Assembly (NCBI GenBank): GCA_016234725.1 | Contig: JACRAK010000005.1 | Coordinates: forward strand, 1 to 62,901 | Length of the DNA stretch: 62,901 bases | Direction of reading: 5' to 3' | Origin: Candidatus Azambacteria bacterium | GTDB lineage: Bacteria > Patescibacteriota > Minisyncoccia > GWC2-36-17 > WO2-46-25 | Part shown: positions 1 through 62,901 of the stretch, piece after piece | Layout: every line of letters begins with the position of its first letter | Numbering within the stretch: position 1 is the first letter of the stretch | Translations under genes and position numbers: made by a program | The notes under the pieces: model-generated | Told to the model about the DNA's origin: nothing | Databases searched by the model: none | The model's input: only the letters and a program-made list of their open reading frames with translations

Positions 1-111
1 AAGTTGATTTACACGGAGAATTTTGATACAAGAAAAGAAGCAGTGAAAAGAGAGAAAGAGTTGAAGAGCTCGCGCGGGAGAACTTTTATCAAGAGTAAAT
101 TTCCGGCATAA
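1..111 (+). CDS. GIY-YIG nuclease family protein, C-terminal fragment (5' end outside window)
   Basis: Open frame from base 1 to TAA at 109-111: KLIYTENFDTRKEAVKREKELKSSRGRTFIKSKFPA. This resembles the C-terminus of small GIY-YIG (UPF0213-type) proteins. Confidence 0.5.
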   Translation, partial: KLIYTENFDTRKEAVKREKELKSSRGRTFIKSKFPA

Positions 112-118
112 CATGTTT

Positions 119-191
119 GCGCCCTTAGCTCAGCTGGTAGAGCAGTTGCCTCTTAAGCAAACGGTCGTAGGTTCGATCCCTACAGGGCGCA
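119..191 (+). tRNA. tRNA-Lys (anticodon CTT)
   Basis: Hand-folded cloverleaf. Acceptor GCGCCCT/AGGGCGC, anticodon loop CTCTTAA, T-arm GTAGGTTCGATCCCTAC, discriminator A. Confidence 0.9.
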
Positions 192-198
192 CCGAGAA

Positions 199-258
199 TC
201 TTATAACATAAAACTTGGATCTTGAAACTTAAGGTTCATGTTTCACGTTTCATGTTGT
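199..258. repeat. Heptanucleotide-periodic palindromic module, copy H1
   Basis: cttgaaa cttaagg ttcatgt ttcacgt ttcatgt. Same GAAACNT / ANGTTTC word family as the modules in the pilus locus, centred on the palindrome CTTAAG. Confidence 0.6.
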
Positions 259-267
259 GAGATATTT

Positions 268-294
268 GGAGAGGTGGCTGAGTGGGTTCAAGGC
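268..294 (+). pseudogene. Duplicated 5' fragment of tRNA-Ser (acceptor plus D-arm only)
   Basis: ggagaggtggctgag (268-282) is identical to the first 15 nt of the tRNA-Ser at 341. It then diverges, and no anticodon arm or T-arm can be folded. Confidence 0.45.
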
Positions 295-340
295 AAATAA
301 CTTTGTTTTGAACGGGCGCTCCTTGCATTGGATCCATAGC

Positions 341-429
341 GGAGAGGTGGCTGAGCGGCCGAAAGCACCACACTGCTAACGTGGCAAGCCCGTTAAACGG
401 CTTCGCGGGTTCAAATCCCGCCCTCTCCG
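341..429 (+). tRNA. tRNA-Ser (anticodon GCT), type II with long variable arm
   Basis: Acceptor GGAGAGG/CCTCTCC, anticodon loop CTGCTAA, variable arm GCCCGTTAAACGGC, T-arm GCGGGTTCAAATCCCGC. Confidence 0.9.
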
Positions 430-520
430 CTATGGATCCATACAGCGCCCCCGGCTTTCGCAAAACTGCGGCAAGAAACAAAACGCTACAATTTTACTAT
501 TTCTTTCTTGACAACAAAAA

Positions 521-556
521 CATAAAAGCGCTCTCGTGGCGCTTTTATGTTTTTTG
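521..556 (+). terminator. Rho-independent terminator after the tRNA-Lys/Ser pair
   Basis: Stem CATAAAAGCGC/GCGCTTTTATG followed by a T-run. Confidence 0.6.
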
Positions 557-580
557 GTGTAAAATAAAAAAGATTTTACT

Positions 581-1114
581 ATGACTCTGAAAAAAAACGA
601 CATCGTTGATCTCCGTAAAGTAGCGCAAAGCGCACCGCAGGAACAAACGCCTGCGCCTGGCTCCATGAGTTGGGAAGCGGAAGAATTCGCGTATCACCCT
701 AAAGACCTTCAATGGTTTTTGGTAGGCGGGATACTAGCGCTTGGCATATTTGCCAGCCTGCTCATTCTCAAAAACATGTTCGGCGCAGTGACGATACTGC
801 TGTTCATGTTCATTATGTATTTGTACGCAACGAAAAAACCGGATATGCTCTCTATCGTTGCTGACGGGCGCGGGATCGCTGTCAACAATAAGCGCATCCC
901 TTATTCTGATATCACCTCATTCTGGGTTTTGTATGAGCCGCCGGTAAAAGACCTGATCATCATACAAAAAGCGAAATTCACTCCCAAGACGATCATCCCG
1001 CTCGGGCAAGCAAACCCCGTGGAGCTCCGCGCCCTTTTACTTGCCAATGCGATCATAGAAAAAGAAGAAGAAGAAACGCTGACCGATATTCTTGCGCGTC
1101 GCTTTGGATTTTAG
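581..1114 (+). CDS. Hypothetical membrane protein (2 predicted TM helices)
   Basis: 177 aa ORF with ATG start. Hydrophobic stretches LVGGILALGIFASLLIL and AVTILLFMFIMYLYA. No recognisable catalytic motif. Confidence 0.55.
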   Translation: MTLKKNDIVDLRKVAQSAPQEQTPAPGSMSWEAEEFAYHPKDLQWFLVGGILALGIFASLLILKNMFGAVTILLFMFIMYLYATKKPDMLSIVADGRGIAVNNKRIPYSDITSFWVLYEPPVKDLIIIQKAKFTPKTIIPLGQANPVELRALLLANAIIEKEEEETLTDILARRFGF

Positions 1115-1128
1115 ACGCACAACACACC

Positions 1129-1200
1129 GCCTCCGTAGTGAAATGGATATCACGCCGGTCTTCGAAACCGTCGTTGGGGGTTCGAATCCCTCCGGAGGCA
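1129..1200 (+). tRNA. tRNA-Arg (anticodon TCG)
   Basis: Acceptor GCCTCCG/CGGAGGC, anticodon loop CTTCGAA, T-arm GGGGGTTCGAATCCCTC, discriminator A. Confidence 0.85.
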
Positions 1201-1252
1201 CAAAAGTTTTTTCGCTACCCTTTATGGGTAGAGAAAAAACATTATGATCTTT

Positions 1253-1399
1253 GGGATTCGAAGGGTATTTCAAAAATATGAACTGCTTCATGTTTTTGAA
1301 AACCCGGGCTCTGGAGGAGAAATTTTGCATGTGCGTTGCGCGGCAAAATTTCTGGGGAAGAGGAATCCTCGCCTGCCGGCAGGCGGGCCTCCGAAGGCA
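1253..1399 (+). repeat. tRNA-linked structured element, copy 1 (cognate to tRNA-Arg-TCG)
   Basis: Starts GGGATTCGAAGGGTAT, where ATTCGAA is the reverse complement of this tRNA's T-loop TTCGAAT. Conserved hairpin tttcaaaaatatgaa-CTGC-ttcatgtttttgaaa. Ends with a degenerate copy of the tRNA 3' end (gaatcc...cctccgaaggca), interrupted by the 16 nt palindrome CGCCTGCCGGCAGGCG. Confidence 0.6.
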
Positions 1400-1410
1400 C
1401 CATAATCCCA

Positions 1411-2955
1411 TCACCCCTTCCTGGCTTTTGGGGTAACCCAAAAGCCCATATACTTGCCGAGCATGAGGCGCGTCTGCGCATCGAGCCCCGGCAACGAACC
1501 GAATATAATGATCGTAAGGAACATCAGCGGCCACTGAAGCACGATAAGCGCATACTTCCACCTCCCGTATTCGGGCGGCCGCGGCGGCAAGATAAGCACG
1601 GAAAGCAACGCCGACGTCACCACACCGATCATGGAAAGGGTCATGATGTATTTCGTCACCAGCGGGAGGTTATACGAAAGCTGGGTAGCGTTGAACGCCT
1701 CGCCTCCGAGATACAGCGGCAGCCACCCGAGCAAGAAAATAATGAGCGCGTTCGTCGCCCACGAGTGAAACCCCTCGATGATCACGAATCCGAATTTCAC
1801 TTTCTTCCAAAAATCGATCTTTTTGTTCTTGAAAAACCCGAAAAGAAAATAGGGGACATTTTCCACGCCGTACCCCCACCGCCGCTGCTGCTTATACTGG
1901 TTCACCAGCGTCTGCCAGAACGTATCGGCAACATTCGCATCCATGGAAACGGGATAATACATCGGCTCCACCGCGTAGTCGCCGTCGTAGCGTAAAAAAC
2001 ACTGCCAAAAGATACGGGAGTCCTCGCTCACCATGTTCGGCTGCCAAAAATCGACATCGCACAGTGCGGTCAGGGACATGGAATGCGACGAGAATGTCGT
2101 CATGCGCTCGGGGCGTTCTTGCTGAAGCATGTGCCAGAACGTTGCTGAAAACGCGATGACACGCGCGACCGCAGGCGCATGCCAAATGTTGTTGATATAA
2201 AACGGCACGGGCTGAAAACTCACCCGCTCGGGCCGAGGCACCGATAGATACACATACATCAGCCGCGCAAAATATTCCGCCCATATCACCGTATCGATAT
2301 CAAACGCCGATACGATGACTTTTTTATGGTCTATGCCAAGCGCGTCTATAATATCCTCCTTCGCCTTTCTTCCTGCAAAGTTGATGTTGGACCCTTTACC
2401 CGCCATCTCCCCTTCGATGTCTTTAGGATGCGTCGTGATGACAAAACGGAAAAATGTTGTACCGAATTCTTCATGGGCTTTCTCTGCAATGGCGCGCGCT
2501 TCTTCCCCCGCGCGCTCTTCTGTCGCGAGCACGACGATCATTTTCTCTTTCGGATAATTCGCCGCGGCAAGCGCACGGAGCGACGCACCAACCACTTCCC
2601 AGCTTTCTTTATACATCGGAAGCAGGATGAGATGATGGTACTCCTCCCACCCCGGCTTTTCCTCTTTCAACTTTTCGTGCCACGCCACGCCGATGTTCGC
2701 GCGCATTTTCTTGAACGCCGAGCGTAAATGAAGCGAAAGAAATACGGTTTTTAAAAACCAATAGATATCGAATGCGATGACAAAAAACGCGATGAAAACG
2801 GGCGTCAGCCACGCCAACAGCATCGTAAGCGCAAGCGTGCCCCACGACAACGCACCGGGCACTATTTCAAGCACACGGTACCACCGGCGCTCGCGCGCAT
2901 TGGTAAGATGAGATGCTCTCCCAATAGTAAGATAATAGTATTCGTCGGAGATCAT
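1411..2955 (-). CDS. Membrane-embedded family 2 glycosyltransferase (processive, cellulose/chitin-synthase-like)
   Basis: 514 aa with N- and C-terminal TM helices. Central GT-A-like region with SAFDIDT and the QxxRW-type motif QQRRWGYG. Confidence 0.7.
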   Translation of the reverse strand: MISDEYYYLTIGRASHLTNARERRWYRVLEIVPGALSWGTLALTMLLAWLTPVFIAFFVIAFDIYWFLKTVFLSLHLRSAFKKMRANIGVAWHEKLKEEKPGWEEYHHLILLPMYKESWEVVGASLRALAAANYPKEKMIVVLATEERAGEEARAIAEKAHEEFGTTFFRFVITTHPKDIEGEMAGKGSNINFAGRKAKEDIIDALGIDHKKVIVSAFDIDTVIWAEYFARLMYVYLSVPRPERVSFQPVPFYINNIWHAPAVARVIAFSATFWHMLQQERPERMTTFSSHSMSLTALCDVDFWQPNMVSEDSRIFWQCFLRYDGDYAVEPMYYPVSMDANVADTFWQTLVNQYKQQRRWGYGVENVPYFLFGFFKNKKIDFWKKVKFGFVIIEGFHSWATNALIIFLLGWLPLYLGGEAFNATQLSYNLPLVTKYIMTLSMIGVVTSALLSVLILPPRPPEYGRWKYALIVLQWPLMFLTIIIFGSLPGLDAQTRLMLGKYMGFWVTPKARKG

Positions 2956-3035
2956 GGAAACAACAAGAAATCTGTTGATTTTATACTAAATATAGTATAG
3001 TATGACATCCGTTCGCGAGAAAGCAACACTCGCAT

Positions 3036-3107
3036 GGCGCCATCGTCTATCGGCTAGGACACCGCCCTTTCAAGGCGGTAAGACGGGTTCGACTCCCGTT
3101 GGCGCTA
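3036..3107 (+). tRNA. tRNA-Glu (anticodon TTC)
   Basis: Acceptor GGCGCCA/TGGCGCT (G1-U72 wobble), D-stem GTCT/GGAC, anticodon loop CTTTCAA, T-arm ACGGGTTCGACTCCCGT. Confidence 0.85.
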
Positions 3108-3127
3108 CTGGTTTTTTATTATATTAA

Positions 3128-3275
3128 GCGGCAACGGGAATCGAAGGGTATTTCAAAAATATGAACTGCTTCATGTTTTTGAAAACCCGGGCTCTGGAGG
3201 AGAAATTTTACATGTCCTGAGCTTGTCGAAGGACGGCAAAATTTCGGGGGAAGAGGACTCCCGTTGGCGCTACTA
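3128..3275 (+). repeat. tRNA-linked structured element, copy 2 (cognate to tRNA-Glu)
   Basis: The 5' end gcggcaacgggaatc pairs 13/15 with the tRNA 3' end. Same conserved core as copies 1 and 3. The 3' end gactcccgttggcgctact (3257-3275) is a perfect 19 nt direct repeat of 3091-3109. Confidence 0.7.
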
Positions 3276-3357
3276 CTGCACAGAATCTAGAAACTAGAAT
3301 TTAGAAAATCGGAGCGGATATTGGTTTTTCTAGATTCTATTTTCTAGATTCTATCCT

Positions 3358-4386
3358 ATGCGTATTCTTGCTATTGAAACCTCGTGCGACGAAACGGCCT
3401 GTGCGGTAGTGGATGTCACGGGGCGAACCGTGCCACGATTCACCGTGCTCTCAAATATCATCTCCTCGCAGGTGAAACTCCACGCGCCGTATGGCGGCGT
3501 GGTGCCTACACTCGCCTCTAGAGAGCATCTTAAAAACATTCCGCATGTCTTTCAAAAAGCGCTTCGGGACGCACGCACGACCATGGATGAGATCGACGCG
3601 ATCGCCGTCACCTGTGCCCCCGGGCTTGTCATCGCCCTGCTTATCGGCGTGAGCTTCGCGCGCGGGCTCGCCTACGCCTCCGGCAAAAAAATAATTCCCG
3701 TGCATCATATTGCCGCGCACATATATTCAAACTGGCTTTCACATGAAAAAATCGCATTCCCGCTTTTAAACATCGTGGTGTCGGGAGGACATACGGAACT
3801 AGTGCTTATGAAGCGCATCGGCACGTATGCGCTTTTAGGCGAAACGCGCGATGATGCCGCGGGCGAGGCGTTTGATAAAGTCGCAAAAATGCTCGGCCTC
3901 GGCTACCCGGGCGGCCCTATTATTTCTAAACTCGCGCGCGGCGGCGATGCAAGTCGCTATATGCTCCCGCGTCCCATGCTTTCAAGCGGCGATCATGACT
4001 TTTCGTTTTCCGGTCTCAAGACCGCCGTCATCCATTGTGTAAAAAAACATCCAGAGATCAAGAAGGACAAAACCGCGCGCAGGAATTTTTGCGCGTCATT
4101 TGAACAGGCGGTTGCTGATGTCATCACTGAAAAAACGATCCGTGCGGCGCGCGAATATCGCGTAAAGACCATTGCGCTGTCAGGAGGCGTTTCTGCAAAC
4201 AAACGCCTGCGCGAACAGCTTGCAAATACGATAGCCGCACGGCTGAATGCTGTCGCGTTTATCACCCCTGATGCCGGCTTTTCCACCGATAACGCCGCGA
4301 TGATCGCGGTCGCAGGATATTTTAATCGCACACACGCGACCACATGGAAAAACATCGATGCGTCCGCGCATGCGCCGCTAGCATAA
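3358..4386 (+). CDS. tsaD: tRNA N6-adenosine threonylcarbamoyltransferase TsaD
   Basis: N-terminus MRILAIETSCDETACAVVD and overall Kae1/TsaD (ASKHA fold) similarity. 342 aa. Confidence 0.9.
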   Translation: MRILAIETSCDETACAVVDVTGRTVPRFTVLSNIISSQVKLHAPYGGVVPTLASREHLKNIPHVFQKALRDARTTMDEIDAIAVTCAPGLVIALLIGVSFARGLAYASGKKIIPVHHIAAHIYSNWLSHEKIAFPLLNIVVSGGHTELVLMKRIGTYALLGETRDDAAGEAFDKVAKMLGLGYPGGPIISKLARGGDASRYMLPRPMLSSGDHDFSFSGLKTAVIHCVKKHPEIKKDKTARRNFCASFEQAVADVITEKTIRAAREYRVKTIALSGGVSANKRLREQLANTIAARLNAVAFITPDAGFSTDNAAMIAVAGYFNRTHATTWKNIDASAHAPLA

Positions 4387-4416
4387 AGAGAAGTCATAGT
4401 GCTACAATAATTCTGT

Positions 4417-6603
4417 ATGTCCATGCCTGAAAAGACAGGAAAATTCAATTTCCCGTACGACCCCAAAAAGGTCGAGCACGAGATCTACACGCGCTGGGAA
4501 AAGAGCGGTTTTTTTAATCCTGATAATTTACCACAACGACACACCGAACCGTATTCTATCGTGCTCCCGCCTCCCAATGTCACCGGCACGCTCCACATGG
4601 GGCACGCGGCGATGCTTGCGATCGAAGATATTTTGATCCGCTTTGAGCGCATGCGCGGAAAGAGAACGCTCTGGCTCCCCGGCACCGACCACGCCGCGAT
4701 CGCCACGCAATCAAAAGTTGAGGAGATCCTCTCGAAAAAAGAAAAAACGACGCGGCATGCTCTCGGGCGCGAGGCGTTCCTCAAACGGGTGAATGAATTC
4801 GCCCAAGAAAGCCACGATACTATTGTTTCCCAAGTGAAAAAAATGGGCTCATCGGTGGATTGGAGCCGCGAAGCGTATACGCTGGATGAAGCGCGCCACC
4901 ACGCAGTATATGTCGCGTTCAAAAAAATGTATGACGCGGGGCTTATTTCCCAAGGCAAACGCATCGTCAATTGGGACCCGAAAGGGCAGACGGTCATTTC
5001 AGACGACGAAATCATATACATGGAAGAAAAAGCGAAATTCTATTATTTCACATACGGCCCGTTCACCATCGGCACGGCGCGCCCGGAAACGAAGTTCGCC
5101 GACAAATATGTCGTCATACACCCTGATGATGTGCGGTATGCAGAATACGAACACGGGCAGACGCTGGAAGTTGAATGGATCAACGGCCCCATCACCGCGA
5201 CCGTCATTAAAGACGCCTCAGTGAACCCGGAGTTCGGCACCGGCGCCATGACCATCACGCCGTGGCACAGCGCGGTTGACTTTGAGATGGCCGAACGCCA
5301 CGGACTAAAAGGAGAGCGGATCATCGACACATACGGCAAACTTCTCCCCATTGCGGGAGAATTTACGGGCATGAAAATAAAAGACGCGCGAGAGAAGATC
5401 GTCGAGAAACTCGCCGCAAAAGGGTTGCTCGTGAAAGCGGATGAGAACTACGTGCACAACGTGGCGACCGCAGAGCGCACAGGAGCCGTGATCGAACCGC
5501 AGGTAATGAAGCAATGGTTCGTGGCCGTCACCAAGGAATTCACGATCCCTTATTCCGAGATCCCCGGCATCCTTTCCGGTTCGCGCACCACGCTCAAAGA
5601 CATCATGCGCAAGGCGGTCGAAAGCGGCGCAACGCGCATCATGCCGGAACGGTTTGAAAAGGTCTATTTTCATTGGATCGACAACCTCCGCGACTGGTGC
5701 ATCAGTCGCCAGATATGGTTCGGTCACCGCATTCCCGTGTGGTACCGCGGCAACGAGATATACTGCGACGTCATCCCGCCTGAAGGCGAAGGATGGGAAC
5801 AAGACCCCGATACGCTCGACACGTGGTTTTCTTCGGGCTTATGGACGTTTTCCACGCTCGGCTGGCCGGAACACACCAAAGACCTCGTTGCCTACCACCC
5901 CACCGCGGTGCTTGAGACAGGATATGATATCTTGTTCTTTTGGGTCGCACGTATGGTGCTTATGAGCGGCTTCCATCTTGGAACCGTGCCGTTTAAAAAC
6001 GTATATCTCCACGGTTTGGTGCGCGACGAAAAAGGGCGCAAAATGTCAAAGTCGCTTGGCAACATCATCGATCCCGTCGACATGATCGAAAAATACGGCG
6101 CGGATGCAACCCGCCTCTCGCTTATCATCGGTGCCGCTCCCGGGAACGACACAAAACTCTCCGAAGAACGGGTGCGCGGATATAAGCATTTTGCCAATAA
6201 GATCTGGAACATAGCCCGTTTCGTGCTTGAAAATGGCGCGTCTGCTGATAATGTCATCACGCAGGAAGAAGACAAGAAGCTCATCGAAGAATTTGATGCT
6301 GTCGCCCGGAGAACCACCGCCCACATCGAAGCGTTCCGCCTCGATCTTGCCGCCGACGCGCTGTATCATTTTGTGTGGCACCGATTCGCGGATATCCTCA
6401 TTGAAGAAAGCAAGCCGATCCTCCGCGGCGATGACGCGAACGCCAAACACTCGCGCCGCGCAGCTCTTTTCGCGCTCCTTGTCGGCTCCCTGAAACTTCT
6501 CCACCCCTTTATGCCGTTTATCACCGAAGAAATATATGCCGGCATTTCATTGCCTGATAAAAAACTGCTTATGATAGAAGAGTGGCCAGCTAAACAAACA
6601 TGA
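4417..6603 (+). CDS. valS: Valine--tRNA ligase (short form lacking the C-terminal coiled coil)
   Basis: PPPNVTGTLHMGHA (HIGH region), KMSKSLGN (KMSKS), DTLDTWFSSGLWTFSTLGWP. 728 aa. Confidence 0.9.
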   Translation: MSMPEKTGKFNFPYDPKKVEHEIYTRWEKSGFFNPDNLPQRHTEPYSIVLPPPNVTGTLHMGHAAMLAIEDILIRFERMRGKRTLWLPGTDHAAIATQSKVEEILSKKEKTTRHALGREAFLKRVNEFAQESHDTIVSQVKKMGSSVDWSREAYTLDEARHHAVYVAFKKMYDAGLISQGKRIVNWDPKGQTVISDDEIIYMEEKAKFYYFTYGPFTIGTARPETKFADKYVVIHPDDVRYAEYEHGQTLEVEWINGPITATVIKDASVNPEFGTGAMTITPWHSAVDFEMAERHGLKGERIIDTYGKLLPIAGEFTGMKIKDAREKIVEKLAAKGLLVKADENYVHNVATAERTGAVIEPQVMKQWFVAVTKEFTIPYSEIPGILSGSRTTLKDIMRKAVESGATRIMPERFEKVYFHWIDNLRDWCISRQIWFGHRIPVWYRGNEIYCDVIPPEGEGWEQDPDTLDTWFSSGLWTFSTLGWPEHTKDLVAYHPTAVLETGYDILFFWVARMVLMSGFHLGTVPFKNVYLHGLVRDEKGRKMSKSLGNIIDPVDMIEKYGADATRLSLIIGAAPGNDTKLSEERVRGYKHFANKIWNIARFVLENGASADNVITQEEDKKLIEEFDAVARRTTAHIEAFRLDLAADALYHFVWHRFADILIEESKPILRGDDANAKHSRRAALFALLVGSLKLLHPFMPFITEEIYAGISLPDKKLLMIEEWPAKQT

Positions 6604-7376
6604 CCATCGCTAATCATACGCTCGGGGAGTTTGTTTTTCTTGCCACACTCGGCATTGCGCCAAGCGCGCTCTGGCTGTGGTACTATCTTAAAAAAGATAT
6701 CAACCCGGAGCCGAAGCGGATGGTTTTAAAAGTTTTTATATTCGGATTTTTTTCCACCTTTATCGCGTTTGGCATCGAGTGGGTGCTCATCAAGGCAATG
6801 CTTGACCTGAAGGCGGCTTGTCCCCGGTGCGAATCCGTCGTCCCGCAACTCCTGGGTGCCGCCGGAGCAGGCCGCGCACTTTTTGCGCTTTCATTTATCG
6901 TCCTTGCCGCGCTCGCGCTCGTGGAAGAATGGGTGAAATTCGCGGCGGCGCGGCTTGAGATCATGCGCTCGCGCTATTTCGATGAACCGATAGACGCAAT
7001 GATCTACTGCGTCATCGCGGCGCTTGGGTTTGCGGCGGCAGAGAACATCGGCTACATCATGCAAAACGCGGACCAGGCCATTGGCATCGCGTATTTCCGC
7101 TTCATAAGCGCGACCTTTCTCCACACGCTTGCATCCGCGATCCTTGGTTATTTCTTTGCGCTGTCGCTTATTCATACCGCTAAACGAATATGGCTGGTGA
7201 GCGTCGGCCTTGCACTTGCCACCGTATTGCACACTCTCTTTAATTTCCTTATAATTACCTCAGAACGGGGCGATCATACGATGGCATCGATCATACTTCT
7301 GATGGTTTTTTCGTACTTTTTCGTCCTCCACCTCTTTGAACGCGTTAAAAAACTCAGTTTCGCGCGCATATCATAA
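6600..7376 (+). CDS. PrsW-family intramembrane metalloprotease
   Basis: Polytopic membrane protein with EEWVKFAAA and AAENIGY/HTLFN motifs typical of PrsW. ATGA overlap with the valS stop. Confidence 0.75.
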   Translation: MTIANHTLGEFVFLATLGIAPSALWLWYYLKKDINPEPKRMVLKVFIFGFFSTFIAFGIEWVLIKAMLDLKAACPRCESVVPQLLGAAGAGRALFALSFIVLAALALVEEWVKFAAARLEIMRSRYFDEPIDAMIYCVIAALGFAAAENIGYIMQNADQAIGIAYFRFISATFLHTLASAILGYFFALSLIHTAKRIWLVSVGLALATVLHTLFNFLIITSERGDHTMASIILLMVFSYFFVLHLFERVKKLSFARIS

Positions 7377-7381
7377 CTACT

Positions 7382-7849
7382 ATGGAAAAAGAATCTTTTC
7401 TTGGCAGGATCACGGGAACACAAAACGGAGCGTATGGCGCGACAGAGAACGCTCTTCCCGCCACAGCGCAGGCCGCCGCAAAAGCGCGCAAACCGAAAGA
7501 ATGGCTTCTGGACGCCACCGAGGGGCAGCTCTCGCTTGACGTCTATCAAACGGAAAGCGACGTAGTGATCAAATCGACCGTCGCAGGCATCACCTCGGAC
7601 GATATCGACATCACCATCACCAACGACATGCTCACCGTGAAGGGAACGCGCTCAAAAGACGAAGAAGTAAGGCCTGAGGATTATTATTATCAGGAATGCT
7701 ACTGGGGACCCTTCTCACGCTCCGTCATTCTCCCTGCCGATGTTGAAGCCGATCTTATTAAAGCGACGCTCAGAAACGGCATTCTCACGATACGGCTTCC
7801 GAAATCGGAGAAAGTAAAGACAAAGAAGATCTCTATTAATACCGAGTAA
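7382..7849 (+). CDS. Hsp20/alpha-crystallin small heat-shock protein
   Basis: Alpha-crystallin domain: LDVYQTESDVVIKSTVAGI...MLTVKGTR...GILTIRLPK. Confidence 0.85.
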   Translation: MEKESFLGRITGTQNGAYGATENALPATAQAAAKARKPKEWLLDATEGQLSLDVYQTESDVVIKSTVAGITSDDIDITITNDMLTVKGTRSKDEEVRPEDYYYQECYWGPFSRSVILPADVEADLIKATLRNGILTIRLPKSEKVKTKKISINTE

Positions 7850-7850
7850 C

Positions 7851-9551
7851 GTGTTATCGCGCATCACAAAGCTGACAGTTCTTACAGCGGCGTTCGTGCC
7901 GCTGTGTTTGTTTGTTGCGCTTATGCTGTGCAATTATCGGTCCATCGCCTATGGCGTGACGGTAAGCGGATACGGCATCGGCGGGAAAAACATTGCCGAA
8001 GCAAAACAATCGCTTGCACAGAACGCGGCGTATTTTGAATACACGAAAACAGCGCTTACGCTCGGCGACCGCTCGTGGAAAGCGGCGCCACGCGATCTGG
8101 GCGTAACATTCGACATTGATGCGACGGTCCAAAAAGCATACCGCGTGGGAAGAAATAAAAATATGCTCGGCAACGTGATCGCACAAATGCGTATCGCGAC
8201 ACTGGGCACACCCGTGAGCTTTACCGTAACGATCGATGACCGCGCGCTGGACCGGTACCTCGACGAACATCTCAAAGACGCGGAGCAAAAAGCAACGAAT
8301 GCGGCGCTTGTTTTTAACGAAGGAACGGGGGTATTCGAAATAACACCGGCGCACACCGGGTCCGTGATAAATAAAAGCTTGCTGAAATACGCATTGTTTC
8401 AAAGCGCCGCGCGCGGAATTCCCGCGACGATCGCGCTCGCACAAGAGCAAGATGCCCCGCTTATTTCCGAGGAAGCGCTTGAGCCCATCGCACACCAAGC
8501 GAACCAACTGCTCGCTCGCGCTCCGCTCGCGCTCACGTACGCCACATCTGCCGATGCTACCGCGCCTTCTCCGGCGCGCGCCCGACAACACTCTCTCACA
8601 AAGGAACAATTAAAAGATCTGATAACGCCCGTATGGGGAAACGATATATTTTCGCTCGGCATACGGGAGGAGGTATTAAAAAATATCCTTATCGAGCTTG
8701 CGCCCTCCATCAACCAAAAACCTCAAAATGCGGTGCTTACTTTTACTGATGGGAAAGCAAAAGAATTCGCGCTTTCCAAAAATGGCATTGAGCTCGATAT
8801 TCCCGCAAGCATTGAGGCGATCAAGCGCCAACTCGCACAAGAAACGCAGGCCATGACCCTTGCGGTAAACACACTGTATCCCGAAATCCGCACTGAAACC
8901 ATTGAAAATCTCGGCCTCGTCACCCTCCTTGGCAAAGGGGAATCTGATTTTTCCGGCTCGCCCTCGTCCAGGATCTTCAATATCAAGCTTGGCGCAGAAA
9001 AATTGAATGGCACCTTTATTAAGCCGGGCGAAGAGTTCTCCTTTATGAACGCGATCGGCGATGTCAGCGCAAAAGAGGGATACCAGTATGCGCTCGTTAT
9101 TAAAAACGGAGGTGACTTAGTGAAAGAATACGGCGGCGGCCTGTGCCAAGTATCCACCACGATGTTTCGCGCCGCGATATATGCGGGCCTTACGATCACC
9201 GAACGCTTCGCCCACAGCTTGCCGGTGCGATATTACAACCCGCAGGGGTTTGACGCGGCAGTATACAGCCCACACCCCGATCTGCGCTTCATCAATGACA
9301 CGCCCTCCAACATCCTTGTCCAAACAAAAATAAAGGGGAATAAGCTCTATTTTGAATTTTACGGCACATCCGATACGCGCGAGGTAAAACTGATCGGGCC
9401 TAGGGAATATGACCGCGATCCCGACGGCTCATTTAAAACAATACTAACCCGCGAGATCTATAAAGACGGAGCGCTCATCGACACAGATGTTTTCCGCTCT
9501 TCATACCGTTCGCCAAAGCAAGCGCCGGCACAGAAAAATCCGCTCGAATAG
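7851..9551 (+). CDS. VanW-domain protein with N-terminal membrane anchor
   Basis: GTG start, signal-anchor helix, C-terminal VanW signature GGGLCQVSTTMFRAAIYAGL..ERFAHS. Confidence 0.8.
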   Translation: MLSRITKLTVLTAAFVPLCLFVALMLCNYRSIAYGVTVSGYGIGGKNIAEAKQSLAQNAAYFEYTKTALTLGDRSWKAAPRDLGVTFDIDATVQKAYRVGRNKNMLGNVIAQMRIATLGTPVSFTVTIDDRALDRYLDEHLKDAEQKATNAALVFNEGTGVFEITPAHTGSVINKSLLKYALFQSAARGIPATIALAQEQDAPLISEEALEPIAHQANQLLARAPLALTYATSADATAPSPARARQHSLTKEQLKDLITPVWGNDIFSLGIREEVLKNILIELAPSINQKPQNAVLTFTDGKAKEFALSKNGIELDIPASIEAIKRQLAQETQAMTLAVNTLYPEIRTETIENLGLVTLLGKGESDFSGSPSSRIFNIKLGAEKLNGTFIKPGEEFSFMNAIGDVSAKEGYQYALVIKNGGDLVKEYGGGLCQVSTTMFRAAIYAGLTITERFAHSLPVRYYNPQGFDAAVYSPHPDLRFINDTPSNILVQTKIKGNKLYFEFYGTSDTREVKLIGPREYDRDPDGSFKTILTREIYKDGALIDTDVFRSSYRSPKQAPAQKNPLE

Positions 9552-9564
9552 CACTATACCCTGT

Positions 9565-9600
9565 GATCACAAACTCACGCGATCGCGTGAGTTTGTGATC
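9565..9600. terminator. Perfect 36 nt palindrome between convergent genes (probable bidirectional terminator)
   Basis: GATCACAAACTCACGCGATCGCGTGAGTTTGTGATC lies between the VanW stop (9551) and the DUF2283 stop (9636). There is no clear U-run. Confidence 0.45.
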
Positions 9601-9635
9601 TATAAATGGGAGATGTTTTTTGAGATGAGTTCTCC

Positions 9636-9878
9636 TTACGCGGCAGGGTCAATGCGCGCAACAGGGAACACATCCTCTTTCAAAAGTTTTTCCGGGTTCG
9701 GCACGAGCTTGCTCGCCTCAAGTACCTCAATAAGCACCGGTGCGTGCCCGCTCGTAAAATGCATGATCAGAGTGCCCACCTCTTTCGCATATGCGATCGG
9801 CTTGTCGCTTATCTCCCACGCGAGCACGTCGCTCTCGAGGTCATACGTCACGCCGCTTTCTTTGTGTTCTTTCTCCAT
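9636..9878 (-). CDS. DUF2283-family protein (putative antitoxin)
   Basis: MEKEHKESGVTYDLESDVLAWEISDKPIAYAKEV...VLIEVLEAS. Trimmed to the internal ATG at 9878, 1 nt after the upstream gene's stop. Confidence 0.7.
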   Translation of the reverse strand: MEKEHKESGVTYDLESDVLAWEISDKPIAYAKEVGTLIMHFTSGHAPVLIEVLEASKLVPNPEKLLKEDVFPVARIDPAA

Positions 9879-9879
9879 A

Positions 9880-10110
9880 TCAGAGTGGATAAAACGTGAT
9901 GATCTTTTGCAGTTTCCCTTCGTTTTTATACACAACACCGATCGTGCGGCCGCCGCTCCCTTTTTTGCGCGCAAAAAACAAAGGTTTTTTTGTATCATCT
10001 AGCGTATCGGGAGACCCCGCTGCAGACACGACCTCCTCGCGGCTCACCGCCATGCCGTGCCGCTCAAGCACTGAAAACTTCTTATTCGCGTATGCAGTAA
10101 AAAATAGCAT
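9880..10110 (-). CDS. DUF4258-family protein (putative toxin paired with DUF2283)
   Basis: 76 aa ORF directly upstream of, and adjacent to, the DUF2283 gene. This is the known two-gene arrangement. Confidence 0.6.
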   Translation of the reverse strand: MLFFTAYANKKFSVLERHGMAVSREEVVSAAGSPDTLDDTKKPLFFARKKGSGGRTIGVVYKNEGKLQKIITFYPL

Positions 10111-10149
10111 ACCGGTATGGTAACAAATTTTGCGGTTTTACGGCAACTT

Positions 10150-10185
10150 TTAAAAAAAACAGCGGCTTCATTATATGAAGCCGCT
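10150..10185 (-). terminator. Rho-independent terminator
   Basis: On the minus strand: AGCGGCTTCA-tataa-TGAAGCCGCT followed by TTTTTTTT. Confidence 0.7.
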
Positions 10186-10412
10186 CACTGCTCTGTTTGA
10201 TGATCCCTTTTTTTCCGGAGCTCCTCGCACCTTTCCTTCTCTTTAAATCCCCTCTTTGAATACGCAAACCCCGGACAAGACGGCGTGCCGATCAAAGAAT
10301 ACCGCCTTCCCGGCAAACGGCGCAGTGCTACATGATACGCCTCTTCGTTGACCCCTTCAGAATGGTCGGACTCCTCCCATCCGCAATGCTTACAACGAAT
10401 CCCGTATGCCAT
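10185..10412 (-). CDS. Small Cys-containing hypothetical protein (CxxC)
   Basis: 75 aa. Strong SD (AAGGAGGGAGG) 5 nt upstream of the ATG, terminator immediately downstream. Confidence 0.6.
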   Translation of the reverse strand: MAYGIRCKHCGWEESDHSEGVNEEAYHVALRRLPGRRYSLIGTPSCPGFAYSKRGFKEKERCEELRKKRDHQTEQ

Positions 10413-10500
10413 ACCTCCCTCCTTTTTATTGAGTTTTCAAAGGCTTTCCGTGTTGCCGCCACTATAAATAATTTGACCGCCAAGGTCAAGAACAAACCGG

Positions 10501-10582
10501 TGCTCGGGGGGAGAGTTGAACTCCCACGGGTTGCCCCACCAGCTCCTAAGGCTGGCGCGTCTGCCGGTTCCGCCACCCGAGC
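10501..10582 (-). tRNA. tRNA-Leu (anticodon TAG), type II
   Basis: Acceptor GCTCGGG/CCCGAGC, anticodon loop CTTAGGA, long variable arm, T-arm GGGAGTTCAACTCTCCC. Confidence 0.85.
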
Positions 10583-10607
10583 ATATACACACAGCAAGAA
10601 ACACCCC

Positions 10608-11636
10608 TTACTGGCCTGCCGATTGATAGATCGGCCCGATGATGGCAAGCGCGAGAAATAATACCACAATACCCACGATGACCAAAAGGATGGGTTCTAT
10701 CAGCGTAAACAGATTCTTTACGTTATTCTCAACTTCTTTTTGGTAGAACGACGCGAGAAAATCGAGGTTTCGTTCGATGCTTGCCGATTTTTCCCCTACT
10801 TCAAGCATTTGAATGTACAGCGGCGGGAAAAGCTTTCTATCCAAGAACGCGGAAATGGTATTCCCCTTGAGTATCTCCGGGATCACCCGCCTGATCGCGC
10901 CCTGAAACGCGTCGTTCCCCAAGCTCTCTGCCATGATCGCCAGCGATTCGTGAACGGGCACGCCGCTTTTGAGCAATGTCGCGAGCACTTTTGCCGAACG
11001 CGCAAGATACACCCGGCGGACGATACTGCCAGCGATCGGGAAATGAAGCACGGCGTGATCGGAAAATCTTTTTCCCGAGGGCGACCGGACAAAAAAATAA
11101 ATGCTGATGGCAAGTACGGCCATCGCAATAATCAGCATCATGCCGTATGCGGATACGAACGCCGCGAGCGCAAGTACTGCCCGCGTTGCGAGCGGAGGAT
11201 CCCCGCTCAACGACGAAAGGAGGTCTGTCACTGTTGGCAACACCGTGTAGCCAAGCACTGCCGCGACCGCAATGATCGCGCACAGCATGAACGCGGGGTA
11301 CATCAGCGCCGAGGTGAGCGTTTTCTTAAAAACCATCGCCGTCTCAATATGATCGGCAAGATATTCAAGATTATTCTCAAGCGTGCCCGATTTCTCTGCC
11401 GCCTTCACAACATTGACATAGAAAAACCCGAATGCGGAAGGGTGCGCCTCAAGCGCCCCGGAAAACTTTTGGCCCGCTTCGACGCGCTGAGCGATATCGA
11501 ATAATATTTTCCGAAACGAAGGGTTCCGTGACTGCTGTACCTGCGTCCGTATCGCCTGCGCGAGCGGAATATTCGCCTTCGCCATCACGGCGAGATTTTT
11601 GGTGAATATGAGATTATCTCTGTCGGTAATACGCAT
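10608..11636 (-). CDS. Type II secretion system F family protein (PilC/GspF paralog)
   Basis: 342 aa polytopic protein with two T2SSF-like repeats. Similar in organisation to the PilC at 30366-31595. Confidence 0.75.
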   Translation of the reverse strand: MRITDRDNLIFTKNLAVMAKANIPLAQAIRTQVQQSRNPSFRKILFDIAQRVEAGQKFSGALEAHPSAFGFFYVNVVKAAEKSGTLENNLEYLADHIETAMVFKKTLTSALMYPAFMLCAIIAVAAVLGYTVLPTVTDLLSSLSGDPPLATRAVLALAAFVSAYGMMLIIAMAVLAISIYFFVRSPSGKRFSDHAVLHFPIAGSIVRRVYLARSAKVLATLLKSGVPVHESLAIMAESLGNDAFQGAIRRVIPEILKGNTISAFLDRKLFPPLYIQMLEVGEKSASIERNLDFLASFYQKEVENNVKNLFTLIEPILLVIVGIVVLFLALAIIGPIYQSAGQ

Positions 11637-11680
11637 GTATTATTACTCTGAATTATGAAATGTATCTCTCATGTGATTAT

Positions 11681-11790
11681 AAGCCAGTATCCTCAATTCT
11701 TTCTTTAATCCTCTCACGCCCTTTATTTAAAATAATAATGAAGGGCTGCGCTTCCGTTAAGATAAAAGAAAGAATTGAGGATACTGGCTT
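11681..11790. repeat. Conserved-core long hairpin element, copy A
   Basis: 23 bp perfect stem aagccagtatcctcaattctttc / gaaagaattgaggatactggctt. It encloses a 64 nt core with inner hairpin GCCCTT..AAGGGC and CCGTTAAGAT. Confidence 0.75.
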
Positions 11791-11829
11791 AGCAAAGAAC
11801 CTGGCTTATTATTTCGTAATTCAAGGATA

Positions 11830-13644
11830 TTATCCAATGTTTTTGGATTGTAGCACCTGGTCGATCGCATCGCAATACGATGCCGCGGACCAGCTTTGCG
11901 CGAGACACCCGCGCGGGGTATAGCGATCGGCGGACGACACCTCCGCATGATGTCCAAAGATCCCTTCCCATAAGATGTCGTGGGTACTCGCGGCAAGCAG
12001 TGCGTCAATAAATGGTTTAAATTTCTCCACATTAACCCTAAATAATGACAGCGCCGCATAGTTATTGATAAAAAACCATGCATCACCGTGATGATAACTC
12101 CGGTTAGGATCATCGCATCCGCGATCAACGCCGCAAAAGAAGGGATGTGTTTTTGGAATGCTCGCGATGCCGCCCCACGGCAGCCATAATGCATCAAGCG
12201 CGTACGTAAACGCTTTTTCCCATTCGTGCTTCAATAAAAGATCCGGATAAAAACAATATGCAAGAAAGATATTCGGCCGCTGTGTCGCATCACCCGCACC
12301 ATCGGCAAGAATATTCCCATCCCAAAATGCCGCACGCACGGCACGCAACAGTTCTGCTTCTTTAAGAAAGTATGCTGTATCACCGGTAAGCTGCCCCGCA
12401 AAGCGAAACATCGCAAGCGTAAGGGCTTGGATCTCGATCCGTGCTCCCGCGCGGTCAGACCCCCGATATTCGGTATCCATCCATGTTTCTTTCGGGCCGT
12501 TCACCACGAGTCCGTCATGCATGCGCGCAGGCAATGCAGTATGCAAGAACGAAACGAGTAATTCCTTCGTTTTTCGCAATTCTTCCCCCTGTAGCACGCC
12601 CGTCTGCGTGAGATGCGCCGCGCATCTGAAAAAAAGCCCCTCCGTATCCGCATAATGCCGGAGCACGCCGGGCGCGTCACGCCCATCAAGCGTTCCATTC
12701 ACGACCCAGTGGTCAAGGTACCGCGCATAGATCGCGCGCGCGACATTAGGAGCAAGCTGGCTCGAAGAGATCGCAAAATCCCTCAGCCAAAATTGCGCAA
12801 ACCACGGAATACCCGCATACAGCCCTTCGCTGTTCTTCCACTCGTCTTTCACCTCCATGTGATGCAGTGAATATTTTGCGGCAAGATACGCCATACGGAT
12901 CTCCTCATCGCTAATGGACTGGCCATGCTTGTGCGCAAACCACTCCGCCTCCGCATCAAGCGACTTCTTGATCTTTCCCGCGTTGTCATATACACGCTTG
13001 GCCGCGGCGATCGCGGCATCTTTCTCCTGAGCAACGGAAAACACGAATTTTTTCCCCTGAAGGTCAGCCGCATGAAAAACGTATCGTTCGAACGGCGGGT
13101 CGTTGCGCTCCTGATCCCATGCATAGCGCTCCTCTACCCACTCTTTTTTTGCCCTGCTGCCGCCAATGCCCGCGATCGCAAGAAAAAAGCGCCTCCCGAG
13201 CGTGCCGTCTTCGCGCTTCACGAATTCAACCACCACGCACCCTTCCTCCGCGGTGACCTCGTAAAACCGTCCCATCTCGCTGTTATCGAATATTTCTTTT
13301 CCGTCCAACAATACCGAAAGCGTGATCGCCTCGTTTGCCTGCCATACGAGCGAATTACTGTCTTGGTCGAGGAAAAACAGTTCGCGAACCCCTCCTTGCC
13401 GCTCGATCTCAAAGCTGGAAAACCGATTCGTCACCCGTTTTGCCGAGAGCCGCACGCCAAGCTTCAGTCCTGCGATCGTTTTGAGCATCACGCCGTTTTC
13501 CCGCACGAAAAAACCATGATAGCGCGACGCGCGATCTTCCTGCCAATAAAAAAAACCGCCCTTGGTATTGGTAAGAAGCATCTGCGGATTTCCTTCTATT
13601 TCTTTTTGGATCGCGTACGCGCCGATCCGGTGTATGCATTGCAT
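11830..13644 (-). CDS. Glycogen debranching enzyme (amylo-alpha-1,6-glucosidase, GDE_C-type)
   Basis: GIPWFAQFWLRDFAISS and (alpha/alpha)6-barrel-like C-terminal half. Start trimmed to the ATG at 13644 to avoid overlap with the upstream gene. Confidence 0.75.
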   Translation of the reverse strand: MQCIHRIGAYAIQKEIEGNPQMLLTNTKGGFFYWQEDRASRYHGFFVRENGVMLKTIAGLKLGVRLSAKRVTNRFSSFEIERQGGVRELFFLDQDSNSLVWQANEAITLSVLLDGKEIFDNSEMGRFYEVTAEEGCVVVEFVKREDGTLGRRFFLAIAGIGGSRAKKEWVEERYAWDQERNDPPFERYVFHAADLQGKKFVFSVAQEKDAAIAAAKRVYDNAGKIKKSLDAEAEWFAHKHGQSISDEEIRMAYLAAKYSLHHMEVKDEWKNSEGLYAGIPWFAQFWLRDFAISSSQLAPNVARAIYARYLDHWVVNGTLDGRDAPGVLRHYADTEGLFFRCAAHLTQTGVLQGEELRKTKELLVSFLHTALPARMHDGLVVNGPKETWMDTEYRGSDRAGARIEIQALTLAMFRFAGQLTGDTAYFLKEAELLRAVRAAFWDGNILADGAGDATQRPNIFLAYCFYPDLLLKHEWEKAFTYALDALWLPWGGIASIPKTHPFFCGVDRGCDDPNRSYHHGDAWFFINNYAALSLFRVNVEKFKPFIDALLAASTHDILWEGIFGHHAEVSSADRYTPRGCLAQSWSAASYCDAIDQVLQSKNIG

Positions 13645-13649
13645 AATAG

Positions 13650-15449
13650 CTACCCTCGCGTTGCGTGTTTTGCAAGCGCGCGCGTATGCGCGGTAAAATA
13701 ATGCTTCACGAACACGCTCCAATCCGCCTGCTCCGCGAGCTTATACGCGGCGATCTTGTTTTCCACGCGCTCCCGCCGCGAATACGCAACGTACCGGTCA
13801 AGCTCGTCGGCGAGCGCGCGCACGATATCGTCATCGCTTTTTCCGAGCCGTTCAATGATATACACGCCCGGGTTTTTCTTGCCCGCAAGCGTCTCTTTGA
13901 AAAACATGCCGAATCCCGACAGGTCGGTCGTGACCGATGCCACGCCAAGCGCCGCACTCTCAAGCGGCGTGTACCCCCATGGCTCATAGAATGACGGGAA
14001 TACCCCCAGATGCGACCCCTGGATGGACTCGTAGTATTCTAAATCAAGCACGCCATCGGAACCCCGCGAGTAAATAGGGTAAAAGATCACTTTCACTTTG
14101 TCTTCTTTCTTATTGGTAAGCCCCTCTTCGTGGAATGCCCGAAGGATCTGGTCATGCTGGTTTATTATGTTATGCGTCGCAAGCGGCGGAAGCGGATCGC
14201 TTGTCTTTAATTCGCGGATCTTCTGCTTCAAAGAAAGGATCATCCCTTCGTCAAAAAGGTCGCTGATCTTCACATCTTCCTCTGCGATCAATGAATACAG
14301 GATCGCCTCTTCGACGTCTTCCTCGACCTCTTCAAGCGAGTTCTGGATGTCGTTGAATACTTCGCGGGAACGCGTAAGTTTTTCGTTGATGCCAAGAACC
14401 TCGGCGGGCACCCAAAAAAAACTCACGACGGTTTTTTTGCTGCCTGACGCGATAAGACGGCGATTAAGCTCCGCAAGCGCCTTAATATATACATCGATCC
14501 CTTTATTATGGAACTCATACCGCGCGCCGATGAACATGATGATCGTCTGCGACACATCAAAACTGTAGTATGGGAAAAAATAATACATGAGGAACTTCCT
14601 GATCCTGTTGCGCTGAATGCCGTGCTTGCGGTTGATCTCTTCTATGGTGGGGAATTTCTCGATATCAAGCCCGTTGGGCAATATCACATCCGCTTCTTTG
14701 CCCAAAAAATATTTCGCTTCAAGCGAGGTGATCTGGCTGACCGTCGTAAACATGTCCGCGATGGCGACCGCGGCTTTTTCAAGCTGATGCTTGTGCTGGA
14801 CGAAATTCGCGCGCGCCTCTTTCTCAGGATCGATGTTTGCAAAGTTCGAATAAAAATCGACGCCGCGCGACGCCAAACTTCTTCCGAGCGTGGTCGCGTG
14901 CGTGGTAAACACCGTCGCGATATCCAGCTTCTCTTTTTTAATATAAATAAGCGCGGGCGCGGCAAGCCATTCGTGAACATGGGCAAGTATCTTCTTTTTT
15001 GGCATCTCGGCGGCAATGCGCTTCAAAAGCTTCCCAACCGCATACCCCCATGCCACCGGCTCATCAAAATCAAACCCGGACCCGAGCGAATCAACGCCGT
15101 GCAAATTCCACAGTTCCTGCTTGATCTCATTCGCGTACGGCAACACCCCTTTAAAATCAAGCAAAATGAGCGAGGGCTCGCCGTCAATGAGCCATTTGCC
15201 GAAATGCACCACGATGCCGTCCTTTTTTACATCTTCAAATGCTTTTTGCAAGTACGCGGGCACGGGCTGCGGCTCGAACTGGCCAAAGAGCTTATTTTCA
15301 AAATAAGGACCGACCATAAAATACCCCGCGCCGTAAAAATCAACCATCTCCCGCGCCTTCGAGGTGATCACGGTGTGAATACCGCCGACCTTGTTGGCGA
15401 CCTCCCACGATGCCTCAAATAAAAAATCGGGTTTGACGTATTCTTCCAT
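13650..15449 (-). CDS. GT3-family (eukaryote/archaeal-like) glycogen synthase
   Basis: N-terminus FEASWEVANKVGGIHTVITSKA is the GT3 glycogen synthase signature. 599 aa. Confidence 0.8.
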   Translation of the reverse strand: MEEYVKPDFLFEASWEVANKVGGIHTVITSKAREMVDFYGAGYFMVGPYFENKLFGQFEPQPVPAYLQKAFEDVKKDGIVVHFGKWLIDGEPSLILLDFKGVLPYANEIKQELWNLHGVDSLGSGFDFDEPVAWGYAVGKLLKRIAAEMPKKKILAHVHEWLAAPALIYIKKEKLDIATVFTTHATTLGRSLASRGVDFYSNFANIDPEKEARANFVQHKHQLEKAAVAIADMFTTVSQITSLEAKYFLGKEADVILPNGLDIEKFPTIEEINRKHGIQRNRIRKFLMYYFFPYYSFDVSQTIIMFIGARYEFHNKGIDVYIKALAELNRRLIASGSKKTVVSFFWVPAEVLGINEKLTRSREVFNDIQNSLEEVEEDVEEAILYSLIAEEDVKISDLFDEGMILSLKQKIRELKTSDPLPPLATHNIINQHDQILRAFHEEGLTNKKEDKVKVIFYPIYSRGSDGVLDLEYYESIQGSHLGVFPSFYEPWGYTPLESAALGVASVTTDLSGFGMFFKETLAGKKNPGVYIIERLGKSDDDIVRALADELDRYVAYSRRERVENKIAAYKLAEQADWSVFVKHYFTAHTRALAKHATRG

Positions 15450-15479
15450 GAAACGATGTATTAGACCTGCTGATGCGCG

Positions 15480-15782
15480 TTAGCGGTATTTTGCAAGCTG
15501 GGCGAGCCGCTCACTGATGCGCGCCTCTATTTTTGCGCGCACTCCATTTGCTTTTCGAATGTCTTTTGCAAGCACCGCATCATGCAGTATATCTTCTATC
15601 CATGATGCGAAATCGCACCTTTGGCTGTTGCAATGATTATTGAACACGTCTTGCGGCATGTTCGAAAGCGCCGCATCGAATTCCGCAAGGCTCGCGAACG
15701 CATTTCCATCCGCATTGAAAAAACGCTCAGCTCCCTCCACGTGGCGAAGAATGTCGCGCGCGGTTGTTTTAGTTAATCTCAT
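15480..15782 (-). CDS. Small hypothetical protein inside the glycogen cluster
   Basis: 100 aa ORF, co-directional and tightly spaced between the GH57 and GT3 genes. Confidence 0.5.
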   Translation of the reverse strand: MRLTKTTARDILRHVEGAERFFNADGNAFASLAEFDAALSNMPQDVFNNHCNSQRCDFASWIEDILHDAVLAKDIRKANGVRAKIEARISERLAQLAKYR

Positions 15783-15800
15783 ATGTTCTATGCTTCTGTA

Positions 15801-17030
15801 TTATACCGTATGCTTACTATGATACGGCGAAACGACCTTTTGTGCCAGTCTCGTTTTTAAATCATTGAGCGCATTCATATACGAGATGAACGCATCATAC
15901 GGCGATTCGTACGGATTGAAATATTTATGCACATCGCCGTCCGCAAACCACTTCGTGCACATATAATAGAAATGATCCGACGTCTGCATGCGCCGCCAAT
16001 CCGCGATCAGACGTTCATCGCCGCTTTCAAGGACATCGCGCTCAAGCGCGTATACCGCTCCGAGCGCCGCATGCTGCATGGCGTTCGATCGCCATGCGGA
16101 AAGATCGCGCTCGACGTCCGCCCACGAAATATGCCGCGCCACATCAATGGTGTCGCGCGCGGGATATGCGGCAAGAACTTCCGAGGGCGTTTTAAAATCA
16201 TTGTCTTTGCGCGCAAGCACTTCCCGAGGAAGATTTCGCAAAAAATCAAAGATACCCGTGCTTTCCCATTGGTGCTCGCCGAATGTTTCGTAATCCATGA
16301 ACAGATTGACCACCTCACCGTTTCCGTTGTGCTCCGATATCCATGACGCGAACTTCGCCGCGTCAAGCGGCCACTCGGCCCACTCGCGCGATGAAAAGCG
16401 GAACGCGACATCATCCGATAGTTTATAATTCTTCAATAATAATTTTATGCGCTCGCTCCCCTGCGGCATATACACGAAGTTGGGGCTCCGCCACCCCAGC
16501 ATATCGTCCACTCCTTCGGCGAGAATTCCTTCGAAGCCAAGCTGCTCCGCCCATCCCGCGATCTCGTTATTATAAATAAGTTCCGTGTTGCGGAACACGC
16601 GCGGGCGCGCCCCGAAGAACTTTTCTATGATATCGCGGTGCATCATGACCTGCCTTTTGAATTCATCGAACGAATACAGTGCCGCAAGCGAGTGATGATA
16701 TGTTTCAGACAAGAACTCCACCTGTCCCGTTTTTGCGAGCTGATAGAACGAATTAAGCACCTCCGGCCCGTACTGCTCTGCCTGTTCAAGGAATACTCCG
16801 GAAAGCGAAAAGCTCACGCGAAATTCCGGATGTGCGCGCAAACATTCAAGCAGGATGCGGTTTGCCGGCAGATAGCACTTTGCCGCAACTTTTTGAAATA
16901 TTTTTCTATTATTGAGCTTGCTTTCCGAATCGTCGTTAAAATACTCGTGATCGGTGCCGATGTTGAAAATAGGGTATCGCTTTACCCGGAACGGCTGGTG
17001 CACTTGAAAATAAAAACAAACGCTTGGCAT
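15801..17030 (-). CDS. Glycoside hydrolase family 57 protein (alpha-amylase / branching-enzyme type)
   Basis: N-terminus VCFYFQVHQPFRVKRY (GH57 region I-like), FMDYETFGEHQW. Confidence 0.75.
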   Translation of the reverse strand: MPSVCFYFQVHQPFRVKRYPIFNIGTDHEYFNDDSESKLNNRKIFQKVAAKCYLPANRILLECLRAHPEFRVSFSLSGVFLEQAEQYGPEVLNSFYQLAKTGQVEFLSETYHHSLAALYSFDEFKRQVMMHRDIIEKFFGARPRVFRNTELIYNNEIAGWAEQLGFEGILAEGVDDMLGWRSPNFVYMPQGSERIKLLLKNYKLSDDVAFRFSSREWAEWPLDAAKFASWISEHNGNGEVVNLFMDYETFGEHQWESTGIFDFLRNLPREVLARKDNDFKTPSEVLAAYPARDTIDVARHISWADVERDLSAWRSNAMQHAALGAVYALERDVLESGDERLIADWRRMQTSDHFYYMCTKWFADGDVHKYFNPYESPYDAFISYMNALNDLKTRLAQKVVSPYHSKHTV

Positions 17031-17039
17031 AGATGATGA

Positions 17040-18242
17040 TTATGCGCCTGCGGGTGCGAGTGAACGATACAAACGGATGCATTGCTCGGCAACCGCGCTC
17101 CACGTGAACCGTGAAGATTCCTCGTACCCGTTATCGGAAAGGCATTGCCCAAGCTCTTTGTACCGCACCACAGCGAGTATCTTTGCGGCCATTTCATCCA
17201 CATCCCAAAAATCGACCTTCAAACAATGGTTCAACACCTCCCCGACGCCCGTCTGGCGCGAGATAAGCACAGGCGCCCGGTTCTTTTGCGCCTCAAGCGC
17301 GGTAAGCCCGAACGGCTCCGAGATCGAGGGCATAACAAAGATGTCCGCCGACCGGTACAATCGCGTCAATTCTCTTCCCCGCAAAAATCCGGTGAACGAA
17401 AAATGTTCCGCAATACCAAGCCGCGATGCCTGTTCTATTACCGCATGATACATGTCGCCGTCGCCCGCCATCACGAACATAACGTCTTTTTCCCGCTCAA
17501 GCACCTTGCGCGCCGCCGCAACGAAATAATCGGGTCCTTTTTGAAGCGTCATCCTGCCGACGAACAACACGATCGCTTTTTCAGGAAATGAGAATGAACG
17601 CGCATTACCCCCGCACGCGATCGCATCATCGACCGCGTTATGGACCACTTCGATCTTTTCCGGCGGGATGCCGTATTTTGCGATGATCATATCTTTCGTG
17701 AACCGGGAAACCGCCACCACCTTATCCGCTTGTTCCATTCCCCATTTCTCGATCTCGTACACTTTTTGATCGACCCCTTGCCCGCCTGTCCGGTCGAATT
17801 CGGTCGCGTGCACATGCGCGATCAGCGGCTTGCCTGATGCGCGCTTTGCGACGACCCCCGCAGGGAATGAAAGCCAGTCGTGCGCATGAATGACATCGAA
17901 TTGTTCGCGCTCTGCGATGCGCTTTGCCTCCGCGCCATACCGCATCACCTCGTCTTGGAGCGTATCGCCGAAATGGCTCAGCTCGCCCCGCGCGAGAAGC
18001 GCCGCATACCGCTCCGCGGTAAGATACGGCACAAGCGGGGAGCGGATGCCCACCACCTTTACCGTATCGCTCGCGAAAATGACCCGAAAAGGATCAAAAG
18101 AAACATTGTCGTATTTTTGAGGGAGTACAAAAATGACCTCTGCGTTTTTTTCACAGAGCGCCTTCGCGAGATTATAGCAGGCGACCCCAAGCCCGCCGCT
18201 GTTATGCGGGGGGAGTTCCCACCCGAACATAAGGACGCGCAT
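17040..18242 (-). CDS. GT4/GT5-type glycosyltransferase (glycogen/starch synthase-like)
   Basis: MRVLMFGWELPPHNSGGLGVA..., C-terminal GT-B motif PSISEPFGLTALEA. Start trimmed to the ATG at 18242. Confidence 0.75.
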   Translation of the reverse strand: MRVLMFGWELPPHNSGGLGVACYNLAKALCEKNAEVIFVLPQKYDNVSFDPFRVIFASDTVKVVGIRSPLVPYLTAERYAALLARGELSHFGDTLQDEVMRYGAEAKRIAEREQFDVIHAHDWLSFPAGVVAKRASGKPLIAHVHATEFDRTGGQGVDQKVYEIEKWGMEQADKVVAVSRFTKDMIIAKYGIPPEKIEVVHNAVDDAIACGGNARSFSFPEKAIVLFVGRMTLQKGPDYFVAAARKVLEREKDVMFVMAGDGDMYHAVIEQASRLGIAEHFSFTGFLRGRELTRLYRSADIFVMPSISEPFGLTALEAQKNRAPVLISRQTGVGEVLNHCLKVDFWDVDEMAAKILAVVRYKELGQCLSDNGYEESSRFTWSAVAEQCIRLYRSLAPAGA

Positions 18243-18373
18243 AGAACTCATTTTAATACTATCTGTCGACGCCAACACCGCAGCAACTGAAGCTGTGTTA
18301 CTGATACTGCATACATATATGGCATCCGCTCTCTCATGCCTCTCGCTTCACCGCGCACCGTTTCTGAAACTCC

Positions 18374-18661
18374 TTATTTCCGCTTTGCGCTTTTCAGCTT
18401 CTTTTCAAGAAGGGCAAGGTCCTTTTTTGTGGCGACCTTCAACGCTTTCACCGCCGTAAGCAGCGACTGCCGCACCTGCGCTTCTATCTTCGCTTCGATC
18501 TTTTGTGACTGCGCGAGCGTTTCAGCGACCAATTTCTCGCCTTCTTTCTTATTCACGTGATTCTTCTTTACCAATTCGCTCACCGCCTTCTCAACTTCTT
18601 TACGCGTTTTCGCGTATGCGCCCAAACCGAACTGCAAACTTTTTTTGATAATGTCGTTCAT
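18374..18661 (-). CDS. Phasin-like / coiled-coil small protein
   Basis: 95 aa, Lys/Glu-rich, predicted helical. Resembles COG3937 phasin-family proteins. Confidence 0.45.
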   Translation of the reverse strand: MNDIIKKSLQFGLGAYAKTRKEVEKAVSELVKKNHVNKKEGEKLVAETLAQSQKIEAKIEAQVRQSLLTAVKALKVATKKDLALLEKKLKSAKRK

Positions 18662-18743
18662 AGTTTAATAGATAATGATACTCTGCGCTCGACTCCCGTA
18701 TAATACCATACTCGCTGGCGCCGCACTATACGCACGCCCTCTC

Positions 18744-20327
18744 TCACGGCATTATCAGAACGTCCCCCTCTGAAACGCCCTCGGCGATCTCCCTTTCGCC
18801 ATACCACTCCATGCCGGCAAGGACCGCTGTTTTCCTTCCCCTCCCGTCTTCCTGTATATACACATATGGCATGCCGTTCTCTTCCGCTATGAACCGCTCC
18901 GGAGCAAGCAATACGCCCTTTTTAAGCAGCGCATAAATGCGCACCATAACACGGGTGCCGGTGACGGGCGCGGACTCTTCGCTTTCAAAGTGCACCGTGA
19001 TATCGTTGTCCTGAACGTTTACCACGCTGCCGGCACCCGTTCCTCCCTGCCACACGATATCGGCGGCATCGCCGACCGCGATCTTTTTTCCGGAGTCCTC
19101 AGGCACGACCGCGTCAACCTGCAGACCGGAAAGCGGTACGAGTATCGCGGCCGGCGCGTCGCGGAACGTCACGCTCCCGCGCCGCGCGTATACGCGGCGC
19201 ACCACGCTGTCAAAAGGCGCGCGCAATACGCTGTCCGCCATCTGCCGCTGTATCGCTTCGAGATCCGCTTCGTATTCCTTGATCTGCGCTTGTTCAAGCG
19301 CTACCGCGGCGTTCACCGTAAATGCCTTTTTTACCGCAAGCTCATGCTCAAGCGTCCGCAGCATACTCTCGGTTTCTGCAACCTTGCTCTCGGCGGCATG
19401 CACCGCTGCGGCGCCGCTGATCGTATGCGCGGCAATATTCTGCTCAAGCGTCAGGATCGCGGTTTGGGTCGCATTCACCACCGACCGCTGCACCGCGACC
19501 GTGGTCCGATACCCGCTTATATCGGGGGCGCCGAATATCATTGTTGCATCGTTGAAGACCTCCGAGGTTTTGTGCAGCGCTGCGCGGATGACCTCGAGAT
19601 TCGTCTTAAAATTGGAAAGCGTGTTATTGATGGCGTCGCGCGCACGTTCTTGCTTCACCGCGCGGCTCAGAAGCTTGATATTTTCGAGCGCGGTCCGCTC
19701 AAGCATTATCTGCCACTCCGCTTCCGATCTTTTTTGAGAATCCGCGATGACAAATATGCCCTTGAACTTGTTCTGCTCATCGTAGATCCCTGAAAGCGCG
19801 TTTGCGGCGTTCTCGGCGTTCAACAACACGGTGTCGCCATAATCGACCGCAAGCGCATATTGCCGCACAAGCTCGCTTTCCACCCGCAAACGAGCATCTT
19901 CAAGTTCCTTGCGCGCATATTCAAGCGCTGTCGTGGTCGCAGCTATTTTTGCTTCGGCAAGCGCGATCTCTTTTTTTCCCGCGCCGGAAAGCAGCTGGGA
20001 AAGCTTGAGTTTTTCGACTTCGATCTTCGCCTCGTATTGCGCGCGCTCAGCTTCTTTTTCCGCAACATCAAGGCGCACAAGCGCATCATCCTTTTTTACC
20101 GTGTCCCCTTCTTTCACATATACGTCCGCAATCTTTCCTCCGCTCACAAACCCGATATTCACCTCGCCCGCCGCAGCCACCACACCGTCTCCGGCAACTT
20201 CTTCCCGGATATCCTGCCGCACAAGCGTTATCGTTTCTTTTTCTGTATAAAAAACGGCGAAGTAAAGGATCGACGCGATAAGCGCGGCGGAAAGAAGTAA
20301 AAGAAAGATCGCGTAATAGCGTTTCAT
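18744..20327 (-). CDS. HlyD-family periplasmic adaptor (membrane fusion) protein
   Basis: N-terminal TM anchor, lipoyl-like motif GGKIADVYVKEGDTVKKDDALVRLD, long coiled coil, C-terminal beta-barrel region. Confidence 0.75.
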   Translation of the reverse strand: MKRYYAIFLLLLSAALIASILYFAVFYTEKETITLVRQDIREEVAGDGVVAAAGEVNIGFVSGGKIADVYVKEGDTVKKDDALVRLDVAEKEAERAQYEAKIEVEKLKLSQLLSGAGKKEIALAEAKIAATTTALEYARKELEDARLRVESELVRQYALAVDYGDTVLLNAENAANALSGIYDEQNKFKGIFVIADSQKRSEAEWQIMLERTALENIKLLSRAVKQERARDAINNTLSNFKTNLEVIRAALHKTSEVFNDATMIFGAPDISGYRTTVAVQRSVVNATQTAILTLEQNIAAHTISGAAAVHAAESKVAETESMLRTLEHELAVKKAFTVNAAVALEQAQIKEYEADLEAIQRQMADSVLRAPFDSVVRRVYARRGSVTFRDAPAAILVPLSGLQVDAVVPEDSGKKIAVGDAADIVWQGGTGAGSVVNVQDNDITVHFESEESAPVTGTRVMVRIYALLKKGVLLAPERFIAEENGMPYVYIQEDGRGRKTAVLAGMEWYGEREIAEGVSEGDVLIMP

Positions 20328-20344
20328 ACAGAACTCATTGCACC

Positions 20345-20375
20345 AAAAATGCCTTTTTTACAAAAGGCATTTTTG
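20345..20375 (-). terminator. Rho-independent terminator
   Basis: AAAAATGCCTTTT-ttac-AAAAGGCATTTTT downstream of the 68 aa gene. Confidence 0.6.
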
Positions 20376-20393
20376 CTCTTCGCGCGTCCTATT

Positions 20394-20600
20394 TTAGAGA
20401 CTGGAGATACCGGCATCAACCTCCTTAAATCCGGCATCAAGATCGCCAACATCGATCGCTTCGATCTCCGTTTCAACGTTTTCACTGCGACTGCTCGTCA
20501 CAGAAACCGTAGGACCCTCTGAAGGCACCTGCGCCTGATACCACCAGATGATGCCGATAAAAATGAGCGTAATGATGATGACAAGAATAATACGTTGCAT
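20394..20600 (-). CDS. Small membrane-anchored acidic protein
   Basis: 68 aa. N-terminal helix IILVIIITLIFIGIIWWY followed by an acidic tail. Confidence 0.5.
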   Translation of the reverse strand: MQRIILVIIITLIFIGIIWWYQAQVPSEGPTVSVTSSRSENVETEIEAIDVGDLDAGFKEVDAGISSL

Positions 20601-20609
20601 AGTAATGGA

Positions 20610-21323
20610 TTATTGTGTATTTTGCGCCGCGGCCGGGGTTGTGGTGGCCTGCCGGTTTTCCTCCCTTACCGCCTGTGCAAGCGCCACCGCCGCGTTATGG
20701 ACCGCCTCTCGTGCGCTCTTTACCGCATCGCGCACTACGGCAAGATCGCCATGCAGCGCTTTCCGCGCCTTTCCCACTTCGACCCGCAGCGTGTCTTCTG
20801 TACCCACCGCGATACTATATGTCTTCCCCGCCTGCGATACTTCTGCGGTACGGCTTGCGGCGATCGCACTCTTTGCCTCGGCGATCGCACTCTTTGCCGC
20901 CGAAACATCACGCCCGCGCGTTTCCCCCTGCGCTATGCGCTCTTCTATTTTCCCTATAATAACTTCGAGACGATCCAACACGTTAGAGAAGTGGTCCGTC
21001 CACCGCTCATTGAGCGCGTCCATCTGCGCATCGATCCTTTCCACCAGCTTTTTCTTTCGCTCATCGCGGATGCTCGCCAGGCGTTTCCGCAGATCCGCCC
21101 GCTTCGCGTCGATACTGCTTTTTACCGCTGTACGCTGAGCGGCCATCATCTCTTTAAATTCTGCTTGCCGCTGTTCTATCTGCCCGCGCACGTTCTGCGC
21201 CGCCACCCGCACCTCGCTTTTTTGCGCGTCACGCCGCTCCTGCCCGGACGTTTGCGTCTGCGCGAACACCGGCACCGCGACCGCACACAATGCAATGATA
21301 ATGATTGTTTTTCTCATATGCAC
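20610..21323 (-). CDS. Secreted coiled-coil protein, unknown function
   Basis: Signal peptide MRKTIIIIALCAVAVPVFAQ. Ala/Arg/Glu-rich helical repeats. Confidence 0.55.
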   Translation of the reverse strand: MHMRKTIIIIALCAVAVPVFAQTQTSGQERRDAQKSEVRVAAQNVRGQIEQRQAEFKEMMAAQRTAVKSSIDAKRADLRKRLASIRDERKKKLVERIDAQMDALNERWTDHFSNVLDRLEVIIGKIEERIAQGETRGRDVSAAKSAIAEAKSAIAASRTAEVSQAGKTYSIAVGTEDTLRVEVGKARKALHGDLAVVRDAVKSAREAVHNAAVALAQAVREENRQATTTPAAAQNTQ

Positions 21324-21342
21324 ACGTTAATGATAAACTTTG

Positions 21343-21795
21343 CTATTGTTCAACGATCACCATCCCTGCCTGGCCCGCTTCCTTATGCCCCGGCCTATCG
21401 CAATAATACCGAAACGCCCCCTCCTTCTCCGGCGTGAATTCAATTTTCGTCGTGACGCCATCGGGTGTTTTTGCATGTACCTTCAGCTCGTCGATCACGA
21501 ACGTATGGTCGCCGTGCGCGCGCACGCTTACCGTCACCTTCTCGCCGCGCTTGACCCGGAACGCATCGGGATCAAAAAAGAAACTTTGGGAGTCGATCGT
21601 CACGGTTTGATGGTATTTTTTCTCCGTGCTTCCTTGCGCTCCGGCCTGCCCGCTCGTTACCGGCACAAGCTCTTGTGTTGGCGTGCTCAGCGCGCCGCTT
21701 TCTGGATTTATTTTAACGAGTTCCCGATAAAATAAAAACCCGCCGCCCGCCAGCACGGCAACAATAAGCACCGTAAGAAGAATATTACGAGACAT
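21343..21795 (-). CDS. Cupredoxin (plastocyanin/azurin-like blue copper) domain protein with membrane anchor
   Basis: Type-1 copper ligand pattern H...C..H....M: HGDHTF ... YYCDRPGHKEAGQAGM. N-terminal TM helix. Confidence 0.7.
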   Translation of the reverse strand: MSRNILLTVLIVAVLAGGGFLFYRELVKINPESGALSTPTQELVPVTSGQAGAQGSTEKKYHQTVTIDSQSFFFDPDAFRVKRGEKVTVSVRAHGDHTFVIDELKVHAKTPDGVTTKIEFTPEKEGAFRYYCDRPGHKEAGQAGMVIVEQ

Positions 21796-21798
21796 GGA

Positions 21799-22173
21799 TC
21801 ACAAATATCCCGAGATCATCTCGATCGCATCGTCGAGATTCAACCCCGTTTTAATAAAATAATTTTTCACGCCGAGCCGTTCGGCTTTCTGCACGCCGCC
21901 CTCTTCACGAATATTGGACACGATCACCACCGGCACATCATGCCACCCTTCCGTTCTTCTCATTTCTTCGAGCACTTCAAATCCGGACACGTACGGAAGC
22001 AGGAGATCGAGAATCACCACGCCGGGCCGTTCCATGGTGTTTTGCTTCAATAGCTGCATCATCTCTTTGCCGTCGATCACCACCCGTGCCGCAACTCCTT
22101 TCGTCTCGAATTTCATCTGGTACGCTTTTTGGAGCGCCGGGTCATCTTCGATTAAAAGCACATATTTTGCCAT
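21799..22173 (-). CDS. Single-domain response regulator (CheY-like receiver)
   Basis: MAKYVLLIEDDPA..VILDLLLP..VVIVSN. Start trimmed to the ATG at 22173. Confidence 0.8.
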   Translation of the reverse strand: MAKYVLLIEDDPALQKAYQMKFETKGVAARVVIDGKEMMQLLKQNTMERPGVVILDLLLPYVSGFEVLEEMRRTEGWHDVPVVIVSNIREEGGVQKAERLGVKNYFIKTGLNLDDAIEMISGYL

Positions 22174-22246
22174 GCTCTTATTATACCGCTCTCTGTCTCC
22201 TCTGTGAAGAACAGATATGTACAAGAGGGTGCTGGCGTAATAACAC

Positions 22247-22274
22247 AAAAACAGAAGCGAAAGCTTCTGTTTTT
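22247..22274. terminator. Bidirectional Rho-independent terminator
   Basis: AAAAACAGAAGC-gaaa-GCTTCTGTTTTT. Confidence 0.65.
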
Positions 22275-22280
22275 GTTAGA

Positions 22281-22370
22281 GTGCGGGATTCGACCTCTTG
22301 TGGGTGATCGATGGGACCAAAATCTGCAACTACCCGCGATCACCCGCCACTGACACCTTACATCCTTGGG
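22281..22370 (-). repeat. Degenerate tRNA-linked element / orphan tRNA 3'-end fragment downstream of tRNA-His
   Basis: Minus strand ends ...caagaggtcgaatcccgcactct, i.e. the AAGAGG junction plus a T-loop-to-3'-end-like sequence of a tRNA other than His. Internal 9 bp helix GGGTGATCG/CGATCACCC. No cloverleaf can be folded. Confidence 0.3.
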
Positions 22371-22442
22371 GGAGACATAGGGGATTCGAACCCCTGCTAA
22401 CAGGACCACAACCTGTTGTGCTGCCGCTACACTAATGTCTCC
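22371..22442 (-). tRNA. tRNA-His (anticodon GTG) with encoded G-1
   Basis: G-1 opposite C73, acceptor GAGACAT/ATGTCTC, anticodon loop TTGTGGT, T-arm AGGGGTTCGAATCCCCT. Confidence 0.85.
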
Positions 22443-22450
22443 ATACGTTC

Positions 22451-22560
22451 CATGACATGAAACTTATAACTTGAAACTTGAATCTCGGAATTTTGGCTTC
22501 GCGCTCCACGTTTCATGTTTCAAGATTTAAGTTCCATGCTTCAAGACTTATACTTCATGA
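22451..22560. repeat. Heptanucleotide-periodic palindromic module, copy H2 (between two tRNAs)
   Basis: Left arm catgaaa cttataa cttgaaa cttgaat. Right arm ccacgtt tcatgtt tcaagat ttaagtt ccatgct tcaagac. Confidence 0.6.
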
Positions 22561-22561
22561 T

Positions 22562-22636
22562 TGGTCTCCCCACGAGGAATCGAACCTCGATATCCAGCTT
22601 AGAAGGCTAGTGTTCTATCCATTGAACTATAGGGAG
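22562..22636 (-). tRNA. tRNA-Arg (anticodon TCT), CCA encoded
   Basis: Acceptor CTCCCTA/TGGGGAG, anticodon loop CTTCTAA, T-arm CGAGGTTCGATTCCTCG, then A-CCA. Confidence 0.8.
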
Positions 22637-22750
22637 GAGAAAAGATGGGCGGGCGAGTTGGGCTATGGAGATTTCCCCCTACTGTGAACGTAGCAAAAAT
22701 AACACGGGAGCCGATGGTTGTAAAGAAATAGCCGGGGAGCAGGATTCGAA

Positions 22751-23056
22751 CTACTGCGCCTCAAGAAACTTTATGAACGGGTCTGGAAATTGTTTTTCGG
22801 CGATCGTTTTCCGAAACTCCTCCTGTGCGCGCGCTTTTTTAAGAAGGGCATTCAGATCGTTCTCTTTAATGGTCAGCGGCCTGCCTGTTATTTCCGCCTG
22901 CTGAAATACCACGCGATAACCGTATTGCCAGAAGACGAACCCCCATACGCCGATCGCCGCGATCAACCACGCGAACAAAATAACGTGAATGTGGCGCCTC
23001 AAAAACATCGCCGATCGCGACATCGCGCCCATGACCGTTTGAAGTTCTAATTTCAT
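22751..23056 (-). CDS. Small single-pass membrane protein, last gene of the pilM/N/O string
   Basis: 101 aa, TM helix VILFAWLIAAIGVWGFVFW. 5 nt gap to the PilO-like gene. Confidence 0.5.
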   Translation of the reverse strand: MKLELQTVMGAMSRSAMFLRRHIHVILFAWLIAAIGVWGFVFWQYGYRVVFQQAEITGRPLTIKENDLNALLKKARAQEEFRKTIAEKQFPDPFIKFLEAQ

Positions 23057-23061
23057 AATTG

Positions 23062-23640
23062 CTAATTAGTAGGTCTAGTATATACTTTTACGGTGAGCTG
23101 CGCCTTCACATCATTGGGCGAGGACGCAACCACTGCTTTCTTCTGCGTCATCGTGCCGCCTCCTTGCATGACCTGCGCCTTTTCCACCGCAGTAAAGTAG
23201 CGTGAATTTTCAAGAAGATATATGAAACGCAATACGCTGGGGAAACTTCCGGATATAGTAATATTGAAATGGAGCGAGGACGATCCTTGTGCGGTGCCGT
23301 CAACGGGCGCATCATCAGCCGCGCCGATCTCATGAAGCACCCCCGCTTCCAGGGCAAGCTGCTCGACAAGCATGATAAAGCGCAAACGTTCCTCGCGCGG
23401 AAGCAAACGCTCTTTAAGCGGCGAAAAAAGCTCGCGCGCGCCTTCGTATTCTTTCGCGATGGTGGCGATCTGCTCCTGCCGGATGGAAAGCAAGGCAAGC
23501 TCGTTTTGCGCATCGCGCAAAGTCGTACCCGCCTGCGTAATAAGCCCGAATAAAAACAAACTCCCCCATGCGCTTGCCGCTATAAGCACGCCGAGCACCC
23601 CTATCTGCACATACAATTTGTTCTTATACGAAAGAGTCAT
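23062..23640 (-). CDS. pilO: PilO-like type IV pilus assembly protein
   Basis: 192 aa, N-terminal TM helix then coiled coil. Position directly after pilN, with a 4 nt overlap. Confidence 0.55.
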   Translation of the reverse strand: MTLSYKNKLYVQIGVLGVLIAASAWGSLFLFGLITQAGTTLRDAQNELALLSIRQEQIATIAKEYEGARELFSPLKERLLPREERLRFIMLVEQLALEAGVLHEIGAADDAPVDGTAQGSSSLHFNITISGSFPSVLRFIYLLENSRYFTAVEKAQVMQGGGTMTQKKAVVASSPNDVKAQLTVKVYTRPTN

Positions 23641-24200
23641 TGCGATGTCTTTGTTTCATGCGTAAATGTGAACGTAAAAGTAAAATCAATGTTCTCTTCC
23701 TTAAGGATATTTTTGATCGGATTCTTTACACTTCCCTCCGCCACGAAATCGCTTTTCTGAAGCGCCTCGGCAAGCGCAAGCACCGCAGCGCGTGTTTTCG
23801 CGAACCCGGCGATGCTTACCGTTTTTGTGTTCGCATCCATCGAAATGCTTTTGAGATACGCATCCTGCCCCACCAAAGCTGCGATCCGCTCAAGCACGGG
23901 GGCAAGCGGAATGATCTCCGCATCCGCCGTAGCAAGAGCTCCTATGCTTGTATTAAGCTCGCGGACATTTTTTTCAATAGCAGAAAGGCGTTTTACCGTA
24001 TCAGTGGTGGTTTGCGTTTCGATCGACTGCCGAAGCGATTGTTCGTAGGTGAATACGAACGCATAGACCGACCCAAGCAGCACGTTAAAAAGGATCGCGA
24101 TGAGACACATGATGATGCTGATATGCGCCACAAGCCGCCGCTTTTGTTCAAGCGCATACTCATTTTTATATTGGTCGGGTAAGAGATTGAGTGTCAGCAT
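23637..24200 (-). CDS. pilN: PilN-like fimbrial assembly protein
   Basis: MLTLNLLPDQYK... (the INLLP-type N-terminus that binds PilM), single TM helix, 187 aa. Confidence 0.7.
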   Translation of the reverse strand: MLTLNLLPDQYKNEYALEQKRRLVAHISIIMCLIAILFNVLLGSVYAFVFTYEQSLRQSIETQTTTDTVKRLSAIEKNVRELNTSIGALATADAEIIPLAPVLERIAALVGQDAYLKSISMDANTKTVSIAGFAKTRAAVLALAEALQKSDFVAEGSVKNPIKNILKEENIDFTFTFTFTHETKTSQ

Positions 24201-24203
24201 AAG

Positions 24204-24320
24204 TCATGAATCATGAAACGTGAAACATGCGTCCTGAACCTTGAAACTTGAAACTTAAAGCTTTACGTTTTGAGTTATACGTTTTATATTCCATGTTTTA
24301 TGTTTTATGTTTCAAGTTTC
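24204..24320. repeat. Heptanucleotide-periodic palindromic module, copy H3 (pilM-pilN junction)
   Basis: 24226-24287 is 62/62 identical to 28175-28236. It contains a truncated leader-like ORF (complement 24211-24294, MEYKTYNSKRKALSFKFQGSGRMFHVS*). Confidence 0.75.
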
Positions 24321-25417
24321 TGCATGCCAGACAGCGCAAGCCCGAGCACGGTCGTATACCCAAGCGAGCGGCGATACGGCAACTCGGGAACTTCTTTGAG
24401 CGGTTCTTTCAAGATATTCGCCCATGGATTTCCGGTTTCAACGGGAATTTTCAACGCAAGCCCCAGATACACGTTCAGCCCGTTCAAATTCGACGCGCCG
24501 CCGCACAACAATATCTTTGCCACCGCCACCGCGCCTTCTTTGCGATGCTCATGCATGGCATGGCTTTCATAAAAAGAAATGTAGCTCCTGATCTGGTCGG
24601 CCAGGTCGCGCACGATCGGCTCAAGCGCCCCGTACACCTTTCCCTCGCGCTGATTTTTATCCAGTCCAATATCGAAAAATAATTTTCTTGCTTCTTCCTC
24701 GTTTACCGCAAACGAGGAAGAGACCGCGCCGATCATTTTATTCCCCGCCACCGGCACCGACGAAGTAAACTGCAGTGCGTCGCCTGAAAAAATGATAAAA
24801 CTCGTACGCGTCGCCCCGAGGTCCACAAGCAACACGGGCGCATCCGTGTGAAGTTCTTTTATCAGCGCACGGCTCACCGCCACCGACTCCACTTCAAGTG
24901 CCCGCGGAATAAAGCCGCATTTTTTAATAACAGACACATAGCCGTCAACGATCGTGCGCGGCGCGGCGGAAATGAGCACGTCCTGATGTCCCATGGCTTT
25001 CTGCTCTATGGGAACAAGCTGCCAATCGTAATACACATCATTAATGGCCATAGGAATATTCTGTTCGATCTCCCATTTGATCGCTTCTTTCGCTTCATGT
25101 ATGTTCATCTTCGGCAATTGGATCACGCGCGTGAACGAATGCTCTTCCGGCAAACTGCATACCACATGGCGCGTGGTGAGTTTTCCGTACTGCGGCTTTG
25201 CAAATGCGCTTTTTAATATCTTCATCACCTCTTCCTCCTGTTTGATCTCGCCGTTCACGATAAGCCCCTTTGGGAAATCACCCGCGCTAAACGCCGCAAG
25301 GGCAAGGCCGTGCCGCCCCTTTTTCAGCTGCACGAATTTGAATGTTTCGTCGGAGATATCGAGTCCGAACGCATCCGGCTCCCCCGCATGTAAATTTTGC
25401 AATAACGATCCGAGCAT
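24305..25417 (-). CDS. pilM: PilM, actin-like type IV pilus assembly ATPase-fold protein
   Basis: 370 aa. FGLDISDETFKFVQLKK.., VDLGATRTSFIIF, LLCGGASNLNGL. Confidence 0.85.
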   Translation of the reverse strand: MLGSLLQNLHAGEPDAFGLDISDETFKFVQLKKGRHGLALAAFSAGDFPKGLIVNGEIKQEEEVMKILKSAFAKPQYGKLTTRHVVCSLPEEHSFTRVIQLPKMNIHEAKEAIKWEIEQNIPMAINDVYYDWQLVPIEQKAMGHQDVLISAAPRTIVDGYVSVIKKCGFIPRALEVESVAVSRALIKELHTDAPVLLVDLGATRTSFIIFSGDALQFTSSVPVAGNKMIGAVSSSFAVNEEEARKLFFDIGLDKNQREGKVYGALEPIVRDLADQIRSYISFYESHAMHEHRKEGAVAVAKILLCGGASNLNGLNVYLGLALKIPVETGNPWANILKEPLKEVPELPYRRSLGYTTVLGLALSGMQKLET

Positions 25418-25428
25418 AATGGTTTAAC

Positions 25429-25548
25429 AGTCGAAAGTCGTAAAGTCTATAAAGTCCTTAAAGTCATAAGCAGGGGAAAGTTTTACTTCCGACTTTATGA
25501 ACTTATTGGTATTATTACATTTCTATAAGCTATAAGCTAGCGAAGCTA
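25429..25548. repeat. Low-complexity periodic repeat (AAAGTC word, 7-9 nt spacing) with inverted partner
   Basis: agtcgaaagtcgtaaagtctataaagtccttaaagtcataag ... gactttatgaactt, then ataagctataagctagcgaagctag. Same intergenic position as the GAAAC modules, between the adhesin gene and pilM. Confidence 0.5.
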
Positions 25549-25549
25549 G

Positions 25550-28243
25550 TTACGGCACTTCTTTCCAGTGCTCGATCTTCCATCCCGCAGAAGGGCCTGC
25601 GGAAAAATTAATGCCTTGGAGTCCCGACTCATACGTGATGGACGCGTTGTTTTCAAGCTCTACCGCATAGCCGGTGATCTGTTTTGCGCTTGCCGTCTGC
25701 TCCACTTCGATCTTCCCCGCCGACGCGTAAAATATCGCACCGTCGCTGTTGTTTTTCAATGCGATCGCATTGCCTGACCCACTGTATGTGGAAAGGAACA
25801 TGATGTAGCTGCCGTTGGATGGATTACACTGATTTGTTCCCGCATTATATCCCGCGGAACCGCATATCTTCACACCGTTTTGCACACTGATTGCTCCCTT
25901 CGTCGTCGGATTTGCAGGATCATCGGCGATCACCATGGTGCTCAACACGCCAAAGCCCGGGCTCAACACAACTTTGACGTTATTATCGACGGTAATATCG
26001 CCCACCACCCACACCGGCCCGTTAATGTAATAGGTCGCACCGTTGGTCGTTAAATTAAGATCGCCGGTAATTTTTACGGGGCCGAGCGTCGTGCCGTCCG
26101 GCGGGGAATACGGCCCCGCGATCGTGCCGCCCGCCGCGGCAGACGCCTCCCACGAATCAATATTTGCCTGCGAGATCGCCATAGGAACACTTGGCGGATC
26201 CGCATACGGCGTATATGCGGTGCCCGGCGTATACGGTGTCGGGCATGGCGACCCGGGACCATTTAAGAATGTCAGCGATGAACTATCAATGGTGGTGTAG
26301 TACGCATCGCCGCACACCTGCGCATTCATAATGGAATGCACATGTGCGTCTCCGGTCACAAGCACGCCGTCAATCTTTGTCGTAGCCCCTGCAAGATATA
26401 CTTTGAACGCCATGTCGGAATTTGAGCTTCCATTCACATTCGTCCATGTCGGGCTCCCTGCGCTCCAATCAGGGGAATACTTCGCTTGTCCGCTCCCATA
26501 CGGATCGGCCGTATCGTATCCCCACGCCCAATAATTAGAAAGATCGCTTCCGCCGTCAAGCACGATCCAGTATGTAGTCCCATTGGTAAGCGTCGGGTTT
26601 GAAGAAAAACCGACGTCGATCCACACATACCCCGTGCCGACGGATGCGGCGCCGAGCGTGCCGGTCGCCACCACGCTTCCGGTGCCGCCGGGTACGCCGC
26701 TGTTGTTATTTACGATGCGTATCGTCGCATCGGGCGGAGCACCCGTCTTTTTTACATACACACTTACTTTAGAAAGAGCGGAGCTCGTGCTTGGCTGAAA
26801 GCTTTGTGCCGCATCCGATTGTACCGCATACGGGGAACACGCATCATCAGTGCATTTGATGAACTTCAGATCTTTGTTCGTGTTGTCGTAATAACTGATG
26901 CGGGCGAAACCGTCGGCGCCGAGCGCGAGCGACGTGTATTGCCCGACATCAGCGGCATTTTCTGCGGTCACAATATTTTTTGTTGAACAATCGGCGTTCG
27001 TGCATTGCACAAGCTTTAATTCGGTATTTGAAACGCCGTAATAACTGATGCGCGGGAATGTGTCGGCGCCCAGCTTGATCGAGGCGTACTTCCCCACGTC
27101 GCCCGATGTATCAACGCTCGTGATGTTTTTTGCCGAGCAGTCCGCGTTCGTGCAGCGGGCGAATTTGAGATCGTTATTCGTAGTATTGTAATAGCTGATG
27201 CGCGCGAAGCCGTCTGCCCCCATCGCAAGCGACGAATATTGCCCGATGTCATTTGACGTTTCGACGCTCGTGATATTCTTTGTTGAACAGTCGGCGTTCG
27301 TGCATTGAACGAACTTCAGATCTTTGTTCGTGTTGTCGTAATAGCTGATGCGCGCGAAGCCGTCTGCCCCCATCGCAAGCGACGAATATTGCCCGACGTC
27401 ATTTGACGTTTCGACGCTCGTGATGTTTTTTGCCGAACAATCGGCGTTCGTACAGCGGACAAACTTCAGATCTTTGTTCGTGTTGTCGTAATAGCTGATG
27501 CGCGCGAAGCCGTCTGCGCCGAGCGCGAGCGAATCGTACATGCCGACATCGCCGGCCGTATCAACGCTCGTGATGATGCTCCCCACGGTCGTGCCGGCGA
27601 AAAAGTCGGCGTTGTGCGTTGTTGATGATTGATTCAACACCGCGGCCCCCGCACCGGCAACCCACGCATCCCCGACGATCTTCGTGCCGGTGCAATTGCT
27701 TGAGCAGGTGATATTCCCATCGGAATAAATACTGCCGTTCACGGTCGAGTTTTGCTTCAAATTAAGCCCTCCCGCGCCGATCTGCACGCCGTAATAAAAA
27801 TCGGCAACATCGGTTGATAACGTGAGATCTGTTTGTACTTTACGCACTGCGTTTGATAACGCGCCCTCCGTTGTGATCGTTTTCGTCTGGCCGACGGTCG
27901 CTATCGTCGTGGTCGCTACCGCAGAACCCACCGGTATCACTGTTTGCATCCCGATATTTTTTCCGTTCTTAATGCGATAAATAGCATCTTCGATACCTGC
28001 TTCCGATGCGTAATATCCTTGCTCGGAGTTGATCTCGTTGGTAAGCGACCGTGTACTTGAGATCGTGGCGTATAAAAATCCGCCGCCGAATATCAAGCTC
28101 AACGCAAGCACCGCGATCACCCCGACGATGGTGGCGAATCCTTTCTCCTGAAACGTGAAACGTGAAACGTGAAGCATGCGTCCTGAACCTTGAAACTTGA
28201 AACTTAAAGCTTTACGTTTTGAGTTATACGTTTTATGTTTCAT
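25550..28243 (-). CDS. Large PilX-like minor pilin / putative tip adhesin with five 50 aa repeats
   Basis: Prepilin-like N-terminus ...FTFQEKG/FATIVGVIAVLAL (no Glu5, as in PilX/GspK). The alternative start ATG at 28177 gives MLHVSRFTFQEKGF. Central 5 x 50 aa repeats. 897 aa from the first ATG. Confidence 0.7.
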   Translation of the reverse strand: MKHKTYNSKRKALSFKFQGSGRMLHVSRFTFQEKGFATIVGVIAVLALSLIFGGGFLYATISSTRSLTNEINSEQGYYASEAGIEDAIYRIKNGKNIGMQTVIPVGSAVATTTIATVGQTKTITTEGALSNAVRKVQTDLTLSTDVADFYYGVQIGAGGLNLKQNSTVNGSIYSDGNITCSSNCTGTKIVGDAWVAGAGAAVLNQSSTTHNADFFAGTTVGSIITSVDTAGDVGMYDSLALGADGFARISYYDNTNKDLKFVRCTNADCSAKNITSVETSNDVGQYSSLAMGADGFARISYYDNTNKDLKFVQCTNADCSTKNITSVETSNDIGQYSSLAMGADGFARISYYNTTNNDLKFARCTNADCSAKNITSVDTSGDVGKYASIKLGADTFPRISYYGVSNTELKLVQCTNADCSTKNIVTAENAADVGQYTSLALGADGFARISYYDNTNKDLKFIKCTDDACSPYAVQSDAAQSFQPSTSSALSKVSVYVKKTGAPPDATIRIVNNNSGVPGGTGSVVATGTLGAASVGTGYVWIDVGFSSNPTLTNGTTYWIVLDGGSDLSNYWAWGYDTADPYGSGQAKYSPDWSAGSPTWTNVNGSSNSDMAFKVYLAGATTKIDGVLVTGDAHVHSIMNAQVCGDAYYTTIDSSSLTFLNGPGSPCPTPYTPGTAYTPYADPPSVPMAISQANIDSWEASAAAGGTIAGPYSPPDGTTLGPVKITGDLNLTTNGATYYINGPVWVVGDITVDNNVKVVLSPGFGVLSTMVIADDPANPTTKGAISVQNGVKICGSAGYNAGTNQCNPSNGSYIMFLSTYSGSGNAIALKNNSDGAIFYASAGKIEVEQTASAKQITGYAVELENNASITYESGLQGINFSAGPSAGWKIEHWKEVP
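26861..27610. repeat. Five tandem 150 bp coding repeats inside the adhesin gene
   Basis: Unit starts at 26861, 27011, 27161, 27311 and 27461. The two units from 27311 are near-identical. Encoded unit: DVGxYxSLAxGADGFARISYYDNTNKDLKFxxCTNADCSxKNITSVxTSx. Confidence 0.85.
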
Positions 28244-28255
28244 GTTTTATGAATT
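28146..28255. repeat. Heptanucleotide-periodic palindromic module, copy H5
   Basis: 15 consecutive heptads: gaaacgt x3, gaagcat, gcgtcct, gaacctt, gaaactt x2, aaagctt, tacgttt, tgagtta, tacgttt, tatgttt, catgttt, tatgaat. Centre AAGCTT. Encodes the adhesin's N-terminal leader. Confidence 0.8.
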
Positions 28256-28805
28256 AGTACGCTCCGCGAAGCGTTGCGGAAGAATTCACCGCAATGCGCG
28301 CCTGGTCTTTTAGATTCGTGCTTTGCGTGTTGATGCGCGCTTGAATACTCACCGTGACAGAATCTTTTCCTGTCGCAGAAGAAAATTTGGTAAATCGCAG
28401 TTGCTCGACAAATACCCGCTCGGACGTAAGCGGATTTGTGCTTTGCCCGTCCCTTTTTTCATACACCCTTCCGTTGTCCACATAAAAATCAACGTATGCA
28501 CCATTCTCTCCTGAAGGCGCATTCAGTGCGGTTTCCACAGAAAGCTGGCCCGCATCGGCATCAAGTACGCTTGTCGGCATATATACGCTTTTTGCATATC
28601 TGATTTCATCAATGATCGTCCGTAATGCGCCATTTGTATTTTGAAAGACATTTTGCTGCGCAACGGATTTATCATATGCTTTCAAATTATCCATGAGCGA
28701 CGACGTGATAACCGCCATCACGACACCGGCGATACCGACATAGATAAGCATTTCAATGATGGTAAAACCCTTTTCACGAAACGTGAAACGTGAAACGTGA
28801 AACAT
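28254..28805 (-). CDS. Minor pilin (PilW-like) with prepilin-type N-terminal cleavage/methylation motif
   Basis: MFHVSRFTFREKG/FTIIEMLIYVGIAG (G-1, F+1, E+5). Start trimmed to the ATG at 28805. Confidence 0.7.
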   Translation of the reverse strand: MFHVSRFTFREKGFTIIEMLIYVGIAGVVMAVITSSLMDNLKAYDKSVAQQNVFQNTNGALRTIIDEIRYAKSVYMPTSVLDADAGQLSVETALNAPSGENGAYVDFYVDNGRVYEKRDGQSTNPLTSERVFVEQLRFTKFSSATGKDSVTVSIQARINTQSTNLKDQARIAVNSSATLRGAY

Positions 28806-28962
28806 GGATCTTGAATCTTGAATCCTGAAACGTGGAGCACGAAGCAACAAGCTTCGATTGAGGCATTGCGCGTCTGCTTTTCTGTTTTCTGTTTCACGTT
28901 CCATGTTTCAAGATTTTGGTTTCATGCTTCAAGTTTCATGTTCTATGGTTTCAGTTCTTCAG
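28776..28962. repeat. Heptanucleotide-periodic palindromic module, copy H6
   Basis: gaaacgt x3-4 ... cttgaat cttgaat cctgaaa on the left. gtttcac gttccat gtttcaa ... gtttcat on the right. About 50 nt non-repeat centre. Confidence 0.7.
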
Positions 28963-29433
28963 TATATCCGTAATATACGTCACCAGCTGTATACTTTTTG
29001 CGGGAGACCCCCAGCTGACCGTCGTTGTCACTTTTTTTGTCTTAGGGTCGTCGGTGCCACCGGATGTAGCGATGTTGTCATTAATATCGCGCGATACATT
29101 GGCAAGCACGATCGTTCGCGTAAACTTGCTTCCGAGCATTCCCGGATTCGTGCCCGTAAGAGCCCACTGGCTTCCTGATGTCGTGAGATAATATGTCGCG
29201 CCGAACGTAAGCCCCGAGATGTTAGCGGTCCACCCGCCGTCGCGCATATTGCGTACCGCCTCGATTCCTTCCTGTGCATACGCGAGCGCCCTTGCTTTAT
29301 CATTCCTCCCTTGCATCACTTTCAGCGTAAATGCGCTTACCTGTACTACGGAAAAAAACGCCGCCGAAATAATAGAGACCGCGATAACGATCTCAAGCAT
29401 CCCCACGCCTTTTTCAAAATGTGTTGATTTCAT
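28951..29433 (-). CDS. Minor pilin (PilV-like) with prepilin-type N-terminal motif
   Basis: MKSTHFEKG/VGMLEIVIAVSIISAAFF (E+5). The ATG at 29433 overlaps the upstream stop (ATGA). Confidence 0.7.
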   Translation of the reverse strand: MKSTHFEKGVGMLEIVIAVSIISAAFFSVVQVSAFTLKVMQGRNDKARALAYAQEGIEAVRNMRDGGWTANISGLTFGATYYLTTSGSQWALTGTNPGMLGSKFTRTIVLANVSRDINDNIATSGGTDDPKTKKVTTTVSWGSPAKSIQLVTYITDILKN

Positions 29434-30341
29434 TGTGCTGCCGGTGCCGAAGCCCACAACGATGTCCCTTGTGTCACCGCGCCGTCGGCGGCGTAGTTCA
29501 CAAGGCTTTGCCCATCGAGCGATATCTCAAGCGCAGCATTATTATACCGCATATCGCGGGTGACAGAAAAATCCGCCGACGACCCGGTCGCGGCATGCGT
29601 GTGGATGCGAAGCACCTGATTTGAGCCGTTCACGATGACGGTGCCGGACCAATCGAATGCACTGCCGTCCCAATAACTTTGAAAATCGATGTTCTGCGTC
29701 AAGAACCCGGGGAAATTCAACATGAGCGTAACGCCCGACTGTATGCCTTGCGCATAGGTGAAATGCACATGCCGCGTATCTGAAACCCGCGTGCCACCAG
29801 GAGGAAGCGCATCGGCGGAAATATCGGCCCGCCCCGACACCGCGACTTCTATTGTTTTCAATTTTGAGGGGTCGGCGATGAGGCGCACAGTGAGCGTGCC
29901 ATTCTGCGCCGTTTTCCCCGTGATGCGGTCAAACACCACATCGCTCCCGCCTCCCATAAGCGCGATATTTGCGATCTCCGCGCGCGAAGGAAGCGCGTAA
30001 ATGATGTTATCGGGGTCAGACGCATTATATGTCGCGCCCCGAAACAGCACGTACTGCGTTTGCTCAAAATGCACGCCGTACTGCGAGCTGGCAAGCGAAG
30101 CGATGGTCCTCGTACGCGCAAATTGAAGCGCATCCACAACCTTGAATGCCGATGTTTTGAGATCGGCGCTTTCGGTCGCCGTGCTAAACCCGATAAAAAG
30201 AGTGGCGCCGATGATCGCCAGCACCCCTATGGCAATAACGATCTCGATGAGCGTGAACCCGCTCTCCTGAAACCTGAAACTTGAATCCTGAAACTTGAAT
30301 CCTGAAACTTTGAGTTTTGAGTTATACGTTTTATGTTCCAT
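29430..30341 (-). CDS. Minor pilin (FimT/GspH-like) with a 28 aa leader
   Basis: MEHKTYNSKLKVSGFKFQDSSFRFQESG/FTLIEIVIAIGVLAII. There is no in-frame alternative start between the ATG at 30341 and the G/F cleavage motif. Confidence 0.7.
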   Translation of the reverse strand: MEHKTYNSKLKVSGFKFQDSSFRFQESGFTLIEIVIAIGVLAIIGATLFIGFSTATESADLKTSAFKVVDALQFARTRTIASLASSQYGVHFEQTQYVLFRGATYNASDPDNIIYALPSRAEIANIALMGGGSDVVFDRITGKTAQNGTLTVRLIADPSKLKTIEVAVSGRADISADALPPGGTRVSDTRHVHFTYAQGIQSGVTLMLNFPGFLTQNIDFQSYWDGSAFDWSGTVIVNGSNQVLRIHTHAATGSSADFSVTRDMRYNNAALEISLDGQSLVNYAADGAVTQGTSLWASAPAAQ

Positions 30342-30362
30342 GTTTTAAGTTTCAAGTTGTAT
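30262..30362. repeat. Heptanucleotide-periodic palindromic module, copy H7 (pilC-fimT junction)
   Basis: cctgaaa cctgaaa cttgaat cctgaaa cttgaat cctgaaa ctttgag ttttgag ttatacg ttttatg ttccatg ttttaag tttcaag. Confidence 0.75.
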
Positions 30363-30365
30363 GGG

Positions 30366-31595
30366 TTATATGTTATTCATCACCGAGTACATCGGCGTGA
30401 TCATGGAGAGCGCAAAAAACCCGACGCCGGTACCGATCACCACCATCATGATCGGCTCGATGATAGTGGAAAGATTTTTCGTAAGCTCGTTCACCTCGTC
30501 CTCGTAAAATTCCGCGAGCTTGGTAAGCACTTTGGTCAAGCTTCCGGTTTCCTCGCCGACCGCGATCATTTGGACCACCAGCGGCGGATACAGCCCTTTG
30601 TATTTTTTGAGCGATTCAAACAGCGTCTTCCCTTTCTGGATCTCAAGCGCCGCAGTTGAAAGTGACTCGGAAAAATAATGATTGGAAAGTGTCTTTGATA
30701 AAATTTCAAGCGCTTTGACGATAGGAACGCCCGAATCCACAAGAATGCCGAGCGTACGGCACAGCCGCGCAGAGTTCAGCTTGCGCGAGAGCCCCTTGAT
30801 AACAGGCATGCGCAAAATAAGGGCATCAAGCCCTTTCTTGCCGCCCGCGGTGCGAAGTACCAGCCGCATCACATAGATCAAGCCGATCACGCCGCCGATC
30901 GCAAAATACCAATAATTAAGCATGATATTGCTTAAAAAGATAAGTACCTTCGTAGAAGCGGGAAGCTCTGCGCCGATATCAAGAAAAGTGGCGGCGAGTT
31001 TTGGGACCACCAGCACCATCATGAGGTACCCTACGATAAGCATGACCACGAAAATAACGGCGGGATACATAAGCGCGCCGCGTACGCGCGACACGATATC
31101 GTGATCCTTTTTCATCTGGTCAGCAAGTCCATTGAGCACCTCTTCGAGATTCCCCGCAGTTTCGCCGATCCGTACCATATTCACGTACAGATCGGAAAAC
31201 GCATCGGGATGCGCGCCGATGCATTCCGAAAACGCCTTGCCCGCCTGCACGTTGTTTGCCACCTCCGCGATGATCGCTTTCAGTTTTTGATTTTCTGCCT
31301 GCTCTTCAAGCACCGACAGCGCTTTATTGAGCACAAGCCCTGCGCCGATCATCACCGCGAGATTGCGCGTGAACATGATCTTGTCAACAAGAGACACCCC
31401 GCGAAACGGCTTTGCGCCGCGCAATATCTTCCCGAGCGCTCCGGTGGTGGTCACCGTTCCTTCTTCGTTCGCCGATGTCATCACCGCTCCCTGCGCGCGT
31501 AAAATATGCGCGAGATCTTCCAGATCTTTCGCCTCTTGCGTCCCAGAACGTATTTCACCGTCTACCGCTCGCGCGGTATAAAGAAATTTTGGCAT
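30366..31595 (-). CDS. pilC: PilC (type IV pilus platform protein, T2SS F family)
   Basis: 409 aa, two T2SSF repeats, three TM segments. Immediately downstream of pilB. Confidence 0.85.
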   Translation of the reverse strand: MPKFLYTARAVDGEIRSGTQEAKDLEDLAHILRAQGAVMTSANEEGTVTTTGALGKILRGAKPFRGVSLVDKIMFTRNLAVMIGAGLVLNKALSVLEEQAENQKLKAIIAEVANNVQAGKAFSECIGAHPDAFSDLYVNMVRIGETAGNLEEVLNGLADQMKKDHDIVSRVRGALMYPAVIFVVMLIVGYLMMVLVVPKLAATFLDIGAELPASTKVLIFLSNIMLNYWYFAIGGVIGLIYVMRLVLRTAGGKKGLDALILRMPVIKGLSRKLNSARLCRTLGILVDSGVPIVKALEILSKTLSNHYFSESLSTAALEIQKGKTLFESLKKYKGLYPPLVVQMIAVGEETGSLTKVLTKLAEFYEDEVNELTKNLSTIIEPIMMVVIGTGVGFFALSMITPMYSVMNNI

Positions 31596-31656
31596 ATATT
31601 TATTATACTACTTTGCATTACAAAGCGTCAGATGCGAGGCGCGCCGAGCCGCGACT

Positions 31657-31766
31657 CGCTTCCCCCGTTCAATTCTTTCTTTTATCTTAACGGAAGTGCA
31701 GCTCTTCAATAATCCCTATATACAAGAGCGTGAACGGATTAAAGAAAGAATTGAACGAGGGAAGCG
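31657..31766. repeat. Conserved-core long hairpin element, copy B (core inverted relative to A and C)
   Basis: Stem cgcttcccccgttcaattctttc / gaaagaattgaacgagggaagcg (1 mismatch). The core reads atcttaacggaagtgcagctcttc...gagcgtgaacggattaaa. Inner hairpin GCTCTT/AAGAGC covaries with GCCCTT/AAGGGC of the other copies. Confidence 0.75.
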
Positions 31767-31805
31767 GAACAAAGCAGATGGCGGTTTGTAATGCGAAGTA
31801 CACAA

Positions 31806-33605
31806 TTATTCTTTTGCCACACGGAGTATCTCCTCGATCGATGTAAACCCCTGCGCCGCTTTGATGAAGCCGTCTTCCAACATGGTCACCATGCCTTCTT
31901 CTCGCGCCGCGCGCTCGATCTCCGGAAATGGCTCTTTTTTCAAAATAAGATCCCGTATATGCTCAGATACCTCGAGCACCTCGTACACCCCCGCCCGTCC
32001 TTTATACCCCGACGGGGACTCTTTGGACGGCTTTGCTTTGAAAAAATCGATCGTCTCCCATGTCGCATCGGGCGCCACTATCTTCTCGCGTTTCATTATC
32101 TTTAAAATATCATCGAGCTTGAATATTTCACCGAGATTTTTGATCTGGTCCTTGGTCAGATGATATTTTTCTTTTTCCGGGCATAATCTCCGCACGAGCC
32201 GCTGGGCAAGGATCGCGTTCACGGTTGAGGCGATAAGAAACGGCTCTATCCCCATATCGATAAGGCGCGGCAACGCACCCGCCGCAGAGTTGGTGTGCAG
32301 GGTGCTCAACACAAGGTGGCCGGTGAGCGCCGCGTTCACCGCAAGCGTCGCGGTCTCCGAGTCGCGTATCTCGCCCACCATAATGATATTGGGGTCTTGG
32401 CGCAACAGCGACCGAAGCCCCGCCGCAAACGTTAGCCCGATCTGCGGCTTTACCTGCGTTTGGTTCACACGCGGCATCCGATATTCGATCGGGTCTTCAA
32501 TGGTGGAAATATTCACTTCTGCGGTATTGAGGATCTCAAGCGCGGTATAGAGCGTGGTTGTTTTTCCTGAGCCCGTGGGACCGGTAACCAGAAACATGCC
32601 GCTTGGCCGCTGGATCGCGCGCATCACGCGTTCAAGCGACCCGCTGTGGATGCCCAGCCCTTCAAGATTCGTCGTGTGCCCTTCTTCCCGTAAAAGACGC
32701 ATGACGATCTTCTCCCCGTCATACACGGGAATGATGGAAACGCGGAACGATATTTTGAATTCGCTCGTCTCGAGCTTGAAACGCCCGTCCTGCGGGAGTC
32801 GGTGCTCATCAAGCCGTAAATTTGAAAGCACCTTGATGCGCGCGGCAATACCCTGCTGCAATTTTTTCGGCAATGTCATCGCATCGTGCAAAATGCCGTC
32901 GATGCGGTAGCGCACGATCACTTCTTTTTCTGCCGGCTCGATATGGATATCGGACGCGCTTTGCGTGATGGCATGCCGCAACAGCGAATCAACGATCTTG
33001 ATGACCGGAAGGTCTTCGGCCGCCTTCGCAAGCTCCTCCACTTTCACGCCCCCTGCCTCTTCGTCTTTGGGCGCGCTGACAAATTTCCCCTCAAGCGACG
33101 CGAGCTCGCCCGCCTCTTTTTCCTCAACCTCGATACCGCGCGGCGCCAACAGATCGCTGAATTCCTCCTCCAAACTTTTTTGATACTGCTTCAACACCGC
33201 CGCGATGCCTTTGGAATTCGTAAGGCGAGGCAGAATGATAAGATTCGCTTTTTTGCGCACGAACTCGATCGTTTGAATATCTTCCGGGTCGGTCATTGCC
33301 ACCTCAAGATTAGACCCTGCTTTGCGGAATGCCACGATGCTGTATTTGCGCGCAATGGGCTCGGGCACGATCTGCAGAACCTCGAGCGGAATGATCTCCT
33401 TTTCGAGGTTCACAAAAGGAATACCGAGAATATATGCTTTCAGCTTGATAAGCTCTTCTTCGGTGATTATTTTCTGCTCGATGAGCACCGTCTCGAGTTT
33501 TTTACCCGTTTGCGTCGCTTCTTTTTGCGCCCCGTCAAGCTGGTCTTTTTTTGCCAGCCCCCCGTCAAGCAAGAACGCCATCAATTGTTCCGGTTCGACT
33601 CTCAT
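31806..33605 (-). CDS. pilB: PilB/GspE-family type IV pilus assembly ATPase
   Basis: N-terminal T2SSE_N-like domain, Walker A GPTGSGKTTTLY, Asp/His boxes. 599 aa. Confidence 0.9.
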   Translation of the reverse strand: MRVEPEQLMAFLLDGGLAKKDQLDGAQKEATQTGKKLETVLIEQKIITEEELIKLKAYILGIPFVNLEKEIIPLEVLQIVPEPIARKYSIVAFRKAGSNLEVAMTDPEDIQTIEFVRKKANLIILPRLTNSKGIAAVLKQYQKSLEEEFSDLLAPRGIEVEEKEAGELASLEGKFVSAPKDEEAGGVKVEELAKAAEDLPVIKIVDSLLRHAITQSASDIHIEPAEKEVIVRYRIDGILHDAMTLPKKLQQGIAARIKVLSNLRLDEHRLPQDGRFKLETSEFKISFRVSIIPVYDGEKIVMRLLREEGHTTNLEGLGIHSGSLERVMRAIQRPSGMFLVTGPTGSGKTTTLYTALEILNTAEVNISTIEDPIEYRMPRVNQTQVKPQIGLTFAAGLRSLLRQDPNIIMVGEIRDSETATLAVNAALTGHLVLSTLHTNSAAGALPRLIDMGIEPFLIASTVNAILAQRLVRRLCPEKEKYHLTKDQIKNLGEIFKLDDILKIMKREKIVAPDATWETIDFFKAKPSKESPSGYKGRAGVYEVLEVSEHIRDLILKKEPFPEIERAAREEGMVTMLEDGFIKAAQGFTSIEEILRVAKE

Positions 33606-33617
33606 TGCATTGCGTTA

Positions 33618-33986
33618 TTATTTGCCAAGAATTTCCTTGATCTTGAGAACGATGTCAGGAAGATCATAATTCGCCTTTACCAGGTATGTTGTCGCGCCAA
33701 GCGCCACTACTCTTCCTACGTCCTCGGCCGATTCGAGATTGGTAAGCACGATCACGGGAGTATGCGCGGTCGCTTCGTCTTTTTTTATCTCGCCGAGCAC
33801 GGTGAACCCGTCCATTTTCGGCAAGATAAGATCAAGCAGAACAAGGTCGGGCTTTTCTGCGCGTACCGCCGCGAGCCCCGTTTCGCCGTCAGACGCGGTA
33901 ATGACGGAATACCCCGCTTCTTTCAACGCCGCGCCCAACATTTTTTGCAGGGTCGTCTCGTCTTCGATGAATACTATTTTTTCCAT
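33618..33986 (-). CDS. Single-domain response regulator (CheY-like receiver)
   Basis: MEKIVFIEDE..DLVLLDLILPKMDG..PVIVLTN. 122 aa, no output domain. Confidence 0.85.
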   Translation of the reverse strand: MEKIVFIEDETTLQKMLGAALKEAGYSVITASDGETGLAAVRAEKPDLVLLDLILPKMDGFTVLGEIKKDEATAHTPVIVLTNLESAEDVGRVVALGATTYLVKANYDLPDIVLKIKEILGK

Positions 33987-33993
33987 AGAATTC

Positions 33994-34062
33994 TCAAAAC
34001 TTGTATCTTGGATCTTGAAACTGTGTTTCAGGATTCATGTTTTAAGTTTCATGTTTTATATT
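33994..34062. repeat. Heptanucleotide-periodic palindromic module, copy H8 (HK-RR junction)
   Basis: cttgtat cttggat cttgaaa ctgt gtttcag gattcat gttttaa gtttcat gttttat. Overlaps the last codons of the kinase gene (..YKYKT*). Confidence 0.65.
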
Positions 34063-35041
34063 TGTATACCGGCAACGAAAACCAAAACCGCGAACCGACG
34101 CCTTCCTGCGATTCAAACCCGATCGCACCACCCGACGCCTCAATGATGAATTTGACCAGATACAACCCGACGCCAAGCCCTTTTGTTTGATACGAAAATT
34201 CGTTCGACGCACGGAAAAACTTCTGAAAGATATTTTTGTGCTCATGAGCAGGAATGCCGACGCCCTTATCTTTGATCTCAAACATCACGCGGTCATTTTC
34301 TTGCCGCAAGGTGATCACAATGGACGAATGCTCTCTGCTGTATTTTATCGCATTGTCCACTAAGTTTTCTATCACCAGCCGCGTGCGGAACGGATCGGCG
34401 AGTACAGGCGCGATCACCTCTTCGCCCCAGAGTTCAATGGTGCTGTGCTTTGCTTCCAGGTCGTGCGCGCGCAAGGCGATGATCTTTTTTACGCTCTCGC
34501 GCATATCGAACCGCCCGAAATTCATGGTCACCCGACCCGCCTCGATGCGCGCGATATCAAGCAGCGTATTCACGATGTTCACCATTTTATTGGTGCTTTC
34601 TTTGATGATCATATACGCTTCTTGCTGTTTTGCGCTCTCGGGCGACGTACCGTCGCTTTCGATCGTGCTTGCCGACCACTTCAGCGCGGTAAGCGGTGTG
34701 AGCAATTGATGCGAGATGATGTCTAAAAATTGCGATTTGAGCCGACTTACCTCGACGATCTTTGCAAAACTCTGGATGATGATATGCCCGATGATAAGCA
34801 CGATGCCCGCCGTGCCAAGCGCCAAAAGCGCGCTTATCTGCGGGTCCTGATCGAACCGACTTGCGATAAAATACGCCGTCAGCGTAGACACCGTCACCGC
34901 CACGCCCATAAGCACGAAAAGAAATGTCGGGCATTTCCACACCGACACGTTGAAATCTTCCCTGCACCCCCGCACGATATTGAACTGACGTAAGAATTTT
35001 AACAGCATGGATGCGCATAGTATACCACATTTTCCATGCAA
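34049..35041 (-). CDS. Sensor histidine kinase (HisKA + HATPase_c)
   Basis: H-box FLDIISHQLLTPLTAL, N/G boxes LVDNAIKY, DKGVGIP, GLGVGL. Two N-terminal TM helices. The start codon is uncertain (several in-frame Met). Confidence 0.8.
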   Translation of the reverse strand: MHGKCGILCASMLLKFLRQFNIVRGCREDFNVSVWKCPTFLFVLMGVAVTVSTLTAYFIASRFDQDPQISALLALGTAGIVLIIGHIIIQSFAKIVEVSRLKSQFLDIISHQLLTPLTALKWSASTIESDGTSPESAKQQEAYMIIKESTNKMVNIVNTLLDIARIEAGRVTMNFGRFDMRESVKKIIALRAHDLEAKHSTIELWGEEVIAPVLADPFRTRLVIENLVDNAIKYSREHSSIVITLRQENDRVMFEIKDKGVGIPAHEHKNIFQKFFRASNEFSYQTKGLGVGLYLVKFIIEASGGAIGFESQEGVGSRFWFSLPVYKYKT

Positions 35042-35102
35042 ATATAATTTACAAAATATAAAAAAATGTGCATACTGGAACTCATTCTATCTCTGTACGC
35101 CG

Positions 35103-35173
35103 CGGGGTGTCGTATACCGGCAGTACGCCTGTTTTGGGAACAGGTAGACTGGGTTCAATTCCCAGCACCCCGA
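35103..35173 (+). tRNA. tRNA-Pro (anticodon TGG)
   Basis: Acceptor CGGGGTG/CACCCCG, anticodon loop TTTGGGA, T-arm CTGGGTTCAATTCCCAG, discriminator A. Confidence 0.85.
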
Positions 35174-35304
35174 CTGAGTGAAGTAAAGAGAGGTGCGGCG
35201 CGCAAACTGCTTTGCGCGCGATGGGAATTGAAGGGTTATGCTCTGTGCGCAAGCACGGCATAACCCCGGCCCGCAGGGAATTCCCAGCACCCCGACTGAG
35301 TGAA
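35174..35304 (+). repeat. tRNA-linked structured element, copy 4 (short variant, cognate to tRNA-Pro)
   Basis: GGGAATTGAAGGGT at 35223, where AATTGAA is the reverse complement of this tRNA's T-loop TTCAATT. Hairpins GCGCGCAAA-CTGC-TTTGCGCGC and TTATGC..GCATAA. 26 nt perfect direct repeat aattcccagcaccccgactgagtgaa at 35157-35182 and 35279-35304. Confidence 0.7.
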
Positions 35305-35308
35305 ATAA

Positions 35309-35341
35309 AAGAAGCCCGCATGTTTCCGGGCTTCTTTTTTG
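35309..35341. terminator. Bidirectional Rho-independent terminator
   Basis: AAGAAGCCCG-catgtttc-CGGGCTTCTT followed by TTTTTT. Confidence 0.7.
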
Positions 35342-35953
35342 TTATTTCGTCGCTTTCGCGACGAGCTGTTGTATTGCCTCGTATCCGAGGCGTTCCTTCC
35401 AGGAGAAATAATCGTTGTACGGAATGCGGTGGATATTCATCTCTTCGCCGTCCGTCACTTTCAAAAGAGATACGATGGTCGTTTCAATGCCTTCTTTTTC
35501 CTTGAACCTTTTCTTTGCGTTCATTAACGATTCAACAACGTCAATGGGCGAGATCCCGTTGTCCCTCGCCGCCTCGCACGGAAAATGATTTTCCGCTAAG
35601 ATCGCCCCATACCCTTTCTTCAACGCGAACTTGATGACCGAGATCAGGTCCTTGTCCGTGGTATGACCAGGCTTTATGAGTTTTGAACCATCATCAAACA
35701 CAAGCGTTCCACCGGGCCAAGGAACAGGCCAAAACGAGAGTTTATGTGTTTTATCGTACTTCTTCATAAAAACATCCGTGCTCCGCACATAATGCCTGCC
35801 GTCACAGCAACTCACATAAATGACGTTTTCTTTCCGGGGAATCGTTTCATTCCCGCAGAAATGCTCTTTCTTCATATCGTGCAGCAGGCCCGCATCCTTC
35901 AACACCCTCATCACCGCCCGCTCTTCAGGCGACAGCTCCAAGTGCTTTATCAT
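35342..35953 (-). CDS. Hypothetical protein with beta-carbonic-anhydrase-like CxDxR ... HxxC motif pair
   Basis: 203 aa. VSCCDGRH (CxDxR) and ENHFPCEAA (HxxC), in the spacing and length range of beta-class carbonic anhydrases. The assignment rests on motifs only. Confidence 0.35.
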   Translation of the reverse strand: MIKHLELSPEERAVMRVLKDAGLLHDMKKEHFCGNETIPRKENVIYVSCCDGRHYVRSTDVFMKKYDKTHKLSFWPVPWPGGTLVFDDGSKLIKPGHTTDKDLISVIKFALKKGYGAILAENHFPCEAARDNGISPIDVVESLMNAKKRFKEKEGIETTIVSLLKVTDGEEMNIHRIPYNDYFSWKERLGYEAIQQLVAKATK

Positions 35954-36058
35954 CCTTTCTCCCTCCTTGGTTTATTTGGTTTATTTTATTGTAAAGCTAC
36001 TATCTTTAAAACGAATCGGCTCGTACTCTACGCCCTCCGTATAAAAAGTCAACAGACG

Positions 36059-36484
36059 TTATGCACCCATCTGCTTATGGGTCCTCTTCTTGCGGATAAG
36101 CTTGAGGTGGAGAAGGTTTTTTTGAAGCATCGACTTGGCTTCCGCCATTTCGCGTTCGGTGAGTTTCTCTTGCATCATCTTCTGCGCCTTCTCGCGCGCC
36201 TCGCTTGCCTTTTGCTCATCAAGCTCGTCGAACCGCTCCGCGCTGTCGGTGAGCAGCACGACGTTGTCTTGCGTTACGCGGAGCACGCCGCCGATCACGG
36301 CAAGATGCGTGCGCTCGCCGCCATGCGAAATCACCATCTCTCCTTCATGGATGATGCTGACAAGCGGCACATGGCCCGCAAGCACGCTGATCTCGCCGCC
36401 TGAGGTCGGCAAAATAAGCGACTCTGCGTCGCCCTCATAGACGACTTTTTCTTGCGTGATGATTTGCAGATGAAACGTTTTCAT
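36059..36484 (-). CDS. atpC: F1 ATP synthase epsilon subunit
   Basis: MKTFHLQIITQEKVVYEGDAESLILPTSGGEISVLAGHVPLVS... 141 aa. Confidence 0.9.
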   Translation of the reverse strand: MKTFHLQIITQEKVVYEGDAESLILPTSGGEISVLAGHVPLVSIIHEGEMVISHGGERTHLAVIGGVLRVTQDNVVLLTDSAERFDELDEQKASEAREKAQKMMQEKLTEREMAEAKSMLQKNLLHLKLIRKKRTHKQMGA

Positions 36485-36520
36485 TACTTTGAATTACAAA
36501 ATGTATCTCCTACGCGGTTA

Positions 36521-36632
36521 GAAGCGGTCATCCGCAACTCTTTCTTCCATCCGCTCGCGCCCTTTTATAGTTATAATAATGAAGGGCTGCGCTTCCGTTA
36601 AGATTGCAGAAAGAGTTGCGGATGACCGCTTC
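36521..36632. repeat. Conserved-core long hairpin element, copy C (between atpD and atpC)
   Basis: 24 bp perfect stem gaagcggtcatccgcaactctttc / gaaagagttgcggatgaccgcttc. Core in the same orientation as copy A. Confidence 0.75.
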
Positions 36633-36653
36633 ACAAAGAGCAATGTAAAGTTA

Positions 36654-38048
<1,395 letters not shown>

Positions 38049-39617
38049 TTAAAGGTCGTTCCCCGAATATGATAGATTAAAGCTTTTATTTATTAAAGGG
38101 AAGTCCGGCACGATGTTCCCCGGACCGGCATGTTCGATCAAGCTCCAATTCAAAAAAGAAGGGTCGCGCACGTCTACTCTGCTGATGTCGCCCTGCCCGT
38201 CGGTCATCACCACATACACGATCTCTCCCCGCCATCCTTCCACCATGCTCACGACAACCGCATTTTTTTCCAAAGAAAAACCCCCGCCTGCCGTTACCGT
38301 ATCGCTGCCGCCCGGCAATTTTTCGAGCGCTTCCTTGATGAGTTTATACGAAGAATATACCTCCTTGATGCGCACATAGAACCGTGCGTTGACGTCCCCC
38401 TCTTTGCCGGTCGCAACTGCAAGGTCGCAATGAGGGTACGCGGCGTACGGATGATCCGCCCGCACATCGTGCGCGATGCCCGCCGCTTTAGCCGCAACAC
38501 CCGTCGCGCCATGATCGCGCGCGACTTCGTGCGATACCACGCCGGTGTCTTTAAGCCGATTAAGCAGCGACGCGCTGTTTTCCGCGACATCGATGACCTG
38601 CGAGAAATCATTGATGATACGCCGCAATTCTTCAATGAGCTTTCCTTTTTCTTCTTTTGTAATATCTCGGGAGACGCCGCCGATCACGTTCACCATTCTC
38701 AAAAACCTGCTTCCGGTCAAACGCTCGTTGATCTGCATGACCATCTCGCGCAATCTGCCGCCGTTGGCGCCGCCGAAATTAAACCCGGTGTCCAGCATGA
38801 TCGCCCCGATGTCGCCGAAATGGTTCGCGAGCCGTTCAAGCTCCGCATATACGACGCGAAGATATTTTGAGCGCTCCGCCGCCTTCACGCCCCCGAGCCG
38901 CTCGATCGCCTGGCAGAACGCAAGCGAGTGGGAGAACGAACTGTCTCCCGATATCTTTCCCGACAGGCGGATCTTTTTTTCAAGCGGCAATGTCTCAAAT
39001 AATTTCTCGGTCCCTTTATGCACGAACCCGAGCCGCGGCTCAAGCGAAAGGATCTCTTCGCCCGCTACGTTGAACCGGAAATGCCCCGGCTCGATGATGC
39101 CCGCGTGAATGGGACCTACCGGGATCTCATACACTCCTTCGCCTTCCACCCGCTGAAAATCATACCGTCCATGCGCGCGCGGAGGCCTTTCCTTCCCGTT
39201 GAAATCCTTCCGCAACGGAAACACATCGGCAGGCCAATTTTCATGCAAGATAAGCGGCCGCGGGTCGGGATGCCCGACCGGGGTAAGACCGAAGAACGTT
39301 TTTATTTTCCTTTCATAATTCCACGCCTTATGGATGACCGGCGCGCATGAGGGAAATTCCTCCCTATTGCGGAGCGCGATAAAAGGAACAATGAACGCGC
39401 GTTCCTCGGGCGCGAAAAACACATAGAAAATTTTAAAACATCCGTGCTCGTTCCGCTCATCCGCCGCAGTGATCATTTTTAACGATAACGAATGTACGGC
39501 GTACAGCTTTGTGACGACATCCACGATCTCGTCTGCGGGCACTTCAAACAGCGCCGTATTCCCGCTCATGCGGGCGGTGAACTTTTCCGGAATGTAGTGA
39601 CGAATATTTTCTAGCAT
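38049..39617 (-). CDS. Fused NuoC-NuoD / HycE-like large subunit lacking the NiFe-ligating cysteines
   Basis: PVGPIHAGIIEPGHFRF and LEPRLGFVHKGTEK are typical of group 4 hydrogenase large subunits and NuoD. The L1 site reads ISGDSSFSH instead of RxCGxCxxxH. The C-terminus reads NLSYSGNDL instead of DPCxxCxx(R/H). Start taken at the ATG at 39617; the longer ORF runs to 39656. Confidence 0.8.
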   Translation of the reverse strand: MLENIRHYIPEKFTARMSGNTALFEVPADEIVDVVTKLYAVHSLSLKMITAADERNEHGCFKIFYVFFAPEERAFIVPFIALRNREEFPSCAPVIHKAWNYERKIKTFFGLTPVGHPDPRPLILHENWPADVFPLRKDFNGKERPPRAHGRYDFQRVEGEGVYEIPVGPIHAGIIEPGHFRFNVAGEEILSLEPRLGFVHKGTEKLFETLPLEKKIRLSGKISGDSSFSHSLAFCQAIERLGGVKAAERSKYLRVVYAELERLANHFGDIGAIMLDTGFNFGGANGGRLREMVMQINERLTGSRFLRMVNVIGGVSRDITKEEKGKLIEELRRIINDFSQVIDVAENSASLLNRLKDTGVVSHEVARDHGATGVAAKAAGIAHDVRADHPYAAYPHCDLAVATGKEGDVNARFYVRIKEVYSSYKLIKEALEKLPGGSDTVTAGGGFSLEKNAVVVSMVEGWRGEIVYVVMTDGQGDISRVDVRDPSFLNWSLIEHAGPGNIVPDFPLINKSFNLSYSGNDL

Positions 39618-39633
39618 ATGGTTGCAATAAGTT

Positions 39634-41079
39634 CTAATACGATGCCGCGACCGCACTCACCAACGTATACAGATACGCGGGCGGATGCACGCTCAGATAT
39701 ACGAATAAAACGACAAGCACAAAAGAAGGGATGATGAGCCACGCGCTCGATTCCCCTTGAGCGATCTCCTCCGGCTTTTCCCCGAACATCATCGCGTGAG
39801 TATGCTTCAGAAACGCGACAAATGCAACGATGAGCGAAAGCACGGCAACGATCACGGCAACCGGATGCGCCGCCATGCCTGCGGCCGCGATGTGCGCTTT
39901 GGTCAAAAACAACCCCAGCGGCGGGATGCCGCTTGCCGCGAGAAATCCGAAAATGAACAGCGCGCTCGTTGCGGGGATCGCGCGCAAGGCGCCCCGCACA
40001 TGGCGTATCTTTGTCGAGCTGTATTTCAAAAAGATGTTGCCTGCGGCAAAAAAGAGAATTGCCTTGGCCAGCGAGTGATACACCATGTGAAGCGCCGCCG
40101 CCAAGGCGCCGATGCCCCCGAACCCAAAACCCAGCGCCATCATGCCGGCATGTTCGATGCTTGAATACGCGAGAAGCCGCTTGTAATTTTTCTGAGCGAA
40201 CATAATGAACGCGGCAACAACGACCGACAGCACCCCGAGCGCCACCAGCAACTGGCCGGTGAACTCGGTACCCACCGCGCTATCCGTGATCGATTTGAAC
40301 CGCAGCATCGCGGCAAGCGCGACATTGAGCAATGCGCCGGAAAACAGCGCCGCGATCGGCGTCGGTGCCTTGCCGTACGCATCGGGCTTCCATGTGTGCA
40401 TGGGCGCAAGACCGATCTTCGTGCCATACCCGATCAGCACGAAGATGAATGCGATCTTCGCGATCACCGGATCCAGCGCTCCCGCATGCGACGACAGCAG
40501 CCCCCAGTCCACCAGCGGCATGCTTCCGCCCGTTTCCACCGACGTGAAATACAGCAATGTCCCGAAAAACCCGAGCAACAGGCCGACCGAATTGATGATC
40601 AGATATTTCCATGCCGCCTCCATCGCCGACGGCTTATTGTAAAAGCTTATGAGAAACGCCGTCGAGAGCGTGGTCGCTTCGATGGCGATCCACGTCAGGA
40701 TCGGGTTTGCGGTCGATGCGGCAAAAAGCATCGCGCCGACAAATAGGTTAAAGAAAAGAAAATACTGCCTCGTTCTGCTGCTGCCGATCACCTTTTTTTC
40801 CGCTTCTTCCCGTATATACGCTACCGAATAAAACGCCGCAGCGCACCCCACGACCGCGATCGTGGCGATCACCAATGCGCCGAGCGCGTCAACGGAAAAA
40901 TACACCGAGCGGGAATACACGCCGTCTTTCGCGACATTGAACGCAAGCAGTGCGGCAGATGCCAGCACCACGACAGAAGCGATCATGGTTGCCGCTTCCA
41001 TGACAGCTCTCCGCTTGGTGATAAGCGCGATACATGAAGCGATACACGGCGATGCGATGGCGAGGAATATAAGGCTCAT
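39634..41079 (-). CDS. Proton-conducting antiporter-like membrane subunit (HyfF / NuoN-M / MrpD-like)
   Basis: About 481 aa polytopic protein of the Proton_antipo_M type. Start taken at the ATG at 41079, adjacent to the upstream stop. Confidence 0.75.
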   Translation of the reverse strand: MSLIFLAIASPCIASCIALITKRRAVMEAATMIASVVVLASAALLAFNVAKDGVYSRSVYFSVDALGALVIATIAVVGCAAAFYSVAYIREEAEKKVIGSSRTRQYFLFFNLFVGAMLFAASTANPILTWIAIEATTLSTAFLISFYNKPSAMEAAWKYLIINSVGLLLGFFGTLLYFTSVETGGSMPLVDWGLLSSHAGALDPVIAKIAFIFVLIGYGTKIGLAPMHTWKPDAYGKAPTPIAALFSGALLNVALAAMLRFKSITDSAVGTEFTGQLLVALGVLSVVVAAFIMFAQKNYKRLLAYSSIEHAGMMALGFGFGGIGALAAALHMVYHSLAKAILFFAAGNIFLKYSSTKIRHVRGALRAIPATSALFIFGFLAASGIPPLGLFLTKAHIAAAGMAAHPVAVIVAVLSLIVAFVAFLKHTHAMMFGEKPEEIAQGESSAWLIIPSFVLVVLFVYLSVHPPAYLYTLVSAVAASY

Positions 41080-41080
41080 A

Positions 41081-41728
41081 TTATTCTTTGAGGCGCTGCA
41101 TGGCGGTGACATCAAGCGACCCGAATTGTTTATACATCATGGACGTGAATACGGTTGCCACGACCACCCACACTAAAATATCGAACATGATCCCCATCTG
41201 AAGCCCCGGCGCCTGTTCGAGCCCGGCGAACACCGCGAACGCGACGATGCTGTTTTCAAGCGACAAGATCCCGATCATCTGCGAGATCGCTCCTTTGCGG
41301 TTGACGATAAGGAACAGGGAAATGAGCATCATCGCGAGCGCAAGCGAGAGCATGCCTTCGCGCCCGTTGCCGAGAGCAACAAGCGGAGCGAAAATATGCG
41401 AACGCGTGAGCGCGGTGAGCGCAGCGACCGCGATCAGCGTCAACGGGACGCTCAGGTACGTGCTCGCAGAGAACTTCAACTGATGCCGCTTGATCAAATG
41501 CGCGAAAAACAGGGGCGCGATCAGCGTCTTCACGGCGAACGTCGCGAGCGCGACGAACAACAGCGGCCGCGAATCCGCTTCGATCGATGCCGCGAGCAAT
41601 ATCGTTGCCATCGCGGCGGATTGCGCACAATACAAAACCGCCGCCGTCGAATTCTTCTTCACCACGTGCAAAAACACCGCGGCAAGGAACATGATGACTA
41701 TCAATAATTGTACGAAAAGATGTTCCAT
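41081..41728 (-). CDS. HyfE-like small membrane subunit (NuoK-related)
   Basis: About 215 aa with 6-7 TM helices. The length and position match hydrogenase-4 component E. Confidence 0.6.
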   Translation of the reverse strand: MEHLFVQLLIVIMFLAAVFLHVVKKNSTAAVLYCAQSAAMATILLAASIEADSRPLLFVALATFAVKTLIAPLFFAHLIKRHQLKFSASTYLSVPLTLIAVAALTALTRSHIFAPLVALGNGREGMLSLALAMMLISLFLIVNRKGAISQMIGILSLENSIVAFAVFAGLEQAPGLQMGIMFDILVWVVVATVFTSMMYKQFGSLDVTAMQRLKE

Positions 41729-41960
41729 GATCACATACCTTGCATTATAAAATGGCTTTTGAGATATTTTTTAGGTAATTTTGAGCGAGACGAAGCAAAA
41801 ATTTTGAAGGTCGAATCAAAGTTCGACATTGCTGTTTGTGAGCCAATCGCTTCGCTCTTGGACAAACAGGGAACATATACGGCGTATACATTGAAAAGTT
41901 TTTGCAAAGCCGCAGCCGAAATTACCAAAAAAGAGCCAAAATGTATTTTATAATTCAAGG

Positions 41961-42887
41961 TCATATAAGGCCGATGGCGATAACGCTTAAAATAAATGAT
42001 ACGAACAGCACGTCCGGCAAGCGGAAGAACCGGAGTTTTGCGATGACCGATTCCACGACCGCAATGCTCGCACAAAACGCAAGCGCTTTTATCGCAAATG
42101 CGACAAGCGCACCCGCAAGAGCGACCATGCTTGCATCATGCGCGATGCCCCACGGGAAAAACAAGTTCGCCCCGAGCGCAATGAAGATCATGAGCTTGTT
42201 TGCGGACGCCCACTCTATCAGCGCGAGCCGCTTTCCCGAATACTCAAGGATCATCGCTTCGTGGATCATGGTGAGCTCAAGATGCGTGGAAGGATTATCG
42301 AACGGAAAGCGCTTGTTCTCCGCAAGCAGCACGATAAAGAACCCGGCGAACGCGAAAAATGCCGGCAGCATCGATGTGAGCTCGGCGGAAGCAATGGTCT
42401 CTGCGACCCTAAACACATTGCTCGTGCCGCTCATCAGCGCGACCGTCAACAGCGAAAAGAGCAGACCGCCTTCTGCGAGCGCGGCAACCGTCACTTCCCT
42501 GCTTGATCCAAACCCTCCGAACGCGCTGCCCGTATCCATGCCGGCAAGCGCAACGAAAAACGTCGCGGCCGCCATGAGATAGACGATAACGAGGATATCG
42601 CTCGTGAATCCATTCGCCATAAACGACGCGAACACGGGAACGCTCGCGCCGACCACCAGCGTGATGGCAAAGATGGCGAGCGGCGCAAAACGAAAGATCC
42701 ACGATGCGTCGGCGCTGATCACCTCATCCTTATGCAAAAGCTTCCATATATCGCGATACGGCTGAAGCACGCTTGCGCCCTTCCGGTTCTGCAACACCGC
42801 CTTGATCTTCCTGATAACGCCGATAATAAGCGGGGAAAGCGCCGGTATGCACAGTATTTGCATTGTCCACAGAATGCCCAGTGTCAT
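41961..42887 (-). CDS. NuoH / HycD / HyfC-like membrane subunit
   Basis: IIGVIRKIKAVLQNRKGASVLQPYRDIWKLLHKDEV (the NuoH/HycD N-terminal signature). 308 aa. Confidence 0.8.
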   Translation of the reverse strand: MTLGILWTMQILCIPALSPLIIGVIRKIKAVLQNRKGASVLQPYRDIWKLLHKDEVISADASWIFRFAPLAIFAITLVVGASVPVFASFMANGFTSDILVIVYLMAAATFFVALAGMDTGSAFGGFGSSREVTVAALAEGGLLFSLLTVALMSGTSNVFRVAETIASAELTSMLPAFFAFAGFFIVLLAENKRFPFDNPSTHLELTMIHEAMILEYSGKRLALIEWASANKLMIFIALGANLFFPWGIAHDASMVALAGALVAFAIKALAFCASIAVVESVIAKLRFFRLPDVLFVSFILSVIAIGLI

Positions 42888-42889
42888 AG

Positions 42890-44944
42890 TTACAAAATTA
42901 CATACACAAGCAATACAAGCAACGCGACGAATATATACAGCACATACGCGTTGATGTTGCCGCTCTGGATCGTTTTAACGCGCTCGGAAAATTTCGTCAA
43001 CGCGACCTGCAACGGCTCATACAGATATGCCCGGTAAATATCACTGATGCCGAGCGTGATCGTCCGTGCTTTGGGGAAATACCTCGCCGTGGCATCGCGA
43101 TATTCTATGCCCGTCTGTTTCGTGGGCTTCAGTATCCCTTTGAATATCATAATGATCGAGCGCGAGAATGCGGTCGCGGTGATCTCTGCGCGGGACGTGG
43201 GCGGCGTACCGCAATCCCATGTTTCTCCGATGACCACTTTCTGTTTCCGGTATGCCGCGCGAAGCCCGAGCGCCGCGATGCATGCCGCGACAATGAACAT
43301 CATCGCGATCGCCGGCGCGGAAGCCGAAGCAAAACCGTTCTGCACGGATATCTGCTCGAGCGGCGAAACGGCGAACGGCAACTCTGCGGCGCCGAACTTT
43401 CCGATATCGCGCGCCACCCGTCCGATCGTCAAAGAAACGCTTCCGGAAAACACGCCGAACACCAGCGCGAGCAGCGCCAAAAACGCCATGCCTGTCCGCA
43501 TCGAAAACGAGGATTCTTTCGCGTGCCGCGCCTCCTCGCTCCGCGGCCGCGCAAGGAACACCGCGCCGACCGCTTTTACGAAACACGCGAGCGCGAGCCC
43601 GCCGGTGAGCGCGAGCGCCCCCACCGCCAGCACGAATATCCAGCTTGCCGCGCTCGGAAGCGCAAGAATGCCGCCAAAGAGTGCCTGGAATGTCAGCCAT
43701 TCGCTGAAAAATCCGTTGAACGGCGGGAGCGCGGAGATCGCCATGGAACCGATCAGGAAAAAGAACGCGGTCTGCGGCATCCGCTTGATAAGCCCGCCGT
43801 ATTCTTCGATGTTCCGGGTGTGCGTCGCAGACACCACCGCGCCGGCGCTTAAGAATAGGAGCGATTTGAATGTCGCGTGATTGAGCGTATGAAACAGCGC
43901 GGCGACGATGCCCAGCGCCGCAAGCGGCAGCATGCCGGAAGAAGAAAACACCATCGCGCTCCCCACGCCAAGCAAAATGATGCCGATATTCTCAATGCTG
44001 TGATACGCAAGCAGCCGCTTCAGATCGTGTTCGGTCAGCGCGTATAATACTCCCAAAAGCGATGAAACCGCTCCCAAAACAAGCACCGTCAGCCCCCACC
44101 ACAGCGGGATATCGGTGAAGACATCGAGGAAGATCTTTATCATCATGTAGATGCCGGTCTTGATCATGACGCCCGACATCAGCGCCGACACGTGCGACGG
44201 AGCCGCGGGGTGCGCATCGGGAAGCCAGATATGGAGCGGAATGATGCCCGCCTTGGTGCCGAATCCGGCAAGTGCGAGCACAAAAACGACGCTTGCCGCA
44301 AACGGGGGAATGGATGCGATATTGTGCGCGATCGCTGCAAATTGGAACGACCCGGTGAATTTATACATCACCAAAAACGCTAAAAGGATGAAAGCGGTGC
44401 CGATATGCGTCATCACGAAATACAAAAACCCCGCGCGCACGTTGCGGTGATCGTTGCGCTCATACACCACCAAAAAATACGAAGCGACGGACATGATCTC
44501 CCACGCAATGAGAAATACCAATGCGTTCGATGCAGACACGACCAAAAGCATCCCTGCGATGAAAAAATTATAGAAAAACCCGAGGGATCCGATGTTATAT
44601 TTCTTATAAAAATGCCTCACATACCCCATGCCATAGATCGAGCACAAAAAAGCGATCAGCGAGATGACAAAAATAAAGAACGCGGAAAGCTTATCAATAT
44701 GAAACGACACCGAAAGCAGCGGGAATGCCGCGCTGGCATCAACGATGTACTCGGGCGCACTCACCGCAGTGACCGCAAGAAGCGCGTAGACGATACCCCA
44801 CGCCGACCCGAGCACGGCGAACGCGTTGCTCCAGACATTGGCTGCCGTGTCGCTTTTTCTCAATGCCAGCGCGCCGACAGCGCCGATCGCAAATGAAGCG
44901 ATCAACGCGCCAAACCCGTATGAAGATAAGATCGCTTCTATCAT
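42890..44944 (-). CDS. HyfB / NuoL / MrpA-like antiporter-type membrane subunit
   Basis: 684 aa polytopic protein of the Proton_antipo_M type. Its start overlaps the stop of the NuoB-like gene. Confidence 0.8.
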   Translation of the reverse strand: MIEAILSSYGFGALIASFAIGAVGALALRKSDTAANVWSNAFAVLGSAWGIVYALLAVTAVSAPEYIVDASAAFPLLSVSFHIDKLSAFFIFVISLIAFLCSIYGMGYVRHFYKKYNIGSLGFFYNFFIAGMLLVVSASNALVFLIAWEIMSVASYFLVVYERNDHRNVRAGFLYFVMTHIGTAFILLAFLVMYKFTGSFQFAAIAHNIASIPPFAASVVFVLALAGFGTKAGIIPLHIWLPDAHPAAPSHVSALMSGVMIKTGIYMMIKIFLDVFTDIPLWWGLTVLVLGAVSSLLGVLYALTEHDLKRLLAYHSIENIGIILLGVGSAMVFSSSGMLPLAALGIVAALFHTLNHATFKSLLFLSAGAVVSATHTRNIEEYGGLIKRMPQTAFFFLIGSMAISALPPFNGFFSEWLTFQALFGGILALPSAASWIFVLAVGALALTGGLALACFVKAVGAVFLARPRSEEARHAKESSFSMRTGMAFLALLALVFGVFSGSVSLTIGRVARDIGKFGAAELPFAVSPLEQISVQNGFASASAPAIAMMFIVAACIAALGLRAAYRKQKVVIGETWDCGTPPTSRAEITATAFSRSIIMIFKGILKPTKQTGIEYRDATARYFPKARTITLGISDIYRAYLYEPLQVALTKFSERVKTIQSGNINAYVLYIFVALLVLLVYVIL

Positions 44945-45492
44945 AGTGTTTTCTTTATCGCATGGGATGCACGCTCGTCGTTGGCCTCCAATATCTTCAA
45001 TATATGACTGAGGATCGTTTTTGGCGACGGAGGGTCTCCGGGAATATGATACTGCACCGGAACGGTATGTTCCGCGCCGTCGGTTGTCGCATACGACCCT
45101 TTAAAAATGCCGCCGTCGATCGCGTCATCGCCGACCGCCACCACGATCTTGGGCTCCGGCATACAGTCGTATGCTTTTTTGAGCGCTTCCTGCATGTTGC
45201 GCGTGACGGGTCCCGTCACCATCAGCATGTCTGCGTGCTTGGGAGAAGCGACAAAATGGACGCCGAACCGATCGACATCGTAGAACGCATTCCCCAGCGC
45301 GACGAGTTCCTGCTCTGCGGCGTTATCGGACCCCGCATCCACCATCCTGATGGCGAGCGATCCGCGAAACAGCTTTTTCACTTTTTCATGTATCGCTTCG
45401 CCGACCGCGACCATCTCTCCGTCGCGCATAAATGCGTCTAGAGGAATGACCTTGTTTTCCGTAGAGAAAATTTTAAATAAAAGTTTCAACAT
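44941..45492 (-). CDS. NuoB / HycG-like small subunit lacking all four [4Fe-4S] cysteine ligands
   Basis: The fold-defining stretch DRFGVHFVASPKHADMLMVTGPVT is conserved. The ligand positions read VDAGSDNAAEQE, VAVGDDAIDGG and IPGDPPSP, where the canonical sequences carry Cys (..C..C.., G.C, CPP). Confidence 0.8.
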   Translation of the reverse strand: MLKLLFKIFSTENKVIPLDAFMRDGEMVAVGEAIHEKVKKLFRGSLAIRMVDAGSDNAAEQELVALGNAFYDVDRFGVHFVASPKHADMLMVTGPVTRNMQEALKKAYDCMPEPKIVVAVGDDAIDGGIFKGSYATTDGAEHTVPVQYHIPGDPPSPKTILSHILKILEANDERASHAIKKTL

Positions 45493-45508
45493 ATGGGTTA
45501 TATATGGG

Positions 45509-46402
45509 CTATGCCATCGCTTCGGCCGCAGAACTGATCTCGGCGATCTCTTGCGTGATGCTCTGCTGGCGCGACTGATTATAATGCGACACGAGGTCTC
45601 CCAGAAGCTCTTCGGAATTTTTCGTCGCGTTATGCATCGCGATCATGCGTGCCGAATGCTCGGATGCATTCGATTCAAGCACCGTCTGATACAATTGCAT
45701 TTCCATCAATTGCGGAACCACCGCCTCAAGCACCTCCTCAGCCGACGGCTCGAATGAAAAGCGCCGCGCGCTCACCGCCTTCTGTTTCTGTGCGGATACG
45801 AAAAGTTCCCTTGCCGACAATAATTCGCTTTTCTCGATGGGAAGCAGCTGCTTGATCGCCGGCATCTGGGACGTAGACGAAAGAAAACGGTTGAACGCCA
45901 CGAAAACGGTATCCCGTTTCTCGGCGCGAAGCTCGTCAAAAAGAATGCGTACCGCGGGCCGCACCTCCACCACATGCGGGAGATTATCAAGCCGCGAGAA
46001 CGCGGCGACCACTTCTCGCCCCGTGCGCCGCGCGTAATCCGCGGCGGTTTTCCCGATGGTAATAAATGCGAATTTTTTCTTGGAGTTCGCGTCCAGGAAT
46101 TTTTCAAGAAAGCGGAACAGATTGCCGTTCAGGCCGCCGCACAGCCCTCGGTCGGACGACACCACCACGATGATACCTTCGCCTGTCGCTCTGGGACGCA
46201 AAAGAAAATGATCTTTGTTCTCTATTTTCTCGATCGCCTCGACCAAGATCTCCCACGCCTGCGCCGCATACGGCCGGGTGCCGAGCGCTTTATCCTGCGC
46301 TTTTTTCATTTTCACCGCCGCGACAAGCTCCATCGCGCGCGTGATCTTCTTCGTCGCTTTAACGCTCTTGATGCGCCGTTTGATTTCCTTGATCTTTGCC
46401 AT
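45509..46402 (-). CDS. atpG: F1 ATP synthase gamma subunit
   Basis: MAKIKEIKRRIKSVKATKKITRAMELVAAVKMKKAQ... 297 aa. Confidence 0.95.
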   Translation of the reverse strand: MAKIKEIKRRIKSVKATKKITRAMELVAAVKMKKAQDKALGTRPYAAQAWEILVEAIEKIENKDHFLLRPRATGEGIIVVVSSDRGLCGGLNGNLFRFLEKFLDANSKKKFAFITIGKTAADYARRTGREVVAAFSRLDNLPHVVEVRPAVRILFDELRAEKRDTVFVAFNRFLSSTSQMPAIKQLLPIEKSELLSARELFVSAQKQKAVSARRFSFEPSAEEVLEAVVPQLMEMQLYQTVLESNASEHSARMIAMHNATKNSEELLGDLVSHYNQSRQQSITQEIAEISSAAEAMA

Positions 46403-46405
46403 AGA

Positions 46406-47908
46406 CTAATGTTCCCGCTTCTTGAATTCGCCGATCATGGACCGCAGTTCCGCCTCGATGTCGCCGCTGATCTTTTCTGCCGCAGCGATCTTTCCAAACA
46501 CATCCGGATGCACCGTTTGTGCGAATTGCAAAAGGTCTTTCTCGAATTTCCGCACTTTCGCGGGAGCGATATCGTCGGTAAGACCGGAGGTCACCGCAAA
46601 GATCGCAAGCACCTGTTCTTCGGTCGGCATCGGCTCGTTCTGATCTTGTTTGAGCAATTCCACCAGCCGTTTTCCGCGCTCCAGCCGCATTTTGGTCTGT
46701 TCGTCGAGGTCCGCTTCGAATTGCGCGAATGCCGCAAGCTCCCAATATTGCGCAAGCTCCAGCCGCATCTTCCCTGCAACGCTTTTCATCGCTTTGGTCT
46801 GCGCGGAAGAGCCGACGCGCGACACCGAAAGCCCCGCATTGATCGCGGGCCGCATGCCGGCGTAGAACATGTCGGTATCAAGATAGATCTGCCCGTCGGT
46901 AATGGAAATGACATTGGTCGGGATATATGCGGACACATCGCCCCCCTGCGTCTCAATGATGGGAAGCGCGGTCAAGCTGCCGCCGCCGTGTTCTTTGCTC
47001 AAGCACGCCGCGCGCTCAAGCAGGCGCGAATGAAGATAAAATACGTCGCCGGGATACGCCTCGCGGCCGGGCGGACAGCGCAACAACAGCGAGATCTGGC
47101 GATACGCCCACGCATGCTTTGAAAGGTCGTCGTACACGACGAGCACGTCCTTGCCCTGCGCCATGAAATATTCTCCCATGGCCGTCGCCGCATACGGTGC
47201 GAGATATTGCAGCGCCGCGGATGACGACGCGGACGCGTTCACCACGATCGTGTAATCCATCGCTCCGTGCTGTTCGAACAAACGCACGATCTTGGCCACC
47301 TTCGAATCCTTTTGCCCGACGGCGCAATAGACGCACACCACGTTGTCTCCTTTCTGATTTAAAATGGCATCGATCGCAATGGTCGTTTTTCCCGTCTGCC
47401 GGTCGCCGATGATAAGCTCGCGCTGGCCTCTCCCCACGGGAACCATCGCGTCGATCGCCTTGATGCCGGTCTTGAGCGGCGTCTTCACCGATTTGCGGGT
47501 GATCACGCCCGGCGCTATTTTTTCCACGACCATCGTTGCGTCGGCCGGGATCGCCCCGCGCCCGTCAAGCGGCTTCCCCAGCGGATCCACCACGCGCCCG
47601 ACGAACTTTTCTCCCGCGGGCACTTCAAGCACTTTCCCCGATGCGGTCACGCGGTCGCCTTCTTTAATATGCGCGAAGTCGCCGAGAATGATCGCGCCGA
47701 TCTCGTTCTCCTCAAGATTCATCGCGACACCCCAGGTATCTCCGGGAAAGCCGACCATTTCTGATGCCATGCACTCGGAAAGCCCCGCGATGCGCGCGAT
47801 GCCGTCGCGCACCTCGGTCACTACGCCCGTTTTTTGCACGGTCGTCCCTTCCTCGAATGCGCCTATCTCTTTCTTGATCTTTTCGATGATTGCTTTTGCT
47901 TCTTTCAT
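46406..47908 (-). CDS. atpA: F1 ATP synthase alpha subunit
   Basis: Walker A GDRQTGKT. 500 aa with full-length AtpA similarity. Confidence 0.95.
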
Positions 47909-47914
47909 ACCGTT

Positions 47915-48328
47915 TTATGCCGTCAATTGTTTTTTTAATTTTTCCAATTTTGTCCGCACGGTGCCGTCGATGATCATCTCGGGCGTGCGCACCGCAAGCC
48001 CTCCGATAAGAGAATCATCCACGGCAAAGCGCGCATCCACGTTTGCACTGTCTTTCTTTACCAATGCGGCGATCGCGCGGACCACTTCTTCCTTTTCTGC
48101 ATCCGCAAGCGCTGTGGCAGACACAACGTCCGCCGCCACAATACCTTTCTTTTTTTGTTCAATATTCGTAAGCTCCTTTTGAATTTTTGGCACCAATCCC
48201 TCAAGCCGGCGCGTGTGAAGATACGCGGCAAACGCCCGTGCAATGTCCGCCTCTTCTTTTTCGCTCTCTGCGCCCTGCACAAGCCCCCAAAGCGCCGCAG
48301 CGTATATGGCGTGTTTCTGGTGCTTCAT
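47915..48328 (-). CDS. atpH: F1 ATP synthase delta (OSCP) subunit, short form
   Basis: 137 aa. C-terminal DDSLIGGLAVRTPEMIIDGTVRTKLEKL is typical of OSCP. Position is between atpF and atpA. Confidence 0.8.
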   Translation of the reverse strand: MKHQKHAIYAAALWGLVQGAESEKEEADIARAFAAYLHTRRLEGLVPKIQKELTNIEQKKKGIVAADVVSATALADAEKEEVVRAIAALVKKDSANVDARFAVDDSLIGGLAVRTPEMIIDGTVRTKLEKLKKQLTA

Positions 48329-48330
48329 AT

Positions 48331-48816
48331 CTATGCGATCGTCTCCTTAATAAGGCGCTCGTGCCGTTCTTTGGTGATCTCTTCTTTCAGCACTTTTTCC
48401 GCCACCGCGATCGCGATGTCTCCCGCTTCCCGCTTGATCTCTGTCATCGCTTTGTCGCACTCCGCGCCGATCTCTTTTTTCGCCCGCTCAATAAGGCGCG
48501 CCGCTTCGTCGTTCGCTTTTTTCACAAGCCCGTCTTTCACTTTTTCCGCATCGTCGATCGCCTGCTCGATGATGGATTTCGCTTTCTCTTGCGCATGCTT
48601 CACCTCGCGCGCCGCGCGCTCGTCCGCTTCTTTCTGCGAGCGGGCGATCGCGTCCGCCTGCGCCATGCTTTCTTCTATTTTTTTCCGCCGCGCCTCCAAA
48701 ATACCGAGAAGCGGCTTATACAAAAACCGGTGCAGCACGAACAACAGGATCGAGAAATTCACGACCTGAAACAAAAACAACCGCCAATCGATCCCCAGTT
48801 TTGTGAAAATTTCCAT
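48331..48816 (-). CDS. atpF: Fo ATP synthase subunit b
   Basis: N-terminal TM helix LFLFQVVNFSILLFVL followed by a long charged helix. 161 aa. Confidence 0.85.
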   Translation of the reverse strand: MEIFTKLGIDWRLFLFQVVNFSILLFVLHRFLYKPLLGILEARRKKIEESMAQADAIARSQKEADERAAREVKHAQEKAKSIIEQAIDDAEKVKDGLVKKANDEAARLIERAKKEIGAECDKAMTEIKREAGDIAIAVAEKVLKEEITKERHERLIKETIA

Positions 48817-48872
48817 GCCAGTGCATCACTTGAAAGCCCTGCTCTCTTCCTAAAAATAAGATCCTGCGCGGG

Positions 48873-49142
<270 letters not shown>

Positions 49143-49198
49143 TTATATGATAACGATTGTCTTTTGTACCACGGTTTTGCAGAAAATGCAATACGGCG

Positions 49199-49951
49199 TC
49201 AATGCGCTTCTTCATGGTGCGTCGTCGCCACCTTCACGAAAATGAGCATAAGGCCGGCGAATATCGTCGCCTGAATGAGTCCCACCATCACCTCAAACAG
49301 CATGAACGGCACAGGCAAAAATAGCGGCATAAAATAGCTCATCACCAAAATAAGCACTTCGCCCGCAAAAATATTCCCAAACAGCCGGAACGAGAACGAA
49401 ACCAGCCGCGCCGCTTCGCTTATCGCCTCGATAAGGCCGATGAAAAACAAAAGGGGGCTTTTCAGATTGACGAACTTCTTCGCGTAATTCCACCCGCCGA
49501 TGACCGCGACCCCCATCGTTTGCACCATGATCACCGCAATGACAGAAAGCGCGATCGTGACATTCAGGTCGGTATTCACCGAACGCAGAAACGGCACCGT
49601 ATGTTCGCCGTTAAAAAAGGTGACGCTCCCGACGCCGGGAAGGAATTCCATCCAATTCGCCGTCACCACGAACAAAAACACCGTAACGATGAACGGAAAC
49701 ACCTTCATTGCAAGCTTTCGGTCGCCAAGCACCTCTTCCATCACCCCAAGCGCCGACTCCATCACCAGCTCGACGACATTTTGAATGCCCCGAGGAGAAG
49801 CAAACACAAGCTTTCTTCGCGCCACAAACGCAAGCGCGACAAGCACCGCCACCGCGCCCAATGAAGCGACGAGCGTATTGGTCACCGGCATGCCGAACAC
49901 ATCAAACAAGTGTTCCGGCGTAATAACGATTTCCAGTCCTTTTCCTTCCAT
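49199..49951 (-). CDS. atpB: Fo ATP synthase subunit a
   Basis: 250 aa. Conserved Arg region LVSFSFRLFGNIFAGE. Confidence 0.9.
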   Translation of the reverse strand: MEGKGLEIVITPEHLFDVFGMPVTNTLVASLGAVAVLVALAFVARRKLVFASPRGIQNVVELVMESALGVMEEVLGDRKLAMKVFPFIVTVFLFVVTANWMEFLPGVGSVTFFNGEHTVPFLRSVNTDLNVTIALSVIAVIMVQTMGVAVIGGWNYAKKFVNLKSPLLFFIGLIEAISEAARLVSFSFRLFGNIFAGEVLILVMSYFMPLFLPVPFMLFEVMVGLIQATIFAGLMLIFVKVATTHHEEAH

Positions 49952-49962
49952 AAAACGCCGCC

Positions 49963-49991
49963 AGTATACCGCACATCAGCGCGTTTCACAA
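49963..49991 (-). promoter_or_regulatory. Candidate sigma70-type promoter of the atp operon (very short leader)
   Basis: Minus strand TTGTGA-N17-TATACT. The -10 element ends 11 nt before the atpB ATG, and no SD is present. Confidence 0.4.
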
Positions 49992-50007
49992 GAGTGCCGA
50001 AATTTTG

Positions 50008-50040
50008 AAAATCAAAACCCCGGGAACAAAATCCCGGGCC
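50008..50040 (-). terminator. Rho-independent terminator after the TrmB-like gene
   Basis: Minus strand CCCGGGA-ttttgt-TCCCGGG followed by GTTTTGATTTT. Confidence 0.55.
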
Positions 50041-50069
50041 TTCTTAAAAACCACCTGTATAACCGCTTC

Positions 50070-50831
50070 CTATCCCTGCTGATACTTCTCCGCGCCCTCC
50101 CATGCGAGCTCAAAGATCGCCCGCATCATATTGGCGAGCTCTCTGCTCTCAATAATAACGCCTCCCATTTTTTCTTTTAGAGAAGCCATGGCTATTCTAT
50201 CACCGTAAATAGAAATATCGCTGGTAAAAAGGAATTTTTCCTCAGGAATATATCTCGCCTCTCGCAAAAGTTCTTTACTGGTAGCCCCTTCAACGGGACC
50301 AGATTTGTGAGTGTAAATGACCCTGCTTTTAATATGTTTTTGAATTCTTTTATTGCCGTAATCCTTCTGCTGCTCAGGAAAATATTTAAACACCTGATCT
50401 AAAGATATAAAGCCCAATATCTCTTTCTGCGCGACCTCCAAAAACTCCGAGCGCATCGCTTGCAACCCCTCCATGCCTTCGTAATATCTGATTTTCGGTT
50501 TTTCTACTGATAAGTTATAAATGGATTCGAGCTGCGGGAGAACTTCCTTAAAAACGCTCTTCACTTCTTCGGCATCCTTTATTTTTTTATCAATGATTGC
50601 GCTTAAACTTTTTGGATCCTCCGCGGCAAAATATGTTTTTTTATCTTTCTCGATCTGTGTCATCAATCCTCTATTCAACAGTCCAGCGATAATGAAATAA
50701 GCGGTCGCCCTGTTGATCCCGGCCTTTTTTGCAATATTTTGCACCGGAGCATAGCCAAGTTCAAGAGCGGCCAAATACACTTTGACCTCCTTTTCATTTA
50801 ATCCAAATTTTTGCAGATCAAGTTCAAGCAT
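50070..50831 (-). CDS. TrmB-family transcriptional regulator
   Basis: N-terminal winged-helix LQKFGLNEKEVKVYLAALELGYAPVQNIAKKAGINRATAYFIIAGLLNRGL. Start trimmed to the ATG at 50831. Confidence 0.75.
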   Translation of the reverse strand: MLELDLQKFGLNEKEVKVYLAALELGYAPVQNIAKKAGINRATAYFIIAGLLNRGLMTQIEKDKKTYFAAEDPKSLSAIIDKKIKDAEEVKSVFKEVLPQLESIYNLSVEKPKIRYYEGMEGLQAMRSEFLEVAQKEILGFISLDQVFKYFPEQQKDYGNKRIQKHIKSRVIYTHKSGPVEGATSKELLREARYIPEEKFLFTSDISIYGDRIAMASLKEKMGGVIIESRELANMMRAIFELAWEGAEKYQQG

Positions 50832-50863
50832 AGTATTACTATTATGATATATCACCTTCATAT

Positions 50864-50994
50864 ATAAAAAAAGATGCCCCGTTCTCTCATTTGAGAGAAC
50901 GGGGCATACTACTTGCATCATTCGATGCTTCCGCGGCAAAAATTTCTTGCCGCGGATCCAAAATATCCACTTTTTTTCCTTACCAGGTTCCCAT
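50864..50994 (-). promoter_or_regulatory. Candidate attenuator: mini-ORF plus three hairpins including a strong terminator, upstream of the TrmB-like gene
   Basis: Minus strand: AAGGAGG-N6-ATG GGA ACC TGG TAA (50994-50980). Then CCGCGGCAA..TTGCCGCGG (50955-50931), GCATC..GATGC (50927-50914), and the 15 bp stem ATGCCCCGTTCTCTC/GAGAGAACGGGGCAT plus a U-run (50906-50864). Confidence 0.5.
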
Positions 50995-51222
50995 TTTCAA
51001 CCTCCTTTCTGGTATTCGGAGTTTTTTGCATCCCATAAACCCTCGCATGACCGCAAAACCGTCAGCAAGGGCCCAACAGCGGTAATTGCTTACCAACTGT
51101 TCATGGGACACCTCCGTGTCTGGAGAAGGGGTCCGCCCTTCAAACGGTTTAGGGATATCCCCAAAATTATTAAATCTATATATTTTCAAGGAGCAAAAGC
51201 TCCAATAGTCAATTGTTTTGCC

Positions 51223-51250
51223 ATTATATCAAACCTACATATTTTGTCAA
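51223..51250 (-). promoter_or_regulatory. Near-consensus sigma70 promoter with overlapping palindromic operator
   Basis: Minus strand TTGACA-N16-TATAAT. The -35 element is half of TGCCAA-N6-TTGACA (plus strand 51245-51262). Confidence 0.6.
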
Positions 51251-51333
51251 GACCCGTTGGCACATATTTCAATAAAATGGTCAAAAATCCACTATTTTAC
51301 AATGTTTTCAAGCTTTATAATGCGTCATCCATT

Positions 51334-51370
51334 ATAAAAAAAACAGCTCTTTCGTTATGAAAAAGCTGTT
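51334..51370 (-). terminator. Rho-independent terminator ending the small-ORF array
   Basis: Minus strand AACAGCTTTTT-cataacg-AAAGAGCTGTT followed by TTTTTTTAT. Confidence 0.6.
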
Positions 51371-51380
51371 TCGGTGAGGA

Positions 51381-51542
51381 TTATTCATATCTTCCTCCTT
51401 TTTTGGCTTCGCGGAGAAGCCGTTTGTTGTCGGCGCGCTTGTACCCCTTATCACCCTTGGTGGTGCTCTGCGCGCCGCCGCCATGATGGCGGAGCTTCTG
51501 ATATATGCTCTCGGGAATTCGCAGCCAGATCTTTTTCTTCAT
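51381..51542 (-). CDS. Small basic protein (53 aa), not in the supplied ORF track
   Basis: MKKKIWLRIPESIYQKLRHHGGGAQSTTKGDKGYKRADNKRLLREAKKGGRYE. SD AAGGAG 8 nt upstream. The start overlaps the upstream stop (TAATG). Confidence 0.45.
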   Translation of the reverse strand: MKKKIWLRIPESIYQKLRHHGGGAQSTTKGDKGYKRADNKRLLREAKKGGRYE

Positions 51543-51736
51543 TATTCTCTCTCCTTTTCTGATAATGTTATCTGAACTTTATGTACAACTCCATTTATTT
51601 CCAGCTCTTTCTCCTCCTGATTAAACGAAATTGAACTTACTTCTATTCCGGACATTTCAAATACTGCACTAAAATACTCTATCTGAACATCAGCGTATTT
51701 ATTTTCACCTTTTTTAAAGAAAACTGCTTTCTTCAT
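51542..51736 (-). CDS. Small hypothetical protein (64 aa)
   Basis: Strong SD AAAGGAGG 4 nt upstream of the ATG. Confidence 0.55.
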   Translation of the reverse strand: MKKAVFFKKGENKYADVQIEYFSAVFEMSGIEVSSISFNQEEKELEINGVVHKVQITLSEKERE

Positions 51737-51773
51737 GGAACCTCCTTTGATTAAAGGTTGTTTTGCTGTGAAT

Positions 51774-51813
51774 CCCCGCCTTAATTTTCACTCATGTAAA
51801 AACTAAGGCGGGG
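51774..51813. repeat. ATCCCC...GGGGAT hairpin family, copy f
   Basis: aatCCCCGCCTTA-N20-TAAGGCGGGGag. Adjacent second hairpin GAGATAAGTG-tttt-CACTTATCTC. Confidence 0.6.
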
Positions 51814-51859
51814 AGATAAGTGTTTTCACTTATCTCTGCGTTGGAAGGATGTGGGAAAG

Positions 51860-52282
51860 TTAATCTATAACGACTTGGGCATATTTTGCGCCCGAGTGCC
51901 GTTTCCCGATCAGGCGGCCAATCGTACTTTCAAGTTCGCCGGCCACGAGCTGGTGACGTCCATCTTTGAGCGCTCGTGATATCTTTATCAGGTCGCCGAT
52001 CAAGAAAGAAAGTTCATCTCGAGAAAAAGCGTGATCCACTCCGGCTCTAAACGCTTGCTCTATGATGTGCCTGATAGCGCCGGCGAAAGAATCATCGCCA
52101 TCACCAACGTCCATTAAAGCGCGAAGCGCCTTCATGCTTATTTCTGAAACAAAATGGTCGTCCTCTTCTGCAAATTCTAAGACCGCGACGCACGGCAGAT
52201 CATGGTTGTCGTCAGCGGCAACCCTTACAAAAAAATCCAGATTTCCTTCGTGATCCTCAGACCTTTCGATCGCAAACTTCAT
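51860..52282 (-). CDS. Hypothetical acidic protein (140 aa)
   Basis: SD AAGGAGG 5 nt upstream of the ATG at 52282. The ORF-track N-terminal extension is rejected. Confidence 0.6.
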   Translation of the reverse strand: MKFAIERSEDHEGNLDFFVRVAADDNHDLPCVAVLEFAEEDDHFVSEISMKALRALMDVGDGDDSFAGAIRHIIEQAFRAGVDHAFSRDELSFLIGDLIKISRALKDGRHQLVAGELESTIGRLIGKRHSGAKYAQVVID

Positions 52283-52330
52283 CGCTTCCTCCTTTTTTTT
52301 ATGCCTATTATTAGGCGGTATTTTCAACAT

Positions 52331-52372
52331 CCCCTTCAAAATCCTGAAATCTCTTTCAGCGCTTTGAAGGGG
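52331..52372. repeat. ATCCCC...GGGGAT hairpin family, copy a
   Basis: catCCCCTTCAAA-N22-TTTGAAGGGGag. Followed by the locus-specific hairpin GAGTGATTTG..CAAATCACTC. Confidence 0.65.
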
Positions 52373-52457
52373 AGTGATTTGTTTTTTACAAATCACTCTG
52401 TTAAAAAACTTCACTTGCTGACACGAATTTAAAAAACAAATTCGTGTCAGCAATAAA

Positions 52458-52904
52458 TCAACTCGCGGTTGCTATTTCCACGACCGCAAATCGACTATTA
52501 GGCGCTATTTTAAATAGGCCTTTTGCAAACCGATCCGCCTCCTGAAAAGAGGCGAATGCCGGATTGCATTTGCGCTCAGAGCACCACGAGACATCGATCC
52601 TTAGTCTGTAGGGATAAAATTCCCCGGACCAAGTGATCTTCTCGGGATGGAACCCAAGCACGACATAAATCTTCTCCGGCGGATTTTCACCCGCTAACTT
52701 CACCCCGCAGAAGTAATCATCAAGACCGCCATTGCGCCAGCCTTGTTTCCATGCCTCATATGTCAGGAATGCTTTTTTGAGCAATCTGCCGTATGAAGCG
52801 ATCAAACTCTTTTCCCTATCCTCCGTCAAAGGCCATTGGCCCACTCTAGGAAAAGTCATCCCATCCCATGATGCGCTTCTACCTATATATAAATCGATTG
52901 CCAT
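52458..52904 (-). CDS. Hypothetical protein (148 aa)
   Basis: SD GGAGGA 4 nt upstream of the ATG. A 16 bp terminator-like hairpin follows the stop (52407-52451). Confidence 0.6.
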   Translation of the reverse strand: MAIDLYIGRSASWDGMTFPRVGQWPLTEDREKSLIASYGRLLKKAFLTYEAWKQGWRNGGLDDYFCGVKLAGENPPEKIYVVLGFHPEKITWSGEFYPYRLRIDVSWCSERKCNPAFASFQEADRFAKGLFKIAPNSRFAVVEIATAS

Positions 52905-52985
52905 ATGATCCTCCGCAAAACCTGCCTGTCCGCCGTGGCGGATTCAGGACTTATAGCTTTCAATATCCCCACTTTATTTTTATCC

Positions 52986-53024
52986 CCTTCACAATCCACC
53001 AGCATCGCTGATGCATTCTGAAGG
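52986..53024. repeat. ATCCCC...GGGGAT hairpin family, copy b (degenerate)
   Basis: tatccCCTTCACAAT-N19-ATTCTGAAGGag. Confidence 0.5.
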
Positions 53025-53120
53025 AGCAGCGATATGTTTATCGCTCCTTTTGATGAGGGGGCTCTGCTTCCCCGCGGCTCCCCATTTGATCTGGCTCAAA
53101 CGGGGACAAAAGCGAGACCC

Positions 53121-53438
53121 TTAGGAGGCCTTTAATGGCCTATCCCGGCCTTCGGGGGTGCGTGAAGCGCAAGTCGGCTTGTCCTTTCGGACGTTTGCTC
53201 GGGCAAATGCCGTGATGAACGGCTTGTATTTGCCCAGCGCCGCGTTGCGCTGCTCCGCCTCTTTCAGAGACGCTTCCAGCCCGTAAAACGGGATGAACTT
53301 CTTCTGGGAGCGCGCCTCTTTCGAGAGGTTATAGCGGCACGTGCCGCATACCGGCTTCACCGCCCATTTGCCGTTTTCCCGTTTCAAGGGAAGGGCAAAC
53401 TTTGGGCTGGTGCTGGGGCACAGTGTGCATGTATGCAT
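53121..53438 (-). CDS. Zinc-ribbon-like small protein (105 aa, CxxC...CxxC)
   Basis: MHTCTLCPST...KPVCGTCRYN. SD AGGAGG 6 nt upstream of the ATG. Confidence 0.6.
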   Translation of the reverse strand: MHTCTLCPSTSPKFALPLKRENGKWAVKPVCGTCRYNLSKEARSQKKFIPFYGLEASLKEAEQRNAALGKYKPFITAFARANVRKDKPTCASRTPEGRDRPLKAS

Positions 53439-53494
53439 GGGAAACCTCCTATGCTATATGGAGCCGTCATTGGCTCAATTCTTCTTTGATACAT

Positions 53495-53535
53495 CCCCTT
53501 CAGAAAACTCAATGCACTTGAATCCTCTGAAGGGG
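53495..53535. repeat. ATCCCC...GGGGAT hairpin family, copy c
   Basis: catCCCCTTCAGA-N21-TCTGAAGGGGag. Adjacent hairpin GGAGACAAC..GTTGTCTCC (53534-53559). Confidence 0.65.
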
Positions 53536-53558
53536 AGACAACGGTTATTTGTTGTCTC

Positions 53559-53789
53559 CTATATGAACCGCCCTGAATTTTTCGAGGGACGGATTAATCG
53601 CGAGAAGATGGTGTGGGCATCATGCATGAGCATGATGTTTCTTATCACCACACCGAATGACATGGAAAACGCTTTCCATGTCACCCATTTCAGACAGGAC
53701 TCGACTTGAGCTAAATTGCTCAAGTCGCATTTGTCTTTGAGATGTCTTTGGCATCCCATACCCTTCCTTGCCTTAGCCTTATGTGGCAA
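53559..53789 (-). CDS. Possible small ORF (66-76 aa) with weak start signals
   Basis: It occupies the slot between hairpins d and c. It has only a TTG start, or an internal ATG with marginal SD spacing. Confidence 0.25.
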   Translation of the reverse strand: MPHKAKARKGMGCQRHLKDKCDLSNLAQVESCLKWVTWKAFSMSFGVVIRNIMLMHDAHTIFSRLIRPSKNSGRFI

Positions 53790-53865
53790 GGATTTTTACC
53801 CCCAGCACATCGACTGGAGCGCGGGTCCGCGCTGTGCTGCACATAGGGTGTTGCGATTGGTGCAT

Positions 53866-53907
53866 CCCCTTCAGAACCCGCTTTATTTCAAGTGGATTCT
53901 GAAGGAG
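53866..53907. repeat. ATCCCC...GGGGAT hairpin family, copy d
   Basis: catCCCCTTCAGAA-N20-TTCTGAAGGaG. Confidence 0.65.
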
Positions 53908-54021
53908 ACGCATGAAGATAGATGCGTTGCGCATCTCCTCATACGCCTATGCTTTTACACGGAGGGTCTTCACCGAAACTTGGGTGCCTTGGCCCAAGAT
54001 TGACGCACCGCGGTTAGCGGC

Positions 54022-54087
54022 TTACCTGCAACAAGGGCAGGTGCCTGCATGTCCGCAGGCGGTGCAGCTGATGCCGCACTTAACCAT
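54022..54087 (-). CDS. 21 aa cysteine-rich peptide (6 Cys, 1 His), not in the supplied ORF track
   Basis: AAAGGAGG-tcact-ATG GTT AAG TGC GGC ATC AGC TGC ACC GCC TGC GGA CAT GCA GGC ACC TGC CCT TGT TGC AGG TAA, which translates to MVKCGISCTACGHAGTCPCCR. Confidence 0.45.
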   Translation of the reverse strand: MVKCGISCTACGHAGTCPCCR

Positions 54088-54116
54088 AGTGACCTCCTTT
54101 TTAGAATTTTATTTTT

Positions 54117-54170
54117 ATATCCCCTTTAATGCCCGCAAACCGCTTCGCTTACGATCATTAAAGGGGATAT
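54117..54170. repeat. ATCCCC...GGGGAT hairpin family, copy e
   Basis: ATATCCCCTTTAAT-N26-ATTAAAGGGGATAT (14 bp perfect). Confidence 0.65.
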
Positions 54171-54341
54171 GAAGTTGTCAAAGGTCAGGACTCGGATCTC
54201 GCCCTTCAGAGAGAGCGTGTGAGTGATTCTGCTGATTGCGGTTCGGCGTAAAGCCGTACAATATGTTGTTTATCCGCTCAGACAGATTATATGCTTCACA
54301 CACCCTCCCTTTCCGGCTTAAATCTTCATCGTGTAGCCGAC

Positions 54342-54370
54342 AGTATATCAAAATAAACAAAGCTTGTCAA
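54342..54370 (-). promoter_or_regulatory. Consensus-like sigma70 promoter with perfect palindromic operator, heading the small-ORF array
   Basis: Minus strand TTGACA-N17-TATACT. Plus strand 54365-54382 is TGTCAA-gaccta-TTGACA. Confidence 0.6.
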
Positions 54371-54523
54371 GACCTATTGACACATTTCTTCGTTGAAATG
54401 TCAAAAACGCAGTATTTAAGCCATTTTTTTGCCTGTTTTTATATTCCGATTTTGTTTATATTTGCTGGCAATATAAAAAACGCCGTTTCCACGGCGTTTT
54501 TTATATTATTACTTACGCAATCT

Positions 54524-56764
54524 TTATCTCATCTGAAACATACCGCGCAATCCGCCAAAAACACTCGCGGAAAGAACATCAAAGATGCCTCTGCTTTGTG
54601 GCGGTATTGTTGTCGGCTCGCTGGGAACGAGAGGAGGCACAGTTTCTTGAAGCTCCCTCATCTTTTCCATCGCCTCCGGCGTCAGTAATTTCGGATATGT
54701 TGCGGGATAATTCGGAAGATACGGTATCATCCGGCTTTCGGGGGTGATGGTTGTCGTCCCTGCCGGCCTCTCGAACTGCTTGACTCCACACGCGCCATCC
54801 TTTGCGATTACTGCGCCGTCCCGCTTCGCAAAACATGCGTTTGGATACGTGCGGTTATTCGCGCCGCACACCGGCTTGTACTCTTTCGTACACGCCTCGC
54901 CTGCTTCATTCGTTTCTCCTCCCGATGTTGATCCATCCTGTGTCCTGAATAAAGGTGTCGTGCGTGTAGGCGAAGCACCGAAGTCCTCACACTCAAAATC
55001 CCATCGTCCTTCTTTACAGATCGGTCCCTTGCACCCTGCGGGCGTTGGCATCGCGGGCCGAGGACCGCACTGGCGCATGTCTTCAAGCTTTCCTTCATAT
55101 CCCGCCGTAGTCCCGGGCTCCGTTTGCCGGAACAATTCTCCGGGTGGCACACCGCCAACGCTCGGATTGAATTGCGCGCACTCATCTCGGTGTTGTGGGT
55201 CAGAACAATACTTGATGCACGCTTCCGGTCCTTGGCATCCGCCGGGACCACTCGGAAATCCGTCTTGCATCATCATCTCCGGCTTGCGGAATTGCCCCTC
55301 AAGCTCTCTGAACTGCTCGAATTTTTCAAATCGCTTTTCTTCCATCTTCTTGAAATATTCGTCTCTCGGCATATCAGGCGCAAACCCCGCGGGCGGCATG
55401 CCGATCATCGGCCTGATCGCCTCGCCCGCACGGTGGATAAATTCGCGCAGTTTTTCTTCTGCATCGCCTTTTTGCATACCGCCCTGCTCTACCGCGAATG
55501 CAAGACATTCCTCCACGCGGGAAGGGTCACTGCAATATGTTTTACATTCTTTTTCCGATGTACATCCACCGGGACCGCCGACCTCCATTATTTTCTTGGT
55601 GAGCTCCCGTCCTTGTTCCATCATCTTTATCTCTCCTTCAGGAACGAGCTTGTTTTCTTTTGCGAACGCAATACATTCGCCCTGATGCTCTGGGTTTTCA
55701 CAGTATGTACGGCACGCTTCGCCTTTACACCCGCCGGGACCGCCGCGCTGTTCGATCGCTTTAAATTTCCTCACCCGCTCCACTTCTTCTTTCGGGATGA
55801 GATCGTTGTCCACGGCGAACTGAAAACACGCATCACGATTTTCCGGCTTCTCGCAAAAATCCTTGCACTCTCCGCCGCGGCATCCGCCTGGACCGGGCTT
55901 ATTTCCGAGCTTGCGCGCGCGCTCCGCTTCCTCCTTTGGCATCAAGCCATTTTGCGCTGCAAATGCGATGCACTCTTCAAAATTATCGGGATTGCCACAG
56001 TATGTTTTGCATTGTTCCCCTTTGCATCCGCCTGGGCCAATAGCCGGCATCTTTTTGATGCGCGCCGCTTCTTCCGGAGAAATAAGGTCATGTTCCTCGC
56101 CGAACTTCACGCACTCCACGGTGTTATCCGGGTTCTCGCAATATGCGCGGCACTCATTTTCCGTTGTGCATCCGCCGGGGCCGCCTTCTTCCATAACTTT
56201 TTTTGCGGCGCGTATCTTGTTTTTATCGATGAGATCATTTTTTTCCGCGAACGCGAGACATTCGCTTTGATGCGCAGGATTCTCGCAGTACGCGCGGCAT
56301 TCACCCGATGACTGGCATTGGCCGGGCCCGCCCTGTTCGCGGATAAGCCGCGCTCGTTCGCGCACTTCTTCCCCTTTCTTTACCTTGATGTCGTACTTAG
56401 TCGCAAAGCTCGCGCACTCTGTTTCATTCGCAAGATCGGCGCAGTACGCTTTGCATGCTTCTCCCGACGTACATCCGCCGGGACCTACCTTCGGAAGATC
56501 TTTCACGCGCTGTTCGTTCTCTTGCGACATCAACCCGTGTGCATGCGCAAATGCCACGCATACGTCTTTATTCGCGAGGTCGTCGCAATAGGTGCGACAC
56601 GCATCCTGATTTACGCAATTTCCGAGCTCCGCGATAGGAAAGGCAACGCCGATCACGTCATCCGTCGTGGTCGCCGTGGTATCTGGGGTTGCCGCCACCG
56701 CGACAAGCGACACGCTCAAGGCAAACATGCCACCCAGAGCAAACACAATGAATTTCCTTGGCAT
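54524..56764 (-). CDS. Secreted cysteine-rich repeat protein with C-terminal Kazal-like domain
   Basis: Signal peptide MPRKFIVFALGGMFALSVSLVAVA. About 10 repeats of GGPGGCxxxxxCxxYCxxPxxxxECxxFA. Near the C-terminus, CTKEYKPVCGANNRTYPNACFAKRDGAVIAKDGAC (Kazal pattern). Confidence 0.7.
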   Translation of the reverse strand: MPRKFIVFALGGMFALSVSLVAVAATPDTTATTTDDVIGVAFPIAELGNCVNQDACRTYCDDLANKDVCVAFAHAHGLMSQENEQRVKDLPKVGPGGCTSGEACKAYCADLANETECASFATKYDIKVKKGEEVRERARLIREQGGPGQCQSSGECRAYCENPAHQSECLAFAEKNDLIDKNKIRAAKKVMEEGGPGGCTTENECRAYCENPDNTVECVKFGEEHDLISPEEAARIKKMPAIGPGGCKGEQCKTYCGNPDNFEECIAFAAQNGLMPKEEAERARKLGNKPGPGGCRGGECKDFCEKPENRDACFQFAVDNDLIPKEEVERVRKFKAIEQRGGPGGCKGEACRTYCENPEHQGECIAFAKENKLVPEGEIKMMEQGRELTKKIMEVGGPGGCTSEKECKTYCSDPSRVEECLAFAVEQGGMQKGDAEEKLREFIHRAGEAIRPMIGMPPAGFAPDMPRDEYFKKMEEKRFEKFEQFRELEGQFRKPEMMMQDGFPSGPGGCQGPEACIKYCSDPQHRDECAQFNPSVGGVPPGELFRQTEPGTTAGYEGKLEDMRQCGPRPAMPTPAGCKGPICKEGRWDFECEDFGASPTRTTPLFRTQDGSTSGGETNEAGEACTKEYKPVCGANNRTYPNACFAKRDGAVIAKDGACGVKQFERPAGTTTITPESRMIPYLPNYPATYPKLLTPEAMEKMRELQETVPPLVPSEPTTIPPQSRGIFDVLSASVFGGLRGMFQMR

Positions 56765-56766
56765 GG

Positions 56767-57090
56767 TTATTGTGCGAATGGGTTAATCTTTACCGATTCA
56801 AACGGGTTCGCGGTTTCCGCAAATGGGTTTGTTCCGTCTATAAACGGATTCGCCGCCTTCGCCGCTTCCGCTTCAGCCGCCCTTATCGCCGCATCGGCCT
56901 CCGCTTGCACTCGCGCCTTCTCTTCCGCGACGCCAACGCTTCTTCCCTCCGCATATCCCGCCACTCTTCCCATATCCTCTCCTTGTATTTTCCCGTATGA
57001 AAACCCTATCGCTCCTCCCGCAACCGCCCCGACCGCTAAAAGGATGACCGCAAACACTGTTTTTGTCGTTGGCGCCATAAATAAATACAA
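56767..57090 (-). CDS. Membrane-anchored small protein with NPF repeats
   Basis: 107 aa. TM helix VFAVILLAVGAVAGGAIGF. C-terminal ANPFIDGTNPFAETANPFESVKINPF. Confidence 0.5.
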   Translation of the reverse strand: MYLFMAPTTKTVFAVILLAVGAVAGGAIGFSYGKIQGEDMGRVAGYAEGRSVGVAEEKARVQAEADAAIRAAEAEAAKAANPFIDGTNPFAETANPFESVKINPFAQ

Positions 57091-57282
57091 CGTTATTACT
57101 ATTTAATTAATTCTTCCCGTCTTCTTTATAATATATAATGGATGACAGGGCTCTCTGTAGTATAAAGCATTTTTTGGCGGAGCGATACACGCGCACTATC
57201 CACATGCGCGGGAGAATATACATGCTCTGGAATTTTATCCGCAAATCAGGTATAACATATGTGCATTGCAGTAAAAGTTTAG

Positions 57283-57356
57283 GCGAGTGTCGTATAGTGG
57301 CAATACCCCAGTTTTCCAAACTGGTGCCGGGAGTTCGATTCTCCCCACTCGCTCCA
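57283..57356 (+). tRNA. tRNA-Gly (anticodon TCC), CCA encoded
   Basis: Acceptor GCGAGTG/CACTCGC, anticodon loop TTTCCAA, T-arm GGGAGTTCGATTCTCCC, then T-CCA. Confidence 0.85.
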
Positions 57357-57400
57357 ATAAACACAAAGAGCCCTTCTGGGGTACTTTGTGTTTATACAGA

Positions 57401-57540
57401 GGGGAATCGAAGGGTATTCCAAAAATATGAACTGCTTCATATTTTTGGAAACCCGGACTCTGAAGGAGAAGCGACGCTTGTCATGAGCTTGTCGAAGGAC
57501 GCGGAGCTTCGGATGAAGAGGATTCTCCCCACTCGCTCCA
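57401..57540 (+). repeat. tRNA-linked structured element, copy 3 (cognate to tRNA-Gly)
   Basis: GGGGAATCGAAGGGTAT, where AATCGAA is the reverse complement of the T-loop TTCGATT. Perfect hairpin ttccaaaaatatgaa-CTGC-ttcatatttttggaa. 20 nt perfect direct repeat gattctccccactcgctcca at 57337-57356 and 57521-57540. Confidence 0.75.
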
Positions 57541-57551
57541 AGACCAAACCC

Positions 57552-57992
57552 ATGCCGCGACGTCTGAAAATCATAGCGATACTTTTTTGTATAGTGAGTT
57601 CGATCGGCTTGCTGGACGCGGCGTACCTCACTATCAAACATTACCGCGGAGGCGTGCCGCCGTGCACGATCCATGGGTGCGAGGTCGTGCTCACCAGCGC
57701 GCAAAGCGAGATTGCGGGTGTTCCTGTCGCACTGCTGGGCGCATTGTATTACGCGGCGATCTTTCTATTATCTCTTGCGTATGTGATCAGTAAAAAAGAA
57801 AAGGTTCTTCGGCATGCGGCATATATTACGCCTGCTGGATTCATCGCTTCCGCCTATTTCGTATATCTTCAGCTTTTTGTCATCAACGCGATATGCCTGT
57901 ACTGCATGGCCTCGGCAACCACGTCAACGATGCTATTTATGCTTGGCATGTATGTTATTATAAAAACACGGCGTACCTCGATAGTGCAGTAA
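57552..57992 (+). CDS. Vitamin K epoxide reductase (VKOR) family protein
   Basis: Four TM helices, loop cysteines PPCTIHGC, active-site CxxC (CLYC). Start trimmed to the ATG at 57552, downstream of the tRNA and its element. Confidence 0.75.
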   Translation: MPRRLKIIAILFCIVSSIGLLDAAYLTIKHYRGGVPPCTIHGCEVVLTSAQSEIAGVPVALLGALYYAAIFLLSLAYVISKKEKVLRHAAYITPAGFIASAYFVYLQLFVINAICLYCMASATTSTMLFMLGMYVIIKTRRTSIVQ

Positions 57993-58034
57993 GTTAGTTT
58001 CTTGAAGTCGCCAGCTGACTTGTTTACGTATCAA

Positions 58035-58078
58035 AAAATATGCGTTTTTCAAGCGATAACTTGAAAAACGCATATTTT
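58035..58078. terminator. Bidirectional terminator between convergent genes
   Basis: 19 bp stem AAAATATGCGTTTTTCAAG / CTTGAAAAACGCATATTTT. Confidence 0.7.
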
Positions 58079-58104
58079 ATAAACACGTCCGTCCGTTTTA
58101 CGCT

Positions 58105-59550
58105 TCAAGAAGAAAAAGTTGTTGTATTTTTCTCTCTCTCGCTCCGCTTCTGTTTGCGCATCCAAAGCATCGACACGACAAGCAACATGAGAATGTTGAG
58201 CGTTTTGAGCGGATGGCCGACAAGATACAGCGGGCCGATGCCGAACGGCAACCCCGCCCACGCGCCAAACCGCCCGATCGCATTGAAAAGCGGCGCCTGC
58301 GCGATGGTGACGGCAAGAAGAAATATAAAATTGGGCGCGCCCAGCGCGCCGAGCATTTCCTCGCCAAAAAGCAAAAGCGCGATGAGCCAAAAGAGCGCCA
58401 CATGCGCCCATGATGCGGGGCTTAAGTGAAAATTCTCGATGCCGCGGGGCGTTTTTGCGACCGGCGCGGTGCCCGGATAATTTTTCGGATCGGGATACGC
58501 GCCTACATGCAAGCCGCCTTCCGGCTGTTTGTAGGTGACCGTGACATCGGGGGTTCTATCATAGGTAAGCGCGAGATACGGACCCGCCATGGTAAAGATA
58601 AAAAGCGACGCCATGACAAACACGATGGCGCTACGGACAAAATTAAAACTTGCCCCCGTCGGAACAAGCCCGAACTTGCCCCGTGCCGCAAGCAAACCCA
58701 TGACAAGCACGCCAAATCCGTAATACGCCGCGGCAGGGATCGCCCACGCCGCACTTGATGCGCCAAAAAAGATGAATGCGATAAACCCCGCCACCGTAGC
58801 GCCAAGCGAGAAAAGCCCGAACTTTTCGAGAAACGAAGTAATTTCTTCTTTCGCGCCCACCGCACGCATAAGAAGCATGACCATGAAATAACTGATCGCG
58901 AAGATCCCGATGTGGGTATGGAACTGGACCAGTGCCGCGGGGGAGACCGCTTTATTTTGAATCGTGAACAAGCCGAGTATAGCGATGCCAGCCGTAATGG
59001 CGACGGCAAGGAACGACAGATACCCCAAAACGACCCGCCGCGAAAGAACGATGTTTGACGTCAATTCATACCGCAGCGGAGCTGGCTCTGTGGCAGTAAT
59101 GAACGGGATGCGAATGCCGACCGAACCAAGGCCCACGGCAAACATCGATGCGAAAAACAATATCTCCACGACAAAACCGCCAAATCCGTAGGACGTAAGA
59201 AAAAATGCGCCGAGACCGCCGATGTTCTGCGGCGCCGGCCCTACCGCGACATGATGCATCGTCAAAAAGAACACATACGCGGGCATCGCGGCAAAAGAAA
59301 AGATGATAAGCGCCCGCTTGAACCATCGCTTAAAAGGGATCAAGGGAAGCAGGAATGCGGCAACCAATATCACGACCGACCACCACGACACATGCGCGTG
59401 CATTACTTTCAAAAATTGCGGAACCGCTGTTTTTTGCACGATGAATCCCCACACGCCGATAAGCCCGAGCACCGGCGCGCCCAAAAAAAGCGTGGCGAGC
59501 GAAGCGCAAAAAAGCGGCATGTTCAGCCCAATGGATGCGTCTTTACGCAT
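58105..59550 (-). CDS. Polytopic membrane protein (about 12 TM) with intramembrane His pairs, unknown function
   Basis: 481 aa. KVMHAHVSWW, TMHHVAVG, QFHTHIGIF, SWAHVALFW. No family could be assigned by eye. Confidence 0.5.
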   Translation of the reverse strand: MRKDASIGLNMPLFCASLATLFLGAPVLGLIGVWGFIVQKTAVPQFLKVMHAHVSWWSVVILVAAFLLPLIPFKRWFKRALIIFSFAAMPAYVFFLTMHHVAVGPAPQNIGGLGAFFLTSYGFGGFVVEILFFASMFAVGLGSVGIRIPFITATEPAPLRYELTSNIVLSRRVVLGYLSFLAVAITAGIAILGLFTIQNKAVSPAALVQFHTHIGIFAISYFMVMLLMRAVGAKEEITSFLEKFGLFSLGATVAGFIAFIFFGASSAAWAIPAAAYYGFGVLVMGLLAARGKFGLVPTGASFNFVRSAIVFVMASLFIFTMAGPYLALTYDRTPDVTVTYKQPEGGLHVGAYPDPKNYPGTAPVAKTPRGIENFHLSPASWAHVALFWLIALLLFGEEMLGALGAPNFIFLLAVTIAQAPLFNAIGRFGAWAGLPFGIGPLYLVGHPLKTLNILMLLVVSMLWMRKQKRSEREKNTTTFSS

Positions 59551-59717
59551 AATTATATTTTGTTACCAACGTATTTTACCATATACAAATAACAAGCGCA
59601 TCTTTGAGAAATGCGCACATTTTCGCTAAGGGCGAAAGGCGTGCGCCGCGAGAGGCGGCTTGCAAGAAATTTCTGTCAGGAAATTTACTTGTAGGCAATT
59701 CTCCTTACCCGCTCAAG

Positions 59718-59754
59718 AAAACACACAACGCCCTTTACGGGTGCTGTGTGTTTT
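59718..59754 (-). terminator. Rho-independent terminator
   Basis: AAAACACACAACGCCC-tttac-GGGTGCTGTGTGTTTT. Confidence 0.6.
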
Positions 59755-59765
59755 ATATCGCTTGA

Positions 59766-60329
59766 CTATAATTCTCTAACCCCTCCAATATATTCCAATC
59801 CGCCATCTTGATTGAAAGTTCCGTCGATCATATGTGTGTTCTCACCATTTTTATCAAAAAAGAAAATCTTGGATTTATAATACTTTTTTCCTTCGGGAGA
59901 AACCATATACAAATCTACATGATTTTCCACTTTAAACGCGGATTCGAAGGCTCGTTCTACAGCTTCATGTTCTGCCCAACCGCTGTATAAAAATTTATCA
60001 TTGCCGCTTGCTACTCTTTGATCTCCTTTGTATATCTTTGAGTTTTTAACGGAATCCATCAAAGTATGAGCGAAATTAGCCGCGGCTTCAATTCCGGGAT
60101 CTCTTTCAGGGTTGTTGTATTCCGTTTCAAGTCTAGGATCTAAAATCACATCAATGTCAGGATAGGGCCCATATTCCCGTCCCGCTTCAAATGTTACCTC
60201 CCTTTCCTCGCTTTGTTCTTTTTGATCGCCCCACATCGTCTCATCCGCTCTCTCATTTTGTATAGCATCGGCCATTTCCTGTGCTTTCACCGTCTCCTCC
60301 GCTGATGGCTCATAGTGTTCTTTTGGCAT
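59766..60329 (-). CDS. Hypothetical acidic protein (187 aa)
   Basis: ATG-initiated ORF in an AT-richer segment, with a terminator downstream. No recognisable motif. Confidence 0.5.
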   Translation of the reverse strand: MPKEHYEPSAEETVKAQEMADAIQNERADETMWGDQKEQSEEREVTFEAGREYGPYPDIDVILDPRLETEYNNPERDPGIEAAANFAHTLMDSVKNSKIYKGDQRVASGNDKFLYSGWAEHEAVERAFESAFKVENHVDLYMVSPEGKKYYKSKIFFFDKNGENTHMIDGTFNQDGGLEYIGGVREL

Positions 60330-60447
60330 ACATTTTATTCCTTAAACAATTACTATTTATGCCATTATTGTACCCCCCCCCCGATAAAAGGCGTCAAGGA
60401 AACAACTCACTCTTGCCAGGGTAAAAAAACAAGGGTACTATAAAATC

Positions 60448-60702
60448 ATGAGAAAAATGCATAAAATATCGTCGTATTTCGCTGTTTTTGAACCGACTGA
60501 AAAAGATGGCTTTACGGTTTCATTCCCTGATTTCCCGGGATGTGTGACGTTCGGCAAAAATTTTGAGGAAGCAAAAAAAATGGCCAAAGAAATTTTGGAA
60601 TTATGGCTTGAGGAACTCGCCTCTCAAAAACAGCGGATCCCGTTAAAAACATTCCGCCCGATCATCGATGAAATACGGGTCGCCCTTCCGTCAAAAAGAT
60701 AA
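60448..60702 (+). CDS. hicB: HicB-family antitoxin
   Basis: YFAVFEPTEKDGFTVSFPDFPGCVTFGKNFEEAKKMAKEILELWLE (UPF0150/HicB fold signature). Confidence 0.75.
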   Translation: MRKMHKISSYFAVFEPTEKDGFTVSFPDFPGCVTFGKNFEEAKKMAKEILELWLEELASQKQRIPLKTFRPIIDEIRVALPSKR

Positions 60703-60719
60703 GCGCGCATCCGCTTTTC

Positions 60720-60932
60720 ATGAGATCTTTGACTGCCAAAAAATTGATAAAAATCCTTGAAAGACATGGCTTTATTTTCTCGAGACAAAAAGGCAGTCAT
60801 ATGATCTGGAAAAACATTGTGTCCGGCATTATTGTTCCTGTGCCTCTGCATGGAAAATCAAAACCAATTCCCATCGGAACATTACTTGCCATTATCAAAC
60901 AATCAAAAATACCAAAAGAAAAATTTAAATAA
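60720..60932 (+). CDS. hicA: HicA-family mRNA interferase toxin
   Basis: LTAKKLIKILERHGFIFSRQKGSHMIWKN. 70 aa. Confidence 0.8.
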   Translation: MRSLTAKKLIKILERHGFIFSRQKGSHMIWKNIVSGIIVPVPLHGKSKPIPIGTLLAIIKQSKIPKEKFK

Positions 60933-60997
60933 CTTCTCTGCATATTCCGTAACAAAAACATCCGTCTGGGTGTTTTTGTTTGTGTTACGGGATTACG

Positions 60998-61324
60998 CTA
61001 TACTAAATCCTTTTTCTTCGCTTCGAACTCTTCTTTATTGATCTCTCCTTTCGCGTAGCGCTCTTTGAGAATGTCGAGCGGGGACTTCTCGTGCCCATGC
61101 GTCCCTTTTGTCTGACCGGCAACCCACTTCACCAGCGCAACGATCGCTACAATGATGATCGCCCACCATATCAGCATGAACAGGCCGCCGAACAAACCGC
61201 CGCCAAACCCTCCAGACATCATGCCGCCATCATACCCCCAGCCCATCATATTGGCGGACGCATATCCCGCCACGCCCAGCACGCCGAGCATCGCATACAC
61301 TGCGATCATAAATTTAATGGTCAT
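60998..61324 (-). CDS. SHOCT-domain small membrane protein
   Basis: Gly-rich TM region plus C-terminal [25 protein letters not shown] (SHOCT). Start taken at the ATG at 61324. Confidence 0.65.
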
Positions 61325-61368
61325 ATATGTAATTACTCTTGCATTACGAAACCACACCATGTTCTTGT

Positions 61369-61480
61369 GCCGACCATCACTTGCAATCTTTCTTTTATCT
61401 TAACGAAAGCGCAGCCCTTCATTATTATTCTTATAAAAGGGCGTGAGTGGATTAAAGAAAGATTGCAAGTGATGGTCGGC
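61369..61480. repeat. Conserved-core long hairpin element, copy D (core oriented as in B)
   Basis: 24 bp perfect stem gccgaccatcacttgcaatctttc / gaaagattgcaagtgatggtcggc. Confidence 0.75.
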
Positions 61481-61522
61481 AATAACCAACATAAATATAT
61501 TTCGTAATGCAAGGAAATCGAT

Positions 61523-61563
61523 TAAAAAAGCAACACGCAACCTTATGCAAAAGGTTGCGTGTT
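61523..61563 (-). terminator. Rho-independent terminator after the HU gene
   Basis: Minus strand AACACGCAACCTT-ttgcat-AAGGTTGCGTGTT followed by GCTTTTTTAAT. Confidence 0.65.
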
Positions 61564-61585
61564 CGTTCGATCAAATATCGTAAAT

Positions 61586-61864
61586 TTATTTCTTCACGGA
61601 ATCCTTCAACCCTTTGCCAGCTTTGAATTTTGGCACCTTGGTTGCGGCGATCTGGATCTTTTCCCCTGTCTTCGGGTTTACGCCCTGGCGTGCAGCTCGG
61701 GCCTTCACACAAAATGTGCCGAAACCGGAGATCGCCACTTCGTCACCCTTGGACAATGCGCCTTGGATGGTGCTAAACACCGCGTCCACTGCGTCTTGTG
61801 CCGCCTTTTTTGTCTCCAACCCCGCCTTTGAAAGCACTGACTCTACTAATGCGTCTTTATTCAT
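61586..61864 (-). CDS. hup: HU-family DNA-binding protein
   Basis: MNKDALVESVLSKAGLETKKAAQDAVDAVFSTIQGALSKGDEVAISGFGTF...RQGVNPKTGEKIQI. The ORF-track N-terminal extension is rejected. Confidence 0.9.
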   Translation of the reverse strand: MNKDALVESVLSKAGLETKKAAQDAVDAVFSTIQGALSKGDEVAISGFGTFCVKARAARQGVNPKTGEKIQIAATKVPKFKAGKGLKDSVKK

Positions 61865-61979
61865 ATATTTGATTAAAACGTTAGCTACAAAACGACCTTT
61901 AAAAAATAAAATAATGATTACTTCTATAGTATACCAAAGAAACATAAGCAATACAAGGGTTTTTAAGGAAAGCCGAAAG

Positions 61980-62012
61980 AAAAAAGCGGGGACCGATGTC
62001 CCCGCTTTTTTG
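61980..62012. terminator. Bidirectional Rho-independent terminator
   Basis: AAAAAGCGGGGA-ccgatg-TCCCCGCTTTTTT. Confidence 0.65.
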
Positions 62013-62231
62013 TGTATCCCCATTATTAGGAGTACACGATGGGATAATATGCGTCCTTCCTTTGGGAAGGACAAGGCGGTGGGCAGTACAAACGCACAGG
62101 AATTATCGTGCTTTCCACCAGAAAACAGATGATTCCCTCGCGGATAACGTCGTGCCTCTTTGGCTCCTTGATCTCGTCTTTGAACGATTCCAGATGCTGT
62201 GCCATAACCCACCTCCTTTTTGCAGTAAAAG

Positions 62232-62648
62232 TCAGGGGGATGCTTTTTTTCTCGGACGGACCATTTTTCCGCCCTGATGGTACGTAACCTTTACGTACGC
62301 CTTTCTTAAAAGAGGTGATGAGAAGCTCGGCTGTGCGAAACCCTCGTCCGTAGCCGCCATTATTGTATGAAATGGCGTGAGATCCTGCGGCGCGGGACGG
62401 AAACAGTACCGCTCGCTCTTTTCTTCCTCTTCGAATTCCTCTGACAGCACGGGACTGCGCCTCGCGTCGATAATGGACTCCATGTCCATTGCCTGCGCCG
62501 GCATCTCCTCGATCGGGACATACCCTTTACGGTATGGCCCTCCCATTTCCCGCTCTTCCTCTTCCGCTACTTCCGGGAATAGATCCTCGAAAAGCATCTC
62601 CGCCATCGAACGTAGGTCATTGTTGGACAATCTCGCGTCTCCTCCCAT
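62232..62648 (-). CDS. Hypothetical acidic protein (138 aa)
   Basis: ATG-initiated ORF with a terminator downstream. No recognisable motif. Confidence 0.45.
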   Translation of the reverse strand: MGGDARLSNNDLRSMAEMLFEDLFPEVAEEEEREMGGPYRKGYVPIEEMPAQAMDMESIIDARRSPVLSEEFEEEEKSERYCFRPAPQDLTPFHTIMAATDEGFAQPSFSSPLLRKAYVKVTYHQGGKMVRPRKKASP

Positions 62649-62769
62649 TGCTCTCCTCCTTTAGTTTAGCGTTTGGGTTGGTGCATCTCCTCGCTATCGC
62701 CTCTATATGTAAATGAACTGCATTACAACACCATACTAAACTAAAAAGTCAAATAACACAACGGTACAT

Positions 62770-62901
62770 TCAAGGATATATCGCAACACCCGTCTTCTGA
62801 TAAAATACCTCAACGGGACTGAATCCGCAATGACGCTTGCGCGGTCTGGTGTTGATGAGATATTCCGCCTGAGCAATTTCCTCGTCCGATACATCATCCC
62901 A
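62770..62901 (-). mobile_element. IS30-family transposase, C-terminal fragment (continues beyond the window)
   Basis: Reverse frame from the window end: WDDVSDEEIAQAEYLINTRPRKRHCGFSPVEVFYQKTGVAIYP*. This resembles the conserved LNxRPRKxLxxxTPxExF tail of IS30 transposases. Confidence 0.6.

Follow-up and report, generated by a model that had tools for sequence, protein, structure and literature searches.

In the type IV pilus operon of an Azambacteria-like Patescibacterium, palindromic modules built from 7-nt words supply, as read from the DNA, the start codon and the whole predicted cleavable class-III leader of minor pilins. Start-adjacent heptamer repeats are of a known kind; palindromic pairs of them that write pilin leaders are new here. 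The explanation to which we give somewhat better than even credence is that the modules are heptamer palindromes like the STRR and LSSR repeats (below), which have spread by gene conversion and been co-opted as dispensable pilin leaders. They look more like tolerated, recombining repeat DNA than like a proven RNA switch, because they are gained or lost between near-identical strains by recombination.

Heptamer modules in the pilus operon and tRNA spacers

The window, by which we mean the whole stretch of DNA analysed, is 62,901 nt long (Candidatus Azambacteria bacterium, GCA_016234725.1, JACRAK010000005.1), and the census on this genome covers these 62.9 kb only. Its pilus genes and heptamer modules are as follows:

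23062-35041, minus strand: type IV pilus operon (HK, RR, PilB, PilC, four pilins, PilM, PilN, PilO-like; Pfam)
25550-28243, minus strand: 897-aa pilin-like protein with G/FATIVGV, no Glu+5 and 50-aa tandem repeats
28254-28904, minus strand: 216-aa minor pilin with N_methyl motif; leader MFHVSRFTFREKG/FTIIE from module 28776-28962
28951-29457, minus strand: PilV-like pilin with ordinary short leader MKSTHFEKG/VGMLE; overlaps the upstream gene; no module
29430-30341, minus strand: GspH/FimT-type minor pilin; its sole in-frame start before G/FTLIE is the ATG at 30339-30341, within a module
199-258: module at tRNA-Lys/tRNA-Ser; the tRNA-sense strand is the better folder (z -3.4)
3282-3354: AGAAWCT heptamer palindrome downstream of tRNA-Glu; both strands form a strong hairpin (z about -7)
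22451-22560: module at tRNA-Arg/tRNA-His; the tRNA-sense strand is the better folder (z -4.6)
24204-24320: module at PilM/PilN; near-copy of the focal module with a 62/62 core; gives the pilM stop
25429-25548: composite variant at the 897-aa pilin/PilM junction
28146-28255: focal module, at the junction of the 216-aa and 897-aa pilin genes
28776-28962: largest module (187 nt), at the PilV-like/pilin junction; includes the TGA stop of the upstream gene
30262-30362: module at the PilC/pilin junction; encodes MEHKTYNSKLKVSGFKFQDSSFRFQESG
33994-34062: module at HK/RR; last kinase codons and TGA stop; no frame open across the module

Every module located in the preliminary description is present, and inverted 7-nt arrays make up seven modules in the window, with two variants besides; the palindrome of AGAAWCT words lies beyond the original list. 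The 62/62 identity that had been claimed for 24226-24287 and 28175-28236 is exact. Pfam assignments agree with the junctions that had been named (HK/RR, PilC/GspH-type pilin, PilV-like/pilin, pilin/897-aa pilin and PilM/PilN), the two tRNA locations (tRNA-Lys/Ser and tRNA-Arg/His) are right, and the leaders that had been quoted, the truncated PilM/PilN frame (MEYKTYNSKRKALSFKFQGSGRMFHVS followed by a stop) and the terminal ..QKLET and ..YKYKT tails all translate as described. Two particulars need amendment: the palindrome centre is AAGCTT in 28146-28255, 24204-24320 and 28776-28962 and CTTAAG in 199-258, as had been said of all modules, but the remaining modules differ; and the "AAAGTC variant" at 25429-25548 is indeed there, but its words are a composite of TAGCTTA and GACTTTA. 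The module at 24204-24320 contains a 27-codon ORF that ends 14 nt upstream of the pilN ATG.

TRF finds period-7 arrays at each module site (at least three head-to-tail 7-nt units, far above chance), only the module sites stand out when the entire window is scanned for period-7 autocorrelation, and the period-7 detector returns zero arrays from shuffled sequence. The TGAAACNTGAAACNTGAA pattern, with at most one mismatch allowed, occurs 19 times where 0.01 occurrences are expected. The modules are AT-rich and 60-190 bp long, all lie at gene or tRNA junctions, and they reach into coding sequence at both ends. That they are dispersed and pilus-associated, as first proposed, is supported by their presence at 6 of 11 pilus-operon junctions and at 0 of ~45 other protein-gene junctions in the window (p=1.4e-5).

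In an Rfam scan the nine tRNAs of the window are the only matches that attain the gathering score, and the modules match no covariance model. A Pfam scan of the ~50 ORFs in these 62.9 kb of the genome finds no transposase, RAYT, integrase or Y1 transposase; a PilD homologue is also absent from the window and is found in the related operon L143. Exact-protein look-ups with PilB and the response regulator retrieved a single short Logan contig, whose sequence is that of the window, and no population variants. The window also carries a second repeat family, distinct from the heptamer modules, that is clearly MITE-like and active; Logan contig L001 ends within the ~112-nt inverted-repeat element, which likewise belongs to a family other than the heptamer modules.

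Predicted translation of the modules into pilin leaders

In order of transcription, a pilus-operon module consists of a 5' arm (NTGAAAC/ATAAAAC), a short centre and a 3' arm (GTTTCAN), after which comes the E-K/S-G/F site. The focal copy is laid out as follows:

28254-28256, minus strand: TAA that terminates the upstream pilin, on the module edge
28241-28243, minus strand: first in-frame ATG (MKHKTYN..., 35-aa leader)
28212-28253, minus strand: inverted units; sense 5' arm ATGAAAC/ATAAAAC/GTATAAC... with stop codons in three frames
28207-28212: palindrome centre AAGCTT
28149-28211: nine plus-strand TGAAACG-type heptamers; in the minus-strand sense, the 3' arm of GTTTCAN units
28175-28177, minus strand: second in-frame ATG, 13 codons before Phe+1 (MLHVSRFTFQEKG)
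28136-28141, minus strand: codons for Gly(-1) and Phe(+1) in the 897-aa pilin, between which prepilin cleavage is predicted

Translated in three frames, the 5' arm has stops in every frame plus an ATG, and the 3' arm stays open; the focal 3' arm is open in all three frames of the sense strand and reads ..SFKFQGSGRMLHVSRFTFQ. At 5/5 pilus junctions the upstream stop (that of HK, PilM, PilV-like, the 216-aa pilin or PilC) falls within or at the edge of the 5' arm. TGAAACN arrays also occur in at least eight other phyla and in viral contigs; the order TGAAAC-then-GTTTCA is found in 16/16 pilin modules versus 13/38 in other phyla (p=3e-6). The length of the 3' arm is constant at 13 codons in many diverged genomes, and 11/16 related modules have a start-type codon at the position of the focal second ATG. 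Because ATG, TTG or GTG at -13 makes a 13-aa leader possible, the 5' arm need not be translated there.

The proposal that a module forms the 5' end of the pilin gene that follows it is borne out: pilin 29430-30341 has the module ATG as its only possible start, and its orthologues in L129 and L132 are likewise without any start besides the module ATG. In 15/16 modules it is the pilin frame that stays open longest, although the difference is modest (median 32.5 codons, versus 25 in one other frame). The sites that follow, G/FTLIE in 29430-30341 and G/FTIIE in 28254-28904, are class III signals with Gly at -1, hydrophobic residues from +1 and Glu at +5, and both proteins match N_methyl in Pfam. 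Some tip or minor pilins lack Glu+5, as does the G/FATIV of the 897-aa protein. Across 179 kb of Patescibacteria DNA an array is present at 18/28 pilin N-termini, and in loci that were not chosen for arrays 7/14 arrays lie in the 1.8% of the DNA directly upstream of pilins (p=2e-9). Among metagenome matches 16/18 precede G/FTL(I/V)E pilins, a proportion to which the design of the search pattern itself contributes.

In 93 orthologues the leader is anywhere from 3 to 55 aa long, and in many of them it looks like a translated repeat. It is established for type IV pilins that prepilin peptidase removes the leader, and since the leader is cut off its sequence would be nearly unconstrained, so that a module could replace what is probably the ancestral compact arrangement (stop and start overlapping, leader of 8-10 aa) with the mature protein untouched. 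The preliminary description had held the 7-nt periodicity to be a property of the DNA and not of the protein, and this is upheld by R<->C and T<->M peptide changes that track concerted C<->T changes at heptamer position 7 (HVSRFTF to HVSCFMF, for example). Peptide-level selection for a conserved long leader was considered and rejected, as the codons used keep strictly to the heptamers and radical residue changes follow from nucleotides that changed in concert. A protein search with a 40-aa module-encoded leader yielded no candidates.

Turnover of the modules and competing explanations

Comparison of the pilus locus with relatives shows the same junctions carrying other heptamer words, or none. 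Relatives of the host have TAACTNA-type arrays at the HK/RR junction, some orthologous sites have single arms seemingly grown from local sequence (the stop-codon region AAATAAC, for example), and unit number and word vary between species. The suggestion that modules take part in recombination among pilin genes gains support from the 62/62 copies and from a filled/empty allele with a flanking substitution cluster. In this one pair, metagenome contigs L133 (filled) and L141 (empty) are 99.4-99.5% identical and differ by one whole 105-nt module, and the same mature pilin has a 34-aa leader in the former and a 10-aa leader in the latter (MIGNKNHEKG, whose ATG overlaps the upstream stop). Seven substitutions are clustered at the indel edges with >80 nt identical on each side, and this cluster marks a recombination tract, which resembles paralogous pilin 5' ends; the junction words CAT/AAAA and CAC/GAAA are only heptamer-like 5/7 direct repeats. 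As judged by comparison of sequences, exchange of pilin 5' ends is shown by one filled/empty allele pair together with the near-identical copies.

In the explanation that we favor, the modules would be a lineage-specific family in Azambacteria-like Patescibacteria, made of inverted pairs of STRR/LSSR-type arrays and sited between cistrons of the type IV pilus operon and in a few tRNA spacers. Transcription would pass through the upstream gene's stop, the 5' arm with its ATG, the centre and the open 3' arm to the E-K/S-G/F codons of the next pilin. The arrays would be DNA-level entities whose units change in concert, originally perhaps the product of replication slippage, and their copies would be homogenised and moved between pilin 5' ends by recombination or gene conversion, with the conserved G-F-T-L-I-E codons as the homology arm on one side and heptamer-like microhomology on the other. 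N-terminal pilin homology does not explain the copies at PilM/PilN, HK/RR and the tRNA spacers, and concentration in one operon together with the constant 13-codon 3' arm spacing hints at a constraint beyond a purely neutral model.

The preliminary description had suggested an intra-operon mRNA hairpin, but does the transcribed strand fold as such? The focal sense strand has a folding energy of -17.6 kcal/mol (z -0.98), no better than shuffles, and the 16 pilin modules share essentially no sense consensus (-0.4 kcal/mol, 6 pairs), which argues against that suggestion. The opposite strand of the focal module reaches -34.6 kcal/mol (z -5.75). The antisense consensus of the 16 pilin modules is a 22-pair hairpin of -15.4 kcal/mol whose G-U pairs fall at just those positions that are A-C on the sense strand, antisense is more stable in 15/16 (mean difference -8.8 kcal/mol, p=0.001), and covariation among them is negligible. 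A promoter/terminator scan of 22-35.3 kb found no excess in modules and no antisense promoter signal that stands out; the HK/RR module alone looks terminator-like there, on the antisense strand. Replication- or transcription-linked mutation bias was rejected as the source of the strand asymmetry, as the G-rich sense strand of the operon, presumably the leading strand, carries G>A and T>C. The asymmetry suggests that, where modules are translated, these sense-strand transitions give rise to the ATG and to basic residues and make the mRNA hairpin less stable. Minor-pilin expression may be affected as well, for example by a long structured initiation region that replaces direct translational coupling.

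A regulatory mRNA hairpin could sequester the next pilin's AUG, set segmental stability or couple translation to the upstream cistron; in the coupling variant a ribosome terminating on that cistron melts the 5' arm. This would suit the placement of all five upstream stops and the good sense folding of 30262-30362 (z -3.8), of 28776-28962 (z -4.8) and of the modules in L133, L135, L136, L138 and L143 (z -3.6 to -6.2), and translational regulation has been proposed for start-adjacent heptamer arrays in Beggiatoaceae and Nostoc (PMC4679880; bioRxiv 10.1101/2022.06.06.494920). Yet the sense strands of the focal module (z -1.0) and its copy (z -2.0) fold like shuffles, sense z is above -1.4 in 6/16 pilin modules, consensus, covariation and promoter/terminator-like excess all fail to appear, and near-identical strains hold the same mature pilin with and without a module. 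The mRNA-hairpin idea is thus weak, and we consider it unlikely, though we give it more weight than the other alternatives. Quite unlikely, too, is that palindromic or tandem heptamer arrays at start codons (TGAAACN, TAACTGA) are widespread as a cis-acting device for initiating translation, recognised by a conserved protein that binds single-stranded nucleic acid (such as a cold-shock-domain protein or S1). In Patescibacteria this device would have been recruited to the pilus operon, where it would set or switch how much of each minor pilin is made, and the leader peptide would be a by-product. The greater antisense stability and the antisense consensus hairpin might instead mean that the opposite strand is functional, as an antisense RNA hairpin or as a non-coding-strand ssDNA hairpin recognised by a protein (a recombinase or a cold-shock-type heptanucleotide binder, for example); however, the needs of sense coding (GTG>ATG, GAA>AAA, TGT>CGT) yield the same asymmetry, neither covariation nor an antisense promoter backs it, and in the tRNA spacers it is the transcribed strand that folds better, which leaves neither DNA strand consistently preferred. 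We regard this as very unlikely.

Could the modules be mobile elements? A non-autonomous element of the MITE, Correia or RPE type, with its transposase encoded elsewhere, might insert in frame into the tolerant leader region, and discrete module lengths, near-identical copies 3.9 kb apart, copies at unrelated sites (tRNA spacers, HK/RR, PilM/PilN), a strain-level presence/absence allele with heptamer-like direct repeats at its junctions, another, clearly MITE-like family active in the window, and the precedent of RPEs as palindromic repeats read in frame (PMC10969869) all speak for this. We nevertheless judge it decidedly improbable: no terminal inverted repeats are defined beyond the arms, which are themselves inverted arrays, the one filled/empty site shows no clean target-site duplication, orthologous sites carry other words or single locally grown arms, the substitutions flanking the indel fit recombination and not cut-and-paste, and neither a transposase nor a RAYT turned up among the ~50 ORFs of the window. 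Least credible to us is a contingency locus, in which individual minor pilins are turned on or off by frameshifts, as 7-nt units are gained or lost between the start and the Gly-Phe site. In its favor, 7 nt is no multiple of three, the arrays separate the ATG from the mature part of surface-filament genes, and heptanucleotides are the commonest long simple-sequence repeats and slippage-prone, according to the summaries of Mrazek 2007 in PMC4679880 and PMC11868660. But imperfect units like these suppress slippage, an in-frame ATG is available in GTTTCAT-type arrays at any copy number, the 13-codon 3' arm is unchanged across many diverged genomes, and 7-nt indels are absent from the near-identical pairs compared (L001/window, L002/3/4, L005/6/7, L129/130, L131/137, L135/142 and L133/134). 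This lack of copy-number polymorphism lowers the phase-variation reading.

Significance and relation to known repeat systems

If our favored explanation is right, minor-pilin leaders and start codons in these ultra-small episymbiotic bacteria are written by fast-turning-over repeat DNA and not by conserved coding sequence; as a result orthologous pilins would differ as widely in leader length as they do, and gene callers truncate or mis-start pilin genes (e.g. P0005, P0009, P0065). Assemblies may break at such repeats. The mature pilin that occurs with leaders of 10 aa and of 34 aa is a natural experiment on leader length or 5' structure versus expression and processing. The modules extend the poorly understood start-codon heptamer repeats to the candidate phyla radiation, and recombination is an added mechanism for the spread of such repeats.

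In Neisseria, conserved 5' segments of pilE/pilS serve gene conversion, and CTCTT repeats in the signal-peptide coding region of opa genes cause on/off switching. The modules resemble pilE/pilS in that conserved pilin 5' sequence is homology for recombination between pilin copies, but here the exchanged segment would be the leader module itself, silent cassettes and mature-domain variation not being demonstrated. Opa phase variation is listed in PMC11868660; like the CTCTT repeats, the modules have a unit that is not a multiple of three in the cleaved-signal-peptide coding part of a surface-protein gene, but they are palindromic, their units are imperfect and no copy-number polymorphism was detected.

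RPEs are also palindromic repeats read in frame in host proteins where extra residues are tolerated (PMC10969869). They are, however, about 150 bp long, non-periodic and inside the mature proteins of many unrelated genes, whereas the modules are heptamer-built, N-terminal in a cleaved-off peptide and largely restricted to pilin genes. Correia/NEMIS and REP/BIME elements, for which effects on mRNA processing and stability have been proposed (PMC10969869, PMC3733652), share with the modules a dispersed, intergenic, palindromic nature within operons and insertion polymorphism; unlike them, the modules have no GTAG/CGTC head or defined terminal repeats and are not GC-rich, their hairpin is often weak on the sense strand, and the window yielded neither a RAYT nor a transposase. 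Membership of the REP/BIME-REPIN class (20-40-bp GC-rich palindromes with a GTAG/CGTC head and a RAYT) was rejected, as the modules are AT-rich, 60-190 bp long and headless.

Heptanucleotide repeats are known as the cyanobacterial STRR and among long simple sequence repeats (Mrazek 2007, as cited in PMC4679880 and PMC11868660), as TAACTGA repeats in Beggiatoaceae, Cyanobacteria and Bacteroidetes (MacGregor 2015, PMC4679880) and as heptamer repeats in Nostoc (bioRxiv 10.1101/2022.06.06.494920). Like these, the modules are tandem 7-nt repeats of lineage-variable word and unsettled function that are intergenic and typically stand beside start codons. Unlike these, they pair their arrays in inverted orientation, so that a palindrome results, they reach into coding sequence and supply stops, the ATG and a whole signal leader, and they are concentrated in one operon of a reduced Patescibacteria genome.

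Heptamer palindromes in the pilus operon

The preliminary description placed dispersed palindromes of 7-nt units at 199-258, 22451-22560, 24204-24320, 28146-28255, 28776-28962, 30262-30362 and 33994-34062, with a variant at 25429-25548, and Tandem Repeats Finder reports period-7 arrays at every one of these sites. Period-7 autocorrelation over the whole window picks out these module sites only, and the same detector finds zero arrays in shuffled sequence. The word TGAAACNTGAAACNTGAA, allowing at most one mismatch, occurs 19 times in the window against 0.01 expected. Read on the plus strand, the focal module (28146-28255, between the genes for the 216-aa and 897-aa pilins) is composed of nine TGAAACG-type heptamers, an AAGCTT centre (28207-28212) and six inverted units. 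The modules are a real, well-delimited family, and their coordinates, identities and translations were all verified: 24226-24287 and 28175-28236 match at 62 of 62 positions, and translation reproduces the quoted leader peptides, the truncated ORF at the PilM-PilN junction and the C-terminal residues that modules give to PilM and to the kinase. The surrounding genes are as follows (domain assignments by Pfam).

Features of the pilus operon, and one additional palindrome
35041 down to 23062, minus strand: all pilus operon genes
Pilus operon, minus strand: histidine kinase and single-domain response regulator (Pfam)
Pilus operon, minus strand: PilB and PilC (Pfam)
29430-30341, minus strand: GspH/FimT-type pilin (Pfam)
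Pilus operon, minus strand: second pilin, with N_methyl motif (Pfam)
Pilus operon, minus strand: PilM, PilN and a PilO-like protein (Pfam)
Minus strand: PilV-like pilin and 897-aa pilin-like protein (class-III signal motif; no significant Pfam match)
3282-3354: additional AGAAWCT heptamer palindrome

Modules occupy 6 of the 11 pilus-operon junctions and 0 of the ~45 other protein-gene junctions in the window (p = 1.4e-5). Homologues of the GspH-type pilin carry the source labels Patescibacteria or Candidatus Azambacteria, and tRNA is the sole family matched in an Rfam scan of the window. Three-frame translation of every module reveals one common layout in the direction of transcription: the 5' arm, built of units such as NTGAAAC and ATAAAAC, has stop codons in each of the three frames and contains an ATG, and none of the three frames is closed in the 3' arm, which is built of GTTTCAN units. 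Five genes (kinase, PilM, PilV-like, 216-aa pilin and PilC) end in stop codons that lie within or border the 5' arm, and the 3' arm continues directly into the E-(K or S)-G/F codons of the following pilin (the slash marks the predicted prepilin cleavage site). Three of the four pilin genes in the window start with a module; the remaining one overlaps the gene before it and has the ordinary leader MKSTHFEKG. The start of the pilin at 29430-30341 must come from the module, because ATG, GTG and TTG are all absent in frame between the module ATG (30339-30341) and G/FTLIE. The focal module offers two possible starts, 28241-28243 (35-aa leader) and 28175-28177 (13-aa leader).

Other repeats are also present in the window. 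A second family of ~112 nt (11680-11791, 31657-31766, 36521-36632 and 61368-61481) has 30-32-nt inverted arms of 93-97% complementarity around a 50-nt core, and two of its four copies lie immediately upstream of PilC-family (T2SSF) genes (30366-31595 and 10608-11636). The PilB-PilC spacer that holds one copy is 210 nt long versus 14-15 nt in relatives, so that copy is an insertion (MITE-like). A 100-nt repeat of 85-87% identity (1253-1352, 3136-3235, 57402-57501), which includes the 34-nt palindrome TTTCAAAAATATGAACTGCTTCATGTTTTTGAAA, lies 28-52 nt 3' of tRNA-Arg, tRNA-Glu and tRNA-Gly. The 3'-terminal 18 nt of tRNA-Pro and the 13 nt that follow (35157-35187) recur 122 nt further on (35279-35309, 97% identity), which looks like an attachment-site duplication from a small integrated element. 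G+C content is 0.42-0.43 at 50001-52000 and 60001-62000 versus ~0.52 elsewhere, and the ORFs within these two segments have no Pfam matches.

DNA repeat, leader peptide and RNA structure

Is it the encoded peptide or the DNA repeat that is being kept? The aligned 3' arms contain heptamer-consistent codons only, and HVSRFTF becomes HVSCFMF through an identical C-to-T change in every unit. We ascribe this to repeats evolving in concert at the DNA level, not to selection on the leader peptide. The order TGAAAC then GTTTCA, the only one that puts the open arm beside the codons of the mature pilin, is common to all 16 pilin modules; other phyla more often have the reverse order, 25 versus 13 among the matches listed (p = 3e-6). 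The longest open frame is the pilin frame in 15 of the 16 modules, by a modest margin.

Folding calculations lend little to the earlier proposal of an mRNA hairpin, which fails for the focal copy: its transcribed strand folds at -17.6 kcal/mol with a z of -0.98, and that of the PilM-PilN copy has a z of -1.96. The opposite strands of these two modules fold at -34.6 and -36.3 kcal/mol, respectively (z ~ -5.7). The antisense strand is the more stable in 15 of 16 pilin modules (mean difference -8.8 kcal/mol). The consensus structure of the 16 reaches -15.4 kcal/mol and 22 pairs for the antisense strand, versus -0.4 kcal/mol for the sense strand, and shows no covariation. The asymmetry arises because A-C mismatches on the sense strand face G-U on the antisense strand, and the changes that cause it (GTG>ATG, GAA>AAA, TGT>CGT and ATG>ACG) are those that make the start codon and basic residues. 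On the strength of these changes we read the asymmetry as probably left behind by coding and by selection that keeps the start accessible, rather than as a sign of antisense RNA. In the two tRNA spacers, which are untranslated, the transcribed strand folds better.

Related operons and recombination

A comparison of related pilus loci, which the preliminary description had called for, was made by retrieving orthologous loci and comparing their junctions one by one; these junctions hold other words or none. At the PilC-pilin junction most relatives have heptamer arrays with different words (GTTTCAC, GCTTCAC, GATTCAN, TAAGCTA/AGCTTAT, CAAAANN), and locus L008 has no heptamer array. In loci L002 and L008 the PilV-pilin junction is compact, with a single base between stop and ATG and a leader of 8 aa; in L005 and L132 it is occupied by a TAAGCTA-type palindrome, and in the window by the 187-nt TGAAAC-type module. 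Between the kinase and response regulator genes, L002 (6427-6483) and L005 (~6496-6540) have single TAACTNA-type arrays that begin at the kinase stop codon and appear to grow from the stop-codon region. Leader length ranges from 3 to 55 residues over 93 orthologues, and many leaders are translated repeats (for example KSYKLKASEG and HVSRFTFHEKG). Arrays are confined to the pilus operon in the 20-kb loci of five relatives. Of the 28 pilin N-termini encoded in 179 kb of Patescibacteria sequence, 18 have an array; where loci had not been chosen for arrays, 7 of the 14 arrays present are in the 1.8% of the DNA immediately upstream of pilins (p = 2e-9).

Metagenomes were searched for a GTTTCAY array joined to E-K-G-F codons, giving 18 matches on 11 contigs. 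Sixteen of the 18 precede G/FTL(I/V)E pilins, an association that the search pattern partly forces; it does not force the presence of a complementary 5' arm or of an open leader of 30-34 aa (MKH(K/E)T...KRK...FHVSRFTFHEKG). These contigs often carry two or three successive pilin genes with one module each. The operon on contig L143, which includes a prepilin peptidase gene, has modules on all four of its minor pilins and a short leader on its major pilin.

Several observations on the pilus genes themselves accompany this comparison. Public gene calls for the orthologous pilins P0005, P0009, P0065 and L002 10001 begin at an internal Met past the cleavage site (MIEIIVAIG...); the true start inside the repeat array is missed, and repeat-encoded leaders produce systematic mis-annotation. 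Within the 897-aa pilin gene a unit of 150 nt (50 aa) is repeated 4.8 times in tandem (26861-27575), and the orthologue of this gene is 717 versus 667 aa long, a difference of exactly one unit, in the 99.9%-identical assemblies L002 and L004; the repeat number of this adhesin-like pilin therefore varies within a population. A 101-aa ORF with no Pfam match (22751-23056) is conserved in every related operon, immediately past the PilO-like gene (as at L002 17033-17338 and L129 17363-17668), and may be an unrecognised pilus-assembly component.

Most near-identical contig pairs have no 7-nt length differences. Contigs L133 and L141, 99.4-99.5% identical over ~4 kb, differ by one whole 105-nt module: the product of the filled allele (L133) is MKHETLKLKYAKQYKSKLRFSVFHVPRFTFHEKG/FTLIELMVAVGVF and that of the empty allele (L141), whose ATG overlaps the upstream stop, is MIGNKNHEKG/FTLIELMVAVGVF. 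The indel is bounded by AAATCAT and GAAAA(G/A)GG, six substitutions lie within the 22 nt past it and one just before, more than 80 nt are identical on each side of this cluster, and the flank of the filled allele is similar to paralogous pilin 5' ends. Judged from sequence, this difference is the likely signature of a recombination or gene-conversion tract carrying the module plus conserved N-terminal pilin codons, and the pair indicates that the mature protein can do without the module-encoded leader. The 62/62 match between two window modules fits recombination or gene conversion as well, and with this tract it upholds the earlier idea of recombination. No transposase was identified among about 50 window ORFs scanned with Pfam. 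Most likely, then, the modules are recombining heptamer-repeat palindromes that are tolerated and co-opted at pilin 5' ends because the leader is cleaved off.

Distribution beyond pilins and known repeat systems

Scanning one genome per species with TGAAACNTGAAACNTGAA gave at least 120 loci (L009-L128), the matches listed being from Bacteroidota (many Flavobacterium), Acidobacteriota, Chloroflexota, Desulfobacterota, Verrucomicrobiota, Planctomycetota, Patescibacteria and others. At 31 of the 120 matches listed, two arrays in inverted orientation lie within 120 nt; 29 of these 31 are intergenic, ~20 have a start codon at a distance of ~20 nt or less, and none lies ahead of a pilin gene. The heptamer palindrome itself is therefore not pilus-specific; among the matches listed, service as a pilin leader is confined to these Patescibacteria. 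Viral contigs with at least 3.3 units number 83 (TGAAACN arrays on viral contigs are loci L144-L223).

In the literature searched, neither the TGAAACN word family, nor heptamer palindromes from Patescibacteria, nor prepilin leaders encoded by repeats are described. Among known elements, Rickettsia RPEs are palindromic repeats read in frame, and Correia and ERIC elements are intergenic palindromes processed by RNases (PMC10969869); the modules fall outside REP/REPIN as these are defined. With MITEs they share presence/absence polymorphism and near-identical dispersed copies, and the junction words at the one filled/empty site are heptamer-like direct repeats matching at 5 of 7 positions. Among the long simple-sequence repeats of prokaryotes, those with a 7-nt unit are the commonest (PMC4679880, PMC11868660), and the modules agree with the definition of a heptamer simple-sequence array in all but strain-level 7-nt variation, which was not seen in the near-identical contig pairs compared. 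Geobacter has dispersed heptanucleotide elements of four units (PMC2700814), and in Nostoc the expression of recF and recO is affected by heptamer repeats near start codons (bioRxiv 10.1101/2022.06.06.494920). Beggiatoaceae, Cyanobacteria and Bacteroidetes have TAACTGA repeats just 5' of start codons, with a role in translation that has been proposed and is unproven (PMC4679880), and theirs is the same word as the TAACTNA found between the kinase and response regulator genes of L002 and L005.

Follow-up and report, generated by a model that had tools for sequence, protein, structure and literature searches.

Hairpins between genes of an Azambacteria genome

The window, by which we mean the whole stretch of 62,901 nucleotides that was analysed, comes from a Candidatus Azambacteria bacterium. 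Four of its intergenic spaces, all of them next to a gene start, contain a hairpin of about 110 nucleotides; these hairpins are labeled A to D, and Table 1 gives their positions together with those of the larger units to which they belong. The start of the SHOCT gene next to hairpin D is most likely 61324, versus 61360 for the longest open reading frame.

Table 1. Hairpins and fold-back units of the window, with their genomic context. Bit scores are those of the covariance model described in the text.
Feature	Positions	Strand	Context and structure
Whole unit A	11637-11829	+	GDE_C gene stop to T2SSF (pilC-like) gene start; outer termini 11646-11661 and 11811-11826, pairing as a 14-bp helix
Hairpin A	11680-11791	+	arms 11680-11706 / 11765-11791, 27 bp, perfect; core 11707-11764; 125 bits
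Whole unit B	31596-31805	-	pilB stop to pilC start; termini 31611-31625 and 31783-31798
Hairpin B	31657-31766	core on -	26-bp arms, 1 mismatch; 117 bits
Inserted segment C	36487-36653	+	atpD/atpC junction; direct TAA(T) repeats at the edges; terminal motif 36487-36502
Hairpin C	36521-36632	+	25-bp arms, perfect; 62-nt core; 112 bits
Unit E (fifth fold-back unit)	41738-41960	-	between nuoH and a nuoK-like gene; termini CCTTGAATTATAAAAT / ATTTTATAATGCAAGG; module Z 41843-41871
Whole unit D	61325-61522	-	terminator of the HU-family gene to SHOCT gene start (61324); termini 61336-61351 and 61499-61514
Hairpin D	61368-61481	core on -	28-bp arms, perfect; 128 bits

An initial annotation of this DNA, made from the sequence alone, had reported four such elements with near-perfect stems. 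All four are present, with ends slightly refined for A and D: the stems have 25 to 28 base pairs, with no mismatch in A, C and D, and one in B. The covariation that had been seen in the inner hairpin is also there: B has GCTCTT/AAGAGC, a rare variant of the core, and the three other copies have GCCCTT/AAGGGC. The grouping by orientation holds as well: the neighbouring genes are all on the minus strand, and the core is oriented one way in A and C, the other way in B and D. Three details had to be amended. The core is shared by the four copies, but C differs from the consensus at both ends (TTCCATCC, GATTGCAG); the inner ends of the stems are conserved, but the inner stem of D is one nucleotide shorter; and the motif announced just before the start codon is found at the four loci, but it reads cATAATTCAGAGTA in A, and its distance to the start codon ranges from 0 to 13 nucleotides.

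A pattern of 23 nucleotides taken from the core, with at most 3 mismatches, has 4 matches in the window, where 0.00 are expected in shuffled sequence. A covariance model trained on 41 members of the family described below, and run on the window with filters off, gives 112 to 128 bits to the four hairpins, always on the strand that carries the core in sense orientation, and 22 bits to the next-best match. The window holds exactly four copies of the hairpin, and chance is excluded.

Larger units with common termini

The hairpins of the window are parts of larger mosaic units that have common termini. The motif GTAATKCAARG, which accounts for the conserved bases before the start codons, is found almost nowhere else in the window, and an inverted second copy of it lies on the far side of hairpins A, B and D. 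The two copies pair into an outer helix of 14 to 15 base pairs, thus delimiting a unit of about 190 nucleotides that spans the entire intergenic space. Followed from its base, the fold-back structure opens with this outer helix; an internal loop separates it from the helix of 27 base pairs, which leads up to the core. Folding z-scores of the units, computed on both strands, range from -8.6 to -13.3 with respect to shuffles. When the copies are oriented by their cores, they have a common left flank (..TTGAATTACGAAATGT..) and a common right flank (ACAAGAACATGGTGTGGYTTCGTAATKCAAG).

The units are not all complete, nor do they all contain the same parts. Segment C keeps only one of the terminal motifs. 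The inner flanks of unit B are homologous to those of units found at two other loci, L074 and L088, which bear a sequence that we call module Z. This module (CCCTGTTTGTCCAAGAGCGAAGCGATTGG...) is the cargo of a fifth fold-back unit of the window, labeled E, whose termini are as in the other units and which has no hairpin core.

A ribosome-binding role for the terminal motif was considered and set aside: Shine-Dalgarno sequences are nearly missing from this organism (4 of 43 genes), and no special signal is needed. The fact that the host scarcely uses them may be the reason why insertions upstream of start codons are tolerated.

A family of hairpins in Patescibacteria

The core pattern was used in two scans, one of representative genomes and one of metagenomes. 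MAGs of Saccharibacteria, Azambacteria and other Patescibacteria carry about 40 copies, to which are added 57 metagenome loci from groundwater. Once duplicates are removed, the copies that differ in their arms number about 70. Each copy consists of an asymmetric core of 58 to 62 base pairs between inverted arms of 23 to 31 base pairs, for a total of 110 to 120 base pairs. The arms are themselves divided into a conserved inner part of about 13 base pairs (CAATTCTTTCTTT/AAAGAAAGAATTG) and a variable outer part of 12 to 16. Over the whole set of distinct copies, stem lengths go from 20 to 36 base pairs with a mode at 27, and 52 of the 70 copies are between 25 and 28.

The copies of this census, from MAGs and groundwater metagenomes, are found in Patescibacteria only: lone matches of the core pattern in other phyla are due to chance, since the remainder of the core is absent. 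No copy was found in viral contigs, and blastn returned no match among plasmids and phages at E<=1; an origin in plasmids or phages was rejected on these grounds. The initial annotation had not recognised the core as a member of a known RNA family, and the Rfam searches agree with it: the scan of the window at gathering threshold finds only tRNAs, and permissive scans of C, D and E find only models of plant miRNA precursors, far below their cut-offs, which amounts to detecting generic long hairpins. No known RNA family was recovered at either threshold.

No conserved open reading frame was found in the hairpin copies. Translated as a peptide, the core gives MKGCASVKIKER, which has a loose likeness to the N-terminus of L36; this reading was discarded because only the 13 residues encoded by the core are shared, several copies have no start codon, and the lengths are arbitrary. 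A mini-hairpin within the core, GCGCUUCCGU, was also discarded: the position that should pair can be G, T, A or C, with no compensation. The core sequence was not found in the searchable literature, nor did literature searches find any report of small mobile repeats in Patescibacteria. The family is apparently undescribed, and specific to the Patescibacteria (CPR).

Palindromic DNA or structured RNA

The statistics of pairing were computed on an alignment of 41 diverse copies, and compared with 500 shuffles. In this alignment, 96.8% of the cells are paired, versus 71% in shuffles; 385 cells are altered on both sides, versus 92; and the covariation score is 0.675, versus 0.149. None of the 500 shuffles attains the observed value of pairing, of double change or of covariation, and sliding the partner column by 1 to 3 positions makes the signal disappear. 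The covariation is very strong, far beyond shuffles, and the pairing is strictly Watson-Crick: all four types of Watson-Crick pairs occur at most of the variable positions, and in the variable stem (columns 7-27) only about 2 cells out of some 860 hold a G·U pair. Mismatches are found in 40 of the 1855 stem pairs (2.2%). The composition of the arms is asymmetric, the variable part of the 5' arm being 69% pyrimidine.

RNA helices under selection tolerate wobble pairs. Unlike them, an arm that is copied from the opposite arm at the DNA level yields no G·U pairs. The strand of the core that is transcribed also differs between copies: with respect to the flanking genes, the core is in sense orientation in 26 cases and antisense in 14 (p = 0.08), and 11 copies lie between convergent or divergent genes. 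Because of both the near-zero count of G·U pairs and the mixed orientation of the core, we favour a palindrome maintained at the DNA level over a selected RNA fold.

A structured RNA had been one of the interpretations offered for the hairpins. In the form considered here, they would be a structured RNA module under selection, acting inside operons as a site for RNase III or other processing, or as a stabiliser of mRNA; the long stem would be held by selection on RNA pairing, the core would bind a protein as RNA, and mobility would be secondary or absent. Such a module would account for units that sit inside operons and must be transcribed (pilB-pilC, atpD-atpC, nuoH-nuoK), for the folding of both strands well beyond shuffles, with the z-scores of -8.6 to -13.3 given above, and for stems that cluster at 25-28 base pairs, a length that fits a double-strand-specific RNase. 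The purine/pyrimidine asymmetry of the arms is identical on either transcript, and the mismatches that would become G·U pairs number 17 on the antisense-core strand versus 8 on the sense strand. However, G·U pairs are nearly missing among the 1855 pairs, which is unlike helices selected as RNA; an asymmetric and invariant core is transcribed as one strand or the other depending on the copy; there is no match in Rfam; the same junctions are empty in close relatives; and elements with the same arms are found at unrelated sites. We thus consider it unlikely that the hairpins are primarily an RNA module. Units that are co-transcribed inside operons probably have a side effect at the RNA level. Covariation of this strength would lead standard pipelines to mistake the family for a structured RNA.

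Occupied and empty sites

Nine pairs of occupied and empty sites were found. The first one is the junction of atpD and atpC, and the eight others were obtained by searching all fetched DNA for the adjacency of the two flanks of a copy. In three relatives (L119, L120 and L121), whose atpC homologues are 86-91% identical to that of the window, the two genes abut or overlap. The junction is GCA-TAATG when empty, and GCA-TAA(T)-[~167 nt]-TAA(T)G in the window. Since the genes are in contact in these three relatives, copy C is an insertion of about 167 nucleotides bordered by a direct repeat of 3-4 base pairs; it leaves the stop and start codons intact.

At a second site, the empty sequence ..TAATA/TATG.. 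of L111 becomes ..TAATA/TATTCA[hairpin plus one flank]..ACGC/TATG.. in L079, with a TAT/TA repeat. At a third one, occupied in L015 and empty in L096, a gap of 4 nucleotides separates the stop codon from the ATG when the site is empty; the hairpin, whose only flanks are short and unrelated, lies in this gap, and the junction has no clear repeat. Other pairs, with the occupied sites given first, are L048 and L112/L081, L072/L025, L080/L114, L081/L096 and L066/L017; and the whole of unit D is missing at the orthologous site of L063, where the flanks are 91-93% identical. Junction repeats are short, rich in A/T, and clear in two of the three clean cases, the other pairs being too diverged. Consequently, a target duplication of the transposase type is not established.

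The inserted piece itself varies: it can be a hairpin with both flanks, a hairpin with one flank, or the hairpin alone. The targets are the few bases that separate a stop codon from the next start codon, often within operons. One of the first suggestions made about these hairpins was that of a small mobile palindromic element, and the nine pairs bear it out, with arms that move with the element. It had been coupled with the suggestion that the element inserts at the apex of pre-existing palindromes, which fails at the three sites examined: those of atpD-atpC, L096 and L111, all empty, contain no palindrome. More generally, the comparison of orthologous intergenic regions, which the initial annotation had recommended, reveals that presence, absence and orientation all vary among relatives.

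Two histories of the arms

The outer arms had been described as specific to each locus. They do differ between copies, but they are specific to lineages, as related arms recur at unrelated loci: examples are L018/L080, L022/L081/L090, L016/L113/L117, L037 with copy A of the window, and L080 with copy D. Copy B is 96.6% identical over 118 nucleotides, arms included, to a hairpin of L063 that lies at another genomic site; this B-like hairpin is nested in module Z, which is itself nested in another hairpin. Many arms resemble GCCGCCATCACC..CAATTCTTTCTTT, with a conservation that falls from the core outwards.

When related arms at unrelated loci are compared, they show a few changes, and each change is mirrored on the opposite arm. 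The same phenomenon can be followed at a single site with L082 and L104, which come from strains that diverged by about 5%: the stems have two differences, both mirrored, and each stem is perfect. Two loci with mixed versions of the stem, L076 and L088, are recombinants or assembly chimeras.

Other comparisons tell a different story. At the orthologous sites L011/L050 and L048/L112, in genomes that are about 90-95% identical, both arms are wholly replaced. Orthologous sites can differ at once by their arms, their loop variant and their orientation, and in the case of L048/L112 the third relative, L081, is empty. Stems thus change in two ways: gradually, with mirroring, or by an exchange of the entire hairpin as one cassette; and the second way outpaces the divergence of the surrounding DNA. 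The presence of a chimeric hairpin (L005) and of nested ones (L040, L042, L063, L071, L111 and L114) reveals recombination between elements, as well as the insertion of one element into another. They also nest into module Z.

Two possible sources of the arms were examined and rejected. The arms are not copied from neighbouring sequence, since nothing else in the locus of a copy matches its variable arms; and they are not copied from the target, as empty sites have neither arms nor palindrome.

Inversion of the core

The clearest case of inversion is given by L059 and L092: the flanks are about 88-93% identical, the arms are the same, and the core, of about 58 nucleotides, is exactly inverted. 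Five other orthologous pairs are oppositely oriented, but with replaced arms. The hairpin is also inverted relative to the X flank in copy B, L025, L047 and L048; within the window, B differs in this from A, C and D. Inversion of the core is real on an evolutionary scale. The flip/flop core that had been conjectured from the window is therefore supported as an inversion between relatives, but there is no evidence of switching within populations or of a dedicated recombinase. Re-assemblies of one locus always agree in orientation; as consensus contigs, they cannot reveal a minority orientation.

Inversion would be a means of regulation if the core contained a promoter, for which the candidate is TTAACG-17 nt-TATTAT on the antisense-core strand: flipping the core would then toggle the downstream gene on and off. 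The match to a promoter extends to 9 of 12 positions and is at the same place in A and D, both orientations of the core exist at orthologous sites with identical arms, and perfect inverted repeats flank the core. The promoter itself does not withstand scrutiny, since such matches are at chance level (2 found versus about 1.0 expected in shuffled sequence) and, on inspection of the alignment, the other common variants of the loop do not keep the spacing; an internal promoter was rejected for these reasons. Moreover, no bias of orientation puts the promoter toward the downstream gene, no recombinase gene lies in the window or near any copy, and identical re-assemblies of a locus have a single orientation, which is a weak test with consensus assemblies. 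Known switches driven by recombinases have invertible segments that are far longer than 58 base pairs, and the core falls far below them. A promoter switch is, in our opinion, highly improbable.

Probable mobile elements that fold back

We think it probable that the hairpins form a family of non-autonomous fold-back, or palindromic, mobile DNA elements that is restricted to Patescibacteria. The heritable unit would be the hairpin itself, composed of the core, the conserved inner arm and an outer arm that is free of sequence constraint. Both the perfection of the arms and the inversion of the core could come from the copying, at the DNA level, of one arm off the other, most likely by template switching of replication at the hairpin; selection for an RNA fold would be a less likely route. 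Template switching is known to homogenise the arms of inverted repeats, to extend them and to invert their spacer (PMC8604942, PMC8794818, PMC13100816). It requires no dedicated enzyme to produce perfect Watson-Crick arms, substitutions that are mirrored and a core that inverts, and we take it as the likeliest cause of these features. Co-transcribed elements would form, in either orientation, a very stable hairpin of double-stranded RNA, which the host would tolerate and might process, as it happens for REP and Correia elements.

Template switching leaves several features unexplained: the dispersal of the elements, the near-invariance of the core and inner arm, the constant length of the stem, and the pyrimidine/purine asymmetry of the arms. 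These features suggest that a factor acts in trans and recognises a folded strand by its apex and its shape. A putative enzyme would then have its cis-site in the near-invariant core, together with the inner arm and the narrow range of stem lengths; it would read the hairpin, either extruded or single-stranded, from its apex and shape, and leave the base of the stem free to vary. In addition, the replacement of both arms between genomes that are about 90-95% identical is too fast for template switching and neutral drift alone, and would need re-insertion or gene conversion; and a purely neutral DNA model explains neither a 5' arm with 69% pyrimidines nor a stem held so tightly at 27 base pairs.

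The search for a mobilising gene was negative. An all-against-all clustering of 1110 open reading frames, taken from loci that bear the element, yielded only orthologous neighbourhoods; the Pfam annotation of 49 open reading frames of the window, and of one from L064, contains no transposase, recombinase or HUH domain; and a co-located mobilising gene was rejected, as no gene family recurs beside the copies in loci of up to 14 kb. No autonomous parent bounded by the shared termini was found either: of 24 pairs of termini, 17 enclose 100-300 base pairs, and none encloses a clear unit of gene size. Several facts weigh against mobile elements: besides the weak junction repeats, the fast replacement of arms and the features of the stem mentioned above, there is no transposase, recombinase or HUH nuclease next to a copy or in the window, and no autonomous parent; and the tips of the hairpins are their most variable part, whereas classical transposons conserve their terminal bases.

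One candidate enzyme would be a single-strand-specific HUH nickase. As its cis-site, the hairpin would be nicked in the internal loop of the core and copied in a manner akin to rolling-hairpin or rolling-circle replication, which would produce flip/flop isomers and arms copied from arms in one step, as at the terminal repeats of parvoviruses. The fold has the appropriate elements: the long perfect stem is followed by an A·A mismatch, a helix of 3 base pairs, an internal loop with unequal sides of 7 and 14 nucleotides, a helix of 6 base pairs and an A/T-rich loop. Flip/flop is seen (L059/L092), the arms are always perfect, in the sense of the 2.2% of mismatches reported above, and the antisense core, TCTTTCTTTTATCTTAACGG, loosely resembles the nick region of pC194, TCTTTCTTATCTTG/ATAATA (PMC5037232). 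This resemblance, however, needs a gap of 2 nucleotides in low-complexity sequence and has, by rough estimate, a probability of roughly 0.1 of arising by chance; as many known nick sites could have been compared, it is estimated to be within chance, and a pC194-type site is retained as no more than a weak lead. There is also no similarity to any plasmid or phage, no HUH gene in the window or beside any copy, and template switching accounts for both flip/flop and arm copying without a dedicated enzyme. We thus see the nickase site as quite improbable.

A more speculative version of the mobile element, which we hold to be unlikely, is one defined by shape: a putative enzyme would read the invariant apex of a folded single strand and cut at a set distance of about 27 base pairs down the stem, and the hairpin would be resynthesised from itself in every cycle.

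Comparison with known palindromic repeats

Several classes of repeats come close to the family of non-autonomous fold-back elements that we propose. REPINs, like the family, are non-autonomous, intergenic, about 100 nucleotides long, and dispersed in many copies per genome, and they form a long hairpin as single-stranded DNA or RNA; part of this hairpin is conserved as pairing only, with changes mirrored on both sides (PMC3116915). REPINs are mobilised by RAYT transposases, and have conserved REP 16-mers at both ends of a variable, paired middle. The family is arranged otherwise, with a conserved apex and a variable base: the inverted REP ends are absent, there is no REP motif of the GTAG/CGTC type, the ends of the hairpin are variable and its conserved sequence is central. 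No RAYT gene was found in loci of up to 14 kb around the copies. The inversion in situ of an asymmetric centre, a feature of the family, is not among the REPIN features found in PMC3116915.

The Correia elements of Neisseria (CREE/NEMIS) measure about 100-155 base pairs, with long inverted repeats and a directional conserved core; they duplicate their target, are present or absent according to strain, adjoin gene starts and are co-transcribed, and RNase III binds the RNA of their hairpin (PMC2649163). Their inverted repeats are conserved between copies, with two end variants, whereas the outer arms of the family differ. Compared with the features given in PMC2649163, the family lacks both the 26-bp ends and the core of Correia repeats; it has no sequence similarity to them, and its hosts belong to another phylum, the Patescibacteria.

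With respect to MITEs, the family is also small, non-coding and multi-copy, with inverted repeats and polymorphism of presence and absence at orthologous sites; but its termini are neither conserved between copies nor shared with a parent that encodes a transposase.

Two further systems have related properties. Inverted repeats that arise by template switching share with the family perfect arms, mirrored substitutions, the occasional extension of arms and the inversion of the spacer; template switching is, however, a general mutational process and not a family of elements. The attC sites of integrons are recombination sites recognised as a folded single strand, whose stem is conserved, along much of its length, as a structure and not as a sequence. 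In attC sites, the conserved part is the base of the stem, with its R and L boxes, and the apex varies; the family shows the opposite pattern, and neither an integrase nor a cassette array is present near the hairpins. All in all, in the way it works, the family is closest to REPINs and Correia elements, which are likewise small non-autonomous hairpins of intergenic DNA, adjoining gene starts, co-transcribed, and variably present among relatives. It is a member of neither, as it lacks their conserved ends and its pattern of conservation is reversed.

What the family implies

Identical cores of 60 nucleotides spread across a genome are a likely source of assembly breaks and chimeras in CPR MAGs, as may be the case for L005 and for L076/L088. 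The layout of the family, an invariant and invertible apex over a base that is free of sequence and yet always perfect, reverses that of every well-studied bacterial palindromic repeat, and raises the question of how shape, in place of sequence, could set the ends of such an element. If the elements were indeed defined by shape, flip/flop isomers and self-complementary, sequence-free ends would be direct products of the chemistry of transposition or replication, and the family would be a chromosomal, cellular counterpart of the rolling-hairpin termini of parvovirus type, in organisms with minimal genomes. The genomes of Patescibacteria are tiny and streamlined, and in these genomes the element inserts precisely between the stop and start codons of essential operons, those of the ATP synthase, the type IV pilus and complex-I-like genes, without breaking them.

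Nested modules and hybrid hairpins

A second conserved small module, module Z (CCCTGTTTGTCCAAGAGCGAAGCGATTGGCAACAAACAG...), forms a hairpin of its own, is carried by many Patescibacteria loci and has no match in Rfam. It is found in three kinds of placement: alone, inside fold-back units that have the same termini as the hairpin units; within the internal loop of the hairpin core, as at comparison loci L071 and L114; and between the core and one arm (L040, L042 and L111). The nesting reaches three levels at L063:860-1140, where the core of an outer hairpin is split by module Z, and this module in turn encloses an entire inner hairpin that is almost identical to copy B of the window.

Other loci combine parts of different hairpins. 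The hairpin of L005, at the start of CAYHUB010000001.1, is chimeric, its left arm belonging to an L011-like lineage and its right arm to an L064-like lineage; the stems of L076 and L088 combine alleles from two strains that co-exist. The origin of these three hybrids lies either in recombination between elements or in assembly chimeras formed through identical cores. At L053:1-300, from the Saccharibacteria MAG CAYIEP010000029.1, a palindrome of well over 100 nucleotides per side, with a few mismatches, extends around one copy of the core, at the extreme end of the contig. Either the long palindrome is genuine and has the core as its centre, or assembly has produced it.

Genomic neighbourhood

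Coordinates of features in the window
Feature	Position	Strand	Context
pilC-type (T2SSF) gene	10608-11636		
pilC-type (T2SSF) gene	30366-31595		
Split F-type ATP synthase operon	36059-49951	-	
Module Z	41843-41871		within fold-back unit 41738-41960 (-)
Classical terminator-like hairpin	61535-61560	-	after HU-family gene
HU-family DNA-binding protein gene	61586-62212	-	

A hairpin unit lies directly upstream of each of the two pilC-type genes of the window. In loci L016 and L087 a pilB-type (T2SSE) homologue has a hairpin copy just downstream, with an unannotated gene on the other side of that copy. This association with pil genes could stem from an old shared insertion that was duplicated along with the genes, or from a preferred target. 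Unit D is immediately preceded by the terminator-like hairpin that follows the HU-family gene. If the longest ORF of this gene, with a GTG start, is real, its product is extended at the N-terminus by about 115 residues.

In the ATP synthase operon, the genes atpB-E-F-H-A-G are followed by complex-I-like genes (nuoB, nuoL-like, nuoH, nuoK-like, nuoM/N-like and a fused nuoC/D); atpD and atpC come only after these. Locus L120 has the same nuoCD-atpD-atpC order. Locus L119 differs from the window: an unannotated gene of 254 amino acids, with no Pfam match, stands between atpG and atpD, and nuo genes are absent from the part of the locus that was seen. An ATP synthase operon split by complex-I-like genes is unusual for a CPR genome.

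Throughout the window, plain A/T-rich sequence precedes the start codons, and a Shine-Dalgarno-like sequence is found upstream of only 4 of the 43 long ORFs; translation initiation is thus largely Shine-Dalgarno-independent.

Follow-up and report, generated by a model that had tools for sequence, protein, structure and literature searches.

The F1Fo ATP synthase operon of this Candidatus Azambacteria genome, which belongs to a tiny groundwater bacterium, carries, between atpG and atpD, an intact and strongly conserved six-gene module that is truly integrated into the operon. Its sequence places the module among the Ehr-type (energy-converting-hydrogenase-related) membrane complexes, and it is almost certainly real, cofactor-less and under selection. 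Our best overall reading, to which we assign a probability of roughly 40%, is that the H+-ATPase energises the module, which would work as a proton-coupled machine independent of redox chemistry and might be a vectorial CO2 hydratase resembling the DAB and Cup systems. It is rather probable that the module translocates ions without redox chemistry and is linked in function to the ATPase; its specific coupling to a carbonic anhydrase is tentative.

In the window, the 62,901-nt stretch of DNA analysed here, the minus strand reads atpB-E-F-H-A-G, a 16-nt junction (45493-45508), the module, a 27-nt junction (38022-38048) and then atpD-atpC. The module genes follow the order NuoB/HycG-like, HyfB-like, HycD/NuoH-like, HyfE-like, HyfF-like and NuoCD/HycE-like. 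All eight atp genes were matched by Pfam, and the ORF listing agrees with the gene order and coordinates of the original prediction. Its family assignments for the six module genes were recovered in Pfam and NCBIfam profile searches, in which the best NCBIfam models were HyfB, HyfF, HyfE, NuoB and NuoD. The features, from atpB onwards, are:

49199-49951, minus strand: atpB (Fo subunit a), first operon gene; Pfam ATP-synt_A, E 2e-37
48873-49118, minus strand: atpE (Fo subunit c), predicted H+ type; Pfam ATP-synt_C
48331-48816, minus strand: atpF (Fo subunit b); Pfam ATP-synt_B
47915-48328, minus strand: atpH (delta/OSCP), short form of 137 aa; Pfam OSCP, profile positions 67-172 only
46406-47908, minus strand: atpA (F1 alpha); Pfam ATP-synt_ab with N and C domains
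45509-46402, minus strand: atpG (F1 gamma); Pfam ATP-synt, E 5e-84
44941-45492, minus strand: small subunit (NuoB/HycG/EhrS-like) lacking the [4Fe-4S] site; Pfam Oxidored_q6, E 3e-23
42890-44944, minus strand: HyfB/NuoL-like antiporter-like subunit, 684 aa; Pfam Proton_antipo_M, NCBIfam HyfB equivalog (684 bits, cutoff 667)
41961-42887, minus strand: HycD/NuoH-like subunit; Pfam NADHdh, E 9e-43
41729-41960, no strand: AT-rich 232-nt insertion, MITE-like, with 25-nt terminal inverted repeats
41081-41728, minus strand: HyfE-like (NuoK/J-like) membrane subunit, 215 aa; NCBIfam hydrogenase-4 membrane subunit, E 8e-18; weak Pfam Oxidored_q2 match (41081-41734)
39634-41079, minus strand: HyfF/NuoN-like antiporter-like subunit, 481 aa; NCBIfam HyfF, E 1e-122; Pfam Proton_antipo_M (39634-41115)
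38049-39617, minus strand: fused NuoC-NuoD/HycE-like large subunit (EhrL-like), 522 aa; Pfam Complex1_30kDa and Complex1_49kDa (38049-39656)
36654-38021, minus strand: atpD (F1 beta); Pfam ATP-synt_ab
36485-36653, no strand: atpD-atpC spacer, 169 nt, with a hairpin element (36521-36632, 31-nt arms)
36059-36484, minus strand: atpC (F1 epsilon); Pfam ATP-synt_DE_N and ATP-synt_DE
35342-35953, minus strand: orf203, soluble Zn-site protein resembling beta-carbonic anhydrases; no further co-directional gene lies between it and the terminator
35307-35338, no strand: hairpin resembling a bidirectional terminator, at the close of the gene cluster; 12-bp GC-rich stem between T/A runs

Start codons were corrected by homologue lengths and junction sequence, with the HyfE-like start set by alignment to two related loci (L005 and L165); the likely starts are ATG 41728 (HyfE-like), ATG 41079 (HyfF-like) and ATG 39617 (large subunit). 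The sequence coordinates bear out the tight outer junctions that had been claimed and, inside the module, genes that overlap or lie ~2-16 nt apart save for a single 232-nt spacer. Promoter-like sites were found upstream of atpB (50152-50125 and 49991-49963). The 232-nt insertion (GC 37%; inverted repeats at 41737-41761 and 41937-41961; RNA MFE -61.7 kcal/mol, z = -4.6) is specific to this genome, the corresponding site being only 8 nt long in L005 and L165. The hairpin element between atpD and atpC (MFE -71.2, z = -7.7), one of four copies within the window, is also missing from these two relatives, where the two genes abut.

L005, a Saccharibacteria MAG, and L165, from Hainich groundwater, carry the identical atpBEFHAG-module-atpDC order, with atpD 96-97% identical to that of the window. 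Recurrence of the embedded arrangement in independent assemblies excludes a chimera at the junctions. Pseudogene-like decay was likewise rejected: dN/dS is 0.07-0.12 across all six module genes (0.09-0.12 for the small subunit), the same range as for the atp genes, indicating equally strong purifying selection. More than 120 large-subunit clusters from several phyla are at least 61% identical.

The motif peptides described in the original prediction are all present, and the ligand losses read from them were borne out by alignment. In the small subunit, D56, A59, D123 and D153 occupy the four [4Fe-4S] Cys positions (aligned to MbhJ 6cfw_J and HycG 7z0s_G), while in the large subunit the four NiFe Cys are replaced by S and S (KISGDSSFSH) and by S and G (NLSYSG; aligned to HycE 7z0s_E). 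The quinone residues are also gone, Ile and Gly of the large subunit aligning with Nqo4 His38 and Tyr87. At most one Cys was found at the four cluster positions in each of the 120 closest small-subunit clusters, and the same holds among 150 small subunits compared, eight of which have no Cys at all. In agreement with the claimed lack of a HycF/NuoI-type subunit and of hyp genes, no ferredoxin motif, CxxCxxCxxxC(P), occurs in window ORFs of at least 60 aa, and no Hyp families were detected among the 36 window proteins scanned. With the NiFe, quinone and proximal [4Fe-4S] sites lost and no ferredoxin-like subunit, electron transfer is therefore impossible. The charged channel residues are retained, in line with the redox-dead module first proposed: WE, GTKAG, MIKTG, FKS and FFSEW in the HyfB-like subunit, and IAIE, GTKIG, LAKA and LTKA in the HyfF-like subunit. 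The HycD/NuoH-like subunit retains its ENKRFPFD...EL...EYSG motif. The former active-site motifs of the large subunit are invariant among 26 relatives.

A monophyletic CPR Ehr clade lacking the NiFe cysteines has already been published (Jaffe et al. 2020, PMC7304191). The NiFe-less signature, xSGD...SYSG, is common to all Ehr clades sampled and so does not distinguish this module; the distinctive part of the cofactor loss is that of the small-subunit Fe-S site. As judged from the alignments, the clade of this module alone has lost this site too, and the Fe-S-retaining Ehr clades form a separate group. We found no description of this clade-specific loss in the literature and no paper describing an association of Ehr with an atp operon, which supports the novelty that had been claimed for the arrangement.

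Linkage to atp genes follows the same division. They occur in the flanks of 13 out of 30 unique Fe-S-less loci, whereas not one of the 113 loci that retain the Fe-S site has them (Fisher p = 1e-10). The locus sample is non-random and CPR genomes are small; chance adjacency is ~3% per locus, not ~0.5%, and by our estimate about one linked locus among the 30 would be expected by chance. The linkage persists across genomes diverged to dS ~0.7-1. At least four module/atp configurations are scattered over the tree of the clade, the module of relatives lying after atpC, before atpB, convergent with the atp genes or unlinked. The description of the module as spliced into the operon is thus accurate for the window, L005 and L165, but not as the sole arrangement. 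In non-CPR members (Firestonebacteria, Endomicrobiales, Thermoleophilia and Bdellovibrionales), no atp linkage was found within the retrieved flanks.

At the operon's end lies a beta-carbonic-anhydrase (CA)-like gene, orf203, which the original prediction overlooked. The gene follows atpC after a 105-nt gap, has promoter-like sites and, therefore, may be transcribed separately. The protein has no Pfam match, including to any Pfam CA model. Its conserved residues and structure model support a predicted beta-CA-like fold with a Zn-ligand pattern: the invariant residues are C49-x-D51-G-R53 and H123-x-x-C126, and the top Foldseek matches of the AF2 model (pLDDT 82) are beta-CAs, with modest TM-scores (0.40-0.53). 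The family profile matches the beta-CA 1ddz_A (E 0.007). Conservation of the Arg in the beta-CA Asp-Arg dyad is confined to the orf203 subfamily of the window and does not extend to the wider family. The family directly flanks the module at seven places, two of them without atp genes nearby; homologues adjoin it in L005, L165, L166, L093, L168 and L172. In L059, L174 and L090 the flanking protein belongs to Pro_CA_2, of which there is no member in the Fe-S-retaining loci. Altogether, a beta-CA-like gene lies next to the module in 9 of the 30 Fe-S-less loci, plus the window. We found no published description of such a neighbour; its presence suggests what the ion flux of the module may be coupled to.

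The atpE product lacks both Gln in helix 1 and Ser/Thr after the Glu, and therefore lacks the Na+-binding signature; the c subunits of L005, L165, L173 and L093 likewise lack it and are of the H+ type. In the mechanism that we propose, the H+-translocating F1Fo would hydrolyse ATP in a bacterium of non-respiring type and so generate a proton-motive force (PMF). The HyfB/HyfF/HycD-type channels would let protons back in, and the conserved cytoplasmic cap, formed by the NuoB- and NuoCD-like subunits, would couple this flux to a process that involves no redox chemistry. As the likeliest such process we propose that the beta-CA-like Zn protein hydrates CO2 directionally or handles CO2/HCO3-/pH.

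The main alternative, which we regard as unlikely, is essentially the reading of the original prediction: a Mrp-like secondary antiporter in which the redox-dead complex spends the gradient of the H+-ATPase on expelling Na+ (or K+), serving ion/pH homeostasis or a sodium gradient for uptake, with the cap as a structural lid only. The two MrpA/MrpD-type subunits with intact Glu/Lys channel residues, the NuoK-like segment, the missing cofactors and the H+-type ATPase encoded alongside are all consistent with it, and CPR ATPases are expected to drive antiporters (Moreira 2021, PMC8080830). However, MrpE/F/G-type subunits and a recognisable Na+ site are both absent, and an antiporter would leave unexplained both the recurrent CA-like neighbour and the conservation of the cap, where ~700 residues are 60-86% identical and the former active site does not vary.

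It is less probable still that the module is a physical partner or regulator of ATP synthase beside Fo, for example as a local proton funnel, stator-associated scaffold or direction brake, its place in the operon securing stoichiometric co-assembly. The 16- and 27-nt junctions, the exclusive association of the cofactor-less clade with atp genes and the loci where the module directly follows atpC (gaps of 10 nt in L168, 35 nt in L090 and 63 nt in L173) argue for such a role, for which there is no known precedent. Against it, 17 of the 30 Fe-S-less loci have no atp linkage, and at some loci the module is convergent with the atp genes or inverted with respect to them, so that neither co-translation nor co-assembly can be a requirement.

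Two further explanations are very improbable. A redox enzyme receiving electrons from an unlinked partner via non-canonical ligands or a bound organic cofactor, modelled on the FDH-Ehr idea, could draw on the redox partners proposed for other Ehr complexes (Matheus Carnevali 2019, PMC6349859), the highly conserved former active site and the NrfA and CODH/ACS genes adjoining one Firestonebacteria locus, but is contradicted by the near-absence of Cys at the cluster positions, the missing ferredoxin motif and quinone ligands, and the separate grouping of the Fe-S-retaining clades. A fortuitous insertion, in which a horizontally mobile six-gene cassette unrelated in function to ATP synthase had landed where a strongly expressed operon could tolerate it, would fit the patchy distribution of Ehr in CPR, which suggests transfer (Jaffe 2020, PMC7304191), and the other insertions tolerated in this operon, but not the excess of linked loci over several lineages and configurations, the retention of linkage over that divergence, or the module GC of 0.53-0.57, close to that of its surroundings.

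As for the proton-coupled CO2 hydratase, two further points weigh against the carbonic anhydrase part: the CA-like neighbour was seen at only about one-third of the modules, and the host is a non-autotrophic CPR bacterium, with no obvious need for energised CO2 hydration. Known systems offer parallels. Vectorial carbonic anhydrases driven by the PMF are known in DAB1 and DAB2, which combine a NuoL-like with a beta-CA-like subunit. The directional CO2 hydration proposed for the module would recall these complexes and also the cyanobacterial NDH-1/Cup systems.

The ATP synthase genes of the window and the six-gene module that interrupts them are all encoded on the minus strand, in the following order:

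49199-49951, minus strand: atpB (Pfam)
48873-49118, minus strand: atpE (Pfam)
48331-48816, minus strand: atpF (Pfam)
47915-48328, minus strand: atpH (Pfam)
46406-47908, minus strand: atpA (Pfam)
45509-46402, minus strand: atpG (Pfam)
38049-45492, minus strand: six module genes (Pfam and NCBIfam)
36654-38021, minus strand: atpD (Pfam)
36059-36484, minus strand: atpC (Pfam)

ORF coordinates, together with Pfam matches for all eight atp genes, bear out the order atpBEFHAG-six genes-atpDC given in the original prediction. The families proposed for the six module proteins also hold, as Pfam and NCBIfam profile searches agree for each of them. In gene order, the Pfam matches are Oxidored_q6 (NuoB/HycG-like small subunit), Proton_antipo_M (HyfB-like), NADHdh (HycD/NuoH-like), Oxidored_q2 (HyfE-like; a weak match), Proton_antipo_M (HyfF-like) and Complex1_30kDa plus Complex1_49kDa (NuoCD/HycE-like large subunit), while in NCBIfam the top-scoring models are HyfB (at 684 bits, over its cutoff), HyfF, HyfE, NuoB and NuoD. 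The junctions are as tight as claimed: the outer gaps measure 16 nt and 27 nt, and the inner gene ends overlap or nearly abut, except at a single 232-nt spacer. Judging from homologue lengths and junction sequences, the likely true starts are ATG 41728 for the HyfE-like gene, ATG 41079 for the HyfF-like gene and ATG 39617 for the large subunit (522 aa). The atpH product is a short form of 137 aa whose OSCP match is confined to the C-terminal two-thirds of the profile; short ATP synthase delta subunits were also observed in L165 (137 aa) and L173 (133 aa), two of the loci from other genomes or contigs that carry related modules.

The 232-nt spacer (41729-41960; 37% GC) is a MITE-like insertion with 25-nt terminal inverted repeats. 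It has landed precisely in the 8 nt that separate the HycD-like and HyfE-like genes in L005 and L165, neither of which carries it. The insertion has strong secondary structure (z = -4.6) and may attenuate or process the operon transcript. An 81-codon plus-strand ORF within it was considered as a gene and found to be unsupported. Nested-hairpin intergenic elements are present in four copies (11680-11791, 31657-31766, 36521-36632 and 61368-61481), found in both orientations and built of ~31-nt arms and a 50-nt loop. Their inner stem, CTTTCTTT(T/A)ATC ... GAT(T/A)AAAGAAAG, and inner hairpin are conserved, and the outer stems vary in sequence while keeping their complementarity. The copy at 36521-36632 fills the atpD-atpC spacer and is missing there in L005 and L165; the element is therefore considered mobile (MITE/REP-like). 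An Rfam search of the window retrieved only tRNAs, with no family for these elements.

The rest of the window contains type IV pilus, type II secretion, glycogen metabolism and class I aminoacyl-tRNA synthetase genes, as well as TsaD, VanW, HU and nine tRNAs, a gene content that fits a genome of the Patescibacteria. Heptamer repeats of the GAAAC(G/A)T type occur in runs, forming imperfect palindromes, in and around the intergenic regions of the pilus cluster (24207-24314 and 28765-28930). A membrane protein of the VKOR (vitamin K epoxide reductase) family is encoded at 57138-57992 on the plus strand. VKOR proteins normally use quinone, and the lineage is expected to lack quinone-dependent respiration. 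The minus-strand gene at 54524-56764 encodes a 746-aa protein in which only a Kazal-type serine protease inhibitor domain can be recognised, an unusual finding for bacteria.

The presence of a cofactor-less module within the atp operon is real. The order atpBEFHAG-module-atpDC is identical in L005, a Saccharibacteria MAG that is the closest labelled relative of the window (large subunit 86% identical), and in L165, a Hainich groundwater contig (85% identical). These independent assemblies share both order and junctions with the window, which rules out mis-assembly and settles the concern, voiced with the original prediction, that the junctions might be chimeric. Pseudogene decay is likewise ruled out by dN/dS values of 0.07-0.12 for each module gene against L005 and L165 (dS ~0.6-1.0), in the same range as the atp genes; purifying selection, which the original prediction had proposed to look for, thus acts on all six. 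As for apparent gene loss in relatives, the seemingly absent HyfB gene of L166 is an intact 685-aa ORF, and the fragmented genes of L167 and L171 are long-read frameshifts, with atp genes broken too in L167. A foreign island was considered on compositional grounds and rejected, as GC shows no clear step. More than 120 database clusters share at least 61% identity with the large subunit, the named ones belonging to Patescibacteria, Peregrinibacteria, Gracilibacteria, Paceibacterota and Firestonebacteria. In 26 diverse members, no variation is seen in the motifs of its former active site or in the beta1-beta2 loop region (PIHAGIIEPGHFRF).

HMMER alignments to MbhJ (6cfw_J) and HycG (7z0s_G) place D56, A59, D123 and D153 at the four [4Fe-4S] cysteine positions of the small subunit. 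In the large subunit, aligned to HycE (7z0s_E), the N-terminal NiFe cysteine pair is replaced by Ser and Ser (KISGDSSFSH) and the C-terminal pair by Ser and Gly (NLSYSGNDL). Both ligand losses had been proposed from the sequence, and the alignments confirm them. Structures of complex I identify His38 and Tyr87 of T. thermophilus Nqo4 as quinone ligands; an ungapped HMMER alignment to 2fug_4 shows Ile175 and Gly224 of the 535-aa ORF in their place. No CxxCxxCxxxC motif was found in any window ORF of at least 60 aa, in agreement with the claimed absence of a HycF/NuoI-type 2x[4Fe-4S] subunit, and the claimed lack of an electron-input module fits with the NuoEFG Pfam families not being found in the scanned window proteins. 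A Pfam scan of 36 window proteins detected no Hyp maturation families. Channel motifs are retained in the HyfB-like subunit (WE, GTKAG, MIKTG, FKS and FFSEW) and the HyfF-like subunit (IAIE, GTKIG, LAKA and LTKA), and the NuoH-like subunit retains ENKRFPFD...EL...EYSG. The complex is, in short, cofactor-less and intact, under purifying selection and equipped with its proton-channel residues. The idea that a conserved Asp triad forms a metal site in place of the cluster was also considered. It is only partly supported: position 3 is Asp in ~99% of the 120 closest relatives, and the clade's deeper branches carry G or E at this position and T, S, E or A at the others. A metal site is therefore not claimed.

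The module is an energy-converting hydrogenase-related (Ehr) complex. Such complexes, EhrABCDLS of Geobacter among them, were reportedly described by Marreiros and colleagues in 2013; they are also treated in PMC6349859 and PMC7894505. The module matches them in its subunit types (small, large, NuoH-like, HyfE-like and antiporter-like); Pfam and NCBIfam show NuoB, NuoD (plus NuoC), NuoH and NuoL/M/N-type homologues encoded together, and the large subunit lacks the four NiFe cysteines. We retrieved 174 loci, 160 from two collection scans and 14 from contig look-ups, and compared 30 unique Fe-S-less loci, which form the window's clade, with 113 unique Fe-S-retaining loci of other clades. The large-subunit signature xSGD...SYSG(N/T/H)D is common to virtually all sampled loci of the Ehr type, those of Nitrospira, Rokubacteria, Acidobacteria, Verrucomicrobia and Thaumarchaeota included, and NiFe loss is therefore the known Ehr trait. 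True hydrogenases, of which the sample contains a few, read RICGAC...ELCYSC, and both the signature and a neighbour-joining tree group the window's large subunit with Ehr rather than with true group-4 hydrogenases.

Loss of the NiFe ligands is general to the Ehr loci sampled, whereas loss of the small-subunit cluster is limited to the window's clade: all four cysteines (CCCC) are kept in 113 out of 113 unique loci of the other clades, while the cluster positions contain zero or one Cys in 30 out of 30 loci of the window's clade (DCDD, TCDD, DADD, DCDN, TEGD). The 120 nearest small-subunit clusters also have zero or one Cys at these positions, and 8 of them lack Cys throughout the protein. At the four-Cys site, which every other sampled Ehr clade keeps, the window has D, A, D and D, there being no settled rule in the literature searched that makes this site a defining Ehr trait. 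The small subunit is what distinguishes the window's clade from the other Ehr clades sampled; its gene comes first in the cluster in this clade and last in most other loci.

The window's clade is very probably the CPR-specific Ehr clade of Jaffe et al. 2020 (BMC Biol, PMC7304191), a monophyletic, CPR-rich and patchily distributed group whose large subunit lacks the NiFe cysteines, although the clade as sampled here also takes in non-CPR members. That study makes no mention of ATP synthase, antiporter subunits, small-subunit cluster loss or carbonic anhydrase (CA)-like neighbours. In a Firestonebacteria locus (L003), a cofactor-less module lies between genes for an NrfA-like cytochrome c552 and for CODH/ACS (L003 2751-4343 and 11619-14567), indicating that the clade is not limited to non-respiring organisms.

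Within the retrieved flanks, atp genes were found in 13 out of 30 unique Fe-S-less loci, compared to 0 out of 113 Fe-S-retaining loci (Fisher p = 1.3e-10, on a locus sample that is non-random). The synteny survey showed that insertion between atpG and atpD, as in the window, recurs in L005 and L165, but also that it is one of several configurations. The module directly follows atpC in L168, L090 and L173 (gaps of 10, 35 and 63 nt, respectively) and likewise in L167 and L127; it lies farther downstream of the atp genes in L017, L008 and L059, upstream of atpB in L093, convergent with the atp operon in L174 and inverted between atpD and atpC in L011 (Daviesbacteria). These atp-linked loci are spread over the clade's neighbour-joining tree, its deepest branches included. 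The Na+-binding motif of c subunits is well established. This signature is missing from the c subunits of the window and its linked relatives, so a Na+-coupled ATP synthase was ruled out and these enzymes are predicted to be H+-coupled. The original prediction knew of no description of a module embedded in an atp operon, and none was found in the literature searched, which likewise gave no Ehr-atp or Ehr-CA association.

After atpC comes orf203 (35342-35953, minus strand), the final gene in this direction ahead of a terminator-like, bidirectional hairpin (35307-35338). It has no Pfam or NCBIfam match, and 101 of its relatives have no Pfam match. A full HMMER scan yielded a previously unannotated family of 319 representative clusters of ~190 aa. 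Across 101 members, C49 and C126 are invariant and D51, G81, G82, H123, P125 and A129 are conserved in 90% or more, which gives the Cys-Asp...His-x-x-Cys pattern of beta-class CAs. The best Foldseek PDB matches of an AlphaFold2 model (pLDDT 82, pTM 0.82) are beta-CAs, namely 3las (E 3e-4, probability 1.0), 6jqd, 6lai, 4wam and 6lac, with TM-scores of 0.40-0.53. The top PDB sequence match of the family profile is beta-CA 1ddz_A (E 0.007, over the HxxCG motif); the narrow profile (A4) had no match in PDB, beta-CAs being retrieved only with the broad profile and the fold search. Motif and model point, with moderate confidence, to a beta-CA-like protein.

Homologues of orf203 are found directly beside the module in L005, L165, L166, L172, L093 and L168. 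They adjoin it with no atp genes nearby in L166 and L172, and the L093 homologue lies between the module and atpB. PF20393 (Pro_CA_2, 'putative carbonic anhydrase') occupies the same position in L059 (47.9 bits) and L174 (32.5 bits), and as a fragment in L090. CA-like genes neighbour the module in 9 out of 30 related loci and in none of the Fe-S-retaining ones; among the loci sampled, only the Fe-S-less clade differs from other Ehr in being linked to atp operons and CA-like genes. A 238-aa ORF between atpC and the inverted module of L011 (3424-4140, minus strand) was left uncounted: its near-full-length match to the cadmium-CA repeat PF18484 is sub-threshold (E 0.006), and hhalign gave no link to orf203. 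A heliorhodopsin gene (L172 12-797) lies ~9 kb upstream of the Ehr-like module on a 1.07-Mb Patescibacteria contig, where the module is unlinked to atp and linked to an orf203-type gene.

A pure proton conductor with no redox centres would be an uncoupler, so proton flux through the module must couple to something else, and the strong conservation of the cytoplasmic cap argues that the coupled process occurs at or through it. The ATPase would be the gradient source in organisms of this type, and proton flux through the module would be coupled, at or via the cap, to a non-redox process. The only recurrent candidates for coupling in the neighbourhoods are the ATPase and the CA-like protein. In the DAB system, proton-motive force drives vectorial CO2 hydration through NuoL-like and beta-CA-like subunits. 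Given this precedent and the recurrent neighbours, we favour a DAB/Cup-like, ATPase-energised role in CO2/HCO3-/pH handling, with a probability of about 0.3-0.35.

The main rival, a cation/proton antiporter of the Mrp kind, is rated only slightly less probable. Like Mrp, the module is, as read from its sequence, a non-redox chassis of MrpA/MrpD-like subunits with conserved Lys/Glu, its two Proton_antipo_M subunits carrying the channel residues WE, GTK, K and (K/E). Unlike Mrp, it retains NuoH-, NuoB- and NuoCD-like subunits; MrpB, C, E, F and G are represented only by a NuoK/MrpC-like segment within the HyfE-like protein, with no Pfam match to MrpE/F/G in the module. Physical association of the module with Fo is less likely; the module lies inside the atp operon in the window and apart from atp genes in L166 and L172. 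Residual redox activity is also less likely in a complex that has lost the Fe-S, NiFe and quinone ligands, as is insertion into the atp operon by chance, adjacency being expected by our own estimate at ~3% per locus in a 1-Mb genome.

What is new in this Ehr is the total cofactor loss, the integration into the atp operon and the CA-like partner, none of them described in the literature searched. Many CPR/Patescibacteria encode an F1Fo ATP synthase without a respiratory chain, which raises the question of its role and coupling (see, for example, Moreira et al. 2021). The module, found in or beside the atp operon in many of these genomes, is the first concrete candidate for a partner of the CPR F1Fo. 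A chassis free of NiFe, Fe-S and quinone sites at dN/dS ~0.1 argues that the coupling machinery can drive or be driven by non-redox processes, an idea that bears on the evolution and coupling of complex I, and the CA-like neighbour yields a specific hypothesis testable by established assays. Quite tentatively, the clade might be a third, independently evolved vectorial CA driven by proton-motive force or, in a wider sense, an energy converter of the complex-I type that does without redox chemistry. It would join a whole complex-I-like chassis to a small Zn subunit resembling beta-CA, and in non-respiring Patescibacteria it would be the dedicated consumer of the proton gradient that F1Fo generates by ATP hydrolysis. 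If this reading is true, it would give a reason why these organisms retain ATP synthase, and complex I architecture would be able to work without any redox chemistry.

Among known systems, E. coli hydrogenase-4 (Hyf) and the formate hydrogenlyase FHL-1 (7Z0S) provide the best sequence matches of the module (HycE, E 2e-74; HycG, E 2e-24); the score for the HyfB equivalog lies above the model's cutoff, and there are matches to HyfF and HyfE as well. In contrast to Hyf/FHL-1, the module has no NiFe site, Fe-S clusters, HyfA/HyfH/HycB/HycF ferredoxin subunits, HyfD or formate dehydrogenase. The L1 (RxCGxCxxxH) and L2 (DPCxxCxxH/R) motifs of group 4 [NiFe]-hydrogenases are missing, as are their proximal [4Fe-4S] cluster and 2x[4Fe-4S] subunit (HycF/HyfH/MbhN). 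Among structures, MbhJ of Mbh (6CFW) is the closest relative of the small subunit. Respiratory complex I shares homology with the module in the core of its Q-module and P-module, with conservation of the beta1-beta2 loop region of NuoD and of the NuoH motifs, but the module lacks the N2 cluster, the His38/Tyr87 quinone ligands, NuoI and NuoEFG. It consists of six genes only, the NuoI, NuoA/J and NuoEFG families being absent from the scanned window proteins. Compared with DAB and Cup, orf203 is small (~190 aa), soluble and unrelated in sequence to DabA (PF10070) or CupA, so the system is no DAB/Cup member and an analogue at most. The predicted membrane part of the system is a six-subunit Ehr complex instead of a single DabB. 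What it has in common with DAB (DabAB) and cyanobacterial NDH-1MS/CupA is a complex-I-type proton-conducting subunit co-encoded with a putative beta-CA-like Zn protein.
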